DNA of 61,114 nt from Candidatus Peregrinibacteria bacterium (GCA_016220145.1 JACRID010000021.1:1-61114); one strand, 5' to 3'; counted from the stretch's first letter, positions 1 through 61,114 are shown. Notes: generated by a model not told the origin, from the sequence alone. Translations and numbers: made by a program.

Positions 1-139
1 TTTATTGGTAATTTTCGGATAATGACCTCTTGTGGACAAGTTTTGTTGCTCATACGATTGTGCAAAAATGATAGATAAAATTGTTAACGCACTTTATCCT
101 CATTTTAGCACAATTGTGCGAGTAACGCACTATGAATTC
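1..139. repeat. Left arm of a perfect 139-bp inverted repeat; partner is the last 139 bp of the window (60976-61114)
   Basis: Base-by-base comparison shows 1-139 equals the reverse complement of 60976-61114 with no mismatch. Identity breaks at 140 (a) versus 60975 (a). The arm contains the 12-bp palindrome GCACAATTGTGC (108-119) and ends in ATGAATTC (132-139). Confidence 0.95.
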
Positions 140-530
140 AAAAAAACAATACAGCGAAAACGCCGGTCCAGTCACCATAAAAATACGCGCAGAAGCCGCG
201 GACGATAAACTTCTGCGCGGTTTGCCACAATCATTCCGCGCATTTGTGGGGCACAAAGAAACTTGCTTCCATCTGCCCAAAGGCGCGGTGTGGCTTGCCG
301 AGTCCGCACAATGTCCTTACCAAATGGTGCGGATAAAACAAAACATCTACGCTACGCAATTCCATCCGGAGTTAGATGCCCGAGAATTTTGCGTGCGCGT
401 TGAAATATATAAAAACTATGGGTACTTTGACCCAAAAGACGCGGAAGGACTCAAAAAAAAGGCGCTGAAAGAAAAAATTACAACACCAATGAAAATACTA
501 AGGAGATTTACGGAGTTTTACGGTTCTTAA
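132..530 (+). pseudogene. 5'-truncated class I glutamine amidotransferase (GATase1) remnant, reading from the ATG carried by the terminal repeat
   Basis: The 132-aa ORF keeps the C-terminal His/Glu region (NIYATQFHPELD). It has no nucleophile-elbow G-x-C-x-G segment, and complete GATase1 domains are roughly 190-240 aa. Its first 8 nt lie inside the inverted repeat. Confidence 0.6.
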
Positions 531-1149
531 AAACTCTCTTTAAGTACAGCCTAATATGCTCCCGCGCGGATGCATTTTTTAATACATGATATGCGGACGG
601 CGCGACAGAAAAAAAAATAATAACTAGAATAATCGGCAAAAGATATTTATCTATGTCGGGTATTGTGTTGCCCAAGAAATAACCCAAACCGGAAAGCCCG
701 ATTGTCCATAGGAAGCCCCCTACTATATTATAAGCTACAAACATGCTGTACCGCATACGCCCGACGCCAGCGAGGATTGGCGCAAATGTGCGCACAATTG
801 GCATAAAACGCGCCAAGATGATTGCCTTGCCGCCATGTCGCTCATAAAAAATTCGCGCTCGTTCAATATGATTTTTATGAAACAATAACGAATCTTCACG
901 TTTAAAAATCGCCGGCCCCACGCGCCGGCCAAAAGCATATCCAACACTATCCCCCGCCACTGCCGCCACAAAACTTAAAATCATGAGCGTCACAATATGC
1001 AAATAGCCTTGCGATGCCAAAAATCCGGCAGTAAAAAGCAAGCTGTCGCCGGGCAAAAAAAATCCGACAAACAATCCCGATTCGGCAAACAAAATCCCCG
1101 CTATGCCAAGATATCCTGCTGTTTTGATGAGTGTAATGATGTCAAACAT
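508..1149 (-). CDS. DedA/SNARE-associated family inner-membrane protein
   Basis: Motif FFLPGDSLLFTAGFLA plus multiple hydrophobic spans. The ORF extends to 1374, but the ATG at 1149 (MFDIITLIK) gives the usual length of about 213 aa. Confidence 0.75.
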   Translation of the reverse strand: MFDIITLIKTAGYLGIAGILFAESGLFVGFFLPGDSLLFTAGFLASQGYLHIVTLMILSFVAAVAGDSVGYAFGRRVGPAIFKREDSLLFHKNHIERARIFYERHGGKAIILARFMPIVRTFAPILAGVGRMRYSMFVAYNIVGGFLWTIGLSGLGYFLGNTIPDIDKYLLPIILVIIFFSVAPSAYHVLKNASAREHIRLYLKRVFKNRKTP

Positions 1150-1195
1150 ATAAAAATATGATACTATAATACCAGCAATAGAAAATAAAAGCAAT

Positions 1196-2443
1196 ATGCA
1201 AAAGTACGCTGTCAAAGTTGGACTTATTGGAATCTTGTACGTTTTTCTTGTTAGTGCAGTGGTATTTATCGGCGCGTTTAGGCTTAACTTGTATACCGAC
1301 CGCGCGTATGCAAATCCGAGTGTATCTGCTACACCCGTACCTAAACTGATAACTTTCACATACTGGCGACACATGATGCAATGGGATGGCGGATTTTATA
1401 AACATATCGCCATAGGGGGTTATCAGGCAGAAGAAACAGCATTTTTTCCACTCTATCCTATGATGATACGGGCGGTGTTGCGCGTTCAAAATAATTTTGC
1501 CTCGGCAGCGGGCATTGTTTCTTTTTTATCGTTTCTTGGAGCATTATATTTCTTCATTCGCCTTGCGGAATATCTGCTTGAGGAAAATCATGACAAACAA
1601 CTCAATAATATGGCGCGACACGCGGAAACAGATGCAGTAGACGCAAGCGAAGCGCATACTTTTTCCTCACGCATCGCGGCGCACACTGTTTCAACACGCG
1701 CGCTTTTCTTTTTTCTCTTTTTCCCCACCGCGTTTTACTTACTCGCACCCTACACAGAAAGTCTTTTTTTGTGTTTGATGTTGGGATCTCTGTACTACGC
1801 GCGCTCTCGCCGATTATGGTTAGCCGGCTTGTTGGGATTTGGTGCCGCTTTGGCGCGCGTCAACGGCTTTTTTGTGGTGATTCTTTTGGGATACGAACTA
1901 TACGCGCAATGGCGTGCTCACGAGGCCGGAGCAGTATGGCAGAAAATTATGGTCGCAGTTTCACCACTCGCAGGACTACTCACCTACATGATCTACCTCA
2001 AAGTTCGTTTTGGCAGTTTTGTGCAATTTGCCGTATCACAAGCGCGATGGAACAGAAACGGTTCGCTCAATCCGTTTGATATTGGTAACCGCCTTGCTGT
2101 TTACTTCAAAGAGTTTGGGCAATTGTCGAGTGTATTTAATGCCGAGTTTGTTTCTCGCGCTCTTGATGTGTCTTTTTTTATTTTCATAATAATAGTTGGC
2201 ATCTGGATGTATCGCGCGTGGCGCAAAGATTTTGCATTGTGGACGCTTAGTTTAGGTATCTTGCCGCTTTTATCCGGCACATTGCTTTCAATGCCGCGCT
2301 ATGTATTTCCTTCGCCATTTGTGGCTATGTTCCTTGCGCGCCAAATCAAAAATGAGAGCGTACAGCTCTCAATTCTCATATGTTTTATGGCGCTCTGGAC
2401 ACTTTTCTTGACACTATTTTCCAACGGGTATTGGGTGGGATAA
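1196..2443 (+). CDS. Polytopic GT-C-type glycosyltransferase (PIG-V/mannosyltransferase-like)
   Basis: 415 aa with many hydrophobic helices. The WDGGFYKHIAIGGY...AFFPLYP motif is characteristic of this membrane glycosyltransferase group. Confidence 0.6.
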   Translation: MQKYAVKVGLIGILYVFLVSAVVFIGAFRLNLYTDRAYANPSVSATPVPKLITFTYWRHMMQWDGGFYKHIAIGGYQAEETAFFPLYPMMIRAVLRVQNNFASAAGIVSFLSFLGALYFFIRLAEYLLEENHDKQLNNMARHAETDAVDASEAHTFSSRIAAHTVSTRALFFFLFFPTAFYLLAPYTESLFLCLMLGSLYYARSRRLWLAGLLGFGAALARVNGFFVVILLGYELYAQWRAHEAGAVWQKIMVAVSPLAGLLTYMIYLKVRFGSFVQFAVSQARWNRNGSLNPFDIGNRLAVYFKEFGQLSSVFNAEFVSRALDVSFFIFIIIVGIWMYRAWRKDFALWTLSLGILPLLSGTLLSMPRYVFPSPFVAMFLARQIKNESVQLSILICFMALWTLFLTLFSNGYWVG

Positions 2444-2448
2444 AATAG

Positions 2449-3597
2449 TCAAAATAATTTCTTTAACCAGTCTATTTCATTTTCCGAAGCATACAACCGC
2501 TCCGCTCGCACACGAGCGCGAGCGCGCCACACGGAATAATCCGTAGCGTCTAAAATATGCTTAATCGCGCGCGCTAAATCTTTTGCATCTCCTGCACGCG
2601 CGCGCATACCGGTTACCCCTTCTTCAAAAACAGAACGCACGCCGGGTAAGTCTGATGCCACCACAGGCGTACCACACGCCTGCGCCTCAACCAGCACCAT
2701 ACCAAACGCTTCTGATGAATCGGTGGATGGTAGTACAACCGCATGAGCAAGGGCGTACAACGCGGGTAGTACTTCCACTGCCACAAACCCTGCAAACTTC
2801 ACGCGGTCTGGAATTTTTAATGCACGCGCCTGCGCTTCATACTCCGAACGCATATCCCCACCCCCCACAATGACCAGTTTTATGCGCGTATCAGTGAGGT
2901 ACTCCGCCAATGCTTTTAAAAGCACGGAAACGCCTTTGAAATAATGCGCGCGGTCAAGCGCTCCTACAAACAAAAGCACTTTATCATCGGTGGAAATACT
3001 GTATTCGCGCAATAACTCTGCAGAACGCCCACACGGTTTAAACACCTCGGTATCAATTCCAAAAGGGATCTCAACAAGTTTTTGCGGATGACGAAATAAA
3101 TAATTCGCGTAACGGCTCTGCCGCGCGTAGTCCATACTTGAAACGCGTATCGCGTCTGCTGAAAAAACAGCAAGCGGCAAAACAAGACGAGTAAAAAACG
3201 CAAAAACATATTTTAAAAATCCCTGTCCTGCCAAATCCATGTGGTAGGTGATGATCAATTTCTTGCGTTTTCCAATCAATCGCTCCCGCCACACGCCAAG
3301 CAGTGTCCATAAAACGCCGCCAATAAACGGGTAATGCAGATGTATTGTTTCAAAACCGCGCGTGAAATATACCAGTTGTATCGTAAGAGCGGCGTTGCCA
3401 TAAGAAAAAAGCGGACGCATGCGATGTATGGTGTAGCCGTCTTTTTCTTCTAACCCCGTGCGAGCATGCTTAAAACGCGGTGTAAAAACATGCACCACAT
3501 GCCATGCTCGAGCAAGTGCCTGCGCCTCATGCTCTACAACTCGCGACATGCCAGCGGTGTAAGGATAGAAAACCGGTGTAACAAGCGCAAAGCGCAT
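2449..3597 (-). CDS. GT4-family (GT-B fold) glycosyltransferase
   Basis: 382 aa. The C-terminal EAFGMVLVEAQACGTPVVASD segment matches the E-x7-E region of GT4 enzymes. Confidence 0.75.
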   Translation of the reverse strand: MRFALVTPVFYPYTAGMSRVVEHEAQALARAWHVVHVFTPRFKHARTGLEEKDGYTIHRMRPLFSYGNAALTIQLVYFTRGFETIHLHYPFIGGVLWTLLGVWRERLIGKRKKLIITYHMDLAGQGFLKYVFAFFTRLVLPLAVFSADAIRVSSMDYARQSRYANYLFRHPQKLVEIPFGIDTEVFKPCGRSAELLREYSISTDDKVLLFVGALDRAHYFKGVSVLLKALAEYLTDTRIKLVIVGGGDMRSEYEAQARALKIPDRVKFAGFVAVEVLPALYALAHAVVLPSTDSSEAFGMVLVEAQACGTPVVASDLPGVRSVFEEGVTGMRARAGDAKDLARAIKHILDATDYSVWRARARVRAERLYASENEIDWLKKLF

Positions 3598-3641
3598 ACA
3601 AAGATAAATTGATAATTATTGTGAATCACGAAATGTTTTTT

Positions 3642-3974
3642 CTAATTTTTTTCTCCCTCACGAAGCGCAAGCACCTGTGTGAGTTTGCTGATATTCCGTT
3701 CTTGGCGTTCAAGCCGCACTCCAAGGCGGAAAAATCCATAAAACAGCACTATGAGCGCAAGGTAGGTGACAAAATCCGCTCCGCGGCCAACACCAAACAC
3801 TTGCGCGATTTCCGTGCTCAATTCCGGACGCCAAACTACGAGAGCGGCAAGAGCCCAAAACACAAGCCAGCTTAAAAATACCAAAACACCCATATCCTTG
3901 GCGCGGAAACGCGCCGCAACGCGCAAAACAACAAACGCGATGAGCAAAAATAAAACGATTTGGATTGCGTGCAT
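3642..3974 (-). CDS. DUF2304-like small membrane protein
   Basis: 110 aa with three to four hydrophobic helices followed by a charged tail (GRGADFVTY...LERQERNISKLTQVLAL). It sits next to a GT2 gene, as is typical of this family. Confidence 0.55.
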   Translation of the reverse strand: MHAIQIVLFLLIAFVVLRVAARFRAKDMGVLVFLSWLVFWALAALVVWRPELSTEIAQVFGVGRGADFVTYLALIVLFYGFFRLGVRLERQERNISKLTQVLALREGEKN

Positions 3975-4021
3975 ATTTTATTATTCCTTCAAAATACCAC
4001 TGGCGTCAAGCCCGCGATAAT

Positions 4022-4726
4022 TTATTTAATTAATTTCCCAAAAAATAAATCTGATAAAATGGCAAATCCGGCGCCGGCGCGCTGGCCGTATGAATGATAA
4101 TAAACGGTAACAGGCATCTCTTTAAAACGCAAATTATGTTTCTTGATTTCGGCGACGATGTTTGAATTATGCGCCATGCGGTCTTGTGTAATCCGTATCT
4201 TGAGCGCGGCATCGCGCGTAAACGCGCGCAATCCGTTGTGCGCGTCAGATAATTTGATGCCAGTAATATACCAATTTATCAAGCGTGCCACGGGCAAAAT
4301 GATTACACGCTTTGTCCATGGAATGCGCTTGCTCGCGTCGCTGTTATCGCCGTTATTTTGATCGGTTTTTACGCGCAGAAAACGCGAACCCAACACGATC
4401 GTTTCTTTTCCTTTTTCTAAAGGTTCAATAAACCCCGGTAATTCACGCGCAGAAAACTGACCGTCCGCGTCAAAATGAATAATACTATCCGCGCCATGAA
4501 GTAATGCCCACTCCGTGCCGGTGCGTAGCGCCGCGCCCTGGCCGCGGTTTACCACATGCCTCACTACGGCAACGCCGCTTGCGCGCGCGTGTTCATATGT
4601 CTTATCTGTTGACGCGTCATCAACCACGACAATATCCCACGCTGGGCTCACCGCGCGGATGTCTTGAATAACATGTCCAATATGATCCTCCTCATTAAAT
4701 GCAGGTATGACAACAATAGTCTTCAT
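4022..4726 (-). CDS. GT2-family glycosyltransferase (soluble, polyprenyl-phosphate sugar synthase-like)
   Basis: VVIPAFNEE, VVVDDASTD and FDADGQ (DXD) motifs. Confidence 0.75.
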   Translation of the reverse strand: MKTIVVIPAFNEEDHIGHVIQDIRAVSPAWDIVVVDDASTDKTYEHARASGVAVVRHVVNRGQGAALRTGTEWALLHGADSIIHFDADGQFSARELPGFIEPLEKGKETIVLGSRFLRVKTDQNNGDNSDASKRIPWTKRVIILPVARLINWYITGIKLSDAHNGLRAFTRDAALKIRITQDRMAHNSNIVAEIKKHNLRFKEMPVTVYYHSYGQRAGAGFAILSDLFFGKLIK

Positions 4727-4749
4727 AGGATGTTTATTGGTAGCACGCG

Positions 4750-5205
4750 CTATCGGTTAAATTTTTTTTTTGTAAACTTGCTTAAAAATAATTTTAAATT
4801 ATCCGATGCGTTCGGCCAAATGAAATCTCTTGCGCGTTTTCGCCATTGATCTCTTGTTGCTCGCGAAGTGTCCGGAAACATTGCTTGAAGCTCCGCGTCA
4901 TTTTTATGTTCAAAAATTGTGTTATATAATAGTTGTAATTTATTATAATATCTAGTCCTTTCATTGGCTGATAACAATGCAGAAAATTCTTCCTTGGCTA
5001 ATTTAAAATTTTGTTCATATTCTGCCTGTTCAGTCCGACTTTTTTCTTCACGAGCAATGCGCTCGCTTTGTCTTGCGAGAATACGTGGTTGGCTCTGCCT
5101 TGTTTTTTCTTGATCAGAAACAACATTCTTTATTACTGTAGAAATATATCGTTTCAAATCTTCCAATGATGAAAATTCCACTAGCGCACTTGCAACCTTT
5201 TTCAT
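4750..5205 (-). CDS. Hypothetical protein with a charged coiled-coil N-terminus and a sigma-70 region-4-like HTH C-terminus; paralog of 5260-5754
   Basis: LLYNTIFEHKNDAELQAMFPDTSRATRDQWRKRARDFI aligns by eye with the sigma70_r4 pattern (L-x-y-x-e-x-s-x-x-EIA-x-x-lg-x-s-x-x-tV-x-x-x-l-x-rAr-x-x-L). The gene lies in an AT-rich islet. Confidence 0.4.
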   Translation of the reverse strand: MKKVASALVEFSSLEDLKRYISTVIKNVVSDQEKTRQSQPRILARQSERIAREEKSRTEQAEYEQNFKLAKEEFSALLSANERTRYYNKLQLLYNTIFEHKNDAELQAMFPDTSRATRDQWRKRARDFIWPNASDNLKLFLSKFTKKKFNR

Positions 5206-5259
5206 AATTAGCGCGACATCTGCATCTGTAAAATTAATTCTAAACTGATTAAATGTAAG

Positions 5260-5754
5260 TTAAATAAGTTCAATTAATATGTTCTTCAACGACTCTGATG
5301 AAAGTTTTTCTTGTTTTTTTTGTAAATTAGGGCTAGATAGTAATTCATTCAACTCATCTGAAAGAGTAATCAATTGGTTGTTTGCTAACTCACGCAAAAT
5401 TCTAACAGCAACCTTCCTGTACCAGTGTACTTGTGAATCATTTAATTCAAAATCGTCTTGAATCTGTTTGTAATCAGGTTCAAAAAATAATCTACGATAT
5501 AATATATCAAATGTATCAATGATTTTGTGTTCACTCCAGCCGCGTTTACGCAAAATTGCTTTTACCACAGGAAACAGATTTTCATATTCTTCTTTACAAC
5601 GGTTTTTTTTATCCTCTTGTTCTTGAATCTTTGTGTTAACGATAGTCGCCCACTCTGTCAATTTATGTGTGACTGTGTCAATCTCAGCGCGAGGCTCAAA
5701 AGATGGATGTTCGCTCATATTTTTGTATGCAGTAGAAATGTTATTTAGGGACAA
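5260..5754 (-). CDS. Hypothetical protein with a sigma-70 region-4-like HTH C-terminus; paralog of 4750-5205
   Basis: ILYRRLFFEPDYKQIQDDFELNDSQVHWYRKVAVRILREL fits the region-4 HTH pattern. The track start at 5754 is TTG. The first ATG at 5718 gives 152 aa, matching the 151-aa paralog. Confidence 0.4.
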   Translation of the reverse strand: MSLNNISTAYKNMSEHPSFEPRAEIDTVTHKLTEWATIVNTKIQEQEDKKNRCKEEYENLFPVVKAILRKRGWSEHKIIDTFDILYRRLFFEPDYKQIQDDFELNDSQVHWYRKVAVRILRELANNQLITLSDELNELLSSPNLQKKQEKLSSESLKNILIELI

Positions 5755-5773
5755 GGCTAATGAATCATCAAAA

Positions 5774-6799
5774 TTAAATCCCCGCGCCAGCTAATTTGGC
5801 GCGCACCACATCAAAGTCTATGGTTTTTTTAATGCCTTGCTCCAAATCAATAAGCGGAATCCAACCAAGCAATTCTTTTGCGAGCATCAAATCAGGAATG
5901 CCGAGAGGAGAAATAAATGAAAGCGGCGGATTAAATACGATCTTTGATGAAGAGTTGGTGAGTCTGATAACCATCTGTGCTACATCGAACAATTTATATA
6001 GACGATCCGATCCAATATTGATAGGGCTTAACGGCCCGGGAGCTTCCATCATTTTAACGAGCGCGTCAACGGTATCATTGACATACACAAGCGCGCTGGA
6101 AAAATTTTCATCGCCGTAAATAACCAAATCTTTGTTTTGCAAAGCACTCACGATAAAGTCTGAAATCATTTGTCCGTCAAACAGTTTGAGGCGCGGACCA
6201 TAGGTGCGGAAAATGCGCGCGGTACGCACGTCCAAATTATATACTTGGCGATACGTCTCTACCATGGTTTCCGCAAACCGCTTGCCTTCATCGTAGCACC
6301 CGCGCGGACTCAAATGGTTAACCACGCCTTCTTCCGATTCTTTGATGCGTTCCCCTCCCTTGCGCGGACCGTATACCACCGAGCTTGAAGCAAATAAAAA
6401 TTTCGCGTGATTTTTGACCGCCAATTCCAAGACATTCCGCATGCCGCTACTGTTGGCGAGCAATGTTTCTATTTTAAACTGATCAAAATTCTTGGCCGAG
6501 GTGGGACACGCAAGCTGATAAATTTCTTGTATGCCCTGAAATTTTACCTTGAATTTTTCAAGTTCCGGCCACTGTTCCAAAGTAAATGGTTCGTTGACAT
6601 TATGGCGGATAAATTCAAAATTAGGATCATTGATAAGATGATCAATATTGGCGCTTTGGCTATTGGAAAAGTCATCTATACAAATAACCTTGAGCTTGTG
6701 CTTTTTGAGCAACTGCTCGCACAAATGCGACCCAATAAAGCCGGCTCCGCCGGTTACGAGAACATTTTTAGTGCCAAAAATAGGTGTTTTGAGTGCCAT
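5774..6799 (-). CDS. UDP-glucuronate decarboxylase (UDP-xylose synthase)-like extended SDR
   Basis: VLVTGGAGFIGSHL Rossmann motif and GCYDEGKRFAETM, which closely matches the UXS signature CYDEGKRVAE. Confidence 0.7.
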   Translation of the reverse strand: MALKTPIFGTKNVLVTGGAGFIGSHLCEQLLKKHKLKVICIDDFSNSQSANIDHLINDPNFEFIRHNVNEPFTLEQWPELEKFKVKFQGIQEIYQLACPTSAKNFDQFKIETLLANSSGMRNVLELAVKNHAKFLFASSSVVYGPRKGGERIKESEEGVVNHLSPRGCYDEGKRFAETMVETYRQVYNLDVRTARIFRTYGPRLKLFDGQMISDFIVSALQNKDLVIYGDENFSSALVYVNDTVDALVKMMEAPGPLSPINIGSDRLYKLFDVAQMVIRLTNSSSKIVFNPPLSFISPLGIPDLMLAKELLGWIPLIDLEQGIKKTIDFDVVRAKLAGAGI

Positions 6800-6841
6800 A
6801 ATAGCATTCTTAAAAGATTCTTATGTGTTATGGATAGAGTA

Positions 6842-7004
6842 TGGGTCTGTCGCCAAATGCCATTTTGACTGCAATTTCTGAATTTTGGCCATAATTGCTT
6901 CAACATTTTTCAGCTTAACCGCTGTTAAACCTCAAAATGTATTCAGCAATTCTGTCTCAAAATTCAGAAATTTCGTTACAAAAGCGCATTTGGCGACAGA
7001 CCCA
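6842..7004. repeat. 163-bp long imperfect palindrome (MITE-like or structured intergenic element)
   Basis: Outer 19-bp perfect arms TGGGTCTGTCGCCAAATGC (6842-6860) pair with 6986-7004. Inner 14-bp arms are 6873-6886 and 6959-6972. Further paired blocks are 6893-6899/6945-6951, 6903-6909/6934-6940 and 6915-6919/6924-6928. The apex is near 6921. Confidence 0.85.
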
Positions 7005-7014
7005 GTATATCAAA

Positions 7015-9111
7015 TTATGGTGCCACAAGCAAGGATGGAATACTACGGAAATCTTTTTGGGAGAGATGCGCGGTAATCGGATCCGCCGGCTCAAGATTTG
7101 CATTAAACCGCTGAAGACCCGGATGCGCGCCGGTTCGGGCAACGATAATCGCAAGATCGCCGTTACGGTCAACATCTCCCGCGGCAACGGCGAATTGTGA
7201 ATTTTTTTCATGAATAAGAGGAGCGGTACCGCGCAATACCCCGTCGGCGACAAAAAGACGCACGGTTGGACTGCCTGCCGCATTTAAAGGCACGGTAATT
7301 ACTTCCGCGCGTCCATCACCGTCAGTATCTACTGCTGTTATGTTTATACCGCCACGATAGGCCGGTGCGGCCGCAAAAAAACCTGCATTCAACGGTGTCC
7401 CTTCTCCATTAAACATGCGAATATGCGCGCTCCCGCCTTGGCGCACACCGGTAATGATATCCTTGCGCCCATCACCATCAATGTCCGCAAGCGCGATACT
7501 TAATCCCAAACGCGCCCCGGGCGCATATGCCAAAAATTTATTTTTCAAAACTCCGGATAATGAATATACGCGGACCTCCGGTTTGTAACGTTGCGCCGGA
7601 GCCACGACAATTTCATCCTCTCCGTCGCCGTCCGTATCCCCTACCGCAATTTGTATTCCGCCATTATAATTTTTTGGATACGCAAGAAAACCCTTGCTCT
7701 TGAGCGCGCCATTTTCATCAAATAAGCGCACTTGCGATGAAGTATTGGAAGTGCCGGTGATAATGAGGGGTTTGGCAGAAGATGTCTCGTACGCGCGCGC
7801 AAATGAGACGCCTATTTGCTTGCCGTAATTAAAAGTAAATTGTTTCTGCGCCACGCCGCCGCCATCCAATTGCGCGACAACCGGACTGCCAGCAGAGGCA
7901 AGCCACACTGACTGCGTTGTCACCATTGCGCGCACTCGCGCAACCGCCGCGCCCGCATTAAGCAGACCCGCGCCAAGCTCATTTGTATATAACGGATTGA
8001 CATCATCTATGGGATCCGAGGTGCTTGTTAAAATATCATAAATTTGTTTGGGGGTAAGATCCGGCTTGAGCGATTTCATAAGCGCAACCGTTGCCGTAAC
8101 CTGCGGCGCCGCAAGCGAAGTGCCGGAAAATGATCCGCCAAAAAGCGTATCAAAACCCGTTATCGCCGGATGCACGACAAGCGTGCTTGGAATGTGTACG
8201 CCCGGAGCGGAAATATCAATACATCGCGTACCATAACTGGAAAAACGCGCCTTTCGGTTGCTCTCGTCAACCGCGGCAACACCAATCACCCACCACGGTT
8301 CTCCTTGTGGGCCGTCAAGACACACCGGATAACGCGGCGACCAATCCAAATCGCCATCTATCATATTGCCGTTGCCCTCATTGCCGGCGGCGGCAACCAC
8401 GGTAATGCCAACTTCGTACGCGCGGCGGATCGCATTGATCAAATCCTGATTGAGTTTCTTGCCGATAAAACTCATATTAATGACATCCACATGATGGTCA
8501 ATAGCGTAATTAACCGCTTTGACGACTGTTGTTGGATCGCCGTTTCCGGTATCTCCCACGCCATTTAACGCGCGCAGAGGCATAATGCTCACCTGCCAAT
8601 TGATGCCTGTTCCCGCAGTGCCATTATTGCCAACCGCACCGATGATTCCCGCGACAACCGTGCCATGATGAAAACCAAGGTCATTTTTTGGCGCGTTAAA
8701 ATCCGGTCCTGGATTAGCTTTATTGTCAACAAAATCCCAGCCGTGAATATCGTCTATGAGCCCATTGCCGTCGTTGTCAATGCCATCAACTGTTTCCGCA
8801 GGATTGGTCCAGATATTTTCTTGCAAATCAGGATGAATTATTTCAACACCGCTATCTATGAGCGCCACCACCACGCGCTTGCTACCTTTGGTTATGTTCC
8901 ACGCCTCAAGGGCATTAATTTGCTGGAGGTAGGTTTGCTGGAAAAAATTAGGGTCATTGGGGATATCTGATGATGTCGCCGCGCGCGCAAGAGATGCTGG
9001 AAATCCAATGAACGCGCTGGACGCAAAAAATAGAGCTGTGATGAAAAAAAGTAAAACATGAAACATATGTTTGTTGAAATGCCGCATAAAATTCTGAGAA
9101 TTTTTGTGCAT
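7015..9111 (-). CDS. Secreted subtilisin-like S8 serine protease with C-terminal FG-GAP/VCBS-type repeats
   Basis: Catalytic motifs ALIDSGV (Asp), HHGTVVAG (His) and SGTSLAAP (Ser). There is an N-terminal hydrophobic signal or anchor. Four or more repeats follow: DTDGDGEDEIVV, DIDGDGRKDIITG, DTDGDGRAEVITV, DVDRNGDLAIIV. Confidence 0.85.
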   Translation of the reverse strand: MHKNSQNFMRHFNKHMFHVLLFFITALFFASSAFIGFPASLARAATSSDIPNDPNFFQQTYLQQINALEAWNITKGSKRVVVALIDSGVEIIHPDLQENIWTNPAETVDGIDNDGNGLIDDIHGWDFVDNKANPGPDFNAPKNDLGFHHGTVVAGIIGAVGNNGTAGTGINWQVSIMPLRALNGVGDTGNGDPTTVVKAVNYAIDHHVDVINMSFIGKKLNQDLINAIRRAYEVGITVVAAAGNEGNGNMIDGDLDWSPRYPVCLDGPQGEPWWVIGVAAVDESNRKARFSSYGTRCIDISAPGVHIPSTLVVHPAITGFDTLFGGSFSGTSLAAPQVTATVALMKSLKPDLTPKQIYDILTSTSDPIDDVNPLYTNELGAGLLNAGAAVARVRAMVTTQSVWLASAGSPVVAQLDGGGVAQKQFTFNYGKQIGVSFARAYETSSAKPLIITGTSNTSSQVRLFDENGALKSKGFLAYPKNYNGGIQIAVGDTDGDGEDEIVVAPAQRYKPEVRVYSLSGVLKNKFLAYAPGARLGLSIALADIDGDGRKDIITGVRQGGSAHIRMFNGEGTPLNAGFFAAAPAYRGGINITAVDTDGDGRAEVITVPLNAAGSPTVRLFVADGVLRGTAPLIHEKNSQFAVAAGDVDRNGDLAIIVARTGAHPGLQRFNANLEPADPITAHLSQKDFRSIPSLLVAP

Positions 9112-9277
9112 TACAAAATATCTTCTCTCTGCAATATTATCTCAGGGCATGCATAAAATCCTTGAAGAATTTTTGCTCGCGCTCGCGCCGTCGCGCTCCT
9201 GCCCAGTCCCCTCAATGGTATTGCCTCGACGATATTTCATGATTCAAGATTCAGTATACCACACTCACGCCGCGCAC

Positions 9278-9305
9278 TTGAAGATTCGCGTTTTTATGGT
9301 ATACT
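9278..9305 (+). promoter_or_regulatory. Candidate sigma-70-type promoter for the sugar transferase gene
   Basis: TTGAAG (9278-9283), a 16-nt spacer, then TGgTATACT extended -10 (9297-9305). The ATG is at 9321, so the leader would be very short. Confidence 0.35.
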
Positions 9306-9320
9306 ATCATAATACAAATT

Positions 9321-10694
9321 ATGGGCTTATTTAACATAAAAAAATTGATACTCCTCACCGGAGATATCGCGGCACTCTATGCGGCGTTATTTTTGAGTTT
9401 GTGGGCGCGCAATCTTTCGCTTCCCGATGCGTTTATCTGGGGCAAGCATTGGCCGGCTTTCACACTTATTTTTTGCATTTGGATAGTAATATTTTTTATC
9501 AACGGTTTTTATGACTTGCAAAAAGCGCGCAACAGCGTGGTCTTTTTCAGTTCATTTCTTGGCACCATCACCTTAAATTTTTTTCTTGCGATCGCGTATT
9601 TTTATATCACTGATTTCAGAGACATAACGCCCAAAACGATTCTGCTTTTGCTCACCATAATTTATATTCCACTCTTTGGCGCGTGGCGCGTTGCTATTCA
9701 AAAAATTCTTTCCGGCCATACATTACAAAATCGTGTGCTATGTATCGGTCTAGTGGCGGAAAATATTCAGCTCATTGAAGTATTGACAAAAAATCCTCAA
9801 ATCGGATTCAGTGTGGCGGGGGTGATAGCGGATTATCCTGATAGCGCGCCTCTGCCACTGCCCCATGACGTTGCCGTGTGGTCAAGTCGAGAGCCATTTG
9901 AGGGACTTGTTAAAACGCACCATGTTGACACCATTGTGGTTGCCGCGGGATCGCTCACGGAACCGGTTACCAAAGAATTGTACAAGATGATTTTTATGCA
10001 CGCGCAGATAGTGGATTTGGTAACGTTTTATGAGATGATCACGCATCGCGTGCCGGTGCTCGCGCTGAATGAAGCATGGTTTTTGGAAAATATCCAAGAA
10101 AAAGAAAAGCAAATTTATGATTCAATAAAAATATTTTTTGATTATTTAATTGGCGCGATAATGGCGGCAATAGGAGTTGTTATATTGATTCCTGTGGCGG
10201 CACTGATTTATTTTTATGACAAAGGCCCGATATTCATCAAACAAAAACGGGTTGGGCGCGACGAAAAAGAGTTTATGTTATACAAATTTCGCACCATGGT
10301 GGTGGACGCGGAAAAAAATGGCGCGCAATTTACCGTGCCGCACGACAAGCGCATTACGCCCGTGGGACGCGTTTTGAGAGTGATGAGGATAGATGAACTG
10401 CCGCAAGCTTTGAACATCTTGCGTGGTGAGATGAGTTTTATCGGCCCTCGGCCGGAGCGCCCGGAATTTGTGGAAGAGATTGCGGGATACATGCCATTTT
10501 ACCATGTACGGCATTTGATCAAGCCGGGCTTGACGGGCTGGGCGCAGATCAATCGTGGATATTACGCGACACGCGAGGAACATCTCATTAAACTGCAATA
10601 TGACTTATACTATATCAAACACCGCTCTCTGCTTTTAGATGGGGCGATTTTATTGCAGACGGTGCGGGTGGTGGTGAAGTGGTTGGGAAGGTAA
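9321..10694 (+). CDS. Initiating polyprenyl-phosphate sugar-1-phosphate transferase (bacterial sugar transferase, WbaP/EpsL-like)
   Basis: N-terminal transmembrane helices and a central Rossmann-like segment. The C-terminal signature is IDELPQALNILRGEMSFIGPRPERPEF. Confidence 0.85.
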   Translation: MGLFNIKKLILLTGDIAALYAALFLSLWARNLSLPDAFIWGKHWPAFTLIFCIWIVIFFINGFYDLQKARNSVVFFSSFLGTITLNFFLAIAYFYITDFRDITPKTILLLLTIIYIPLFGAWRVAIQKILSGHTLQNRVLCIGLVAENIQLIEVLTKNPQIGFSVAGVIADYPDSAPLPLPHDVAVWSSREPFEGLVKTHHVDTIVVAAGSLTEPVTKELYKMIFMHAQIVDLVTFYEMITHRVPVLALNEAWFLENIQEKEKQIYDSIKIFFDYLIGAIMAAIGVVILIPVAALIYFYDKGPIFIKQKRVGRDEKEFMLYKFRTMVVDAEKNGAQFTVPHDKRITPVGRVLRVMRIDELPQALNILRGEMSFIGPRPERPEFVEEIAGYMPFYHVRHLIKPGLTGWAQINRGYYATREEHLIKLQYDLYYIKHRSLLLDGAILLQTVRVVVKWLGR

Positions 10695-10695
10695 A

Positions 10696-10880
10696 TGGCA
10701 TTAACAAATAGTAGCCTGTTCGCAATACAAAAGTTTATTTGCATTCAATAAGAGTGGTATTCTCTTTCGCAACTACGCAGGGTAAGCTATGTTGCTCAAG
10801 AGAATACCACTCTTATTTTTCACACATATTTAAAAACATCCCATCCTACTACAACAACAGGCTACTATTTGTTAATGCCA
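10696..10880. repeat. Nested inverted-repeat element between convergent genes
   Basis: Outer 25-bp perfect inverted repeat TGGCATTAACAAATAGTAGCCTGTT (10696-10720) pairs with 10856-10880. Inner 19-bp perfect inverted repeat is 10747-10765 with 10799-10817. The right outer arm contains the last five codons and stop of the epimerase gene. Confidence 0.9.
10747..10822 (+). terminator. Probable intrinsic terminator for the sugar transferase gene
   Basis: A 19-20 bp perfect stem plus a 5-bp extension (10769-10773/10791-10795), with a 17-nt loop. It is followed by ATTTTT (10815-10820) on the plus strand. Confidence 0.5.
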
Positions 10881-11779
10881 AATATTTTTTTAAGTTCAGC
10901 AATTCCATCTTGCAACGCGACGATTGGCTCCCAGTCAAGAAGCTTTTTTGCTTTGGTAATATCAGCCTTTGAATAACGTACATCACCCGCGCGAGGAGGA
11001 ACCTGTGTGGTGGATCCGCCAATGAGCGAGGCGACTTGATTGACCGAATATGGCTGACCATTGCCAATATTGATGATTTCTCCCACGCCTACACTGTCTT
11101 TTGTCATGGCGAGGATGTTGGCGCGCACCACATCCGATACATGCGTGTAGTCGCGGTAGTATTCTCCATCACCGCAAATGGTAAGCGGTTCGCCTGCAGA
11201 GAGCTGACGAAGGAATTTGCCTATAACAAGCGCATAGGCGCCTTCCGGGTCCAAATAAGGACCATAGATGTTAAAATAACGCAAAGAAACGGTCTGTAGG
11301 CCATACAACTCGGCAAAGAGCATGCAATAATGCTCTCCCGTGAGTTTGTGAAGCGCATACGGGCTTTTGGGGCTGGGGTTCATATCTTCTGTAAGAGCTA
11401 TTTCACCCTTGTCTCCGCCGTAGACGGAGGATGAAGAGCTAAACACAAGACGCTTTACACCCGCATCACGCGCCGCGACAAGCACATTGAGCGTCCCGGT
11501 GATATTGTGTTCATTGGTTTCTTGCGGATGTTCAACGGAATACGGCACGCGCGGCACCGCGGCAAGATGAAACACACCCTGTACACCCTGCATGTTTTTT
11601 TGCAAATCGGACATAACGCGGATATCACCTTCTATATACTGCGTGCCTTTTTGCGCGCGATCTGCACGACGCCCGCCGCTATAATTATCCAAAACAACCA
11701 CTTCATGACCGTCCGCAATGAGTTGTTTAACAATGTTGGTGCCAATGAATCCGGCTCCGCCAGTTACAAGATAGCGCAT
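10865..11779 (-). CDS. NAD-dependent nucleotide-sugar epimerase (extended SDR)
   Basis: YLVTGGAGFIGTN Rossmann motif and SPYALHKL (YxxxK). 304 aa. Confidence 0.75.
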   Translation of the reverse strand: MRYLVTGGAGFIGTNIVKQLIADGHEVVVLDNYSGGRRADRAQKGTQYIEGDIRVMSDLQKNMQGVQGVFHLAAVPRVPYSVEHPQETNEHNITGTLNVLVAARDAGVKRLVFSSSSSVYGGDKGEIALTEDMNPSPKSPYALHKLTGEHYCMLFAELYGLQTVSLRYFNIYGPYLDPEGAYALVIGKFLRQLSAGEPLTICGDGEYYRDYTHVSDVVRANILAMTKDSVGVGEIINIGNGQPYSVNQVASLIGGSTTQVPPRAGDVRYSKADITKAKKLLDWEPIVALQDGIAELKKIFGINK

Positions 11780-11780
11780 A

Positions 11781-13190
11781 TTATACTTTTTTACCTTTCA
11801 TAAATTGACTCCCCACCGCGATGATGGAAAAACCGGCCGATTGTAAATTGTTATATGAGTTGCACAACATGCGGCGACCATCCATAATAAGATAGGGGGC
11901 TTTGACGGTTTTCTGTATAATCTCTGCAAGCGACTGAAACTGCGGCCAATCAGTGGCAATGAACGCCATGGAGGTGCTTTTTAGACAAGCATCTTCTGAT
12001 TTGGTGTAGGTGATTTTTTTATATTGTGCATCTTTCTTTGGATTAAAGACGCGTTTAAATTCGTCTGTCGCGGCAGGGTCATACACCTTAATTTCTTGCG
12101 CCCCCTCCTGAAGAAAAAATTCCGTAGCGCGAATGGCGCCGGAGTTGCGCACATCGTTGGTATGTTGTTTAAATGCCGCTCCAAACAAAGCAATGCGCAC
12201 GCCTTTGATGATGGCGTGAGCTTCCGCATGAATACGACTCAAAAAATGATCAAGCTGATAATTATTCGCGCCTAGTACACCGCGCACCAGCTCCGCGTTT
12301 CCGCCCGCACTTTCAAGCTGATACGCAAGCGAAGCGGCGTCTTTAATAAAACAACTCCCGCCGGCGTACAAGCTGTCATACAAACCCCACGGCGCAATGC
12401 GCGGATCGATTTTAAGAATATCGCGTACGCGCTCAAACGAGATACGAGGAAAGGATTCACACGTGCGGCCTATCACATCAAAACAAAGTGCGAGGCGGCT
12501 GAAAAGCATAAAATTTGCAAGCAGCTTCCCTGCCTCGGCTTCGTGCGGATTGACTTCTATGTATTTGACCGATGAGGAGGTATAGAAACGTTGGTAAAGC
12601 GCACGCATAATTTTAAAATCTTTTTCATTTTCCGCGCCAATAACAACTCTGTCCGGATGGATAGAATCATATACTGCCTTGCCTTCCACCAAAAACTCCG
12701 GATTTGATACAATGCCAAAATTTTTAACTTTATGAGCTTCTAGAATTTCCTTGGTGCGATCAATCATGCTTATAGGCAATGTGCTCTTATTGATGATCAC
12801 CACATATGATGATTGTTTGCCCCCTTGTCTTTTGGATAACATTTTTGCGAGCGTCTCACACGCCGCTTCATAGTAAGAAAGGTTTGATTGTCCTTCTTCG
12901 CCAGCTTTTTCCGGAGTTGGCAGGCACATAAAAATCGCGTCAACGCGGTCAATGAATTTCTTCATCTCCGGGGCGCTATTGGTGAACGTTATGTTTTTTT
13001 TGCAGCGAATAAGCAACTCTGCAAGTCCATCTTCAAAAAGACAGGATTCTATTACGTCCCGTTTGCCGGAAGACAATTTGCGTATGCGTTCTTTGTTGAT
13101 GTCGTAGACGAGCGCGCCATGGCCGCTATCGGCCGAAACCGCCGCGCTACAGGTGCCTACAAACCCCGCGCCGATGTAGAGGATGTTCAT
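11781..13190 (-). CDS. ugd: UDP-glucose/GDP-mannose dehydrogenase family enzyme with canonical catalytic Cys
   Basis: IGAGFVGT NAD motif, GGSCFIKD catalytic-cysteine motif and C-terminal AFKQHTNDVRNS UDP-binding motif. Confidence 0.75.
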   Translation of the reverse strand: MNILYIGAGFVGTCSAAVSADSGHGALVYDINKERIRKLSSGKRDVIESCLFEDGLAELLIRCKKNITFTNSAPEMKKFIDRVDAIFMCLPTPEKAGEEGQSNLSYYEAACETLAKMLSKRQGGKQSSYVVIINKSTLPISMIDRTKEILEAHKVKNFGIVSNPEFLVEGKAVYDSIHPDRVVIGAENEKDFKIMRALYQRFYTSSSVKYIEVNPHEAEAGKLLANFMLFSRLALCFDVIGRTCESFPRISFERVRDILKIDPRIAPWGLYDSLYAGGSCFIKDAASLAYQLESAGGNAELVRGVLGANNYQLDHFLSRIHAEAHAIIKGVRIALFGAAFKQHTNDVRNSGAIRATEFFLQEGAQEIKVYDPAATDEFKRVFNPKKDAQYKKITYTKSEDACLKSTSMAFIATDWPQFQSLAEIIQKTVKAPYLIMDGRRMLCNSYNNLQSAGFSIIAVGSQFMKGKKV

Positions 13191-13222
13191 AAATTTAATG
13201 AATTACTCTGCGCCAAAAACAC

Positions 13223-13250
13223 AGTATATCCACTGTCGCGTGTTGCGCAA
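13223..13250 (-). promoter_or_regulatory. Candidate promoter for the ugd-epimerase unit
   Basis: On the minus strand: TTGCGC (13245-13250), a 16-nt spacer, then TATACT (13223-13228), about 33 nt upstream of the ATG at 13190. Confidence 0.35.
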
Positions 13251-13360
13251 TGTTGTATTTGAAAACATAACGGTTTTCAAACTTTCCATTTAAAGTACTC
13301 CATGGCAAGACCATGTGGAAAAGTCTAGTTATAATATACCTAATTAACAAATATTCAGTC

Positions 13361-14131
13361 TCAAGATTGACTATCCGACATTCTATCATAGTGCAATGAT
13401 TTTGTGTATCCTTCGTTTCTCTCATGATGACGATTGATGTTTAGCCAGTCAGGATATTTCTTAAGGAGTGCAATAACATCATCCATTCCACAACTACAAT
13501 GTTTTACTGCACATGCTTCAAAAATTTTCTTGATAAAATTAAAATCATCCTGTGTATCAAGGGTCCAACGATGTTTAGATATATCGTCAGAACGGCTAGA
13601 ATTCCCCAACAAAAATAATTCGGGGTGTTCCCAAATATACGGAGTTACATGTTCTCTTTCTGAAATGAGAGCGGCCTCTTTCCATGCTCGCTCCAATGTT
13701 TTAGTAGAAAATACTTCTACATCGAGCCCGTCTGGATATGTCGGTGGATGGCAGTTTGAAACATAATCATAGTTACCATCCAAATAATAACGTATAACTA
13801 AATCAATGACATTTGCATCAATCAGCGGGCAGTCACCAGTAATTCTCACTACTACATCAGCATGCGCGTGTTGTGCAGCTTGATAATAACGATCAAGAAC
13901 ATCATCACAACTTCCTCGAAAATATTGTATGCTGTGCTGAATAGCCCATTGAACGAGTATATTATCTTCGGAATTCTTCGTCGTCACCAATAATAATTTA
14001 TTCACAATCTTCGATGTTGCTACACGTTCAAAAACCCACTGAATGATTGGCTTGTCTAAAATAGTCATCATCATTTTCCCTGGAAGCCTAGTAGAACCCA
14101 TGCGTGCTTGAATAATAGCGACAATCTTCAT
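13361..14131 (-). CDS. SpsF/FlmC-type cytidylyltransferase (CTP_transf_3-like), probable nonulosonate or sugar activation
   Basis: MKIVAIIQARMGSTRLPGKMM N-terminus and ITGDCPLID motif. It is a paralog of the C-terminal domain of 30675-32924. Confidence 0.7.
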   Translation of the reverse strand: MKIVAIIQARMGSTRLPGKMMMTILDKPIIQWVFERVATSKIVNKLLLVTTKNSEDNILVQWAIQHSIQYFRGSCDDVLDRYYQAAQHAHADVVVRITGDCPLIDANVIDLVIRYYLDGNYDYVSNCHPPTYPDGLDVEVFSTKTLERAWKEAALISEREHVTPYIWEHPELFLLGNSSRSDDISKHRWTLDTQDDFNFIKKIFEACAVKHCSCGMDDVIALLKKYPDWLNINRHHERNEGYTKSLHYDRMSDSQS

Positions 14132-15120
14132 AAATAGATACTCTTATCCTCTGCTGACGACTCCTTTGCGGCAACTATTAGTTTGAGTGTATCATACCCT
14201 TTCGTCAAAGGAGTAATGGTTTCCTTTCGTTCCCGCACACACTCCAAAAAATGTTGTATTTCATCAACATACATTTGATTTATATCATAGCTATCTTCCA
14301 AAACAAAATCTTGGACACCCGATTCCTTATTTTGCATAATAATTTTTTTTAAACCAGCATCCCATATAATTGTCCCTAGTTCACCAAAAAATTCAAAGTT
14401 TCGTCTATAAAATTGCTGTGTGTAGTCAAGATGAATCTCAGCTATCACCCCTTTATTAAATTGTAATAGTATTTCTGCGGTATCCTCAACATCAATTTCT
14501 AAATTGCTTCGTTTATCAGCAAAACAGACTAATTTCTTAACTGTATCGCCAATAAACCAAGTCAAATAATCAAATTCATGTGAATCAAGGATAATCCCTC
14601 CACCAAGTTTATAGTTGGCACTATAACCTTGACGATAATCTTCCCATGGATGCCAATCAGGCAAATACTGGCCAAATTGACAACGTGCTGAAAAGATCTC
14701 TCCAATGACACCGCCTGTCAAAAGCTCTTTCATTTTTTTGAAAAGTGGGTAAAATTTCCAATTACTACCAACTATTGTAATCAACTTCATATCTTGCGTT
14801 AATGTTAAAAGTTCATTTACTCCTTTCAAATTATGAGATACTGGCTTTTCAATAAATAGATCGCAGCCGTTCTGTGCAAAAGTAAGCGCGTCATCAAAAT
14901 GATAAACTGACGGAGTGCAAATGAACACAACAGTAAATTTTTTTTCTTTTAATACTTCCGATATTGAGCTCGCCACCAAAATACCATAATCCTTTTTAAT
15001 AATTCTGGCTTTCTCAACATCAACTTCAACAACCGTAATGTCTCGTTCACCCAATGCAAACAAATTACGCAGATGTCTTTGTCCAATTGAGCCGCACCCG
15101 ATGATTAAAATTTTATTCAT
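14128..15120 (-). CDS. Gfo/Idh/MocA-family NAD(P) oxidoreductase
   Basis: ILIIGCGSIGQRH Rossmann start and EKP motif (LFIEKPV). It has a 4-nt ATGA overlap with the downstream gene. Confidence 0.75.
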   Translation of the reverse strand: MNKILIIGCGSIGQRHLRNLFALGERDITVVEVDVEKARIIKKDYGILVASSISEVLKEKKFTVVFICTPSVYHFDDALTFAQNGCDLFIEKPVSHNLKGVNELLTLTQDMKLITIVGSNWKFYPLFKKMKELLTGGVIGEIFSARCQFGQYLPDWHPWEDYRQGYSANYKLGGGIILDSHEFDYLTWFIGDTVKKLVCFADKRSNLEIDVEDTAEILLQFNKGVIAEIHLDYTQQFYRRNFEFFGELGTIIWDAGLKKIIMQNKESGVQDFVLEDSYDINQMYVDEIQHFLECVRERKETITPLTKGYDTLKLIVAAKESSAEDKSIYL

Positions 15121-15123
15121 ATA

Positions 15124-15747
15124 TCACAATAAAAAATTGATTTCCTTCAAAAATTGAGGTACATTTTTAAACAAAATTACATTAAAACCTAATGTTTCGG
15201 CGGCTTTAATATTTTTGCTTGAATTATCAATAAATAAAGTTGCTTCTGGCAAAACATCTAATTTTTTTAAAATTAATTGATATGGTTTAAAATTTGGCTT
15301 CATTGACTCCAAATCACTATCACAACTATAAACTTCACTTTCAAAATAATCTTTCAAATTGTATTTAAAGCGGATATGCTCACGCATTTCTGGTGTAAGG
15401 TTAGACAACAAGCCAATTTTATATTTTAATTTAAGTTTTTTTATCACTTCAAAAACTTCGGGATAAATTTCGTATGAACTAAGATACGCACTGCTAAGAA
15501 CAATTGAATTAATTTTTTCATTTTCTTTTAAACCAAAATGCTGAATAATTGCTCGCCAAAATGAATCTCGATCATACTTTCCAATATAATATCCATTATA
15601 AATCTCTCTTACTTTCTCTGCAATCTGGTCCGGATTCATATTTAAGGTATACTGCAAATCAAGAGAATCAAATGGCTCGCCTTCTCTACAGCACACTCCA
15701 CCCCAGTCAAAAATTACCACTTTAATTTTACTTTTATCCAATACCAT
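15124..15747 (-). CDS. HAD-superfamily hydrolase/phosphatase
   Basis: VVIFDWGGV matches motif I DxG (DxD-type variant), followed by LLSN and DNS motifs. The track start at 15756 is TTG; the first ATG is at 15747. Confidence 0.65.
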   Translation of the reverse strand: MVLDKSKIKVVIFDWGGVCCREGEPFDSLDLQYTLNMNPDQIAEKVREIYNGYYIGKYDRDSFWRAIIQHFGLKENEKINSIVLSSAYLSSYEIYPEVFEVIKKLKLKYKIGLLSNLTPEMREHIRFKYNLKDYFESEVYSCDSDLESMKPNFKPYQLILKKLDVLPEATLFIDNSSKNIKAAETLGFNVILFKNVPQFLKEINFLL

Positions 15748-15756
15748 AGTCAACAA

Positions 15757-17040
15757 TTATTGTTGCGCCCGCACCGATCTTGGCGCCATTACTTTGCCTT
15801 CAAGTTTTTTCTCCAAATCTTTATAGTCGACAATGCCATTAAGCTTACGGCAGATTTCTTCATAAACTTTCAAAATCAAATCTATTTCTTTCTTTTTATG
15901 TTCATAACCAAACATCATTGAAGAGCTGAAAAGAATTCCGGACTTATTAAATTCTTGATAAACAAAAGTTTTAAACACGCGGGAAAGATAATCATCTTTT
16001 ATTTTGACTTTCATAACTGGATGGGGACCATAACCGACAAACTCAACCTGCAAATTATTTTTTTGAGAAAGCTGATTCGCTTGTTGCATAAAATATTCTC
16101 CGATTTCGTGCATGTGTTTATGTACATCGCCATATTCGCGCATCATCTTAATACACTCAATGGCCGCGACCACTCCGAGGGTAAACCCGCCAAATGTGGT
16201 GGAGACGAACACTTCGTCCAAGCGCTTCATGATGTCAGTTTTGCCGGAAATTATTGATATTGGATAGCCGCCGGAAACCGCCTTGCCAAAACAAGCCAGA
16301 TCCGGGATTACTCCGTAATATTCTTGAGCACCTCCCAACGCCCACCTAAAGCCGGTGACCATTTCGTCAAAAATGAGTACCGCGCCATGTTTATGAGCTA
16401 TTTCTTTTACCTTTTCCAAAAAATTATCCGTAGGTTTTTCGGATGATGCCGGTTCCAAAATAACCGCCGCAATTTTATCCGGATAATCAACAAATATTTT
16501 TTCCAATGAAGAGGGATCATTATAAACAAAGTCGTGCGTGAGGGTCTTTAATATTTCCGGCACTCCCGCGCTCCTGCCCTCTTTGGTGCAAATGCTCCAA
16601 TCCTGAAAGCCGTGGTAGCCGCACTTGGCAACGTGATCGCGTTTAGTGATATGTCGGGCCAGACGAATGGCCCCGCTCGTCGCTTCGTTTCCACTCATTA
16701 AAAATTTGCTCATCTCGGCGCAGGGTACCACTTCTTTCAATAACTTAGCCAACTCCAACTCATGAATGGATGGAAGAGAAAAAATTGTTCCATCATCAAT
16801 CTGCTTTTTAACCGCCTTATCTATCTTGTCGTTAGCGTACCCAAAAACCATAGGACCAAGCGCCAGCATGGTATCCATATATTTATTACCTTCAACGTCC
16901 CAGAAATAACAACCCTTGCCCTTTATTATCGCGACTGGCGTAACCCCTATGACAAATTGGCCGGGATATTTGCTTAATGTCTGAGCGGATGAAGGAACAT
17001 ATCTACTTACTTCTTCTAAATATTTTTCCTTTTTATTCAT
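15757..17040 (-). CDS. Class III PLP aminotransferase (glutamate-1-semialdehyde aminomutase-like)
   Basis: GNEATSGAIRLAR, FDEMVTGFR and CFGKAVSGGYP (PLP lysine). The glycan-operon context argues against HemL. Confidence 0.7.
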   Translation of the reverse strand: MNKKEKYLEEVSRYVPSSAQTLSKYPGQFVIGVTPVAIIKGKGCYFWDVEGNKYMDTMLALGPMVFGYANDKIDKAVKKQIDDGTIFSLPSIHELELAKLLKEVVPCAEMSKFLMSGNEATSGAIRLARHITKRDHVAKCGYHGFQDWSICTKEGRSAGVPEILKTLTHDFVYNDPSSLEKIFVDYPDKIAAVILEPASSEKPTDNFLEKVKEIAHKHGAVLIFDEMVTGFRWALGGAQEYYGVIPDLACFGKAVSGGYPISIISGKTDIMKRLDEVFVSTTFGGFTLGVVAAIECIKMMREYGDVHKHMHEIGEYFMQQANQLSQKNNLQVEFVGYGPHPVMKVKIKDDYLSRVFKTFVYQEFNKSGILFSSSMMFGYEHKKKEIDLILKVYEEICRKLNGIVDYKDLEKKLEGKVMAPRSVRAQQ

Positions 17041-17046
17041 AAAAAA

Positions 17047-18807
17047 TTATGAGTTAGGCCAAAAATAATCAATTTCTTCAAAGGCCGCGATAAATTTGGG
17101 CAAATCTTTTGACCAAGCCAGATTATTTTCCAGATAAATACCCCACAACACAAACAATAATTTCCGAATAAATTCGTCTTTCAATAATACGGGCATTAAT
17201 TCAATTTCTTCCGCGGTCAATTTTTTTACTTTTAAATAACTGTTGATAAAAATATCTTTCAGTTTAGGCGCCAAACTTTTAGCTTCTTCTTCGCTTTTAT
17301 TTATTAAAAATTGTCTGCCGAAACGATAAATCGCGAAAGCCGCGTCCCTGGCATGCTCACTGATTCTCACCGCGTCAAAATCCAGAATCGCCTCTACCTT
17401 ATTGTTCCGCATGAGGATATTGTGCGGGTGCAGATCGGAATGAATGATTTGTTTCGGCAACTGCTCTATTTTTTCTTGATATTTTTTTATCTCGGCTATT
17501 GTTTTTTTAAAAATATCCACTTTTGCCAAAAATAAATCGTCAATACTGTCCCGCTTTTTTTTTTCCAAAATAATTTTTTCTATATTTTCAAAGTCGCTAA
17601 CGGAATAATCTTTTATTATATTAAAATATACCGCCGAATCCTTGCTTGTCCTTTCTATTGCCGCAAAATATTTATCAGCAATTTTATTGAAACAGTCATG
17701 CATCTTGGCAATATTTTGCGTCACCGACTTTAACGCGTCCTCGGTCGGGAAAAAATAATAGGCCTCAATAAAATTAAACAGGGTGTAAAAATCTCCACTT
17801 GCCTCGGCGCTAAGCCGGCCGTCTTTATTTTTTATAATTTGGCTGACTTCGGCTCCATTATTCAAAAGATCAACTAATAATTCGGAATAAAAATTTATTT
17901 GTTCTCTATTTTTTAAAATTTTATGTTTTCTCAATAAATAACCTTCCTCTCTTCCCTCTCTTTCAATAATAATCTGAAAATTTTCCGAATTTATTTCCGC
18001 CCTTTCCGGTCGTAAGATTTTAATTATTTTATACTGGTCAAAATAATTATCCAAAATACTTTGTAAATCAACGTAGGGCGTCTTTATTTCTTTATATTTA
18101 ATTTCGGACAAAGAAAAATTATCCGGGTGAAACAAATCTCCTTTTAACACCTCCTCGCCGTGCGTATCATTGTTGTCTTTATAAATTTTTAAAATATATT
18201 TATACCCATTCAAATTAAAGAAGGCCGGGTAACGTTCATTGTCAACAATACGTAATAAATTAAATTGTTCAGCAATGGTTTTGTCGGGGTCTAATTCACT
18301 GTCTTTCAATCCTCTTCTTCTATAAAAAGATCCGTAACCTTGTTGTTTTTTACCAACATTATTTGGATAATTACTAATAAATTTCTTTATCAATTTTGTG
18401 GTCTTTTCTACTTGCTTGGCGCGCATTTCTTCAATTAATTCGTGACCAGAGAAAATAATCTGGTCTTGATAATAAATATCACCCGCATCTACCATCTCTA
18501 ACGCTTCAAAAAGCGTAACCGGTATTGCATTTTTCCACTCTAAAATCTGCCAGGTTAGAGGCGACCACCCTTTTCCCTCGGGCAACCAGCTTTCATGGAC
18601 GACTAAATTGTGTTTATTGCGTTGCAATATCTCCGGTTTAATAATTTTTTCACAACTCAAAAAAAAGGCGCAATCCCCAACGACTATCTCCGAGGCATTT
18701 TTACAAAAATGCACGTTATGGTTGTCGTTTAACAGCTCCGCGTGCAATCTTTCGGCGTACGGAACAACCCAACTGTTTGGATTGTCTACTAAAATGCTTA
18801 TGATCAT
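17047..18807 (-). CDS. Fusion protein: N-terminal formyltransferase-like domain plus C-terminal aminoglycoside/choline-kinase-type (APH) kinase domain
   Basis: The N-terminal LVVHESWLPEGKGWSP...VDAGDIYY resembles the FMT core. The C-terminal IIHSDLHPHNILM...AILDFD matches the APH Brenner and DFD motifs. It is a single uninterrupted 586-aa ORF. Confidence 0.65.
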   Translation of the reverse strand: MIISILVDNPNSWVVPYAERLHAELLNDNHNVHFCKNASEIVVGDCAFFLSCEKIIKPEILQRNKHNLVVHESWLPEGKGWSPLTWQILEWKNAIPVTLFEALEMVDAGDIYYQDQIIFSGHELIEEMRAKQVEKTTKLIKKFISNYPNNVGKKQQGYGSFYRRRGLKDSELDPDKTIAEQFNLLRIVDNERYPAFFNLNGYKYILKIYKDNNDTHGEEVLKGDLFHPDNFSLSEIKYKEIKTPYVDLQSILDNYFDQYKIIKILRPERAEINSENFQIIIEREGREEGYLLRKHKILKNREQINFYSELLVDLLNNGAEVSQIIKNKDGRLSAEASGDFYTLFNFIEAYYFFPTEDALKSVTQNIAKMHDCFNKIADKYFAAIERTSKDSAVYFNIIKDYSVSDFENIEKIILEKKKRDSIDDLFLAKVDIFKKTIAEIKKYQEKIEQLPKQIIHSDLHPHNILMRNNKVEAILDFDAVRISEHARDAAFAIYRFGRQFLINKSEEEAKSLAPKLKDIFINSYLKVKKLTAEEIELMPVLLKDEFIRKLLFVLWGIYLENNLAWSKDLPKFIAAFEEIDYFWPNS

Positions 18808-18989
18808 AATTCGGGGTGCAAACCTTTTAAATATTCAATACCACTTTTGATATCTTCAATGTCATCCTTGTATTTTTTAATCTTAACGATCTCATCATCT
18901 ATCAATTCTTCAGCCGATTTCTCTCTTCCTGCCGGTACCATCTCTCCATCAACAATTACCGGCTGATTGATAAGCCTACCAACAAACCC

Positions 18990-19424
18990 TTATCTTCTTG
19001 CTTCCTTCAAAAATGTTAGGAAAGCGCGTGGTTGATAAAATGAAGACCCAACTAAAAGCAACTTACTCATTCCGTTCCCTGTGTCTATTTTTAAAACATC
19101 TACAGCCTGATCTTTGGTATTCATGGATTCATCTTCAATTATTATGTCTTCTCGCGGTATACTTTGTTGTTCCAACCATACTTGCATCTCTCGTATAGTT
19201 ATATTTTGCTCTCCCGGTCGCGGCCCCTTTCCAACAAGAACATTGTTGCCGGTTATAATTACTTTTTTTTCCCAGCCATCCCTGTATAGAGCGACCACCT
19301 TTGGCCCTCTATCTAGCCGATCTCCTTGCAACCACACAATCACATCGTTTTTAACAGGTTGCTCTTGCAAAATTAAATTGTGCAGTTTAAAAAAATCCTG
19401 ATCTGTTTTTTCTAAATGCGTCAT
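18990..19424 (-). CDS. DUF218/YdcF-like protein, apparently shortened by an in-frame TAA
   Basis: VIITGNN...LLLVGSSFYQPRAF resembles the DUF218 core. The same frame stays open for 61 more codons after the TAA at 18990-18992. Confidence 0.5.
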   Translation of the reverse strand: MTHLEKTDQDFFKLHNLILQEQPVKNDVIVWLQGDRLDRGPKVVALYRDGWEKKVIITGNNVLVGKGPRPGEQNITIREMQVWLEQQSIPREDIIIEDESMNTKDQAVDVLKIDTGNGMSKLLLVGSSFYQPRAFLTFLKEARR

Positions 19425-20092
19425 ACTATCCTTCTAACTAATTGCAACGCCTCGGCAAATTTCAAACCGCATTCCAGCCCTCTATATTGAGCTAAAATCT
19501 TTATACCTTCAGCAGAACGCGAATGTGGATATTTTCTCATTTCATTTTTATACTTTTTCATTGCTTCTATTTTTTTATCAATAGTATTTTCTATATTTAT
19601 ATAACAATTAGGAGCAAATTTCTGCCCATTCTTGCCTTGCCATTCGGTGGAAGATAAAGTTTCAAAGGTATAAATTTCTTTTGGACAATTATTGTTGCAT
19701 GGTCTGGAAGCGGTTGTAACCGCCCGAAAAGCAATGCGATGATCAATATTTAAATCATTTTCAAAATGAGTGTACAAAATATCAGGTTTTATTTTTTCCA
19801 AACATCTTTCCACTTCTTTTGCGACACTCAATAGACTAATCGTGTCCAAGCTGTTATCCGGCAAACCCGCGAAAAAAATATCTTTATACCCCAAAATTTT
19901 ACCGGCCATCAAACCTTGCTGTCTTAATTCTTTTACCTCTTCGTCTGTGCCGCTCTCTCTGGACTTGACGCCTTCGGCTAAAATCAAACAATAAGTTTCG
20001 TCTCCTTTTACGGCGTGATTAATTACTGTTCCGCCAATTCCCAAAATTTCATCATCCGGGTGGGCGGCAACAACTAAAATTCTTTTCGACAT
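19421..20092 (-). CDS. PIG-L/LmbE-family N-acetyl-sugar deacetylase
   Basis: VVAAHPDDEILGIGG motif and a later HxDH-type segment (LNIDH). Confidence 0.75.
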   Translation of the reverse strand: MSKRILVVAAHPDDEILGIGGTVINHAVKGDETYCLILAEGVKSRESGTDEEVKELRQQGLMAGKILGYKDIFFAGLPDNSLDTISLLSVAKEVERCLEKIKPDILYTHFENDLNIDHRIAFRAVTTASRPCNNNCPKEIYTFETLSSTEWQGKNGQKFAPNCYINIENTIDKKIEAMKKYKNEMRKYPHSRSAEGIKILAQYRGLECGLKFAEALQLVRRIV

Positions 20093-20093
20093 A

Positions 20094-20774
20094 TTATTTT
20101 TTGATTATTTTAATTTTTATAACTGATGTAACCGCATTTTCCTTGAATTCCGCCTTTTCAAACTCCAGTCTTAAATTATTTTTTTCCAAAAATGCCCGCG
20201 GATATCCTTCGGCATCCAACATTCTTATATAATCATAAACTTTTTCCAGATCCTCCAAACTTGAAATGTCCCCTTCTTCTGGCTTGCGTCGTTTGAACTC
20301 TATGACCGCACCATTCTGTTCAACAGGTTTAGGTTCGGTCGCTATGATTTTTTGGATCATGAAAAAAACGATTTTTGAGCATCTCGTTAAAATTTCTGAC
20401 GCGCTACCATTCAAGCTTAAATTTCTTTTAAAGTATACCGGTCCCGCATCCAATTCTTTAACGACTCTAAGCGCGCTAATTTTGGTATCTTTATGCCCGC
20501 GCACGATTAAATTTTGCAAAGGACTACCGCCCCTGCCATAGGGCAAATCCGCCATGTGGAAAACAACACATTCAAAATTTTCATAGATTCCGGCAGGTAT
20601 TATCCAAGACCAGTGCGGGAAAAAAATATAGCGCGGATTTATTTTTTTTATTTTTTCCAGAACCAAATCATTCTTATCAGTGATAAGAAACCATTTATTA
20701 GCTTTGGCTTTCTTTTTTAGAGCCTTGAAATTCTCTACATTCCAAGATTTGGTTGTGGCTACGACGTAGTTCAT
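20094..20774 (-). CDS. Short formyltransferase-like protein (non-canonical; no tRNA-binding domain)
   Basis: VVFHMADLPYGRGGSP and ELDAGPVY match the FMT catalytic core, but Val replaces the usual Asn (N-x-H). 226 aa. It is a paralog of the N-terminal domain of 17047-18807. Confidence 0.6.
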   Translation of the reverse strand: MNYVVATTKSWNVENFKALKKKAKANKWFLITDKNDLVLEKIKKINPRYIFFPHWSWIIPAGIYENFECVVFHMADLPYGRGGSPLQNLIVRGHKDTKISALRVVKELDAGPVYFKRNLSLNGSASEILTRCSKIVFFMIQKIIATEPKPVEQNGAVIEFKRRKPEEGDISSLEDLEKVYDYIRMLDAEGYPRAFLEKNNLRLEFEKAEFKENAVTSVIKIKIIKK

Positions 20775-20776
20775 AA

Positions 20777-21856
20777 TTATTTTTTAACCATACTCCAGTC
20801 TAGTGGGGTCCCTCTTTCAATATCTTGAGTAGCCGTTTTGTCTATAACCTCGTCAAAATATTTTGGCGCCAAGCCAAAGTTCGGACGAATTACTCTGATA
20901 TTTTTTGAATCAAATTTATCACCCTTTTTTATTTCAGTAATTACGAAGATAGATCGACGAAAACGCTTGTTGTATTCTTCCGCCGTGCTTTGGGTGCCAT
21001 AATGCACCTGCCCCATTATTTTTTCGGCGCGGCGAATGGAATCCACAAATTCCTTAAATTCTTTGGGATCAACGGAAAAATCTTCATCTACACCGCCATT
21101 GCCGCGGCTTACCGAAAAATGCTTCTCAACAATTGACGCTCCCATCAACACCGCCTGCAAAGGAATTTCAATTCCTCCGTTGTTGTCGGAAAAGCCCGTG
21201 ACCACGTTAAACTCATCTTTAATGTCGAGCATGGTGCGCAAATTGCTATGCTCTAAAACAGGCTTTGACGTATAAGCCGTGACACAATACAATACCGCTA
21301 CACATCCCGATCCGTTGCTTCGCAAAGTACCAATAGCTTCTTTTACTTCTTTTTTACTAGCGAATCCCATAGAAATAATAACCGGTTTTTTTGTTTTTGC
21401 GATTCTCCTCAACAGCGGAGTATCGGTAGCTTCATAAGAGGCAACTTTATAACATGGCACACCCAATGTTTCTAAATAATCCACAGCATCTGGGTCAAAG
21501 GGGGTAGAAAAAAATACCAAACCCAAATCCTCGGCAATTTTTTTAAGTTTAGAATGCCAAACGCGCGGGGTATAAGCGGTTTCGTACAAATTGTATAGAT
21601 ATTTTCCTTTCCAAACATCGGGGTTATCATTGCCGGCTACCAAAAACCAATCTTTTTTACAATCAATGGTCATTGAATCTGGAGTATAAGTCTGCAATTT
21701 TATAGCATCGGCTCCTGATTCGGCGGCGGCTTTAATAATTTCTACCGCCATCTCAAAGCTTTGGTTATGGTTTCCTGACATTTCAGCAATGATAAAACAC
21801 GGGTGACCGGGACCGATTTTTCTTTCTCCTTTTGGCGTTTTAATTAAAATTTCCAT
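20777..21856 (-). CDS. pseI: Pseudaminic acid synthase-type nonulosonate synthase (NeuB family)
   Basis: PCFIIAEMSGNHNQSFEMAVEIIKAAAESGADAIKLQTY closely matches the PseI N-terminal signature. There is a C-terminal SAF-like tail. Confidence 0.75.
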   Translation of the reverse strand: MEILIKTPKGERKIGPGHPCFIIAEMSGNHNQSFEMAVEIIKAAAESGADAIKLQTYTPDSMTIDCKKDWFLVAGNDNPDVWKGKYLYNLYETAYTPRVWHSKLKKIAEDLGLVFFSTPFDPDAVDYLETLGVPCYKVASYEATDTPLLRRIAKTKKPVIISMGFASKKEVKEAIGTLRSNGSGCVAVLYCVTAYTSKPVLEHSNLRTMLDIKDEFNVVTGFSDNNGGIEIPLQAVLMGASIVEKHFSVSRGNGGVDEDFSVDPKEFKEFVDSIRRAEKIMGQVHYGTQSTAEEYNKRFRRSIFVITEIKKGDKFDSKNIRVIRPNFGLAPKYFDEVIDKTATQDIERGTPLDWSMVKK

Positions 21857-21859
21857 ATT

Positions 21860-22990
21860 TTAGTGAACAATATCTAATATCTGTTTGATAACAAACTGTT
21901 GCTCATCTTTTGATAGAGATGGATAAATCGGCAAAGAAATTGCCTTATCATAAAAATTTTCAGCAACAGGGCAAATCCCTTTCCTATATTTCAAATCTTG
22001 ATAATACGGATGATAATAGACCGGTAAATGATGAACTTGAACACCAATTCCCTTTGCTCGTAATTTCTTAAAAATCTCAGCCCGTGAATTGACCAATTTT
22101 TCAGCTAGTCTAATTACATAAAGATGCCAACTGGATTGTTCCACGAAAGAATCAGGTGTTGGTAAAAAAATATTCTTAAAATCTTTAAAAACATCATTGT
22201 AAAATTCCGCAATAATCCGACGGCTTCGCACAAAATAATCCGCTTTCTTTAATTGACTCAATCCCAAAGTGCATTGTATATCAGTCAGCCGATAATTCAT
22301 GCCAAGCATTTGCATTTCCATATACCATTCTCCTTCTGATTCGTTAACAAAATTTTGTTTTGTCATGCCGTGAGTGACAAACATTTTCATTTTTTTGTAG
22401 TAATTTTCGTTATCTGTCAAAACAGCACCACCCTCTCCTGTTGTTATTGTTTTGACTGGATGAAAACTAAAAACAGTAAGGTCGCTGATTGAACCTACTT
22501 TTTTGTTTTTATAAGACGCACCAAATGCTTGACACGCATCTTCCACCACAATTAAGTTATATTTTTCTGCGATTGCCTTAATTGTATCAAGATCTGCCGG
22601 ACGACCTGTATAATCAACCGGCGTGATAACACGTGTCTTATTGGTAATTTTTTCTTCAATCAACTTTGGATCTATATTGCCCGTTTTAGGGTTAACATCC
22701 ACAAATACTGGTTTGGCACCCTGCCATAAAGCGGCATTAGCAGTAGCTGCAAAAGTTAATGGAGACAAAATTATCTCGTCATCCGATTTTAAACCTGCAA
22801 CAAAATATGCTAAATGTAAAGCAGCAGTTCCGTTATTTACCACAACCGCATACTTTACGCCGCAATATTCGGCAAGTTTTTTTTCAAACTCAATCACTTT
22901 TGGTCCTTGTGTTAACCAGTCTGATTTGAGTGTTTCAATAACAGCTAAAATATCCGCCTCATCAATAGTTTGTTTTCCGTATGGTATCAT
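21860..22990 (-). CDS. pseC: DegT/PseC-type UDP-4-keto-6-deoxy-sugar aminotransferase
   Basis: IPYGKQTIDEADILAVIETLKSDWLTQGPKV is the PseC-like N-terminus, and FSFHPVKTITTGEGG carries the PLP lysine. The track start at 23002 is TTG; the ATG is at 22990. Confidence 0.7.
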   Translation of the reverse strand: MIPYGKQTIDEADILAVIETLKSDWLTQGPKVIEFEKKLAEYCGVKYAVVVNNGTAALHLAYFVAGLKSDDEIILSPLTFAATANAALWQGAKPVFVDVNPKTGNIDPKLIEEKITNKTRVITPVDYTGRPADLDTIKAIAEKYNLIVVEDACQAFGASYKNKKVGSISDLTVFSFHPVKTITTGEGGAVLTDNENYYKKMKMFVTHGMTKQNFVNESEGEWYMEMQMLGMNYRLTDIQCTLGLSQLKKADYFVRSRRIIAEFYNDVFKDFKNIFLPTPDSFVEQSSWHLYVIRLAEKLVNSRAEIFKKLRAKGIGVQVHHLPVYYHPYYQDLKYRKGICPVAENFYDKAISLPIYPSLSKDEQQFVIKQILDIVH

Positions 22991-22998
22991 AAATATTG

Positions 22999-23763
22999 TC
23001 AAGGTCTAACAGAAATTCCTTGATTAAACAGATAATTTCTAGTCATAATAGGACTTTGATCTGTAAAATGAAAAATACTTCCAGCTGAAATTGCACTTAC
23101 GGCAGTTCGCAAAAAACCTCTCTTAAAATCTTCAAGGGAATCAACTCCACCACAAGCAATAACTGGTACTTTAACTGATTCTACAATTTTTTCAACAAGC
23201 ACTAAATCTAAACCGCGCATAGTACCCTCCCGCTCAATGGAAGTTATCATAATCTCACCTGCGCCAATCTTTTCAACTTCCTTAGACAATTCAATTACGT
23301 CCAATCCTGTTTTCTTAGTTCCTCCATGAGTCATTACCTCATATTGCTCATTTTCATTTTTTTTCGCATCAATTGAAATTACAATGGTTGAACTCCCAAA
23401 TTTTTGTACAGCTTCCATGATAAACTTTGGATTTTCAACTGCAGCAGTATTAATGATAACTTTATCGGCACCAATCTTTAATACCTCTCTTATATCATTA
23501 ATACTCCTTATTCCACCCCCTACACCCAAAGGCATAAAACACTCTTCAGCTACTTGCCTTACCAAATCAAAAAAAATTTTACGATCTTCTTGACTGGCAG
23601 AAATATCCAAAAAAATCAATTCGTCCGCCCGTTGCGCGTCATAAACCCGTGCCGCAGTGCTTGGATTTCCCACATCCCGAAATCCTTGTTTGTCAAATTT
23701 AATTGTCTTCACCATTCTACCATCTTTTAAAAGCAAAAGAGGTATAATCCTGTTTTTAATCAT
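22999..23763 (-). CDS. HisF-like cyclase subunit (WbuZ-type, glycan amidination module)
   Basis: RIIPLLLLKDGRMVKTIKF...ADELIFLDISA...GGGIRS follows the HisF pattern. The gene is embedded in a sugar operon. Confidence 0.75.
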   Translation of the reverse strand: MIKNRIIPLLLLKDGRMVKTIKFDKQGFRDVGNPSTAARVYDAQRADELIFLDISASQEDRKIFFDLVRQVAEECFMPLGVGGGIRSINDIREVLKIGADKVIINTAAVENPKFIMEAVQKFGSSTIVISIDAKKNENEQYEVMTHGGTKKTGLDVIELSKEVEKIGAGEIMITSIEREGTMRGLDLVLVEKIVESVKVPVIACGGVDSLEDFKRGFLRTAVSAISAGSIFHFTDQSPIMTRNYLFNQGISVRP

Positions 23764-23764
23764 A

Positions 23765-24385
23765 TCAGCACTGCCAATTAATAAAATTCTCTAAAAATTT
23801 TAAACCGTATTTTTGGCTTTTTTCAGGATGAAATTGAGTAGCAAAAATATTATCTTTATGAATGGCCGCAACAAAATCTACACCATAGTTGCAAGTGGCC
23901 GCAACTAACATTTTATTACTAGGCACCAAATGATAACTGTGGACAAAATAAAAATCACAGCTGTCTGGAATACCTCGAAACAATATATGCGAACCATTAA
24001 AAATCACATCATTCCACCCCACATGTGGAACTTTCAGACCATTCAATACATCGTAATTAAAATGAACTACTTCTGCATCAATAAACCCAAGACCATCAAA
24101 TTCTCCAAATTCATAACTCCTTTTCGCTAGCATCTGCATTCCCAGACAAATTCCCAAAAATGGTTTACCCTTTTCAATGATACTCTCTTTTAATTCTAAA
24201 TCCAATCCATTTTTTTTTAATTCGGCAATACCGTCTCTAAAAGCTCCGATGCCAGGAAGTATAATCTTGTCTGCTTTTTTTATATCATTCACCTTGTCAG
24301 TTACAAGTACATGTCCACCTACATATTCTATGGCTTTAGCAATAGACCTTAAATTTCCCATCCCATAATCAATAATTGCTATCAT
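23765..24385 (-). CDS. HisH-like glutamine amidotransferase subunit (WbuY-type)
   Basis: MIAIIDYGMGNLRS, GICLGMQML (catalytic Cys) and ATQFHPEKS. The ATG at 24385 lies 1 nt after the upstream stop. The longer track ORF to 24451 overlaps that gene. Confidence 0.8.
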   Translation of the reverse strand: MIAIIDYGMGNLRSIAKAIEYVGGHVLVTDKVNDIKKADKIILPGIGAFRDGIAELKKNGLDLELKESIIEKGKPFLGICLGMQMLAKRSYEFGEFDGLGFIDAEVVHFNYDVLNGLKVPHVGWNDVIFNGSHILFRGIPDSCDFYFVHSYHLVPSNKMLVAATCNYGVDFVAAIHKDNIFATQFHPEKSQKYGLKFLENFINWQC

Positions 24386-24386
24386 A

Positions 24387-25550
24387 TTAATCTCGACTCC
24401 AAAATTTTTGATCCGGAAGTTCCTCACCTCTTTTCGTCTTATTAAAATCATGTTTCCACGGTTTTACTGCATGTCGACTAGCAATATCATTAAATTCTTT
24501 TTCTGATATGTTGAGCCAATAAAGAAATACATCCAAACTTGCTGGACGCAAACCCTCCCATTTTTCTAATAAATTCAAGGCTTCTTCGCGTTTCAAACGC
24601 CCATTTCTAATATCAATTGAAGCCAAATGACTCATACGACCATAGCCTCTTTTTATGAATTTTAAATAATCTTGGACACCTTGCATCATGTCTTCTATTT
24701 TTTCATAATTATACTCAGGCGGCACTCCTTCTACAAAATCACATTCCCAATCTAATTCACTTTTTATAATCTCAACTTGTTTTTTTACATCCCAAGACTC
24801 ATAACTACCAAGACAAATTGAACGACAATTTATTGCTTTAAGTTTATCCCGCGAAGGAAATGCGTGAAATTGTAAATCGTTCATGGTTATCATATTATCA
24901 TTGAGGAAACCAATCATATCTTCAGCAGTTATACCCAAATTAACAAACATATTAAAACGTCGTTCATCAACTTCTTCTGTTTCGTCATAACCGTAGTAAC
25001 TTGTGTATTCAGATGATGGTTCACCCCAGATGACCAAAGGAACATTAAACTTTACTGCTACATGCATCGGAAAAGCAAAAATACCAGAGTGTTGATACCA
25101 ATATATATCTCCTTTTCTTTCCAACGACACTCGCATTAATTTCTTGACGAGTTGCCAATTGGTGCTAAATTTAAAAAAATCAACCCCTAATCGTTTAATT
25201 GTACGTTCTGCATTGCGCAAAACTGTCGGACGATACATATGATGATCATAACTAACAACGAGCGGGCGTAATCCAAATTTTTTAACTAATGCCAAAACTG
25301 TAAAGGTACTATCTTCCCCTCCGCTAAATGGAATAATGCAATCATAAAAATATTTGCCACGATAATTTTCTAACAAATCAACAAACTCGCGTCCTTTATT
25401 TATCCAATTCAATTTCTCTTTAATTTCTAAATTACGACAAGTACTGCAAACCCCTGCTTCATCAAATACAATTGACTCCTGCGTTTCAGGCATGACACAC
25501 CTACTACAACGTCTTAATAATTTTGGGTCACTAATTATTTTTTCCGTCAT
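24387..25550 (-). CDS. N-acetyl-sugar amidotransferase (PP-loop ATP-pyrophosphatase, WbpG/PseA-like)
   Basis: N-terminal Cys cluster CSRCVMPET...GVCSTCRN and the PP-loop IPFSGGEDST. Confidence 0.75.
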   Translation of the reverse strand: MTEKIISDPKLLRRCSRCVMPETQESIVFDEAGVCSTCRNLEIKEKLNWINKGREFVDLLENYRGKYFYDCIIPFSGGEDSTFTVLALVKKFGLRPLVVSYDHHMYRPTVLRNAERTIKRLGVDFFKFSTNWQLVKKLMRVSLERKGDIYWYQHSGIFAFPMHVAVKFNVPLVIWGEPSSEYTSYYGYDETEEVDERRFNMFVNLGITAEDMIGFLNDNMITMNDLQFHAFPSRDKLKAINCRSICLGSYESWDVKKQVEIIKSELDWECDFVEGVPPEYNYEKIEDMMQGVQDYLKFIKRGYGRMSHLASIDIRNGRLKREEALNLLEKWEGLRPASLDVFLYWLNISEKEFNDIASRHAVKPWKHDFNKTKRGEELPDQKFWSRD

Positions 25551-25770
25551 ATTTTTTTACCATCCATATTTGATCATACGCTATTTTTTCATTAATTTTT
25601 TCAATTTGGAATCCACATTTTTCATATATACGACGAGCTGCCAAATTTTCAGATATAACTCCTAAATTTATTTCTTCTATTCCCATTTCTTCAAAGGCAT
25701 ATTTTGTTAACAGATTTATAGCATTACTTCCTACTCCATGGTTCCAATAATTTTTATCTCCAAATTTCAT
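25531..25770 (-). pseudogene. C-terminal half of a GNAT acetyltransferase (N-terminally truncated remnant)
   Basis: The 79-aa ORF begins at the acetyl-CoA motif-A region (YWNHGVGS...ARRIYEKCGF). Only 39 bp separate it from the pseB stop, leaving no room for the missing N-terminal half. Confidence 0.5.
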
Positions 25771-25809
25771 GATTTTCTTTTTTAAAAAATTACGAATAAC
25801 TACATGTTT

Positions 25810-26808
25810 TTAATTTTTATGTACATTTTCAATCAATTCCAAAAGGTTATCCGACGAAAGCCATTGAGTATTTGAAGAGCTGGAATAAAAAAAATTCCGA
25901 TCCAAATCTTTTCCATCTGCATAACGCCTTTTTAATGTCTCTCCAAAACTATGCTCTGGCAAAATAACATAATAAGTATCATATTCTTTGGAATGAGAAG
26001 CTTCTTCAGGAGTAATCAAAACTTCATGTAATTTTTCACCAGGACGTACACCCACAATATCAATATTACACTCTGGAGCGAGAACGGTTATTAATTCTTT
26101 AATTTTCATACTTGGAATTTTTGGGACAAAGATTTCCCCACCGTCCATTTTTTCAATCGCCATCAATACCAATGACACACCTTGATCTAGGGTAATCCAA
26201 AACCTAGTCATATCTGCATGTGTTAAATTGAGTCGACCTGTCGAACGATATTTTTCAATTATCTGTATGAGACTACCTCTGCTTCCGAACACATTACCGT
26301 ACCGCACGGCAGAGAATCTAGTTTTATTAGCACAATAAAAATTACCAGAAATAATCAATCGTTCAGCACAGAGTTTCGTCGCACCGTATAAATTTGCAGG
26401 ATTGGCTGCTTTATCAGTAGAAATTAATAAAACTTTTTTAACATCCCTATCAATGGCGGCTTCTATAATATTTTGAGTTCCTAAAATATTTGTCTTCACT
26501 GCTTCAAACGGATTATATTCAAGAAGCGGAACCTGTTTTAAAGCCGCCGCATGCACAACTATTTCTACTCCATAAAAAGCCCGCTTAAGCCGATCTAAAT
26601 CTCTCACATCACCTATAAAAAAACGAAGTCTTCCTTCCGGATCCGCAATAGTTGATTGCATTTGTGATTGTTTCAATTCATCGCGTGAAAAAACAATAAT
26701 ACGTGACGCTTTTGTTTCAGTCAAAAGGATACGTACAAATTTTTGACCAAAAGACCCTGTCCCTCCAGTAACTAAGATACATTTCCCATTTAAAAATTCG
26801 TAAGACAT
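25810..26808 (-). CDS. pseB: UDP-N-acetylglucosamine 4,6-dehydratase (inverting), PseB/FlaA1 type
   Basis: ILVTGGTGSFG, SRDELKQ, FFIGDVRD, HAAALKQVP, YGATKL, RYGNVFGSRGS, TRFWI and PGEKLHE match PseB along its full length. Confidence 0.85.
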   Translation of the reverse strand: MSYEFLNGKCILVTGGTGSFGQKFVRILLTETKASRIIVFSRDELKQSQMQSTIADPEGRLRFFIGDVRDLDRLKRAFYGVEIVVHAAALKQVPLLEYNPFEAVKTNILGTQNIIEAAIDRDVKKVLLISTDKAANPANLYGATKLCAERLIISGNFYCANKTRFSAVRYGNVFGSRGSLIQIIEKYRSTGRLNLTHADMTRFWITLDQGVSLVLMAIEKMDGGEIFVPKIPSMKIKELITVLAPECNIDIVGVRPGEKLHEVLITPEEASHSKEYDTYYVILPEHSFGETLKRRYADGKDLDRNFFYSSSSNTQWLSSDNLLELIENVHKN

Positions 26809-26818
26809 AATTACAATC

Positions 26819-26835
26819 TAATAGGTTACCTATTA
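26819..26835. promoter_or_regulatory. 17-bp palindrome (8+1+8) in the pseB leader; operator-like
   Basis: TAATAGGT-T-ACCTATTA lies between the candidate promoter (26874-26902) and the pseB ATG (26808). Confidence 0.25.
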
Positions 26836-26873
26836 AGTAATATAACAAAAACAACCTAAAAAAGCAAGCTCTC

Positions 26874-26902
26874 ATTATAGCTACTGCGGCACCCATGCAC
26901 AA
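26874..26902 (-). promoter_or_regulatory. Candidate internal sigma-70-type promoter upstream of pseB
   Basis: On the minus strand: TTGTGC (26897-26902), a 17-nt spacer, then a perfect TATAAT (26874-26879), inside the only sizeable gap of this operon. Confidence 0.5.
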
Positions 26903-26914
26903 AAGACCTAATAT

Positions 26915-27892
26915 TTAAGAAGCATGCAAAAGTACTTTTTTTAAGTCATCCAATATTTTAATTTTTTCAATTTTTGTAAATGGCAATCCGCATTGTTTCG
27001 ACTCATCGGGTAGATAGCTAATTGTACGTTTGCCACATAAATACGCTACAACAAGAGCCATGCTTTCCATTCCTATAACAACCCCGACAGCCGCAAGATC
27101 GATACATAAATCAGTTGCTTCAGATATCCTAATTTTAAACAACGAAGAATATTTTGCTATCACCAGATTATACTTATCTTTGGATTCAGATGGATGTAAG
27201 CGAATAATTATGAGAGGAGGTGCTTCATCTTTTTTTGACAACACGTACAACATGTCATCGAGGACATCAAATTCAGTAAACATCATTTTTCTCTTCATGC
27301 CCATGGCATTAATTGGTTCGTTCATAGGTTCCCCTAAAAATAAAACCGCTTCAGGATCTTCCTTGATCGTATCGGCGATGCTCGCATAGCGTGCCTTTGC
27401 ATCGTCAAATGAACGGTTTGGAACAAAACGAATTAAAATTTCTGGAAACTCCTTTTTCGCAATTGACTCAGCATATGAATCGCCAACCCAAATTTCATTT
27501 GGCAAACGTTTCTTCCATCCATCTTGTGGGTAGCCAAACCGTTCGCGATAATTTAACCAATGATCAAGGTATACTACTGTGGTGATTCCACGGCGTAAGG
27601 CCTCTTGGAGTGCAGAAATCTCAAATAACGATGACCATCCGATTCCAAATAAAATGAAAAATGGATCTTCTCCCCAATCAAAAATAATTTTTAAAGGTTC
27701 TTTGACATTTGTCATGTCTACAACAGGAATGCCATATCGAGCAAAAATAGCGACCGCTGGTCCGGCTACAAAACAACTAGAATTTAAACCTACGCATTCA
27801 TATTTTAAAAAAGCAGCTATAATTTCTGCACCACCAGCGTCATGACACACAACTATAATTTTCTTCTTTATACTCATATACAAGTAATCCAT
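26915..27892 (-). CDS. Hypothetical protein, possibly a GT-B-fold enzyme (PseG substitute or nonulosonate transferase not excluded)
   Basis: Rossmann-like N-terminus KKIIVVCHDAGGAEII and C-terminal VVIGMESMALVVAYLCGKRTISY. The G-x-GH motif of PseG is absent. Confidence 0.35.
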   Translation of the reverse strand: MDYLYMSIKKKIIVVCHDAGGAEIIAAFLKYECVGLNSSCFVAGPAVAIFARYGIPVVDMTNVKEPLKIIFDWGEDPFFILFGIGWSSLFEISALQEALRRGITTVVYLDHWLNYRERFGYPQDGWKKRLPNEIWVGDSYAESIAKKEFPEILIRFVPNRSFDDAKARYASIADTIKEDPEAVLFLGEPMNEPINAMGMKRKMMFTEFDVLDDMLYVLSKKDEAPPLIIIRLHPSESKDKYNLVIAKYSSLFKIRISEATDLCIDLAAVGVVIGMESMALVVAYLCGKRTISYLPDESKQCGLPFTKIEKIKILDDLKKVLLHAS

Positions 27893-28403
27893 ACTTTAAA
27901 ATATCTTCATAAGCTCCATTTTTATATAATGCTTCACGAAAAATACCTTCTTTTATGAACCCAAGCTGCTCTGCTAATTTTTGCATTCCAATATTCTTTA
28001 CAGATGTGCCACAGGTAATTCTATGTAAATTAAGTGCTGAAAAACCATGATGTAATAAAAGTTTACAAGCCTCGTTGCCAACGCCTTTTTTCCAATAGGC
28101 TTTATTACCAATAATAATTGATAAGTCTGCAGACCGATCAATATAATCTATATCCTGCAAAGAAATATTACCTATATGCTGATTAGTTTTCTTGTCAATA
28201 ATAGCTAAAACTACATTTTTACCTGTTTTAATAACTTGCTCATAATATTCTTTTAAATTTTCAAGATAGTGAGGAAAACGGTGGTGTGAATTAAATTGAC
28301 AAACTTCTTCGTTATTAAACCATTGTTCATAGACTTCATTTAAATCAGTAGGTTCAATAATGCGTAAATATAACTTTTTTCCTATCAAAAATGGATTATA
28401 CAT
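27840..28403 (-). CDS. GNAT-family N-acetyltransferase (RimL/PseH-like)
   Basis: 187 aa. YWKKGVGNEACKLLLHHGF is the acetyl-CoA motif A. Confidence 0.7.
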   Translation of the reverse strand: MYNPFLIGKKLYLRIIEPTDLNEVYEQWFNNEEVCQFNSHHRFPHYLENLKEYYEQVIKTGKNVVLAIIDKKTNQHIGNISLQDIDYIDRSADLSIIIGNKAYWKKGVGNEACKLLLHHGFSALNLHRITCGTSVKNIGMQKLAEQLGFIKEGIFREALYKNGAYEDILKYGLLVYEYKEENYSCVS

Positions 28404-28415
28404 ATTGATGAATAT

Positions 28416-29714
28416 TTATATTAATTCATGTCGTGCTTCATACACCTTATTAAACGCTTTTACCACATCATCTAAATCGGACTTTGTTGCTGGAGGCCTC
28501 ATGAATTCATGGGTAAACAATTGTTTTTCATACAGAGACTCGGCTACTGGACACAGACCTTTGGCATACGAAACCGAATCTGAACCAAGAGTGAAAGGAA
28601 AGCCGTGTGATCCTATAGCAGTACGTTTTTGAAAAAGTGGCAACAAATATAAAGGCTTACTATAACCAACTCCAATTTGTTGACCCTCTAATTCACGTAA
28701 AGCAGTTGCTGGTAACTCCGCCTTAACTGCGTTAATAAATACATCTCGTGAAATTCCAACAATTTTTTCATCAAATAAAAAAGGTTGTACATAATACGCA
28801 TGTGTGGCACCTTGTCGAACCGGTGAGCTTCTAATACCTTGCAATTTCGATAATTCTTCAATTAAATACTCGCAATTAGCAACTCGCTGAATCAAAAGAG
28901 TGTCTAATTTTTTGAGTTGTTCTCGACCGATAGCTGCTTGTAGTTCTGTGAGCCTAAAATTGCCACCGAGCATATTGACAAGATCGATTTCACCTTTATC
29001 TTCAACCACCGCTTCTGCATGATTACGAATCAAGCGTACTCGCTCAGCTAAACGATCATCATTGGTAACAACTACCCCACCTTCACCTGTGTGAATGTGT
29101 TTATGATAGTTGAGTGAGAACACACCAATATCACCGAGAGTTCCTGCATATTTTCCTCTATATTTACTACCAGGCGCTTGTGCGCAATCTTCAATAACAA
29201 TTAAATTGTGTTCGCTAGCAATTGCGTTGATCGCTTCAACATCATAGGGTTGTCCAAAAATATCAACCACAATAATCACTTTTGTATGTGGAGTGATTTG
29301 TGCTCGTACAGACTCGGGATCAAGACAAAAATATTCTTTTTCTATATCAGCAAATACAGGTATACCACCGTACCACAAAGGAGTGGTCGCAGACGCAACC
29401 ATCGTATAGGGAGAAACAATCACCTCGTCCCCAGGGCTAATGCCAGTCGCACCAACCGCGCACTGAAGCCCTGAAGTGCATGAATTGACAGCAATGGCGT
29501 GTTTAACTCCAAAATATAATGCCCATTCTTTCTCAAACGCCTGAACTTCTGGACCGCCATAAAAATCGTCATGCCAACAACCCAAATACCGTGACAAAAT
29601 ACCGGAATCAAGCACATGACTAACAGCTCGTTTTTCTTCTTCACCTATGACACAATAAGCAGGAAACAATTTTTTTCTTACCGGCTCACCTCCTAAGACA
29701 GCAAGTCGCGACAT
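28416..29714 (-). CDS. DegT/DnrJ/EryC1/StrS-family aminotransferase (long form)
   Basis: FSLNYHKHIHTGEGGVVVTND carries the PLP lysine. The family-typical N-terminus has a GEEE segment. 432 aa. Confidence 0.75.
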   Translation of the reverse strand: MSRLAVLGGEPVRKKLFPAYCVIGEEEKRAVSHVLDSGILSRYLGCWHDDFYGGPEVQAFEKEWALYFGVKHAIAVNSCTSGLQCAVGATGISPGDEVIVSPYTMVASATTPLWYGGIPVFADIEKEYFCLDPESVRAQITPHTKVIIVVDIFGQPYDVEAINAIASEHNLIVIEDCAQAPGSKYRGKYAGTLGDIGVFSLNYHKHIHTGEGGVVVTNDDRLAERVRLIRNHAEAVVEDKGEIDLVNMLGGNFRLTELQAAIGREQLKKLDTLLIQRVANCEYLIEELSKLQGIRSSPVRQGATHAYYVQPFLFDEKIVGISRDVFINAVKAELPATALRELEGQQIGVGYSKPLYLLPLFQKRTAIGSHGFPFTLGSDSVSYAKGLCPVAESLYEKQLFTHEFMRPPATKSDLDDVVKAFNKVYEARHELI

Positions 29715-30706
29715 ATATTATTTTTTTTAAGTAAATTATGACAAATGCGTTGCACTTTTAATGCGTCTTGCCCATCACAAACAAGGTGAGTAGTTTTTCT
29801 ATCCAAATAATATACCACATTACTCACTAACTCAAACATTGCATTACCGAGGAGTGTAGGGGTAAATTTTTCTTGGTCTAAAACCTTAAATTCCGGATAT
29901 AATTTATCTTTGGATATTTTTTGAGTTGTTATTGAAAATCCAAAATCTTTGATACGGAAACGAGCTTTTTCAAACAAAATATCTAGTTCAAAAATTCCGT
30001 ATTTTCGTTCATCGCCTCCCACCAAATAAAAATTTGAACATCGTTCGAAACTCATTACAGCACTCACAGTGGGGTCATCTTTCCGATAATCAACTAGACT
30101 CGATAATACCTGTGACCACATTACGTCACCAAAGAACCACCTAGATAAATCAATTAAATGTGAACCGTTATGAAGGATGCCCTTGGAGTAATAACCGACT
30201 GTAGCAATTACCTTTCCATATTTATTTGATCCGATTTCTTTTCTAAACTTTTGTAAAGTACGATCAAAGCGACGTGAGTAATTTACAAGAAGTGGAATTT
30301 TTAACGACTCAAATTGATTTATTATCTTCTCAGTATCGTCAAGTTTAGTCGTTAACGGTTTTTCGCAAATAACCAATTTTGGACGATATTTAACAAGCGA
30401 CTTAAGAACCGCGTAATGCGTATTATCCGGGGTGCACACGCTTACTATTTCAGGCTCAGTTTTTTTTAGCATGTCTTCTACTGTTTTGAAAGATTTGGTT
30501 GACCATTTTTTTGCAACTTTCGTCGCCTTACTCTTATCAATATCAAACAACCCAACTAAGGATGTGCAAGGATGCACCACAAAAGCATGAGCGTGCGTGA
30601 GAATATCTTTATGCTGTGGCGTGTCAAAACCGGCAGCTATTCTTCCAGCACCAATGATTGCAGCTCGATAAATTTTATCCTTGGAGTGCATCTTTTTGTT
30701 TGACAT
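29693..30706 (-). CDS. Gfo/Idh/MocA-family oxidoreductase
   Basis: AAIIGAGRIAAG Rossmann motif and ICEKPL motif. Confidence 0.7.
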   Translation of the reverse strand: MSNKKMHSKDKIYRAAIIGAGRIAAGFDTPQHKDILTHAHAFVVHPCTSLVGLFDIDKSKATKVAKKWSTKSFKTVEDMLKKTEPEIVSVCTPDNTHYAVLKSLVKYRPKLVICEKPLTTKLDDTEKIINQFESLKIPLLVNYSRRFDRTLQKFRKEIGSNKYGKVIATVGYYSKGILHNGSHLIDLSRWFFGDVMWSQVLSSLVDYRKDDPTVSAVMSFERCSNFYLVGGDERKYGIFELDILFEKARFRIKDFGFSITTQKISKDKLYPEFKVLDQEKFTPTLLGNAMFELVSNVVYYLDRKTTHLVCDGQDALKVQRICHNLLKKNNICRDLLS

Positions 30707-32924
30707 ACTGATTCAACTCTAACAGCTTAGGATTATTTTTTAATAATTGTATTACCTCCATAGCAGTAAAATCATTATTGATAGGTAAAAGTCGCTCAAA
30801 AATTTCATTGAGCAATAAATAATCTCCTTTTTCATCAAGTGTTACCCGGAGTTCCGGCCAATAATAATCGTCTTTCGCTGTCCAACTATGCAACCGATAC
30901 CGTTCTGGATGATTATAAATATAATATGAAACATGTACTCGATCCAAAGGGTCATTTGTCAATTTATCTACTTCAGCAAGCACTTGAACAGGAAACACTT
31001 GAACATCAAAGCCTATGGGATAGGAAACAGGAATTATATTAGCCGAATAATCAACATCATTGATAAAAAATTCTTTAATACCTTGGTCAACAAGGTCATG
31101 ATCAACAAGCGGACAATCACCCGTTACTTCAACAATGATATCAGCTTGTACTGAGCGTGCCGCGCCCAAAACACGCCCCAAAACGTCAGACTCACTGCCA
31201 CGGAAATAATTTATGCCCAATCGTTCCGCTAACGAGACGATTGGGTCATCTGCTTTGTTTACAGTAGTAGCTACGACAATGACATCAACATATTTACTGC
31301 GCTTGAGCCGTTCAATCAATCGTTCTAACGACGGCCTTCCTGCAAGAGGCATTAAAACTTTTCCAGGCAGACGAGAGGATGTCATTCTTGCTTCAATTGT
31401 TGCAACGATTTTCTTTTTCTTTCTGAACCATGGAATTTTGTTTGTAAACTTAGACCAACCAAGCTCATTGATTATGGAGCGGACAGTATGATATGGCCCG
31501 CTGGAAAATTTTTTGCCAATCAAAAAAAGTAAAACCAAATAAATCAGACCCAAAACAACTACCCAAATGAATATGACATAATTACTTAAAAATTTATGGA
31601 AAAAAAAGTGAGCTGGTAATGCTACTATGGAAGTGCCGAGCGACGCACCCAAAACGGATACTACCGAAGGATAAAACTTTTTCTTATCTAATTTTAAGAT
31701 CGATCGCGCGCGCACTATGGTTAAAATAAATAGTAATAAGGAAACGGCCAATGACGCGATTGCCGCGCCACGCAAATTTAAAAATTTAATTGCGAAATAA
31801 AAAATTGGCGGAGAAATTATAAGTTGAACCATTTTAATCTTAAAATTGATATCTGGCTTGCCAATCGCGTTAAAAATTGGACTCACTACTCCCATCAAAC
31901 CAACGAAAATATTCGTTGTTGAAAAAATCTTTAATGGAACTACTATTCCCATCCATTTACTGCCAAGAAGAACATGCACAATCGAACCTCCTTCAAAAAG
32001 AAGTAGAAGGCTAAACGGGATACTAACCAAAAGCATAATGTCCAGGCTTTTAAGAAAGCCCTCTTGGATCTTATCCAGTCTGTCTTGCACTTTAACATAA
32101 GCAGAAAAACCCACGCGATTCAGTAGACCACCGATAGGCGCGGTGATCGTGGACGGCAAATCTTTTGCCCGTGAATAAAATCCAAGTCCGGTCGGATCAA
32201 GTAGGCGACCGACAAAAATTTTATCAATTGAGACAGTAAAAAAATCTAGGATATTTTGACCATATACCCACTTTCCATAACCAAACAAGGATTTAAGAGA
32301 TGAAAAACGAGTTGAAATTCGGGGAAATACTGGATACAAAACATAGGTCGTTATAGCGGAAACAAAATAACTAGCCAAGTAGCCGATAAATAAAGCCCAT
32401 GCCGTTGGGCTCACAAATAAAGCCACCACTGTGGACACAACTGTATAAGCCAATTGACCGGAAACGTCGCGAAAAAAAATCTTTTTATATTCAAGCTCTT
32501 TAAAAAATTTCAGTTGATAAATATTTCCCAAAGAGGAAAGAATTGGCAAAAGGCCGCTTAATTTAATAATAAGAACTTGCGATGGTATTAACTTGAAAAA
32601 ACGCCCGATATAATTTCCCGCTAAAAATATTACGACAGCAGTTAATATTGATTTCAATAATTCAAACGTCCACACTGTATTTAAATGCTCATCAATATTT
32701 TCTTTTTTTTGCAATAAGGCTGCACCAAATCCGGGTGTCAAAAAACTGTCTAGAAAATTTGTGATTGTAAAAACTACTGTTATAACACCATAATCTTGCG
32801 GAAACAATAATCTGGCTAAAACAAAGAAAACCACCAGATTAATAAGTCTTTGACTGATGATGCTAATCATGAACCATTTCCCACTTTGGATTGATTTGTT
32901 ATAAACGCCAGCTTCTTTGGGCAT
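30675..32924 (-). CDS. Fusion: Wzx-type polysaccharide flippase (MOP superfamily) plus C-terminal SpsF-type cytidylyltransferase domain
   Basis: About 480 aa of repeated hydrophobic helices are followed by KKIVATIEARMTSSRLPGKVL...VTGDCPLVD. That C-terminal part is collinear with 13361-14131. It is one uninterrupted 749-aa ORF. Confidence 0.65.
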   Translation of the reverse strand: MPKEAGVYNKSIQSGKWFMISIISQRLINLVVFFVLARLLFPQDYGVITVVFTITNFLDSFLTPGFGAALLQKKENIDEHLNTVWTFELLKSILTAVVIFLAGNYIGRFFKLIPSQVLIIKLSGLLPILSSLGNIYQLKFFKELEYKKIFFRDVSGQLAYTVVSTVVALFVSPTAWALFIGYLASYFVSAITTYVLYPVFPRISTRFSSLKSLFGYGKWVYGQNILDFFTVSIDKIFVGRLLDPTGLGFYSRAKDLPSTITAPIGGLLNRVGFSAYVKVQDRLDKIQEGFLKSLDIMLLVSIPFSLLLLFEGGSIVHVLLGSKWMGIVVPLKIFSTTNIFVGLMGVVSPIFNAIGKPDINFKIKMVQLIISPPIFYFAIKFLNLRGAAIASLAVSLLLFILTIVRARSILKLDKKKFYPSVVSVLGASLGTSIVALPAHFFFHKFLSNYVIFIWVVVLGLIYLVLLFLIGKKFSSGPYHTVRSIINELGWSKFTNKIPWFRKKKKIVATIEARMTSSRLPGKVLMPLAGRPSLERLIERLKRSKYVDVIVVATTVNKADDPIVSLAERLGINYFRGSESDVLGRVLGAARSVQADIIVEVTGDCPLVDHDLVDQGIKEFFINDVDYSANIIPVSYPIGFDVQVFPVQVLAEVDKLTNDPLDRVHVSYYIYNHPERYRLHSWTAKDDYYWPELRVTLDEKGDYLLLNEIFERLLPINNDFTAMEVIQLLKNNPKLLELNQYVKQKDALQG

Positions 32925-32926
32925 AA

Positions 32927-32955
32927 TTGACTACCGACTCTTTTAGAGTTATAAT
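32927..32955 (+). promoter_or_regulatory. Candidate sigma-70-type promoter for the KpsS-like gene
   Basis: TTGACT (32927-32932), a 17-nt spacer, then TATAAT (32950-32955). The ATG is at 33003. Confidence 0.5.
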
Positions 32956-33002
32956 ATTTATTATACTATCACGGTTTATTAAAAAAAACAAGATTTTTAT
33001 CT

Positions 33003-34507
33003 ATGAAAGGATGTTTTTTACTGCAGCGAAATTTCGCTTATATAGGCCACAATCTCTCTATATTGTTAAAAAAAAAATACGGAGTAAATGAATTTTGTGG
33101 CTATGTATACGACCGAAATAGCTATAATTACCTAATAAATCAAAAAGAAATTAATTACTCATCTCTTCTCCTAGACGAGGAATTACACAAGGGTTTCGTC
33201 AATGAAGTTATCGACATTGATTATCTCAATTTCATCGAAAAAAATACGGGATACCTAACCTGTGGCCATACATCACAATTGATAGAGTTGTGATGCATAA
33301 TCAGCTGGTGAGAGAATACCCGTACAATAAGTCTCCCTATACCCACGAGGAGATGTTAAAAATCTTCCAGGTTAAGGCCAAGGCTATAATTAAATTTTTA
33401 GAAGAAGAAAAACCAGATTTCATTTTTATATCAGTGATTGGCTCGATTGGGGCAATGTTGCTTTATTATATTTGTAAATCGAAGGGCATAAAAACAATCA
33501 TGGTTCAGACCGCGATGATAAAAAACACATTTATTTTAAGCGAGGATTTTCGAAATTTTTCATGGGTTAATGAAATTTTTCAAAAAAATGAAAAATTGCT
33601 TTCAGATCAATGGACAGAAGCATCTAAAAAATTCCTGAATGATTTTAGAAATGCCCCACACCCTCATTGGGAATACGGAGATCCTAGAAGACAACCTATA
33701 ACACGTCTCCAGCAATTCGAATTTTTAAAACCTAAAAAATTGTTTAATATTTTACAATGGTTAGGGAACTACTTCCTTGAACACTATAAGCAAAAAAACC
33801 GTTTTGATTATGACTATATTGGACCGTGGAATTATCTTAAGGACAGTTTTAAAAGAAAATTAAGAAATATAATCAGAACTAATAATTTGTATGACACCTT
33901 TGATCCTTCTGAAAATTTTGCTTATTTTCCTCTTCATTATGAACCGGAAATTGCAGTATCACTCTTAGCACCATTTACCACCGATCAAATTGACGTTATT
34001 AAGCATATCGCTATCTCATTGCCAGTGGGTTATAGATTATACGTGAAAGAGCATCCGGCAATGGTAGTTTATCGACCTCGGTCTTATTATCTTGAGTTAA
34101 AAAACATTCCGAATTTAAAATTAATAAATCCTCAAATTAGCAACTTTAAAATTATTCCTTTTACCAAGCTCATCACGACCATTTCGGGAACTACGGGCTG
34201 GGAAGGTTGCTTACTAAAAAAACCAATAATTACTTTTGGACACATTTTTTATAATAGCTTGTCATTCGTCAAAAATTGCCGATCAATGGAACAACTGCCT
34301 TATCTGGTAAAGGAACAATTGGAAAATTTTAAATATAATGAGGAAGAACTGCTACATTTTATTGGAATAATAATTCAGGATTCAGCAAATGTTAACTTAC
34401 TGTACCTGTGGGAAAAGGAATCCGATATGCAAAAAAAGAAACAAGGCCTTGAGCCTCTGGCAGATCTATTAGCAAAAAAATTACATCTTATCCCTCAAAA
34501 TCAATAA
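33003..34507 (+). pseudogene. KpsS/capsule-synthesis-family (PF05159-like) glycosyltransferase split by a frameshift in an A7 tract
   Basis: ORF 33003-33293 and ORF 33290-34507 are parts of one protein. The downstream frame reads back through KYGIPNLWPYITIDRVVMHNQ to the A-run at 33238-33244. One extra A would give ...YLNFIEKKYGIPNLW... . FPLHYEPE and YVKEHP motifs are present downstream. Confidence 0.65.
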
Positions 34508-35687
34508 GTTGTTGCATTTCTTGATACAGATGATTAATCTGCTTTTCATAATTAAAATCTTCAGTGGCGAGGCGTAAAAAACAATTATGCGATAGCTCTT
34601 CACGCAACTCATAATTTCTGCCTAATTCTTCAATTTTTTTTGCCAAATCATTACAATCACGATAATTAAAATAGAGTGCACTGCTTCCTGCATTCCATTG
34701 TAAACCTCCTCCACCCGGAAGTATAGAAGGAAGCCCAAAAGCCAAAGCATACAACAAAGAAATACTCGTACCGGCCGGCCACCAATCAGCTTGAATAAAA
34801 ACATCGGCAGTCTTGTAATAATTGTACAATTTTTCTTTAGTCACCCACCCTGGTATTTCAACATATTTTTCTAACCTCAAATCTTTTGCCATCTGACGAA
34901 CGTATTTCTCTTCCGGCCCAGTACCACCTAAAATAACTTTAAAATTATCCTTATTCTTTACTAAAGAAAAACCTTTCAAAAAAATATCAAAGCCCTTTCC
35001 TGGAGACATTCTGCTGGAGTAGAAAAGGGTAATCGGACCGTTCTGTTTATTTCGCCTAGCATAAGAGTCTATCGTTATGCCATTCTCCTCCATAATTTTT
35101 TTGAAATCAATCGGATCGCCAATAACCAGACTATTATTTTCATTCATCCGCAATCCAAAATCTTTATACATACCACGGAGTGTCGGACTGACGAACGAAA
35201 ATAAATCTATTCGATTGGACAAAAATATTCCAAAATATCTTTCAATATACCAACGAATCTTCTCTTTCAAATGTTTTCTTAAACTCTTCTTTGATTGGGG
35301 GAATAAACTTGAAATATACTGTGGCCAGCAAGTCAAAAATTGATTAAAAAAAGCCACCACCGGCACTTTCCCACCTCGCCAGCGCCAAAAACCAGCTCCA
35401 TACATAAACAAGTGTGCATCAATATGAAATATATCAGCTTGATTAGAATACTTGTTGAGTAAAGCAATAACCTCACGTTGAATTCCAAAATAACCAGAAG
35501 ATTTAATTTGTTCCGGTACAACCCTATAGGGTAGACTATCAGGAATATGATTGGCTGAAGAATATGCCGTTACCACAACGACTTCATTCCCTTGTTTTTG
35601 AAGATTTCGAATAATAAAATCTATTTCTTCAATTGACCCACCTGATTTGGTAAAATTTAATTTTGAAGTAATAAAAAATATTTTCAT
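34488..35687 (-). CDS. GT4/GT-B-fold glycosyltransferase
   Basis: MKIFFITS start (the track start at 35699 is GTG). It has the C-terminal GT-B nucleotide-sugar-binding half. Confidence 0.6.
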   Translation of the reverse strand: MKIFFITSKLNFTKSGGSIEEIDFIIRNLQKQGNEVVVVTAYSSANHIPDSLPYRVVPEQIKSSGYFGIQREVIALLNKYSNQADIFHIDAHLFMYGAGFWRWRGGKVPVVAFFNQFLTCWPQYISSLFPQSKKSLRKHLKEKIRWYIERYFGIFLSNRIDLFSFVSPTLRGMYKDFGLRMNENNSLVIGDPIDFKKIMEENGITIDSYARRNKQNGPITLFYSSRMSPGKGFDIFLKGFSLVKNKDNFKVILGGTGPEEKYVRQMAKDLRLEKYVEIPGWVTKEKLYNYYKTADVFIQADWWPAGTSISLLYALAFGLPSILPGGGGLQWNAGSSALYFNYRDCNDLAKKIEELGRNYELREELSHNCFLRLATEDFNYEKQINHLYQEMQQLIDFEG

Positions 35688-35731
35688 AAAGGTTGACACT
35701 AAAGCACACTTAAAGTTATACTATAAAAGAT

Positions 35732-36520
35732 ATGAAATTGCAACCAATAAAAAATTCATGCATCTTCATCGGTGGCAAACCAATAGGTGTCAATTGTCTC
35801 AAACAGCTACTTAAAAGAGACATCAAACCGAGCCTAGTTATTGGTAATTTGGATGATGATGGTAAAGATAAAAGCTGGTATGAATCACTAATAAAAGTCG
35901 CCCGACATGCACACCTGCCAATAATAAAAAAACAAAAAGTTAGAGAGTCTAAAGTCGTAGAACAAATCAAAAATATTCACCCTGAAATAATCTTCTGTAT
36001 CGGCGGAATGCAAATTATACCACCCGAAGTATTAAAAATTCCTAAACTAGGAACTCTCAATATTCATCCTGCTCTCTTACCAAAATATCGCGGTCGCTTT
36101 TCTACCGCCCATGCTATTTTTAATGGCGAAAAAATCCATGGCGTTACGATGCATTGGATGAATGAGGGTATTGATTCAGGACCGATCATAATGCAAAAAA
36201 AATTTAATATTACTAATGACGATACAGCGCGGATGGTCTACGATAAGTTCACAACTACAGGTTCAAAACTTTTTGACCAATTCCTTAATTTATGGTTAAA
36301 CGACAAAAAAATTGTCGCGACACATCAAGATGAAAGTCGTGCCACCTATTATCCTAAGGGTTTACCCGGTAACGGCAATATTAATTGGTCATGGAGCGGA
36401 AAACAAATACGTAATTGGATACGCGCCATGACCTTTGAGCCATTTCCACCAGCCAGCTTTATGCTCGGTAATAAAAAAATGATAATTGTGGAAGAAAATT
36501 ATTTTAAAAAATCTAGATAA
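35732..36520 (+). CDS. Sugar N-formyltransferase (canonical FMT core, no tRNA domain)
   Basis: LNIHPALLPKYRGR contains the Asn and His, and GIDSGPII contains the Asp. 262 aa. Confidence 0.7.
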   Translation: MKLQPIKNSCIFIGGKPIGVNCLKQLLKRDIKPSLVIGNLDDDGKDKSWYESLIKVARHAHLPIIKKQKVRESKVVEQIKNIHPEIIFCIGGMQIIPPEVLKIPKLGTLNIHPALLPKYRGRFSTAHAIFNGEKIHGVTMHWMNEGIDSGPIIMQKKFNITNDDTARMVYDKFTTTGSKLFDQFLNLWLNDKKIVATHQDESRATYYPKGLPGNGNINWSWSGKQIRNWIRAMTFEPFPPASFMLGNKKMIIVEENYFKKSR

Positions 36521-36536
36521 TCATTCAAATTTACCT

Positions 36537-37781
36537 ATGTCTTCTCAATATATTGGCCATTTAAAGCAATGTCAAATCTGTTCAAACAATAAACTTGAAT
36601 TAATTTTGGATCTCGGCCACCAGCCAATAGTACAAAATTACCTCACCAAAGAACAACTACACGAACCAGAAACAACGTATCCACTCAATCTCGTGCGTTG
36701 CGGCGACTGCGGACTTCTTCAGCTCAACTACATAGTAGATCCTCGATTCGTATTTCCACGCAATTATCCGTATCGTACAGGACTTACTAATATGCTTATA
36801 CGAAATTTTCATGAACTAGCTGATCAATTGGAAAAAAAATATAACTTACAAACTAAAGATCTTATTATTGATATCGGTTCAAATGACGGCACGCTTCTCA
36901 AGGGATTCAAAGACAAAGGCATGCGTGTGCTGGGTATTGAGCCGACTGATGCAGCCAAAGATGCCAATACACATGGCATCCCCACACTCCAAACATATCT
37001 TAACGCAACCGCAGTCAAAAACGCACTAAAAAAATATGGTCCTGCGCGTATTGTTGCCGCTACCAACGTGTTTGCACACATTAACAATGTTCCTGAATTG
37101 ATGCATAATATTAAAAATCTGTTGGACGATAACGGCATATTTATTTCGGAATCGCAATATATCATGGATATTGTTGAAAAATTGGAGTTTGACACCATTT
37201 ATCACGAACATTTGCGTTTTTACGGTCTTAAACCGCTTGCCAAGCTCTTCAATTTGCATCACATGAGTCTTGTTGATGCAGAGCGTATTGAAGCTGCGGG
37301 AGGTTCAATACGCGTTTTTGCAAAAAAAGGACGACATCCAATGAGTGTACGAGCAAAAAAATTGCTTGCTGCAGAAGTGCGGGCAGGATTATATAATTCA
37401 AAAACACTTCGAGAATGGGGGGCGCGAATTCATCAAGCGAAACGCGACCTCGTCGCACTTCTCATTACATGCAAAAAAACAGGCGGCCGCATGGTTGGCA
37501 TCGGCAGTCCGGCTCGATCCAATACGCTTCTTGGATTTACTCATATCGACGGAACATTTCTTGACTATGCAGGAGAAAAAAACGGTTCGCCAAAAATCGG
37601 ACTGTACACACCCGGAACCCATATTTTGGTTGTAGACGAAAAAAAACTTTATAAAGAACAGCCGGAATTTGCCCTAATTCTTTCATGGCATATTGGAGCT
37701 GAACTCATAAAAATATTTAGAAAGAATAATTACAAAGGAAAATTCATATTGCCTTTGCCACATCCAAAAATTATTGAGTAA
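36537..37781 (+). CDS. NDP-hexose C-methyltransferase-like SAM enzyme with N-terminal zinc-binding motif
   Basis: CQIC...CGDCGLLQL Cys4 motif, IIDIGSNDG SAM motif I and the C-terminal IYHEHLRFY segment. The track start at 36486 is TTG; the ATG is at 36537. Confidence 0.65.
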   Translation: MSSQYIGHLKQCQICSNNKLELILDLGHQPIVQNYLTKEQLHEPETTYPLNLVRCGDCGLLQLNYIVDPRFVFPRNYPYRTGLTNMLIRNFHELADQLEKKYNLQTKDLIIDIGSNDGTLLKGFKDKGMRVLGIEPTDAAKDANTHGIPTLQTYLNATAVKNALKKYGPARIVAATNVFAHINNVPELMHNIKNLLDDNGIFISESQYIMDIVEKLEFDTIYHEHLRFYGLKPLAKLFNLHHMSLVDAERIEAAGGSIRVFAKKGRHPMSVRAKKLLAAEVRAGLYNSKTLREWGARIHQAKRDLVALLITCKKTGGRMVGIGSPARSNTLLGFTHIDGTFLDYAGEKNGSPKIGLYTPGTHILVVDEKKLYKEQPEFALILSWHIGAELIKIFRKNNYKGKFILPLPHPKIIE

Positions 37782-37790
37782 ACATCTCCT

Positions 37791-38891
37791 ATGGCCAATC
37801 CTAAAATCCCCTGGTGGTTGCCGCAAGTAGGCAGCGACCAAGAAAGAAAATTAATCAACCAAGCTCTTGATAATAACTTTATTAATGAAGGACCGCTGGC
37901 AACCAAATTTGAACAAGAAATCGCTCAATTGGTAGGAACAAAATACGCAATAGCAACGCCAAATTGCACGGCGGCTATTTTTTTATCACTCAAGGCTTTG
38001 GGGATCGGACATGGTGATGAAGTGCTGGTGCCAGATATGACGTTTATCGCTACGGCAAATGCGGTTGATTTGACTGGTGCCCGGACAGTACTAGTTGATG
38101 TACATCCGGATACATTAACGATTGATATGAGCGCCGCACGTAAGGCAATAACCTCTCGCACCAAAGCTATTGTGCCGGTACATGTGACCGGCCGCGCATC
38201 AGATATGGATGCGCTGCTCACTCTTGCCAATGATCACCGTCTCGCGATAGTAGAAGATGCCGCTGAAGCATTAATGTCAAAATACCATAGTCAATTTCTT
38301 GGAACTATCGGCAAAACAGGTTGTTTTTCTTTCTCACCAAATAAAACAATTACTACCGGCCAAGGTGGCATGATTGTCACAAATGATCCAGAGCTTCACA
38401 CTAAACTTAGAATGCTCAAAGACCAAGGGCGCCCGGTGCGCGGCACAGGTGGCGATGACCGCCATGACGTCATCGGTTACAACTTTAAATTTACCGACTT
38501 ACAGGCAGCGGTTGGGCTTGGTCAGCTATCTTTTTTGAATCAGCGCATTACCCGAATGAAGCGTAACTATGAACTGTATGCGCAGGAATTAAAGAATATT
38601 AATGGCCTGACAATTTTTCCGAATAAACATGAAGAAATCCCCCAATGGACTGATGCAATTATTGAACGGCGTGATGAACTGGAAACTTATTTACGAACTC
38701 AAAACATTGACTGTCGTAAATACTGGTTCCCGCTCCACCAGCAACTTGCATATAGACTTCCGGATGACAATTTTCCCCACAGCACTTCCCTGTCGCCCAA
38801 ATGCCTCTGGTTACCATCTGCATTTACCTTAACCGATGAAGCTGTGTTGACCGTCTGTATTGCTTTAAAAAAATTCTTACGTACTGTTTGA
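37791..38891 (+). CDS. DegT/DnrJ/EryC1/StrS-family sugar aminotransferase
   Basis: FSFSPNKTITTGQGGMIVTND carries the PLP lysine. 366 aa. Confidence 0.8.
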   Translation: MANPKIPWWLPQVGSDQERKLINQALDNNFINEGPLATKFEQEIAQLVGTKYAIATPNCTAAIFLSLKALGIGHGDEVLVPDMTFIATANAVDLTGARTVLVDVHPDTLTIDMSAARKAITSRTKAIVPVHVTGRASDMDALLTLANDHRLAIVEDAAEALMSKYHSQFLGTIGKTGCFSFSPNKTITTGQGGMIVTNDPELHTKLRMLKDQGRPVRGTGGDDRHDVIGYNFKFTDLQAAVGLGQLSFLNQRITRMKRNYELYAQELKNINGLTIFPNKHEEIPQWTDAIIERRDELETYLRTQNIDCRKYWFPLHQQLAYRLPDDNFPHSTSLSPKCLWLPSAFTLTDEAVLTVCIALKKFLRTV

Positions 38892-38895
38892 TTAA

Positions 38896-39888
38896 TTACT
38901 GATGTTTTGGGTGTTTTGTATACCACTCAAAAGTCTTTTTGAGACCGTCTTCAAGTTTGGTTTTAGGTTGCCAGCCAACTAAATTTTTAATTTTGGAAAT
39001 ATCGGGTAAACGACGTTTCACACTTCCTTGCGGCGAGGACTCAAATTCAAGTTTTTTCGGCGTCCAGCCCACAGCGACGAACATTTTGTTGGCCAAATCA
39101 AACATAGTAATTTCGTCGGTGTTTCCTATATGCACCGTTTCAATCGGATGAGCGTGAGTCGTGGAAGAATCCATCAACAATTGCATCGCTTCCACTGCGT
39201 CGGTAATATAGCAAAAAGTCCGCGTTTCATCAGGACTAAAAATAATGAAAGGTTCAGTCTGATTCATAATTTTTTGTGACCACTCCGGCAACACATGATC
39301 ATACCCGGCGCGCGGACCGTAAAAATTGTGCGGGCGAACTATCACTGCAGAGAAATTATATGCTCGTGCATAAAAAATAACAAATTGCTCACCAATTAAT
39401 TTTGTCCCCGCATAGGACCATCGCGGATTATACATATCGCTGATGACGAGCGGGACAGCTTCTGGCGTTGGCAGTGGCAATTGGTTGAACGCTTCAAGTG
39501 CGCCAGCATACGCTTCATTAGATGAAGTAAAACACAGTTTTGGTTTTTTCTCCAAGCACCGAATCCATTCCAAAATATAAATAAGGGATAACGTATTAAT
39601 GCGCAGAACTTCTTGTGGCATTTGATAAAATAATTTAGTGCCGTTGACTGCCGCGAGATGGTATACGTGATCAAAATCGATAGGCATATCCTTGTAAAAT
39701 TCCGGATCAGTTAAATCGGCTTGGATAAATTGTACGCGAGAATTAGCCAGTAAAATCTTCAAATCCTCATCCATTTTTCCGCGCTGTAAATTATCAATTA
39801 AAACCAAACTATTTTCCGTATTTGATACAAGATGTTTGGCTAGATGATAACCAATAAATCCAGCGCCCCCCGTGATTAAAATTTTCAT
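38896..39888 (-). CDS. NAD-dependent epimerase/dehydratase (extended SDR)
   Basis: ILITGGAGFIGYHL and YAGTKLIGE (YxxxK). Confidence 0.75.
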   Translation of the reverse strand: MKILITGGAGFIGYHLAKHLVSNTENSLVLIDNLQRGKMDEDLKILLANSRVQFIQADLTDPEFYKDMPIDFDHVYHLAAVNGTKLFYQMPQEVLRINTLSLIYILEWIRCLEKKPKLCFTSSNEAYAGALEAFNQLPLPTPEAVPLVISDMYNPRWSYAGTKLIGEQFVIFYARAYNFSAVIVRPHNFYGPRAGYDHVLPEWSQKIMNQTEPFIIFSPDETRTFCYITDAVEAMQLLMDSSTTHAHPIETVHIGNTDEITMFDLANKMFVAVGWTPKKLEFESSPQGSVKRRLPDISKIKNLVGWQPKTKLEDGLKKTFEWYTKHPKHQ

Positions 39889-39901
39889 ACTTTTTTAAAA
39901 A

Positions 39902-41545
39902 CTACGATTTTTTAGCAATAATCCAAAGACTCTTAGAATTTTCTTTATCAATTTTTAAAACGATTAAGCCGGCTTGTTCAAACAACTGGCGCGCTTTCTC
40001 TGCCGAAAACGAAATGCCATGAAACCAACGCCAACGATAGGTCTCTGGTCCGGTGCGCAACTGCACTTTAACAACTCCTCCAATTTTTAAAACCCGCGCC
40101 GTTTCTCGCACATACGCTTCAATTACGGCTCGATTCGGCAAGTGACGAAACACGAGATAAGAAAAAATCAAATCAATTTGATTATCAGCTATAGGCAATT
40201 CTTTGCCGGCATTCTCAAATAAAACAATATTAGAAAGATGCAACAGCCGCCGTTTGGCAACCTCGATCATTACCGGTGAAATATCCACTCCATATACCGT
40301 ACCAAAACTCTTGGCTAAATATTCAGTCATCCGACCAACACCAGAACCAATTTCGAGTACTATTTTCGCTTTTAGATCACCCAACAACCCTAATAAGAAC
40401 GAATCTGAAAGTATATAATTTTCCACATCTTCCTTGCCCGTCTGTCGGACTTCAAACTCATCTACTTGCCTGCCGTTCTTAGTATCGGGATTCGCATAAT
40501 AGTACGCATTCTTTGTTGCCAAGTTGTCCCACTTTTTCTTAATATCCAACAGAGTCTTACTTGGCAAGACTCGTTCTGCCGCACGGCGCATCGGCTGTAA
40601 ATTATGGCGCAACCGCTGGATTACTTTATTCGTATTCAATTTGTTCCACCATAACGCCAGTGTTGCCCCCGACATCAAACGTCCGCCCTGATAATCCCAA
40701 AAAGAAAACCATTGCGGCAAAGTTTGATATTGCTTCACAATTTCCTCATGTCGAGCATTAGAAGCAAGCAACGCTTGAAGCAATGGCACAGATCCGTCTT
40801 TGTGTTTCAAAGCAGTATAAGCACGCAAATCTTTGGGTAAACAATGGCCTCCAAACCCTTGGCCATAACGCAGATAACTTTTGCGCTCTAATATAAAATC
40901 CAACACGCGTTCAATCTCTTGACGCCTAGTAGCAGTTATTGGCAACGCAATGCTGTCGCCAAATTCATTAATAAAGCCAACTCGTAAAGCATTCCAAATG
41001 TTGGAAAGATATTTTATGTGGGATGCTTCCTCCGGCGTGCCTTTAAATACTTTATGCGCACGAGTTTCCCATTCTTTAAGAAAACTCGGCAACTGCTGTT
41101 CTTCCTTTGCACCCAATACGTAATAATAAGGATTCAAACACTCTTCTACCGCTTTGATCTCATGAAGAAATTCAGGAAAATAATAATGAAAATGGAGATT
41201 AGATAAGTGGGGTGGCAAGACGGTGGAACGTAGAATAACTTTTCCTCGGGCTTCAGAAAGCATGCCCAGAGCTCGTTCAATTAAGGATATATCTTGTATG
41301 CCTTCCTCTGAAACGCGATCACCAATGCACACAATATACCATGTGGAGGAACTGTCTTTTTCCAAGGGCGTCTTCAATGGACACAAACGTTCGTAGAGTT
41401 CGAAATATTGAGCGGCATAATGCTGATGGGGCGTCAAAACATCGTAATAAAAAACCTCGTAGCCCATTCGTGCGAGCGCAAGCGCATTGGCTTGGCCAAC
41501 CCAGCCAAAACCGACAATGACAATTTTTTCAAAGCCATCATCCAT
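39902..41545 (-). CDS. Fusion: UDP-sugar dehydrogenase N-terminal and central domains plus C-terminal class I SAM methyltransferase domain
   Basis: IVIVGFGWVGQ NAD motif, GFGGHCLPKDLRAY catalytic-Cys motif, then VLEIGSGVGRMTEY...VYGVDISP methyltransferase motifs I/II. The usual UGDH C-terminal UDP-binding domain is absent. Confidence 0.6.
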   Translation of the reverse strand: MDDGFEKIVIVGFGWVGQANALALARMGYEVFYYDVLTPHQHYAAQYFELYERLCPLKTPLEKDSSSTWYIVCIGDRVSEEGIQDISLIERALGMLSEARGKVILRSTVLPPHLSNLHFHYYFPEFLHEIKAVEECLNPYYYVLGAKEEQQLPSFLKEWETRAHKVFKGTPEEASHIKYLSNIWNALRVGFINEFGDSIALPITATRRQEIERVLDFILERKSYLRYGQGFGGHCLPKDLRAYTALKHKDGSVPLLQALLASNARHEEIVKQYQTLPQWFSFWDYQGGRLMSGATLALWWNKLNTNKVIQRLRHNLQPMRRAAERVLPSKTLLDIKKKWDNLATKNAYYYANPDTKNGRQVDEFEVRQTGKEDVENYILSDSFLLGLLGDLKAKIVLEIGSGVGRMTEYLAKSFGTVYGVDISPVMIEVAKRRLLHLSNIVLFENAGKELPIADNQIDLIFSYLVFRHLPNRAVIEAYVRETARVLKIGGVVKVQLRTGPETYRWRWFHGISFSAEKARQLFEQAGLIVLKIDKENSKSLWIIAKKS

Positions 41546-41547
41546 AT

Positions 41548-43428
41548 TTAAAGAGTTAATGATTGACTACAGATTGGGTTATCCCAATCAATTCTATAAA
41601 GAAATATATTATGAGAATTAATTAATAAAGAAAGGCAAGGGATAACCGACACATCCCAGTTGGAATTTATATTTTTATCCCACACTATATAACCTATTCC
41701 TCCACGCCTAAGAATATCCACAAAACTTTTTATTGTAGAAGTATTTTTTTTATACTCCACCATTAATTGTGATACCACTTCCTTTTTCTTAGCTATCAGT
41801 GCAGGATCATGTTGAGCTAGCTGTTTGTCATATTCACTAAAATCTTTACTCCCCGAAAGAAATGACTCTAGGTTTTGGAATATTTCAAAACTTTGATCGG
41901 TTGTTGCATTTTGATGATAAATACTGAAGAGAGTTTTTCCACCATTCTCCTTTTTTTCTAAAAAGTCTATAGCATTGTCTCTTGCCAATCTGTTTAAATA
42001 AAGATATACAAATAGAGCATCTTTAAAGCGATCTATAGGGGTATAAAGGCTGGACGCCGAAGACCAATACATATCATAATTGGTATAAACGGTAAAAACA
42101 CTGCCAATATGTATATCCGAGGCCAAAATAGCTTTTGGCTGACTATCTTTTTTCAAAACATCAATGAGGGGTCCATAATTCTGTGCATATAACCTGACGT
42201 CCTTTGTATAAAGATATGCAACGTACTGCCGAAACACAGTATTGCCAAACACCATCAATAAAAGACTAAAAAAAAGTATCGATTTCAAAGAACGAGTCAG
42301 ATAACAATGGAAAATAAGCCAGAGCATAGAAAAATCGGTTACAATAACGAGCGGAATGATAAAATACCAAAAATAATGCAATGGCTGTATTGAACGACCG
42401 GTAAATACCTGCTGATTCATCACCAAAATACCAGTAATAAGTAGACAAAAAATAAAATAACGATTTTGGTTATTTTTCCTGACGATAAAAAAAATCATCC
42501 ACAACAAAAGAGAAAAAAGCAGAATCTTACTCCAAGGTGCAAAAGATCTGTCATATGTCAAACCACTAAAATAATTCACTTGTCTGACCAATTCAGGATG
42601 TGTTATTAAAAAAAATTGTATCAAAACAGGTAAACCGATAATTAAACCAACTGTGGCGATAAAAATTATTTTTTTCAATTTTGAAATATCTATTTTTATA
42701 ACATACATACACACAAGCACTACTAATAACGCCACAGCAAATGTCCATGCATAAGGATAGATATAAAATAATGTCCCCAACACAATACTGGAACATAATA
42801 CAGGCCATTTTTTAATCGAATCAAAACTTTTTAATAAAAAATAAAGAAAAATAAAGAAAAATAAAGAAGCGAAGTATGGCATTAAGGGGCGCGTATAGAT
42901 ATTGATTTGATCAGTATACGGAGAAACTCTTATCGGATACTGAATTACAAAAGTATAGCCGCCAATTACAAACAATCCTACCAAGGCAGCTAACCATTTG
43001 TTGCCTGCAAGACGCAAAGTAAAAAAATAAATCGCTACTATTAAAAAAAATATGCCAAAAAAATTCGCAATAGTATATACCTTAACAATATTAATATTTT
43101 GATAACCCAAAAGACGCAATGGCCATACTAAAAAATACTCCGCATAAATATGTTGAGGAGATGGCTCATCTTTCCCCACATTGAGCAAATAATTTCCCAA
43201 ACCATGACCTTCTAAAATTTCTTTACCCCTTGCCAAATAACCAATATCATCATCACCAAAAATTCCAATATTTATCCCTCGATAGTTTTGCCCCTCCAGT
43301 AATGGAAATAAAGCCACTGGTGCAACGACCAACCACGACAAAAAAAGTCCAACTATTAAAATAAAGTAGTGTTCACAAAAAAATGACCTAACCAAATTCT
43401 TTAAATGCACGACTCTAAACCATAACAT
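41548..43428 (-). CDS. Large polytopic membrane protein with a C-terminal soluble domain (YfhO/GT-C-like candidate); paralog of 48909-50690
   Basis: 626 aa with more than 10 hydrophobic helices. The first-loop segment NYRGINIGIFGDDDIGYLARGKEILEGH aligns with EYHGIHFFATPNEEVYLAIMQKISEGH of the paralog. Confidence 0.5.
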   Translation of the reverse strand: MLWFRVVHLKNLVRSFFCEHYFILIVGLFLSWLVVAPVALFPLLEGQNYRGINIGIFGDDDIGYLARGKEILEGHGLGNYLLNVGKDEPSPQHIYAEYFLVWPLRLLGYQNINIVKVYTIANFFGIFFLIVAIYFFTLRLAGNKWLAALVGLFVIGGYTFVIQYPIRVSPYTDQINIYTRPLMPYFASLFFFIFLYFLLKSFDSIKKWPVLCSSIVLGTLFYIYPYAWTFAVALLVVLVCMYVIKIDISKLKKIIFIATVGLIIGLPVLIQFFLITHPELVRQVNYFSGLTYDRSFAPWSKILLFSLLLWMIFFIVRKNNQNRYFIFCLLITGILVMNQQVFTGRSIQPLHYFWYFIIPLVIVTDFSMLWLIFHCYLTRSLKSILFFSLLLMVFGNTVFRQYVAYLYTKDVRLYAQNYGPLIDVLKKDSQPKAILASDIHIGSVFTVYTNYDMYWSSASSLYTPIDRFKDALFVYLYLNRLARDNAIDFLEKKENGGKTLFSIYHQNATTDQSFEIFQNLESFLSGSKDFSEYDKQLAQHDPALIAKKKEVVSQLMVEYKKNTSTIKSFVDILRRGGIGYIVWDKNINSNWDVSVIPCLSLLINSHNIFLYRIDWDNPICSQSLTL

Positions 43429-43477
43429 ATTTTGACATGAAATAGTTTAATTTAGTATTACAATAATTCATGAAACG

Positions 43478-44575
43478 TTACCGCATTTGCTCAGCCAATG
43501 TTTTAGCCACCATTTTAGCAGTACTCACACTGGTTACTATTTTACCTTCAAACACTGACCAGCAACCTAAACCATGATTTGTGATAGACGTAAGACGTTC
43601 ATCAGTCTCATTCACATTTGGCCTAATTGGTAAAACGGTAAATATAGATTTGACATACTCGGCTTGAGAAATAAGAGGTATAAAATATGGATTAAACTTC
43701 TTCATTTCATAAAAATGTGATTTAGACAAATCTATTTCTTCAGATGACCAAGGAATGCCTCCGGAAGACAGACACGTATCATGAATAGAACGCGAAACAT
43801 CACCTAATGTAAAATAGCCTGGTTCACTTAATGGTACAATAGTTACAAATGGTCCGTCAACTACAGTAATTGCTAGTTGTTGAACTGTCGGCAATTTTAC
43901 CACTACTAATTCTTTCAACCGAAATTCAATCACTGGATGTTCAAAATCAAACCATTCACAAAACATATTATAATTGGCATATGTTGCATTAACAGCAAAA
44001 TCAAAATTTTCTTCAAGGGTATCCCCACTAGAAAGTTTGACTGTAAAGATTTTAGTTCCAGAGGAAGAAACTCCCCCTTCAATGACTTTTTGGCCTAAGG
44101 ATAATTTTATATGTGGACTATTCTTAATTTCTGCCTCAGCAATTTTTTTTAAAATTGAAAAATCATAAACTGGTTCTGGTGTCTTAAAACAGGCAATCAC
44201 ACTTGCGGAATTTAAAAAAGAAACTGCGGGGTATTCAATCTCATACGGTAGATGATATGTTTCACAGAAATGTCTAAAATCGTTGGCTGTTACTTTTGAT
44301 TCATGGGCAATACCATAATAAGCTGGAAAGTATCGAATGCTTTTGCCCCATACCTTTTTGAAATCCTGTTCCGCATTTTGGCATTGTATGACTGTTTCAG
44401 GACTACGAGGATAATGATAACCATAATGATGACGATATTGATTTCGATAAGTGCCCCCCATCAAAACAGCATCATTCTGATCAAATAAGGTCACATCACA
44501 GAAAGCGCTTAACTCCAAAGCACAACTTACACCAAAGATACCAGCACCAATAATTGCTACGCGAGACCTCTTCAT
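43478..44575 (-). CDS. FAD-dependent oxidoreductase (DAO/LhgO-like)
   Basis: VAIIGAGIFGVSCALEL dinucleotide motif and the following GGTYRNQYRHHYGYHYP segment. Confidence 0.65.
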   Translation of the reverse strand: MKRSRVAIIGAGIFGVSCALELSAFCDVTLFDQNDAVLMGGTYRNQYRHHYGYHYPRSPETVIQCQNAEQDFKKVWGKSIRYFPAYYGIAHESKVTANDFRHFCETYHLPYEIEYPAVSFLNSASVIACFKTPEPVYDFSILKKIAEAEIKNSPHIKLSLGQKVIEGGVSSSGTKIFTVKLSSGDTLEENFDFAVNATYANYNMFCEWFDFEHPVIEFRLKELVVVKLPTVQQLAITVVDGPFVTIVPLSEPGYFTLGDVSRSIHDTCLSSGGIPWSSEEIDLSKSHFYEMKKFNPYFIPLISQAEYVKSIFTVLPIRPNVNETDERLTSITNHGLGCWSVFEGKIVTSVSTAKMVAKTLAEQMR

Positions 44576-45549
44576 ATAATTTTATCAGGAAAAAACTTGA
44601 TTTGTTGTTTTTTTTGAGCAGAAAGGTATAATTGTTCGACTATTCTGATAATCCTCAATCCAACAGATCCATCAGGAAATTTTATTTTTTTATTTTTTAA
44701 TATATCTATAAAATCAATAAGCTCCAAATCAAGCGGTCTATTTTTTTTGGCACAATTAAATTTTCTTACCTCCTTTGAAGTAAACACTGTTATGGTTTGC
44801 TTTATAAAATCAACAACAATTTTTTTATCGGGAAACCATATATTCATTAAACGCGTCTTTATTATTCCTCTCCAACTTAATTTTACGGTCACATCAAACT
44901 CTTTAGCATAATGTAATAGAACGGTCGCATCAATTTCAAAGTGAGGACGGATCTTGTTTTTAAATAGAGTCGCATATCCTAATTTTGGTGTACTATCCAA
45001 AAGATAATCCAAAATATCAAAAGCATGTAAATCAGAAAACAAAATCCCACAATCAGCTGGTAATTGATGCGGTGAATCAATAAAAGTGCACTCAAAAAAA
45101 AATGGTTTGGTATCGCTCGTTGTCAACAGCTCTTTCAATTTTTGAATAGCGCCATTAAAACGATAAATATGCCCAATCATAAGATGACGTTGGTACTTTT
45201 TAGCCAATCCATTGAGTTTACGCGCATCCAAAGAAAAAAGCGCCATTGGTTTTTCCAAAAAGACATGAGTATAAATCAGACTCTTCTGAGCAATGGCATA
45301 ATGAGTGGAAGGAGGCGTCACAATATCTACTGCGCTAACATTTGCAAGAAGATCGGGCGTCAATTCTTTAAAAACTGGAATCTTAATATGTTTTAATTTT
45401 TTACGAATATGTGAATTTTTCTCTACCACTCCCGTAAACAAAATTAATCCTTGACGAGCTAATCGCCGCCAAACAAGCAAATGATTCCAACCAAAAGAAC
45501 CTGCTCCGACCAAAAGTATACTTGGTTTATTTATTTTTGACGACTTCAT
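44572..45549 (-). CDS. Gfo/Idh/MocA-family oxidoreductase
   Basis: ILLVGAGSFGWNH and FLEKPM motifs. It has an ATGA overlap with the FAD enzyme gene. Confidence 0.65.
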   Translation of the reverse strand: MKSSKINKPSILLVGAGSFGWNHLLVWRRLARQGLILFTGVVEKNSHIRKKLKHIKIPVFKELTPDLLANVSAVDIVTPPSTHYAIAQKSLIYTHVFLEKPMALFSLDARKLNGLAKKYQRHLMIGHIYRFNGAIQKLKELLTTSDTKPFFFECTFIDSPHQLPADCGILFSDLHAFDILDYLLDSTPKLGYATLFKNKIRPHFEIDATVLLHYAKEFDVTVKLSWRGIIKTRLMNIWFPDKKIVVDFIKQTITVFTSKEVRKFNCAKKNRPLDLELIDFIDILKNKKIKFPDGSVGLRIIRIVEQLYLSAQKKQQIKFFPDKII

Positions 45550-46453
45550 AAATCATATACTGGGTGTTCTCTTTATTAGAATAATAAATACGGAGCAAAA
45601 TCTCGGTAATAAAACCAAGAATAAAAATGAGTACAGCCAAAATGGTAAGCATGGTGCCGATAAGAGGGAGCGGAGTAACACTAAGATTCTTGATATGAAG
45701 CAGTTTGAGAACGACTGCCGTTCCAAAAGAACCTATGCCGAGAATCAAGAAAAACAAAGCGAGGCTGCCAAAGAAGCGCAGAGGTTTGGCAAAATAGTTC
45801 AAAAGAAATTTAACACTTAGTAGATCGAACAAGACATAAATCATTTCTCCAATATGATGCTTAGAAACTCCACTCAAACGCGGATTATGCCGTATTTCTA
45901 CCTCTGCTACCTTAGCGCCTCTATCATGAGCAAAGACAGGCATAAAAATAAAAGTTTCCCCCAATAATTGAACTCCATCTATAAATTCTCGCCGATAACC
46001 TTTGAGAGCACAGCTAAAATCATGGAGTGGAATACCTGTCACTTTACTTATGAGCCAGTTGGCTAAAGCGGAAAAAAGTCTACGCCTCATTACATCATGG
46101 CGCTTCTTTCGCCATCCTACGACCGTACCATAACCATTCTTTAGTTTCTCTACTAATTTTGGAATATCCTCGGGGGCATTTTGCAAATCACTATCAATAG
46201 TAATAACAATATCACCAATAGCCACTTGAAAACCTGCGTCAAGCGCCGCATTTTGCCCAAAATTACGAGAAAACATGACAAGGGTAATTGGAGCAAGAGC
46301 CATGAGTTTCTCTCGAGATTTATCGGTAGAGCCGTCATCAACTGCAATAATCTCAAAAGGTTCTTTGAGAGTTGATAATACAGCCACTAGACGTCGATGT
46401 AGCTCTTCTATCATCACTTCTTCATTATAAACAGGAAAAATAACTGAAATCAT
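45527..46453 (-). CDS. GtrB/CsbB/DPM1-like GT2 polyprenyl-phosphate glycosyltransferase with C-terminal transmembrane helices
   Basis: ISVIFPVYNEE, IAVDDGSTD and IDSDLQN motifs, plus two C-terminal hydrophobic helices. Confidence 0.75.
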   Translation of the reverse strand: MISVIFPVYNEEVMIEELHRRLVAVLSTLKEPFEIIAVDDGSTDKSREKLMALAPITLVMFSRNFGQNAALDAGFQVAIGDIVITIDSDLQNAPEDIPKLVEKLKNGYGTVVGWRKKRHDVMRRRLFSALANWLISKVTGIPLHDFSCALKGYRREFIDGVQLLGETFIFMPVFAHDRGAKVAEVEIRHNPRLSGVSKHHIGEMIYVLFDLLSVKFLLNYFAKPLRFFGSLALFFLILGIGSFGTAVVLKLLHIKNLSVTPLPLIGTMLTILAVLIFILGFITEILLRIYYSNKENTQYMIYEVVKNK

Positions 46454-46459
46454 AGAAAT

Positions 46460-47158
46460 TTAATTTTGTTTCATAAGTACTCCAAATTGATCAAAAGTAA
46501 TTTTTTCTAGTTCATCAGGAGAAATAAATGCGGGTCGCATACGACTATGCACCGCATATACATCATGCTCTTTAATAAATTGTCGCATAAGAGAAGATAA
46601 ATAATACTCACCATTCGGATGTTGAATCGGCTCATAATTAAAAATGTCACTATTTATCATCATAATACCCGCCGCTGACATATTGGAAACCGGAAATTTT
46701 GGTTTTTCTATTACCTCTAATATCTTTCCATCTGATGCAATTGTGGCGATCCCCGATTGATGAGGATTCTCTGCCGGGCAACAAAGCCAACTAAACTCCT
46801 TCGCCGCGCAGTCAATCACTTCTTTCTGTGTAGGCAGTTCGTCCCCATATATCAACAAAAAACGTTCGTTGGGTAAAAATAAATCTTTGCAACAAAATAA
46901 AGCCTTTGCTGATCCATCTAAAATATTTTGAACCACATAACGGATCGGTCTGCCTTGAAACTTCATTCCTAGATGTTGCTGAATTTTCTTCTTAAGATAA
47001 CCAACAACTATTACTACACTATCTACCTCTTGAGGAAGCGCTTCAAAAATATAATCAAGAACCGTTCTACCATTTATTCTTAATAATGATTTCGGCACTT
47101 TCAAAGTAAGAGGCAACATTCGTTTTCCCACTCCAGCAGCTAAAATAACCGCTTTCAT
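46460..47158 (-). CDS. Sugar-1-phosphate nucleotidyltransferase (short form)
   Basis: MKAVILAAGVGKRMLPLT signature. It is a paralog of 57912-58598. Confidence 0.75.
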   Translation of the reverse strand: MKAVILAAGVGKRMLPLTLKVPKSLLRINGRTVLDYIFEALPQEVDSVVIVVGYLKKKIQQHLGMKFQGRPIRYVVQNILDGSAKALFCCKDLFLPNERFLLIYGDELPTQKEVIDCAAKEFSWLCCPAENPHQSGIATIASDGKILEVIEKPKFPVSNMSAAGIMMINSDIFNYEPIQHPNGEYYLSSLMRQFIKEHDVYAVHSRMRPAFISPDELEKITFDQFGVLMKQN

Positions 47159-47191
47159 AAAGTGTATAAAAATTATGCTTCTATCTGCTTT

Positions 47192-47220
47192 ATTTTAATA
47201 AAAAACTATATATTTGTCAA
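47192..47220 (-). promoter_or_regulatory. Candidate sigma-70-type promoter for the 47158-to-38896 operon
   Basis: On the minus strand: TTGACA (47215-47220), a 17-nt spacer, then TAAAAT (47192-47197). Confidence 0.55.
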
Positions 47221-47255
47221 CATAAGCCCTTAAAATCTTGTATATGAGACTTGTA

Positions 47256-47284
47256 TTGACTTTCTTAAGTAAATACTGCATAAT
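47256..47284 (+). promoter_or_regulatory. Candidate sigma-70-type promoter for the radical SAM gene
   Basis: TTGACT (47256-47261), a 17-nt spacer, then CATAAT (47279-47284). An AAGGAG ribosome-binding site lies at 47306-47311, 9 nt before the ATG. Confidence 0.55.
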
Positions 47285-47320
47285 TTCTTTAGTTCTTCAC
47301 AACCCAAGGAGAAATTCACC

Positions 47321-48853
47321 ATGTCAAGAACAAATCCAAAAATTCTGCTTGCCTATCCTGCAAATCAGTTGATGTCAATTGAAATTCCGCGACCCGATGG
47401 TTCCCTTGGTTTGCTTTACCTCGTTGGAGCACTTCGTAGAGAGGGATTTCATGTTGATCTGCTTGATGTGTCAGTAGGATCAAAGGAGGACAGTCTTCGT
47501 GAAACGTTCTTCCGACGGGTTCTACAATCCAATGGTTTGACGCGTATCGGTATGTCACCTGCGCGTTTGCGTGAACACCTTGCATGCGAAAGCTATGATA
47601 TTGTGGGGATCAACAGCAATTTTACTCCACAAACCCGCATGGCACTGGAAGTCGCAAAAAACGCCAAGGATATCGACCCTGAGACTTTGGTCATCGCAGG
47701 TGGCGTCAATGCCCGTGCGTTGAGCGACCGCTTTCTCTCAAGCGGATTCGTCGATGTCATTGTGCTCACTGAAGGAGACACCATCATCTCCAAGATAGTC
47801 AAAGCGTGGCAGAAAAATACGTCATTTGAAGGAGTCGGCGGCATTACATGGGTGCGTAATGGAGTACATATCACAAACCCTGTGGCACCTGATACGATCC
47901 TGACAAACCTCAATGATTTGCCTTTCCCTGCATGGGATCTCCTCCCTTTTGAAAAATATGACGACATAAACTCTCCTCATGGGAGCATCACACCAGGGAA
48001 ACGTCGTCGATATGCGCCCATAATGACATCCCGTGGTTGCCCGTTCCGGTGTGAATATTGCCACATCAGCGACGAGAAAGAGGCTGATGCTCAAACTGGT
48101 GGTATCGGTTTCCTACGCCTTAAATCCATTGACCGCGTCATGGAAGAGGTAGAGATACTCAGAACATTTGGTGTAACACACCTTTACATAGAGGATGACA
48201 GCCTCCTCGCAAAAAAACCGCGAATCAAAGATCTCTTCCATCGGCTCAACGGTATGGGGATGAAAATCAGTGACGTGAATGGCGTCAACCTCGTCCATTT
48301 CAGCATCCCTACTTCAGGTGGACGGCTCCAACCGGACGTTGAGTATATGGAGATCATGAAAGCGGCTGGATTTGACGAAATTGTATTCCCAGTGGAGTCA
48401 GGGAGTCAACGCATACTCGACACGTATGCGTCCGCCAAACTTCGACTGGATAAGTTGAACGTGTTAGAACTTGTTCGGGAAGCGGTTAGGATAGGTATTG
48501 CCTGCCCCATCAACATGATGATAGGATTTCCTGACGAGACGGAAGAAGAAATGAAACTGACCGTAGAACTCGCTCAACGGCTCATTGATGCAGGTACTCC
48601 CTACATCACATTCTTCATCCCAATTCCTTTCCCTGGTAGCAAACTCTATCGTCAAGCAATTGCTGGGGGCTATTTATCGACATCGTTTGACACGGATGCG
48701 ATGAACTGGAAAAATGCTGTCATGCAAAACACGAAGGTTTCACCAAGAAGAATTGTGGAGCTACGTGACTGGGCATGGGAAACCGTGAATACAACCGATT
48801 ACAAACGTCAAAGAAAAGAAAGAGAAATTCGTGACCCACGTCTAGCGGAGTAA
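47321..48853 (+). CDS. B12-binding-domain radical SAM enzyme
   Basis: TSRGCPFRCEYCHI is a CxxxCxxC cluster motif, preceded by a Rossmann-like cobalamin-type N-terminal domain. 510 aa. Confidence 0.8.
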   Translation: MSRTNPKILLAYPANQLMSIEIPRPDGSLGLLYLVGALRREGFHVDLLDVSVGSKEDSLRETFFRRVLQSNGLTRIGMSPARLREHLACESYDIVGINSNFTPQTRMALEVAKNAKDIDPETLVIAGGVNARALSDRFLSSGFVDVIVLTEGDTIISKIVKAWQKNTSFEGVGGITWVRNGVHITNPVAPDTILTNLNDLPFPAWDLLPFEKYDDINSPHGSITPGKRRRYAPIMTSRGCPFRCEYCHISDEKEADAQTGGIGFLRLKSIDRVMEEVEILRTFGVTHLYIEDDSLLAKKPRIKDLFHRLNGMGMKISDVNGVNLVHFSIPTSGGRLQPDVEYMEIMKAAGFDEIVFPVESGSQRILDTYASAKLRLDKLNVLELVREAVRIGIACPINMMIGFPDETEEEMKLTVELAQRLIDAGTPYITFFIPIPFPGSKLYRQAIAGGYLSTSFDTDAMNWKNAVMQNTKVSPRRIVELRDWAWETVNTTDYKRQRKEREIRDPRLAE

Positions 48854-48880
48854 TTTTCTTTCTTTCCAACCAATCTTCAT

Positions 48881-48906
48881 AACGAGATAACCCTATCTCG
48901 TTTTTT
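48881..48906 (+). terminator. Intrinsic terminator after the radical SAM gene
   Basis: A 9-bp perfect stem AACGAGATA (48881-48889) pairs with TATCTCGTT (48894-48902). The loop is ACCC and a T-run extends to 48906. Confidence 0.7.
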
Positions 48907-48908
48907 AA

Positions 48909-50690
48909 TTACTGAAACACAAAGATATCGATATTATGAGCCGAAAAAACTTTTTTAAGAGGAGGCAATGATTTTACCACAGATGACATAAGCGGCCCAT
49001 CAGATAACAGATAATCAACACGATATTTTTTTAATTCTTGATAAAAATCGTTTTTCAAAAAAATTTTATAATCATTAGGCAATCTAGCTAATAAGCTGTT
49101 CAATCGCACATCGTGATATCCTAAAGTATATTGTAATTGATAATAAAGATAACCTTCTGCTTCAGCATGATGTAATTTTAAATAATCCTCAATGCCTTCA
49201 ACTGTAACTCCGCGCAATCGTAACAAGACCATATAATTATGATAAAATCGTTCCGGAGGCGCTATAACTGATGTCCTCTCCCCAGAAATATATGTGTCAC
49301 AATGAGTAAAAGCAGGTATCAACTCATCCCAAAAACCATCACTATCTATGGAGAGGACTACACAATTCCCGAACATACTTTTATTTAAAAAATCAAAAAC
49401 TGGACTAAACTTTTGGAGAGAAGCAAAAAAATTGAAACGTGTTTTATATGCTGAAACTTGCGTGTAAATACCTAGTGAAAAAGCCGCTACAAACAAAAAG
49501 ATTACTATCACATACATCAATTGTTTTTTTGGCTTTACAAAATACCACAAAGTAAGTATGATGACCGTATACCCAAGCGGAATAGTAAAAAATACATAGT
49601 GATAATACCAGATTTCTCTTCCTGTTAAAATCTGTTGATTATACACAATAAAAGAACTCAAAAGTAAAGAAAAACAAAACCACCACCATTCCGGAAAACT
49701 TTTATATACTTTATTTCGCATATAATAAATTACTGACGAAAATGTAAAAAAAATTGAAACTGCAAATAAAAATTTATTTACGTGCGGCGTATGAGTCATG
49801 AATAGGCCGATTCGTGCAGATGCTTCAGCGTACCATGGAATATGAGATGCGCGCCACACCATAAACCAATAAGGTGATGAAAAAAATAAAGCTAAAATCA
49901 CAACTAGACCAAAATATTTAGCTAATTTAAAATCACGGCTAAAAAGCGCACGCAAACCAAGGATACCAATTATAGTGAGGGCAATACTCCAACTAAAAAA
50001 ATAACTAGCCATCATAAACGCTAGAGTTACAGCGGCTATAAGTATATTAATCTTTTTTCTCTTTGTAATAAGCATCCAGAGGCTCAAAAGAAAAACATAG
50101 AGTAAAATAATACCAGAAATCGGATTGACAGGACGTGTCCAAATCAAAAATCCAGTAATGGAAAATTTTCCTGTCAAAATTTTCCAAATGCTATGGTAAT
50201 CAACAAGATCAAAACCTAGGGTCACGAGAGTACCTGTGGTTACGGCTACCAACTTGCTTAATCTAGTATTTTTTGTGTCAAATACAAGTAATTGATGAGT
50301 AAATAAATAAACCAAAAAAAATAATATCGCCGGCAAAAAAAATTTGCTGACGATCAATGTATTTACAAGTGATATATGCAATAATCTACTGACAAAAACA
50401 TACAGTAATGGTATGGTAGGCGGCAAAAGCGGTAAGTTATTTTTGTACTCATAAAAAGGAAAAGAAGCGGCCAAAAGATGTCCCTCGGAAATTTTTTGCA
50501 TGATAGCAAGATAAACTTCTTCATTCGGTGTAGCAAAAAAATGTATGCCGTGATATTCAGAACCAAGAGAAAAAATAAAAAAAATTTGTGGTAACACACA
50601 AATAAGACCGACTAAAAAAGATCCTGCAATGCCCCACATATGGTCCCGACATTTTTGTAATAACCAAACGTGCAGACGATGTATAGTCAT
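48909..50690 (-). CDS. Large polytopic membrane protein (YfhO/GT-C-like candidate); paralog of 41548-43428
   Basis: More than 10 hydrophobic helices and a C-terminal soluble domain. The track start at 50753 is TTG. The ATG at 50690 forms an ATGA overlap with the upstream methyltransferase stop. Confidence 0.5.
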   Translation of the reverse strand: MTIHRLHVWLLQKCRDHMWGIAGSFLVGLICVLPQIFFIFSLGSEYHGIHFFATPNEEVYLAIMQKISEGHLLAASFPFYEYKNNLPLLPPTIPLLYVFVSRLLHISLVNTLIVSKFFLPAILFFLVYLFTHQLLVFDTKNTRLSKLVAVTTGTLVTLGFDLVDYHSIWKILTGKFSITGFLIWTRPVNPISGIILLYVFLLSLWMLITKRKKINILIAAVTLAFMMASYFFSWSIALTIIGILGLRALFSRDFKLAKYFGLVVILALFFSSPYWFMVWRASHIPWYAEASARIGLFMTHTPHVNKFLFAVSIFFTFSSVIYYMRNKVYKSFPEWWWFCFSLLLSSFIVYNQQILTGREIWYYHYVFFTIPLGYTVIILTLWYFVKPKKQLMYVIVIFLFVAAFSLGIYTQVSAYKTRFNFFASLQKFSPVFDFLNKSMFGNCVVLSIDSDGFWDELIPAFTHCDTYISGERTSVIAPPERFYHNYMVLLRLRGVTVEGIEDYLKLHHAEAEGYLYYQLQYTLGYHDVRLNSLLARLPNDYKIFLKNDFYQELKKYRVDYLLSDGPLMSSVVKSLPPLKKVFSAHNIDIFVFQ

Positions 50691-51358
50691 CTTTTTTCTA
50701 AAAGTAAATGAAAGGTATTGAAATAAAATGGTCTTAACAACCAATAAAAACAAAGTATAAAACTCCTAACTCCCCCATATCTTCGTTTAATTTTCTCTTC
50801 TCTGATATCTTTCACTATAAATCCAATATTCTTCAAATCTTTTGCAATTGCACGATATGTAAAGTAATGCATTGTTACTAATTTTTGATGTCCCACGCCA
50901 TTGTCTGACTTTTGTTTACCCAATATTTTTAAAATTTTTTCCGTCCAACATCGGGGTATACAATTAATACCAAAAAGATGATAGTGGTAATCATATATGC
51001 CGAAACGATTATGAAAACTGATATAACACTTCCTATTATTCTTCAAGACACGAAAAATCTCCCTACAAACCTGAAACGGATTTTCCACATGTTCGGTGAC
51101 TTCAGAACAATTAATAAAATCCAATTGATTATCGAGAAATGGCAATTTCTCTCCTCTACCCTGAACTACTTTAATTAATACGCCTTCAGATTTAGCACGA
51201 TTTTCTGATTCCGTTATATAGGCCGAGTTTATTTCCACACCGTATGCCTTAAACCCTAAACTTGCCATTACACTTAAAAATTTTCCCCGACCGGATCCAA
51301 CATCTAAAACTATACCACCTTCTGGTATGAACTGTTTACAATAATCGGCGTGTATCAT
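50687..51358 (-). CDS. Class I SAM-dependent methyltransferase
   Basis: VLDVGSGRGKF (motif I) and AYGVEIN (motif II). Confidence 0.75.
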   Translation of the reverse strand: MIHADYCKQFIPEGGIVLDVGSGRGKFLSVMASLGFKAYGVEINSAYITESENRAKSEGVLIKVVQGRGEKLPFLDNQLDFINCSEVTEHVENPFQVCREIFRVLKNNRKCYISFHNRFGIYDYHYHLFGINCIPRCWTEKILKILGKQKSDNGVGHQKLVTMHYFTYRAIAKDLKNIGFIVKDIREEKIKRRYGGVRSFILCFYWLLRPFYFNTFHLLLEKR

Positions 51359-51367
51359 ATACCGATT

Positions 51368-52102
51368 TTAAGAAATCCATTGCTGAAACTCTGTCAAAAA
51401 CTGATTAACCACTTGATCAGTTTTAAAATGTCGCATCATGTCAGGAAAAAATTTGGGCGGTACGGTAACAATGTGAGCGCCGGCGAGACCCGCATCGCGA
51501 ATATCCACTACCGATCTAATACTGCCCACAATAATCTCTGAATTGATATGATTTTGATCAATAAATTGCCGCACAGATCTAACCGCAAAGGCCGGGTCAA
51601 AATCTGTAGCATCTAAAACTTTTCTCTTAAGAATATCTTCTCTTTCTACAGACGTGGCTTCATCTGTTTTTCCATCGCGAATCCTCCCCCAAAATAGACT
51701 CACATAGCGAGCGCCGGCGTGAGCTGCCATCAGCGCTTGTGTGATATCCATGCATGCAGTGCAATTGACTGAAATACCCGCATCACTTAACTTTTTAATC
51801 GTTTCCAGTTCGTTCCATCCGACCTGCACCTTAATGCTCAATTGCGGATAATTAAAGAGTTTGACAAACTGCTGCGCTTGCTTAAGTATCTCTTCGGGAT
51901 CGCGAGAAAATACTTCAATGCTCAAATGAATCCCTGGCTGATATTTTTTAATTAAATCCAAAATTTTATTAACATGACCTTCAAAAGATGACTTTGGTTC
52001 TTTTGCAAGCAGAGAGGGATTAGTCGTAATGCCTTTTGCAAAACCGCGTTGTAATCCCTCTTCCACATCCGTAAGATTGGCGCTATCAATAAAAATTTTC
52101 AT
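51368..52102 (-). CDS. Transaldolase (short TalC/Fsa-type)
   Basis: MKIFIDSANLTDVEE...GITTNPSLLAK N-terminal signature. Confidence 0.75.
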   Translation of the reverse strand: MKIFIDSANLTDVEEGLQRGFAKGITTNPSLLAKEPKSSFEGHVNKILDLIKKYQPGIHLSIEVFSRDPEEILKQAQQFVKLFNYPQLSIKVQVGWNELETIKKLSDAGISVNCTACMDITQALMAAHAGARYVSLFWGRIRDGKTDEATSVEREDILKRKVLDATDFDPAFAVRSVRQFIDQNHINSEIIVGSIRSVVDIRDAGLAGAHIVTVPPKFFPDMMRHFKTDQVVNQFLTEFQQWIS

Positions 52103-52659
52103 ATTCGCTCCGTGTCTATTAATATTTTACTAAATTCCGTCAAAGTTTTCACACGATACTCCGTTTCAATTTCACTGTTTCTGCCATCCTCCACAAAAAC
52201 CACCTTACACCCAGCCGCCCTACCAGCGATAATATCACTTTCGGTATCACCTATCATATATGATTGAGTCAAGTCTATATTCCACTTCTCTGCCGCGGCA
52301 AGCAGCATGCCGGGTTTCGGTTTTTTACATTCACACCCATTATCTCGTCCATGTTCGCACACAAATATATCATCCAAAGGCAATATGCGCACATCGGCCA
52401 TAATGCGCTCATGATCTTCGCGCGTCATAGTTCCGTATGCCATATCAGGCTGGTTAGTGGCAAGGATCACTATATACCCCGCGTCACGAAAAGCCTGCAA
52501 AGCCCCACTAACCTCCGGTTTTAAATGAAATTCACTATATGTCCACGGTGCGGTCCACTTTACTTTTTTTTCTTGAACAAAATAATTGTCACCACGGTCA
52601 ATAACCTCATTCAAGACACCATCGCGGTCAAGAAAAATTGCTCGCCTTGGCGTGGTCAT
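52099..52659 (-). CDS. gmhB: D-glycero-D-manno-heptose 1,7-bisphosphate phosphatase (HAD-IIIA)
   Basis: AIFLDRDGVLN, ATNQPDMAYG and the zinc motif CEHGRDNGCECKKPKPGM. The track start at 52686 is TTG; the ATG is at 52659. Confidence 0.75.
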   Translation of the reverse strand: MTTPRRAIFLDRDGVLNEVIDRGDNYFVQEKKVKWTAPWTYSEFHLKPEVSGALQAFRDAGYIVILATNQPDMAYGTMTREDHERIMADVRILPLDDIFVCEHGRDNGCECKKPKPGMLLAAAEKWNIDLTQSYMIGDTESDIIAGRAAGCKVVFVEDGRNSEIETEYRVKTLTEFSKILIDTERI

Positions 52660-53296
52660 ATACTCCGCTATTTTTATACTTGACAATTTTTTCTTTCAAT
52701 CCAAACACAATCAAATGGTGCAATACGACATGAAAACCTTCCACGAGAGGTGTTGAGTTTGCCGGTACAACGATTGATAAATCAACAAGGTCTTTCATTG
52801 GTCCTCCGTCAAAGCCAGAAAATCCGATAGTTTTTCCTCCACGGTCTTTAATGTATTGCAACCCCTTCATAAGATTCTGCGACCAGTTGCCTGCTATGTC
52901 TTTTCCGCTTCCGCCGTGTACGCTAAAAGCAATACCCACGCCGCCAGACACATAATATGTTGAAAGCTGGTTGACATATACATTCTCCCAGCCCCAATCG
53001 TTTACGAGTGCGCTGACGAGCGGTATATTATCAGCCAGTGCCAATGTTCTTAAACCTCTATCCTCGGGAGTCGGACAAATGGTTTTAGCCAAATCTGCCG
53101 CAAGATGAGTTGCGGTAGACGCTGATCCACCATTTCCCATCACATATACCCACTTGCCGTCTTTCCACGCTTCAAATAACAAGTCAATTGCTTGATCCAA
53201 TGTCTGACTACACGATACTTTAAGCACTGAGCTTAGATCTTGCACCTGCGATAAAAATGCCGCCGCGTAGGAAAGTTGTATGGTGTCTTCTGACAT
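52628..53296 (-). CDS. gmhA: SIS-domain phosphoheptose isomerase
   Basis: VMGNGGSASTATHLAADL SIS motif, and a position adjacent to gmhB. Confidence 0.7.
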   Translation of the reverse strand: MSEDTIQLSYAAAFLSQVQDLSSVLKVSCSQTLDQAIDLLFEAWKDGKWVYVMGNGGSASTATHLAADLAKTICPTPEDRGLRTLALADNIPLVSALVNDWGWENVYVNQLSTYYVSGGVGIAFSVHGGSGKDIAGNWSQNLMKGLQYIKDRGGKTIGFSGFDGGPMKDLVDLSIVVPANSTPLVEGFHVVLHHLIVFGLKEKIVKYKNSGVYDHAKASNFS

Positions 53297-53303
53297 ACAT
53301 TTT

Positions 53304-53825
53304 TCAAGTATAAATGATACTGCTATAAATTTTTTGTCCTTTTAAGCGATCGCGGCCTGCCATACTTTCCATCTCAACTGCACATGATATTCCTATAATT
53401 TTTGAACCGATTTTATTAATTAATTTCACGGCGGCAGCCATTGTCCCACCTGTTGCCAAAATATCATCTACCAATACCACTTGTTCATTGGGCTGCAAAA
53501 TGTTTCCCGCAACTTCCATCACATATGAAGCATATTCAAAACTATATTCCTGTGATATGGTCGGTGGCGGTGTTTTACCTTTTTTCCTTATCAATACCAT
53601 ACCTGATCCTAACTGATTTGCCAATGCGCCTGCCAAAATAAAACCTCTTGCTTCAATGCCAATAACAGTATCTATTTTCTGATTTTTATAAGGTCCAGAC
53701 AACTGTTCAATAAGCTCATGAAATAACCTTGAATCATGTAGAATTGGAGCTATATCATACGTTATTATCCCTTTGCTGGGCCAATCAGGTATAACCGAAA
53801 TATGCTTTTTAAAGTCCAAAAACAT
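53304..53825 (-). CDS. apt: Adenine phosphoribosyltransferase
   Basis: VIPDWPSKGIITYDIAPIL and the PRPP loop VVLVDDILATGGTMAA. The track start at 53831 is TTG; the ATG is at 53825. Confidence 0.8.
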   Translation of the reverse strand: MFLDFKKHISVIPDWPSKGIITYDIAPILHDSRLFHELIEQLSGPYKNQKIDTVIGIEARGFILAGALANQLGSGMVLIRKKGKTPPPTISQEYSFEYASYVMEVAGNILQPNEQVVLVDDILATGGTMAAAVKLINKIGSKIIGISCAVEMESMAGRDRLKGQKIYSSIIYT

Positions 53826-53858
53826 AATCAAAGGATGTCACTATTTACTGTATAGAAA

Positions 53859-53887
53859 AGTATAAACTATTTCAATTTAAATTTCAA
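53859..53887 (-). promoter_or_regulatory. Candidate internal promoter upstream of apt-gmhA-gmhB-tal
   Basis: On the minus strand: TTGAAA (53882-53887), a 17-nt spacer, then TATACT (53859-53864). Confidence 0.45.
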
Positions 53888-53951
53888 TCCCTATACGCGA
53901 GAAACCACACAGCCTCAAAAAACTCCGTAACTTCGACTTTATAATAATAGC

Positions 53952-55082
53952 TTAAAACGTTTTTTGTATCCCTTGTTCACGCATCTGATCTTCGGTCTTC
54001 TTGAGATATTGGCTCAAATCCCCAAATTGCCTTACCCATTCCAAGTAATCATGAACCGCATCACTCAAAGAATACAGCGGCTCCCAACCCAACCTCTTAA
54101 GTTTGTCTATATCCATCAGTGAATGCCGCGCTCCGCCCACACGATAACGATTGTTCAGCAAAGGGTTAAATGGTACACTTGCATCCTCGGCCACGAGTTT
54201 TCCCAGCTCAAGTACGCGCGTACCAATGCCGATTCCCACATTAAAACTCTCAAAATTAGCGCGCGGATCATTAAGCACCGTAAGATGCGCACGCGCAACA
54301 TCTTTTACATGTACAAAATCCCGTATCTGTCTGCCATCCTCATTCATTTGAATTGGTTCATCGCTCAAAACATTTACCGCGAAAGAACGCAAAGCTCCAG
54401 AGTAATAGTGCCTAAAAGATTGGCGAGGCCCAAGTACAATGCTAAAGCGTAACGCCACACTGGGGACATTATAGAGTTTCCCTAATGCAAAAAGTAATTG
54501 CTCGGCCGAAAGTTTAGAAATACCGTAGGGGATGAGCGGTTTCAATTGATCGGTTTCTTTTTCTGCCACCGACTCCACTGTCATGCGGCATACCGGACAT
54601 ACCTGTTCCCATTCATGGCGTGCTAATTGCTCTTCCGTGCGAGGCGCGTAGTAACCCGTTCCATGCGTGACACATACATATTGCCCCTCGCCATATACGG
54701 ATTGCGAAGACGCCATTACAATTTTTTTAATGGGAAATTTTTCTACCACAATCAATTCAAACAACAACGCCACACTTTCAATATTGGTGCGAATATAGTC
54801 GCTAAAGTCCAAATGAAAATCCATATACGCCGCAAGGTGAATCACTGAATCAACTCCTTCAAGCGCGCGGCGCCAATCATCTTTATTCCGCACGTCGCCT
54901 TTTATAAATTCCGCTTTTTTAGCCAACCACTCGGGGATCGTGCCGTCATGGGTAGGCGAACCAAGATTATCCATCACACGAACGCTATAGCCGGAAGAAA
55001 GCAGTTCATCTACCACATGCGAACCGATAAATCCTGCGCCACCGGTCACCAAAATTTTTTTGAACGTATTATTTTCTACCAT
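53952..55082 (-). CDS. NAD-dependent epimerase/dehydratase (extended SDR) with a Cys/His-containing insertion
   Basis: ILVTGGAGFIGSHV and PYGISKLSAE (YxxxK). A roughly 55-aa insert between SQSVYGEG and PYGISK contains CVTH...CPVC. Confidence 0.7.
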   Translation of the reverse strand: MVENNTFKKILVTGGAGFIGSHVVDELLSSGYSVRVMDNLGSPTHDGTIPEWLAKKAEFIKGDVRNKDDWRRALEGVDSVIHLAAYMDFHLDFSDYIRTNIESVALLFELIVVEKFPIKKIVMASSQSVYGEGQYVCVTHGTGYYAPRTEEQLARHEWEQVCPVCRMTVESVAEKETDQLKPLIPYGISKLSAEQLLFALGKLYNVPSVALRFSIVLGPRQSFRHYYSGALRSFAVNVLSDEPIQMNEDGRQIRDFVHVKDVARAHLTVLNDPRANFESFNVGIGIGTRVLELGKLVAEDASVPFNPLLNNRYRVGGARHSLMDIDKLKRLGWEPLYSLSDAVHDYLEWVRQFGDLSQYLKKTEDQMREQGIQKTF

Positions 55083-56070
55083 ATATTTTCTCCACTATTT
55101 TTAAAACCTCATACGCATCGGCTGCATTCGGCACAGGATTTCTTTTTTCTTTAATGGCTGCAATAAATTCTTGCAATTCTTTTATCAAAGATGCGTCCGC
55201 ATCTGGATTACAGATACATTCACGCTCTATTGGATGATCAATATATTTTGGATTGCGTTTTCCCAAAATTACTTTTTCCGTGCCGCCATATTTTTTTCCT
55301 AATCCTTCAATACTCACATATCCTTTTGTGCCAAAAATTTCAAAATTATGAATCGGCCTCCAATTGGACCAGCTCACATGGATAGAAGCCAATTGTTTTT
55401 TCTTACTACGCATAACCAACATTGCATTATCATCTACACCGGCATGCCAGTATACATCTTCAGCAAAGCCCGCTACGGAAGTAATGTCCCCCAAAAATGA
55501 CCGGACCATATCTATCATATGCACTCCTTGGTCAATAAGCTCTCCTCCGCCGGAAAACTTCCTGTGCATTCTCCATTCTTTTTGATATCCCACACGGCCG
55601 CCAAAACCATATCTCGCTCGAATGAACATCAATTCCCCTATTTTCCCCTGCTCAATAAATGTACGCGCTAATAAAAACGAAGGATGAAAACGATGATTAA
55701 AGCCCACCATATATCGTACGCCGTGTTTTTTAGCGAGCGCCACCCCTTGTGTGATCTCGGTAGAACGCACTCCTCCCGGTTTTTCTGAAAGCACATGCAC
55801 GCCCTTCCGCAAGAATGCGTGGGAAATTGGCGCTAAAAAACGATGCGGGGTTACCACCACAACCGCATCAATATCCGATCGCAAAAGAAGATCTTGCCAA
55901 TCAGCAAGTGATTCACATTGTCTAAAATTACTCGCCAACCTTTTTGCTTTTTTACTATCAACATCCACCACGGCGCGAACATTAATTCCATGTGTTTGTT
56001 TCATGGCACGCACCCATCGTGCGCCCATGCCACCCGCACCAATAAGAGCGAAAGAAATTTTACCAGTCAT
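55069..56070 (-). CDS. Gfo/Idh/MocA-family oxidoreductase
   Basis: FALIGAGGMGARW and LSEKPG motifs. Confidence 0.7.
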   Translation of the reverse strand: MTGKISFALIGAGGMGARWVRAMKQTHGINVRAVVDVDSKKAKRLASNFRQCESLADWQDLLLRSDIDAVVVVTPHRFLAPISHAFLRKGVHVLSEKPGGVRSTEITQGVALAKKHGVRYMVGFNHRFHPSFLLARTFIEQGKIGELMFIRARYGFGGRVGYQKEWRMHRKFSGGGELIDQGVHMIDMVRSFLGDITSVAGFAEDVYWHAGVDDNAMLVMRSKKKQLASIHVSWSNWRPIHNFEIFGTKGYVSIEGLGKKYGGTEKVILGKRNPKYIDHPIERECICNPDADASLIKELQEFIAAIKEKRNPVPNAADAYEVLKIVEKIYGRK

Positions 56071-56908
56071 AACCGCGATCTTTAGGTTTTATACGCCGCC
56101 AATTGTAAATGTCAGACGTTTGAATTTCTTTTATATGCTTAGGAATATCTTGCCAATTATCCCACACCGCGCTGATATTTTTACCTGTAAGGCCATTGGA
56201 TTCTTCGGAAGCTAAAAACACAGCCAAAACGGCGGCTTTCTCCGGGGATATGATAACACCACTACCAGCCACTTGTTGCAGTGCTTCTTCATATTTTTGT
56301 CTTCCGCTCCGTTCAGGACCAGCTTTAATTAATTCTTTTGTGAACCCTGAAGAAACCAATCCAGGAGAGATAGAATTGATAGAAATACGATAATCTTGAA
56401 GCTCGGTAGCCATTGTTTCCGTGAATCTCAAAACAGCTCCCTTAGAACTTGCATACGCGGAAAAATTTTCCAGCGGACCATCTCCTCCGCCCGCAAAGGT
56501 AATAATTTTTGCGTTCGTTCCTTCTTTCAATAAAGGTAAAGCATATTTAATTGCATAAACAGTCCCTAAGAGATTTATTGTAACAGCTTCAAACCATCGT
56601 TCAGCATTACATTGCTCGAGCGAACCTATCTCACCATAGACCCCCGCGGCCGTAACCAAAATATCAACTGCTGAAAATATTCTGCCTGCTTCTTGCATCA
56701 ATTTTTGAATATCTTTAATTTCAGATACATCCGCCGGATATATTTCAATCAACGGCGAATTAAGTTCTTTTTTTATTGCATTCAATTTTTCAATTGAACG
56801 TCCGCTTAATAGAACACGGCACCCCTCGCGAACAAAAAATCTTGCAATCGTTTTGCCTATAACACCGGTACCACCGGTAATAATTGCTCGTCTATTTTGT
56901 AACTTCAT
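56060..56908 (-). CDS. Classical short-chain dehydrogenase/reductase
   Basis: IITGGTGVIGKT (TGxxxGxG) and YASSKGAV (YxxxK). Confidence 0.75.
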   Translation of the reverse strand: MKLQNRRAIITGGTGVIGKTIARFFVREGCRVLLSGRSIEKLNAIKKELNSPLIEIYPADVSEIKDIQKLMQEAGRIFSAVDILVTAAGVYGEIGSLEQCNAERWFEAVTINLLGTVYAIKYALPLLKEGTNAKIITFAGGGDGPLENFSAYASSKGAVLRFTETMATELQDYRISINSISPGLVSSGFTKELIKAGPERSGRQKYEEALQQVAGSGVIISPEKAAVLAVFLASEESNGLTGKNISAVWDNWQDIPKHIKEIQTSDIYNWRRIKPKDRGYDW

Positions 56909-57915
56909 ATGGTATTCATTGCCCGCGGACGATGGAGTATAACTTGTGTTCCGCCCGCATCAACACGGTAAAAAATTTCCCGCATACCCTGATTAACAAA
57001 AACACTCCGTACCGCATTCTGCGAACCATCACGGCAATATAGTAAGAAAAAACCGCCACCACCCGCACCCACTATTTTTCCACCCAAAGCTCCTTTTATT
57101 TTCGCTTCTTTATAAATCTCCTCAAAATGGTCATTCGTCATGTGTGCAGACATTTGTCGCTTAAGATTCCAATGAAGATCCATCAGACCACCAAATTGAT
57201 CAAGATTGCCTTGCTCAAATGATGTAAAAATTTCTTGACCAATTTTCTTGGTTTGGTGCTTAAGTTCTATTGCACTCGTCTGATTTTGACGAAGTACATT
57301 TTGTTGTTCTTGTAATATATCAACACTGGAACGACTGATACCTGTGTAGAATAGCAAAGTCTGTCGTTCAAACTGCTCTTGAGTAGATCTAGTAATATTA
57401 GCAGGTGAAACCGTAACGAGACCGCTTGGATCAATATTCAGCACACAAAAATTACCAAATGCTGCCAGATAAAAATCTTGTTTGCCATCTGGAAGCCCAA
57501 GATCTTCAGTGGCGATCTCAAAAGCTTCTTCAGCCAATTGCCATCGTGAAATATTTTCACCTTTTAGTGTGTGAAGGGCATTAAGCAACCCTACAAGGTA
57601 ACTCGCTGAACTGCCCAATCCTGTACCATAGCAAATATCAGCCATAGACGCAATCTCAATCATTTTCGCAATTCCCGTGCGCTGTAGAGCGGCGCGAGCT
57701 ATATTATTGCGTAAATCAGTAATCCTCTTTACCTCCTCACTTTCATGATATTTAAGACGAATCAAATCATCCGCAGGAGGACGATTCAAACCAATATACA
57801 TATATAGATTAATGGTTACAGAAAAAATAAAACCACCGTACTTTTCATAATAAGCGGGTAAATCTGTTGAACCACCACCAAGCGGCAATCGAAATGGAGT
57901 ACGGGTCAAAATCAT
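56905..57915 (-). CDS. hddA: GHMP kinase, D-glycero-alpha-D-manno-heptose 7-phosphate kinase type
   Basis: TRTPFRLPLGGGSTDLPAYYEKYGGFIFSVTINLYMY is the HddA-like N-terminus. GTGLGSSASY is the GHMP motif II. Confidence 0.7.
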   Translation of the reverse strand: MILTRTPFRLPLGGGSTDLPAYYEKYGGFIFSVTINLYMYIGLNRPPADDLIRLKYHESEEVKRITDLRNNIARAALQRTGIAKMIEIASMADICYGTGLGSSASYLVGLLNALHTLKGENISRWQLAEEAFEIATEDLGLPDGKQDFYLAAFGNFCVLNIDPSGLVTVSPANITRSTQEQFERQTLLFYTGISRSSVDILQEQQNVLRQNQTSAIELKHQTKKIGQEIFTSFEQGNLDQFGGLMDLHWNLKRQMSAHMTNDHFEEIYKEAKIKGALGGKIVGAGGGGFFLLYCRDGSQNAVRSVFVNQGMREIFYRVDAGGTQVILHRPRAMNTI

Positions 57916-58598
57916 AATCGTTGTTTTATTATATCTTCAATTCCTTTTATATCTTCAGGAGAACTAAATTGCCTGCACGCACCGGTATAGACAGGATAGA
58001 CATCTATATCTTTTATATATTGATTAAGAAGGGAAGTAACAAAAAATTCACCATTAACTAATGATGGTTTGGGATGATAATCTAAAATTTTACCACTTAC
58101 GACAATGATACCTCCAACAGCCATTTTTGAGAGTGGTTGAAATGGTTTCTCTAAAATATGTTTAATGGTACCATTTTTATTGAATTCAATTATACCACAA
58201 CTCTCAGGTTGATCCGACTGACACACTAAGATACAATTTTTATACTTTAAACAGTTTTGTACTTCTTGTTTTGTAGGAAGATCATCTCCGTTAATAATCA
58301 TAAAACTTTCTTCCAAATCAATAAACGGTTTCACCGCGAGCAAGCTATAAGCACTACCTTTATCAGAACCCTCTACAAAATGAATTTTTTTATCAGGAAA
58401 CTTTTTTTCTACAAAATTTCGTATTTGGTTTCCTAAATACCTTATCACAATATATACATCATCAATTTCAGGAGTAAAGGCATCAAAAATATATTCTAAA
58501 ATTGTCTTATCTCCTATAACAAGAAGTGCCTTCGGTTTGGACAATGTAAAAGGCCGCATTCGTTTTCCATTACCTGCAGCTAAGATAACTGCTTTCAT
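57912..58598 (-). CDS. hddC: Heptose-1-phosphate guanylyltransferase-type nucleotidyltransferase
   Basis: MKAVILAAGNGKRMRPFT. It overlaps hddA by ATGA and sits in the heptose module. Confidence 0.55.
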   Translation of the reverse strand: MKAVILAAGNGKRMRPFTLSKPKALLVIGDKTILEYIFDAFTPEIDDVYIVIRYLGNQIRNFVEKKFPDKKIHFVEGSDKGSAYSLLAVKPFIDLEESFMIINGDDLPTKQEVQNCLKYKNCILVCQSDQPESCGIIEFNKNGTIKHILEKPFQPLSKMAVGGIIVVSGKILDYHPKPSLVNGEFFVTSLLNQYIKDIDVYPVYTGACRQFSSPEDIKGIEDIIKQRL

Positions 58599-58601
58599 AG
58601 A

Positions 58602-59525
58602 TTATGTTACTATCTTTTCTCTAATAATATAAGGCGTCTTTTTGTTTGTTTCAAAATAAATCCGCAGGATCAACTCGGCCAAAAATCCCAACATAAAAAA
58701 CAAAATTCCCGATAAAACAAAAAAGATGCTTAAAATTGGCAGTGGTGTCTGCCCAAAGTTGCGCAGCGCCTCCAACTTCAGGTAAATCGCTACTGCGGCA
58801 GTTAGCACTCCTAAAAAAAACGAACCCAAACCGAGTCCGCCAAAAAAAATTAACGGTCGTCCGCTTAAACTAGCCAAAAATTTAATAGTCAAAAGATCAA
58901 AAATGTCTTTCACTGCTTTCATGAAGTAATGCTTGGAAACACCAAACTTCCTCGCGTGATGAATAACGGGAATTTCCGCAACCTTAGCGCCACGACTATA
59001 TAAAAAAGCAGGCAAAAATACATGCATCTCGCCGTACAGATGAATAGAGGTAACCACTTCATTACGATAAGCTTTCAAAGCGCATGCCGAATCATGCAAA
59101 TAAAGACCCGTCATCTTGGCAGTAAGCCAGTTGGCCAAACGCGACAGCGATCTTCGTCCCCAAGAGTCATTACGTTCTTGGCGCCAGCCGGACACCACGT
59201 CGTAACCCTCACGAATTTTACTGATTAACTTAGGAATGTCAGCCGGATCGTTTTGCAGATCACCATCCATGGTAATGATAATTTCTCCTTCGGCCTCGTG
59301 AATACCGGCGTCCAATGCCGAAGTTTGCCCAAAATCCATGGAAAGAATTAAGATTTTAATCCCCGTCAGAGTTCTTAACTTTTCAACAGTAGTGTCAGTT
59401 GATCCATCATCAACAAAAATGATTTCGTATTTTTCACCAATTCTTTCCATTGCTTCACGTATTTTTTGGTGCAACAAAACCATATTTTCTGCTTCATTAT
59501 ATACCGGAATTACGATAGAAATCAT
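58602..59525 (-). CDS. GtrB/CsbB/DPM1-like GT2 polyprenyl-phosphate glycosyltransferase with C-terminal transmembrane helices
   Basis: MISIVIPVYNEAE, IFVDDGSTD and MDGDLQND motifs plus C-terminal helices. The track start at 59552 is TTG; the ATG is at 59525. Confidence 0.75.
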   Translation of the reverse strand: MISIVIPVYNEAENMVLLHQKIREAMERIGEKYEIIFVDDGSTDTTVEKLRTLTGIKILILSMDFGQTSALDAGIHEAEGEIIITMDGDLQNDPADIPKLISKIREGYDVVSGWRQERNDSWGRRSLSRLANWLTAKMTGLYLHDSACALKAYRNEVVTSIHLYGEMHVFLPAFLYSRGAKVAEIPVIHHARKFGVSKHYFMKAVKDIFDLLTIKFLASLSGRPLIFFGGLGLGSFFLGVLTAAVAIYLKLEALRNFGQTPLPILSIFFVLSGILFFMLGFLAELILRIYFETNKKTPYIIREKIVT

Positions 59526-59624
59526 AGGTTCAATTACTCTGGGTGTAAACAAAATTCAAAATTGGTTCACTTGGTTGAAATGAGCTTAAAATCTCATTTC
59601 TTCATCATTGCCAATTATAAGCGA

Positions 59625-59653
59625 ATTTTAGATAAAAAATTGCTCACTGTCAA
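59625..59653 (-). promoter_or_regulatory. Candidate sigma-70-type promoter for the GT2-heptose operon
   Basis: On the minus strand: TTGACA (59648-59653), a 17-nt spacer, then TAAAAT (59625-59630). The roughly 95-nt leader contains an 8-bp hairpin (59577-59584/59593-59600). Confidence 0.5.
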
Positions 59654-59669
59654 GCACGCGTTATCCGCA

Positions 59670-60983
59670 TTAATGTCCGATACCAATGTAAGTGAAGCCT
59701 ACACGACGAATTGATTTTTCTTGATCATAGAAAAAATTACGAGTGTCAAAAAAAAGAAAGGGTGATTTTAAACACAATTTGAGTTTTTTTAAATTTAATT
59801 TCTTAAATTCGAGCCAATTGGTGATAATCATCACCGCATGACAGTCTTTTGCACAATTATAGGGGTTAGCAAAAAACTTCACAGATAAAGCTTTCTTTAC
59901 TTCCTCGGGATCAGCCATTGGATCATGAACACGAACAATAGCGCCGGCCGTCAGCAATTTTGGAATTATTTCCAAAGCCAAGGCACGACGTAACGTTGCG
60001 GTGCCAGATTTATAGGTAAATCCAAAAACAGCGATTTTCTTTCCTTGTAAGCTCCCCAAATGTTCTGTGAGATACTTGACTGCCAAATCGCGTCGAACTT
60101 TATTTTTTTTGAATACGCCAGAGATAACAGGCAGATCAATCTGTACCTCATCCGCTTTCTTGAGCAAAATTCTTAGATCCCTGGCTAAGGTGCCACCGGA
60201 AAAACCAATACTCGCATCAAGATATGCCTTTTGTCCAATCCGCTCATCAGAACGCAACGCCCGTGTGACTTCTACTATATCTGCTCCGTAGGCCTTGGCG
60301 ACATCGGCAATATCGTAAATGAAACTGAGCGACGTGGCCAAAAATGAATTCAATGCGTGTTTACTTAATTCTGCCGAGGCAATTTTCATGGGTAAAATAA
60401 CGGTATGAAGAGGCGCAAAAATTTCTTCTATTTTTTTGATTACTGTCTTCTTCGCCGCCCCCACCACAATTTTTTTCGGTTCAAAAAAACTTTTTACCGC
60501 CTGTCCCAGTTGCAAATTTTCCGGCACATAGGCTAAATCAAAAGCTAACTTTGGACGCTTCTCGTTGATAAATTTCTGAATTTTTTGACAGCTCCCTACA
60601 GGAATCTGACTTGAAATAGCAATCAGAGAATTTTGTTTAAATAATGGAATGGCAAGTTTAAAAAAATCCCAAATTGGTTTTAAATCCACTTCGTCGTGTT
60701 TAGTCACGGGAGTATCAAAAGCAAGCCAAACAATGTCACAATTTTTTAGTTCCTCCAGCTTAGCGCTAAATGAGAGCCGTTTTTTGTCAGTATTTTTTTT
60801 AATCAGATCGGCAAGACCGCGCTCGGCTAGCGGAGGAATGCCTTTTTGAAAATTGGCAACAATTTTTTTATCGCTATCAATACCAATTACCGTATGCCCG
60901 AGATCAGCTAACCCAGCTGAAAATATTTCACCCAAATGCCACAAGCCCACGACTGCGATGGTGTATTTTTTCATAGAATTCAT
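59670..60983 (-). CDS. UDP-glucose/GDP-mannose dehydrogenase-family paralog lacking the catalytic cysteine
   Basis: It has the family fold along its full length (AVVGLWHLGE NAD site; RIGQKAYLDASIGFSGGTLARDL). The canonical G-G-x-C-x-x-K-D reads G-G-T-L-A-R-D, so Cys is replaced by Thr and Lys by Arg. A second in-frame ATG at 60974 (MKKYTIAVVG) lies just inside the repeat boundary. Confidence 0.65.
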   Translation of the reverse strand: MNSMKKYTIAVVGLWHLGEIFSAGLADLGHTVIGIDSDKKIVANFQKGIPPLAERGLADLIKKNTDKKRLSFSAKLEELKNCDIVWLAFDTPVTKHDEVDLKPIWDFFKLAIPLFKQNSLIAISSQIPVGSCQKIQKFINEKRPKLAFDLAYVPENLQLGQAVKSFFEPKKIVVGAAKKTVIKKIEEIFAPLHTVILPMKIASAELSKHALNSFLATSLSFIYDIADVAKAYGADIVEVTRALRSDERIGQKAYLDASIGFSGGTLARDLRILLKKADEVQIDLPVISGVFKKNKVRRDLAVKYLTEHLGSLQGKKIAVFGFTYKSGTATLRRALALEIIPKLLTAGAIVRVHDPMADPEEVKKALSVKFFANPYNCAKDCHAVMIITNWLEFKKLNLKKLKLCLKSPFLFFDTRNFFYDQEKSIRRVGFTYIGIGH

Positions 60984-61114
60984 AGTGCGTTACTCGCACA
61001 ATTGTGCTAAAATGAGGATAAAGTGCGTTAACAATTTTATCTATCATTTTTGCACAATCGTATGAGCAACAAAACTTGTCCACAAGAGGTCATTATCCGA
61101 AAATTACCAATAAA
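60976..61114. repeat. Right arm of the perfect 139-bp inverted repeat (partner 1-139)
   Basis: It is the exact reverse complement of 1-139. It supplies the leader and the first ATG (60981-60983) of the dehydrogenase-family gene. Confidence 0.95.

Follow-up and report, generated by a model that had tools for sequence, protein, structure and literature searches.

The perfect inverted repeat that brackets this stretch of DNA (here called the window, 61,114 nt) is best explained by a contig that ends inside two inverted copies of a multi-copy insertion sequence (IS), with the 139 nt repeat being the ~k-1 bases that the assembler left on each side; we put the probability of this reading at about 0.92. 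The window would be a whole short-read contig, ending within two oppositely oriented copies of a 968 bp IS5-family element. The assembler would have been blocked by the multi-copy IS, leaving ~k-1 bases per end (139 nt at a MEGAHIT k of 141), and with both copies turning the same end (IRL, the transposase 5′ end) toward the 60.8 kb segment between them the two stubs would make a perfect inverted repeat. Each arm would hold a terminal inverted repeat, a probable transposase promoter, a leader hairpin and the first 17 transposase codons on the outward strand, and the ATGAATTC that reads inward would be there by accident, as part of the IS tip. On the left, the IS would have inserted in a class-I glutamine amidotransferase (GATase) gene to leave a dead 3′ fragment; on the right, it would have landed at the ATG with which the first gene of a glycan operon begins, cutting off its native upstream signals.

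The inverted repeat and an IS5-family insertion sequence

Positions 1–139 are the exact reverse complement of positions 60976–61114, with the arm length of 139 nt established by script, and there are no N characters in the 61,114 nt window. A repeat search stretched the match to 153 nt at 97% identity, and the extra 14 nt are a chance likeness of the A-rich flanks; a perfect match of 139 nt cannot be due to chance. Both arms terminate in ATGAATTC, M-N-S is the start of both end open reading frames (132–530, plus strand, and 59670–60983, minus strand), and GCACAATTGTGC is present at 108–119 and 60996–61007, 12 nt ahead of the ATG. The preliminary description had reported an exact 139 bp inverted repeat with these ends and starts and a palindrome in each arm, and all of these observations hold.

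The source of the arms is apparent from other contigs. An exact 34-mer from the arm is found in four contigs in two groundwater CPR MAGs (BioProject PRJNA640378). One of these, contig 56 of JACROX01 (JACROX010000056.1; here L001), has a complete copy of 968 bp at 4461–5428, in which the arm is internal (5290–5428, 100% identity) and the sequence runs on outward past it. The arm belongs to an IS5-family insertion sequence cut by the contig end, of which it is the IRL, at the 5′ end of the transposase gene. The bodies of the two IS copies are outside of the window, to the left for the left arm and to the right for the right arm, and the two arms are the only IS matches within it. The features of the arms and of the adjoining sequence are as follows.

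1–139, minus strand: left arm, the outermost 139 nt (IRL) of the 968 bp IS; 100% identical to L001 5290–5428.
60976–61114, plus strand: right arm, IRL of a second, inverted IS copy; reverse complement of 1–139.
117–139, minus strand (right arm 60976–60998): terminal inverted repeat IRL, GAATTCATAGTGCGTTACTCGCA from the tip; ~17 of 23 positions match the other end.
1–53, minus strand (right arm 61062–61114, plus strand): first 17 codons of transposase ORF A, MSNKTCPQEVIIRKLPI; reads out of the window.
102–110, minus strand: extended -10-like motif TGCTAAAAT (TGnTAAAAT); overlaps the palindrome at 108–119 and is conserved in the nearest related IS (L048).
50–135, minus strand: long imperfect hairpin, predicted, in the transposase leader; DNA fold z = -5.35.
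140–142, plus strand: AAA, presumed half of the 3 bp target duplication of the left IS, by likeness to the ATT/ATT of L001.
60973–60975, minus strand: TAT, presumed triplet of the right copy, by likeness to the ATT/ATT of L001.
140–530, plus strand: GATase 3′ fragment (class-I glutamine amidotransferase); Pfam GATase positions 105–177 of 190 only.
59670–60974, minus strand: UDP-glucose/GDP-mannose dehydrogenase, intact; real start MKKYT at 60974.

The L001 element has two open reading frames on the strand that leads away from the tip. The ATG of ORF A is 87 nt from the tip (window 53–51, minus strand; right arm 61062–61064, plus strand), and its product matches DUF4096, a Pfam 'putative transposase of IS4/5 family' (7.7e-13). 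ORF B matches the Pfam domains DDE_Tnp_1_2 (2.3e-10) and DDE_Tnp_1 (5.6e-07), and is in the -1 frame after GCTAAAAAAGGGGGG, an A6G6 run at the overlap of the two reading frames. With 120 bits, the fused ORF AB product passes the 110-bit cut-off of NCBIfam NF033580 ('IS5 family transposase'), aligning across the frameshift with positions 13–256 of the 258-position profile, and it is colinear over 93–98% of its length with hundreds of single-ORF transposases of ~290 aa, at ~47% identity. Synthesis of the full-length transposase may involve -1 frameshifting at the A6G6 run, although relatives have a single ~290 aa reading frame and the frame break at this run could instead be inactivating. The other end of the IS, GAACTCATAGCGAGTTTCCCCCA (L001 4461–4483), is alike with the IRL at ~17 of 23 positions, such that the terminal repeat is an imperfect one.

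Tests for features of the IS5 family thus found transposase domains, terminal inverted repeats, a target duplication and multiple copies, and an element of this size, with a 3 bp duplication and two reading frames, would suit one of the small IS5 subgroups. Only one public contig has this exact transposase, whose nearest relative is 78% identical; judging from these searches, the IS is a previously uncatalogued member of the well-known IS5 family.

Arm length, assembly and copy number

De Bruijn-graph assemblers leave ~k-1 bases of a shared repeat on contig ends, and the default final k of MEGAHIT is 141. The IS is on seven MEGAHIT contig ends, and on all seven its length is 139 or 140 nt, with the IRL stubs being 139 nt (k-2) and the IRR stubs 140 nt (k-1). 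The MAGs derive from shotgun metagenomics in which each filter was assembled with MEGAHIT 1.2.9 with default parameters and then scaffolded (PMC7906910). The 'scaffold_141_' contig names fit a MEGAHIT final k of 141, and a k-max of 141 is a setting commonly stated for MEGAHIT in the literature.

The same locus was recovered, with 99.8–99.99% identity, in an independent Logan assembly of run SRR12113407, for which we take k to be 31. Its contigs end 28 nt (L009, at window position 112) and 30 nt (L047, at window position 61005) into the arm. An arm of 139–140 nt at k = 141 and of 28–30 nt at k = 31 follows k and corresponds to no biological boundary. The preliminary description had listed a contig-end effect among three possible readings, and this is the one borne out, as the arm comes from the tip of a multi-copy IS and k determines how long it is. 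Both IS/flank junctions are supported by reads in the two assemblies, which speaks against a fold-back or a chimera at either end; the fold-back variant offered together with the contig-end reading is not supported, given this recurrence and the difference between the two flanks. A contig search with the dehydrogenase, using either start, gave no contig, and the right end was found via the neighbouring gene.

The two assemblies also differ in places. L047 has 10 differences from the window in the 5.4 kb near the right end (55602–61005); three other Logan segments have 0–2 mismatches per 7–21 kb, and there are nine in the 21.5 kb L008, the final 3.3 kb of which overlaps the 55602–61005 stretch. 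This suggests strain-level variation that is concentrated toward the IS-proximal end of the operon.

The multiplicity of the element is directly seen in the second MAG (JACRFU01, Candidatus Magasanikbacteria). Three of its contigs (L002, L003, and L004) start at the first base of the window ('tttattggta') and have exactly 139 nt of the arm, with unrelated DNA straight after GAATTC. Three more JACRFU01 contigs (L005–L007) open with the IRR end, with 140 nt of IS each. Distinct junctions with unrelated flanks number six for IRL and four for IRR, and the six IRL junctions all part ways directly after GAATTC. At least three to five additional copies are scattered over unrelated sites. Searches with the arm as an exact pattern gave no match in viral contigs or in JGI metagenome contigs.

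The complete copy in L001 has ATT on both sides, a 3 bp duplication, and two further triplets pair across contig ends, AGC between L005 and L004, and AAG between L007 and L003; these three matches compare with ~0.4 expected by chance among the 24 possible pairs. Outer partners for the AAA and TAT of the window, expected as the GATase 5′ half leading into AAA and the IRR end and as native dehydrogenase upstream DNA leading into the IRR end, were found in none of the genome, viral and metagenome collections, and none of the JACRFU01 and JACROX01 contigs returned has AAA or TAT ahead of the IRR end. With stubs that are 100% identical and target duplications that are intact, the IS has apparently been active recently. 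Only 139 nt of each flanking copy lies inside the window, and we infer that the copies at both ends are full-length 968 bp elements, not solo ends or fragments; the true genomic inverted repeat is then probably the full 968 bp per side.

Contigs from one site (Pr3) that were binned to two CPR phyla, Candidatus Peregrinibacteria (L001) and Candidatus Magasanikbacteria (JACRFU01), share the 139 nt IS end with 100% identity, and this reflects either mis-binning of a low-coverage 5.5 kb contig or very recent transfer. In L001 the IS is beside genes for a BsuBI/PstI-type restriction enzyme, an Eco57I/N6-type methylase and a LexA-like repressor. In L002 an apparent DNA methyltransferase gene (2784–2500, minus strand; FDPPYG motif) adjoins the IS tip near the 5′ end of the gene. 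Several genes of this small genome thus have a start that the IS has interrupted or displaced.

Content of the arms and the genes at the two ends

The nearest related IS is in a Patescibacteria MAG (L048), with a transposase that is 78% identical and ~78% nucleotide identity, and it ends at the same aligned columns at both IS ends. Its tip, TAACTAGTAT, has neither the ATG nor the EcoRI site; a looser CACA-N-TGTG symmetry is kept in the non-coding end. On the transposase strand, TGTGCTAAAAT is the longest block in the non-coding IS end that is fully conserved between the two elements. The -10-like motif is likely to be the transposase promoter, judging from sequence and conservation. A sigma-70 consensus scan of positions 1–400 identified no promoter on either strand, and the scan is uninformative for this organism, as it missed the transposase's own promoter too.

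The core of the leader hairpin pairs 57–63 with 108–114, and its outer pairs span the transposase AUG. RNA that begins at the IS tip has a predicted fold of -30.8 kcal/mol (z = -4.85) with the AUG region paired, whereas RNA begun downstream of the -10-like motif, from which the transcription start used in the folds was deduced, has -5.5 kcal/mol (z = +0.43) and is predicted to be unstructured. The hairpin may therefore mask the transposase start codon in read-through transcripts only. Scans of the window with Rfam and for tRNAs gave no matches.

At the left end, the reading frame at 132–530 aligns with residues 114–243 of a 246 aa Moraniibacteriota homologue with 57% identity. GATase homologues are 246–278 aa and have a conserved G-x-C-Y-G-F-G block upstream of the break; the window reading frame lacks the N-terminal 113 residues including this block, and the last ~130 of ~246 codons remain. 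The M-N and part of the S codon are supplied by the IS tip. The left reading frame is a 3′ fragment of a GATase gene that was split by the IS.

The right end is different in kind. Position 2 of the Pfam UDPG_MGDP_dh_N profile corresponds to residue 8 of the 437 aa reading frame (59670–60983), and the MKKYT start is its fourth codon. The IS tip is 1 nt upstream of this ATG, with the junction GAATTC|TATGAAAAAA (GAATTC|T ATG), which is also present in Logan L047. The dehydrogenase is the first gene of a long minus-strand array of glycan genes, and because the presumed TAT duplication overlaps its start codon the insertion parts the gene from its native upstream region. The M-N-S starts are annotation artefacts from the IS tip. 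What fails in the preliminary description is the arm as a provider of leader and ATG to both end genes. The ATG is an incidental triplet of the IS tip; of the two reading frames, the left is a truncated fragment and the right starts at an ATG of its own, three codons further in.

The glycan locus, alternative readings and related systems

Domain annotation identifies the window as a large locus for sugar-nucleotide and surface-glycan synthesis. The biosynthesis genes include NeuB, several DegT-type aminotransferases, Polysacc_synt_2 and other epimerases/dehydratases, CTP_transf_3 cytidylyltransferases, GFO_IDH_MocA oxidoreductases, formyl-, acetyl-, and methyltransferases, and one radical SAM enzyme. 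Assembly functions are represented by GT2 and GT4 glycosyltransferases, a Bac_transf initiating transferase and a Wzx-type flippase, and there are also genes for a subtilase with FG-GAP repeats and a DedA-type (VTT domain) protein. Two proteins have unusual fusions: a 749 aa protein (30675–32924, minus strand) combines a Wzx-type flippase (Polysacc_synt) with a CTP_transf_3 cytidylyltransferase, and a 547 aa protein (39902–41545, minus strand) has a match to the central domain of UDPG_MGDP_dh together with SAM methyltransferase domains. Five large reading frames (41548–43428, 48909–50753, 24387–25550, 26915–27892, and 1196–2443) have no Pfam match.

The GC content is 0.44–0.47 in the first 14 kb (0.40 in the 4–6 kb bin) and 0.33–0.44, mostly below 0.41, over 14000–61114, with a strongly negative GC skew. 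The glycan locus looks like a compositionally distinct island whose boundary is at ~14 kb, away from the IS copies. The sequence GAATTC is scarce in the window, with 11 sites where 27.2 ± 5.5 are expected from dinucleotide-preserving shuffles; all 100 of 100 shuffles had at least 11 sites, and the IS tips account for two of the 11. The scarcity may reflect restriction-site avoidance.

There is also a second dispersed repeat of ~165 bp that is unrelated to the IS. In the window it is at 6841–7011, between the reading frames at 5774–6799 and 7015–9111, and other copies are in L006 (199–367 and 2052–2193) and L007 (2387–2538, 4038–4201, and 7206–7355). It has 18 nt terminal inverted repeats, GGGTCTGTCGCCAAATGC ... 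GCATTTGGCGACAGACCC, with the variant AGACTTGTCCCCAAATA at both ends in two copies, and apparent 5 bp duplicated flanks (AGTAT in the window, AAAAT in the first L007 copy). The copies are 79–85% identical, the k = 31 Logan contig L009 breaks ~31 nt inside the repeat, and there is no match to it in Rfam. By its sequence organization the repeat is MITE-like. Together with the IS and the sample, this shared repeat family underlies a tentative assignment of the window to the Magasanikbacteria MAG (JACRFU01).

Two inverted IS copies very likely flank the 60.8 kb glycan locus, and such a pair could in principle allow inversion of the segment by homologous recombination or its composite transposition. 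The preliminary description had suggested that a genuine inverted repeat could flip the locus, and in this weak sense the suggestion survives. That the pair makes a functional IS-bounded unit, with the locus either invertible or part of a composite transposon of Tn5/Tn10 architecture, extends the preferred explanation and strikes us as unlikely. It would account for the same IS end being at both window ends, inverted and with junctions that are real in two assemblies, and would suit the seemingly recent activity of the IS (identical stubs, intact duplications) and the change in GC from ~0.45 to 0.33–0.40 across most of the locus, as in acquired glycan islands. However, the left IS splits a housekeeping-type GATase gene, the 3′ half of which is inside the segment, and this has the look of an independent simple insertion. 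The GC shift at ~14 kb is also away from the IS boundaries, and with at least three to five other scattered copies, flanking by two of them needs no special cause. Inversion keeps every junction k-mer identical and is therefore invisible to short-read assemblies. Quite unlikely are the specific forms in which a composite transposon of ~62.7 kb moves a nonulosonic-acid/surface-glycan island between CPR genomes, or the pair serves as a glycan on/off device. If the on/off form were true, with the IS at the first start codon of the operon, recombination between the inverted copies would change glycan expression in an episymbiotic bacterium with surface-mediated host attachment. A regulatory flip switch built on the 139 bp repeat as shared promoter, leader and start codon, with a promoter outside, is the part of the earlier suggestion that falls, and we regard it as very improbable. 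The arms are identical and there is an in-frame ATG ahead of both end reading frames, but the genomic repeat exceeds 139 nt, running on in L001 into the transposase, and the arm sequence abuts at least four unrelated loci. Moreover, one of the end genes is a fragment without the catalytic region and the other has an ATG of its own, the tip ATG is missing from the related IS in L048, and no sigma-70-like promoter was seen on the inward strand in the scan of 1–400. The supposed leader is the likely promoter and 5′ region of a transposase on the opposite strand, the ATG and EcoRI tip are unconserved, and the called genes of the window include no recombinase, integrase or invertase, such as an invertase-type switch has in or next to its segment.

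Readings in which the repeat is not an IS at all fare less well than the two-copy explanation. There is a very small chance that the contig is a fold-back or chimera of the assembly, or that its arms are vector or adaptor sequence joined at EcoRI sites. Both arms do stop exactly at an EcoRI site, GAATTC, but both junctions recur in the independent assembly from the raw run. A cloning-vector or EcoRI-linker origin was tried and rejected: there is no match in plasmid or phage collections, the DNA was sequenced by shotgun metagenomics, not from clone libraries (PMC7906910), the tip forms an imperfect inverted repeat with GAACTC of the opposite IS end, and it is flanked by 3 bp target duplications elsewhere. 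Least credible of all is that the arms are inverted terminal repeats of a linear plasmid or virus, protein-primed or hairpin-ended, which was the third of the earlier readings. Such genomes are called complete when an inverted terminal repeat frames a whole contig, but L001 refutes the reading: past the arm, its sequence runs through the transposase gene to ordinary chromosomal DNA. The arm is also present on many contigs. The window has no polymerase, replication, terminal-protein, resolvase, capsid/virion or other mobility genes, and there is no match in viral contigs. A linear replicon has its repeat at physical ends together with a gene for a protein-primed polymerase, terminal protein or telomere resolvase, and neither was found here.

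The main value of the explanation by two IS copies at the contig ends lies in its practical cautions. A perfect inverted repeat can make a contig look like a complete genome, linear or viral, or like a designed inversion switch, and the start codons of genes that touch contig-end repeats are untrustworthy. On the biological side, an uncatalogued IS5-family element and a MITE-like repeat unrelated to it are placed on record for a small CPR genome, in which one IS copy destroyed a GATase gene and a second one came between a large surface-glycan operon and its native upstream DNA. Such events are ordinary for an IS and of only mild interest with regard to the plasticity of CPR genomes.

The window is like repeat-induced de Bruijn contig breaks throughout, with 139–140 nt at k = 141 and 28–30 nt at k = 31; its twist is that the same IS end is at both contig ends in opposite orientation, mimicking an inverted terminal repeat. 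Small IS5-family elements of 860–990 bp have been described in which two reading frames are joined via -1 frameshifting, in one case at AAAAAAG, and ISCaa2, ISCaa3, and ISCaa9 of Amoebophilus asiaticus are 881–916 bp with two or three reading frames and a -1 frameshift (PMC3196728). The element described here resembles the small two-ORF IS5 types (IS427/IS1031/ISL2) in its length of 968 bp, ~20 nt imperfect terminal repeats, the DUF4096 and DDE_Tnp_1 domains, ORF B in the -1 frame after A6G6, the 3 bp duplication and the several identical copies per genome. It differs from described small IS5 elements in that its host is a CPR (Patescibacteria) bacterium and its nearest relative is only 78% identical. 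In IS10 and IS50 a leader hairpin hides the transposase start in externally initiated transcripts. The predicted hairpin here is similar in that it needs the outermost ~45 nt of the IS to be transcribed and pairs around the transposase AUG, but unlike those of IS10 and IS50 it is purely predicted, with one relative for comparison. Tn10 and Tn5 are composite transposons with inverted flanking copies of IS10 and IS50, respectively, and the Haemophilus influenzae cap locus is flanked by IS1016 in direct repeats. As in all three of these, two copies of one IS bracket a cargo, which here is a surface-glycan locus. The 60.8 kb cargo is far larger than those of classical composite transposons, and unlike in those transposons the left IS is inside a split gene, as in an independent insertion; relative to the H. 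influenzae cap locus, the IS copies are inverted here and direct repeats there.
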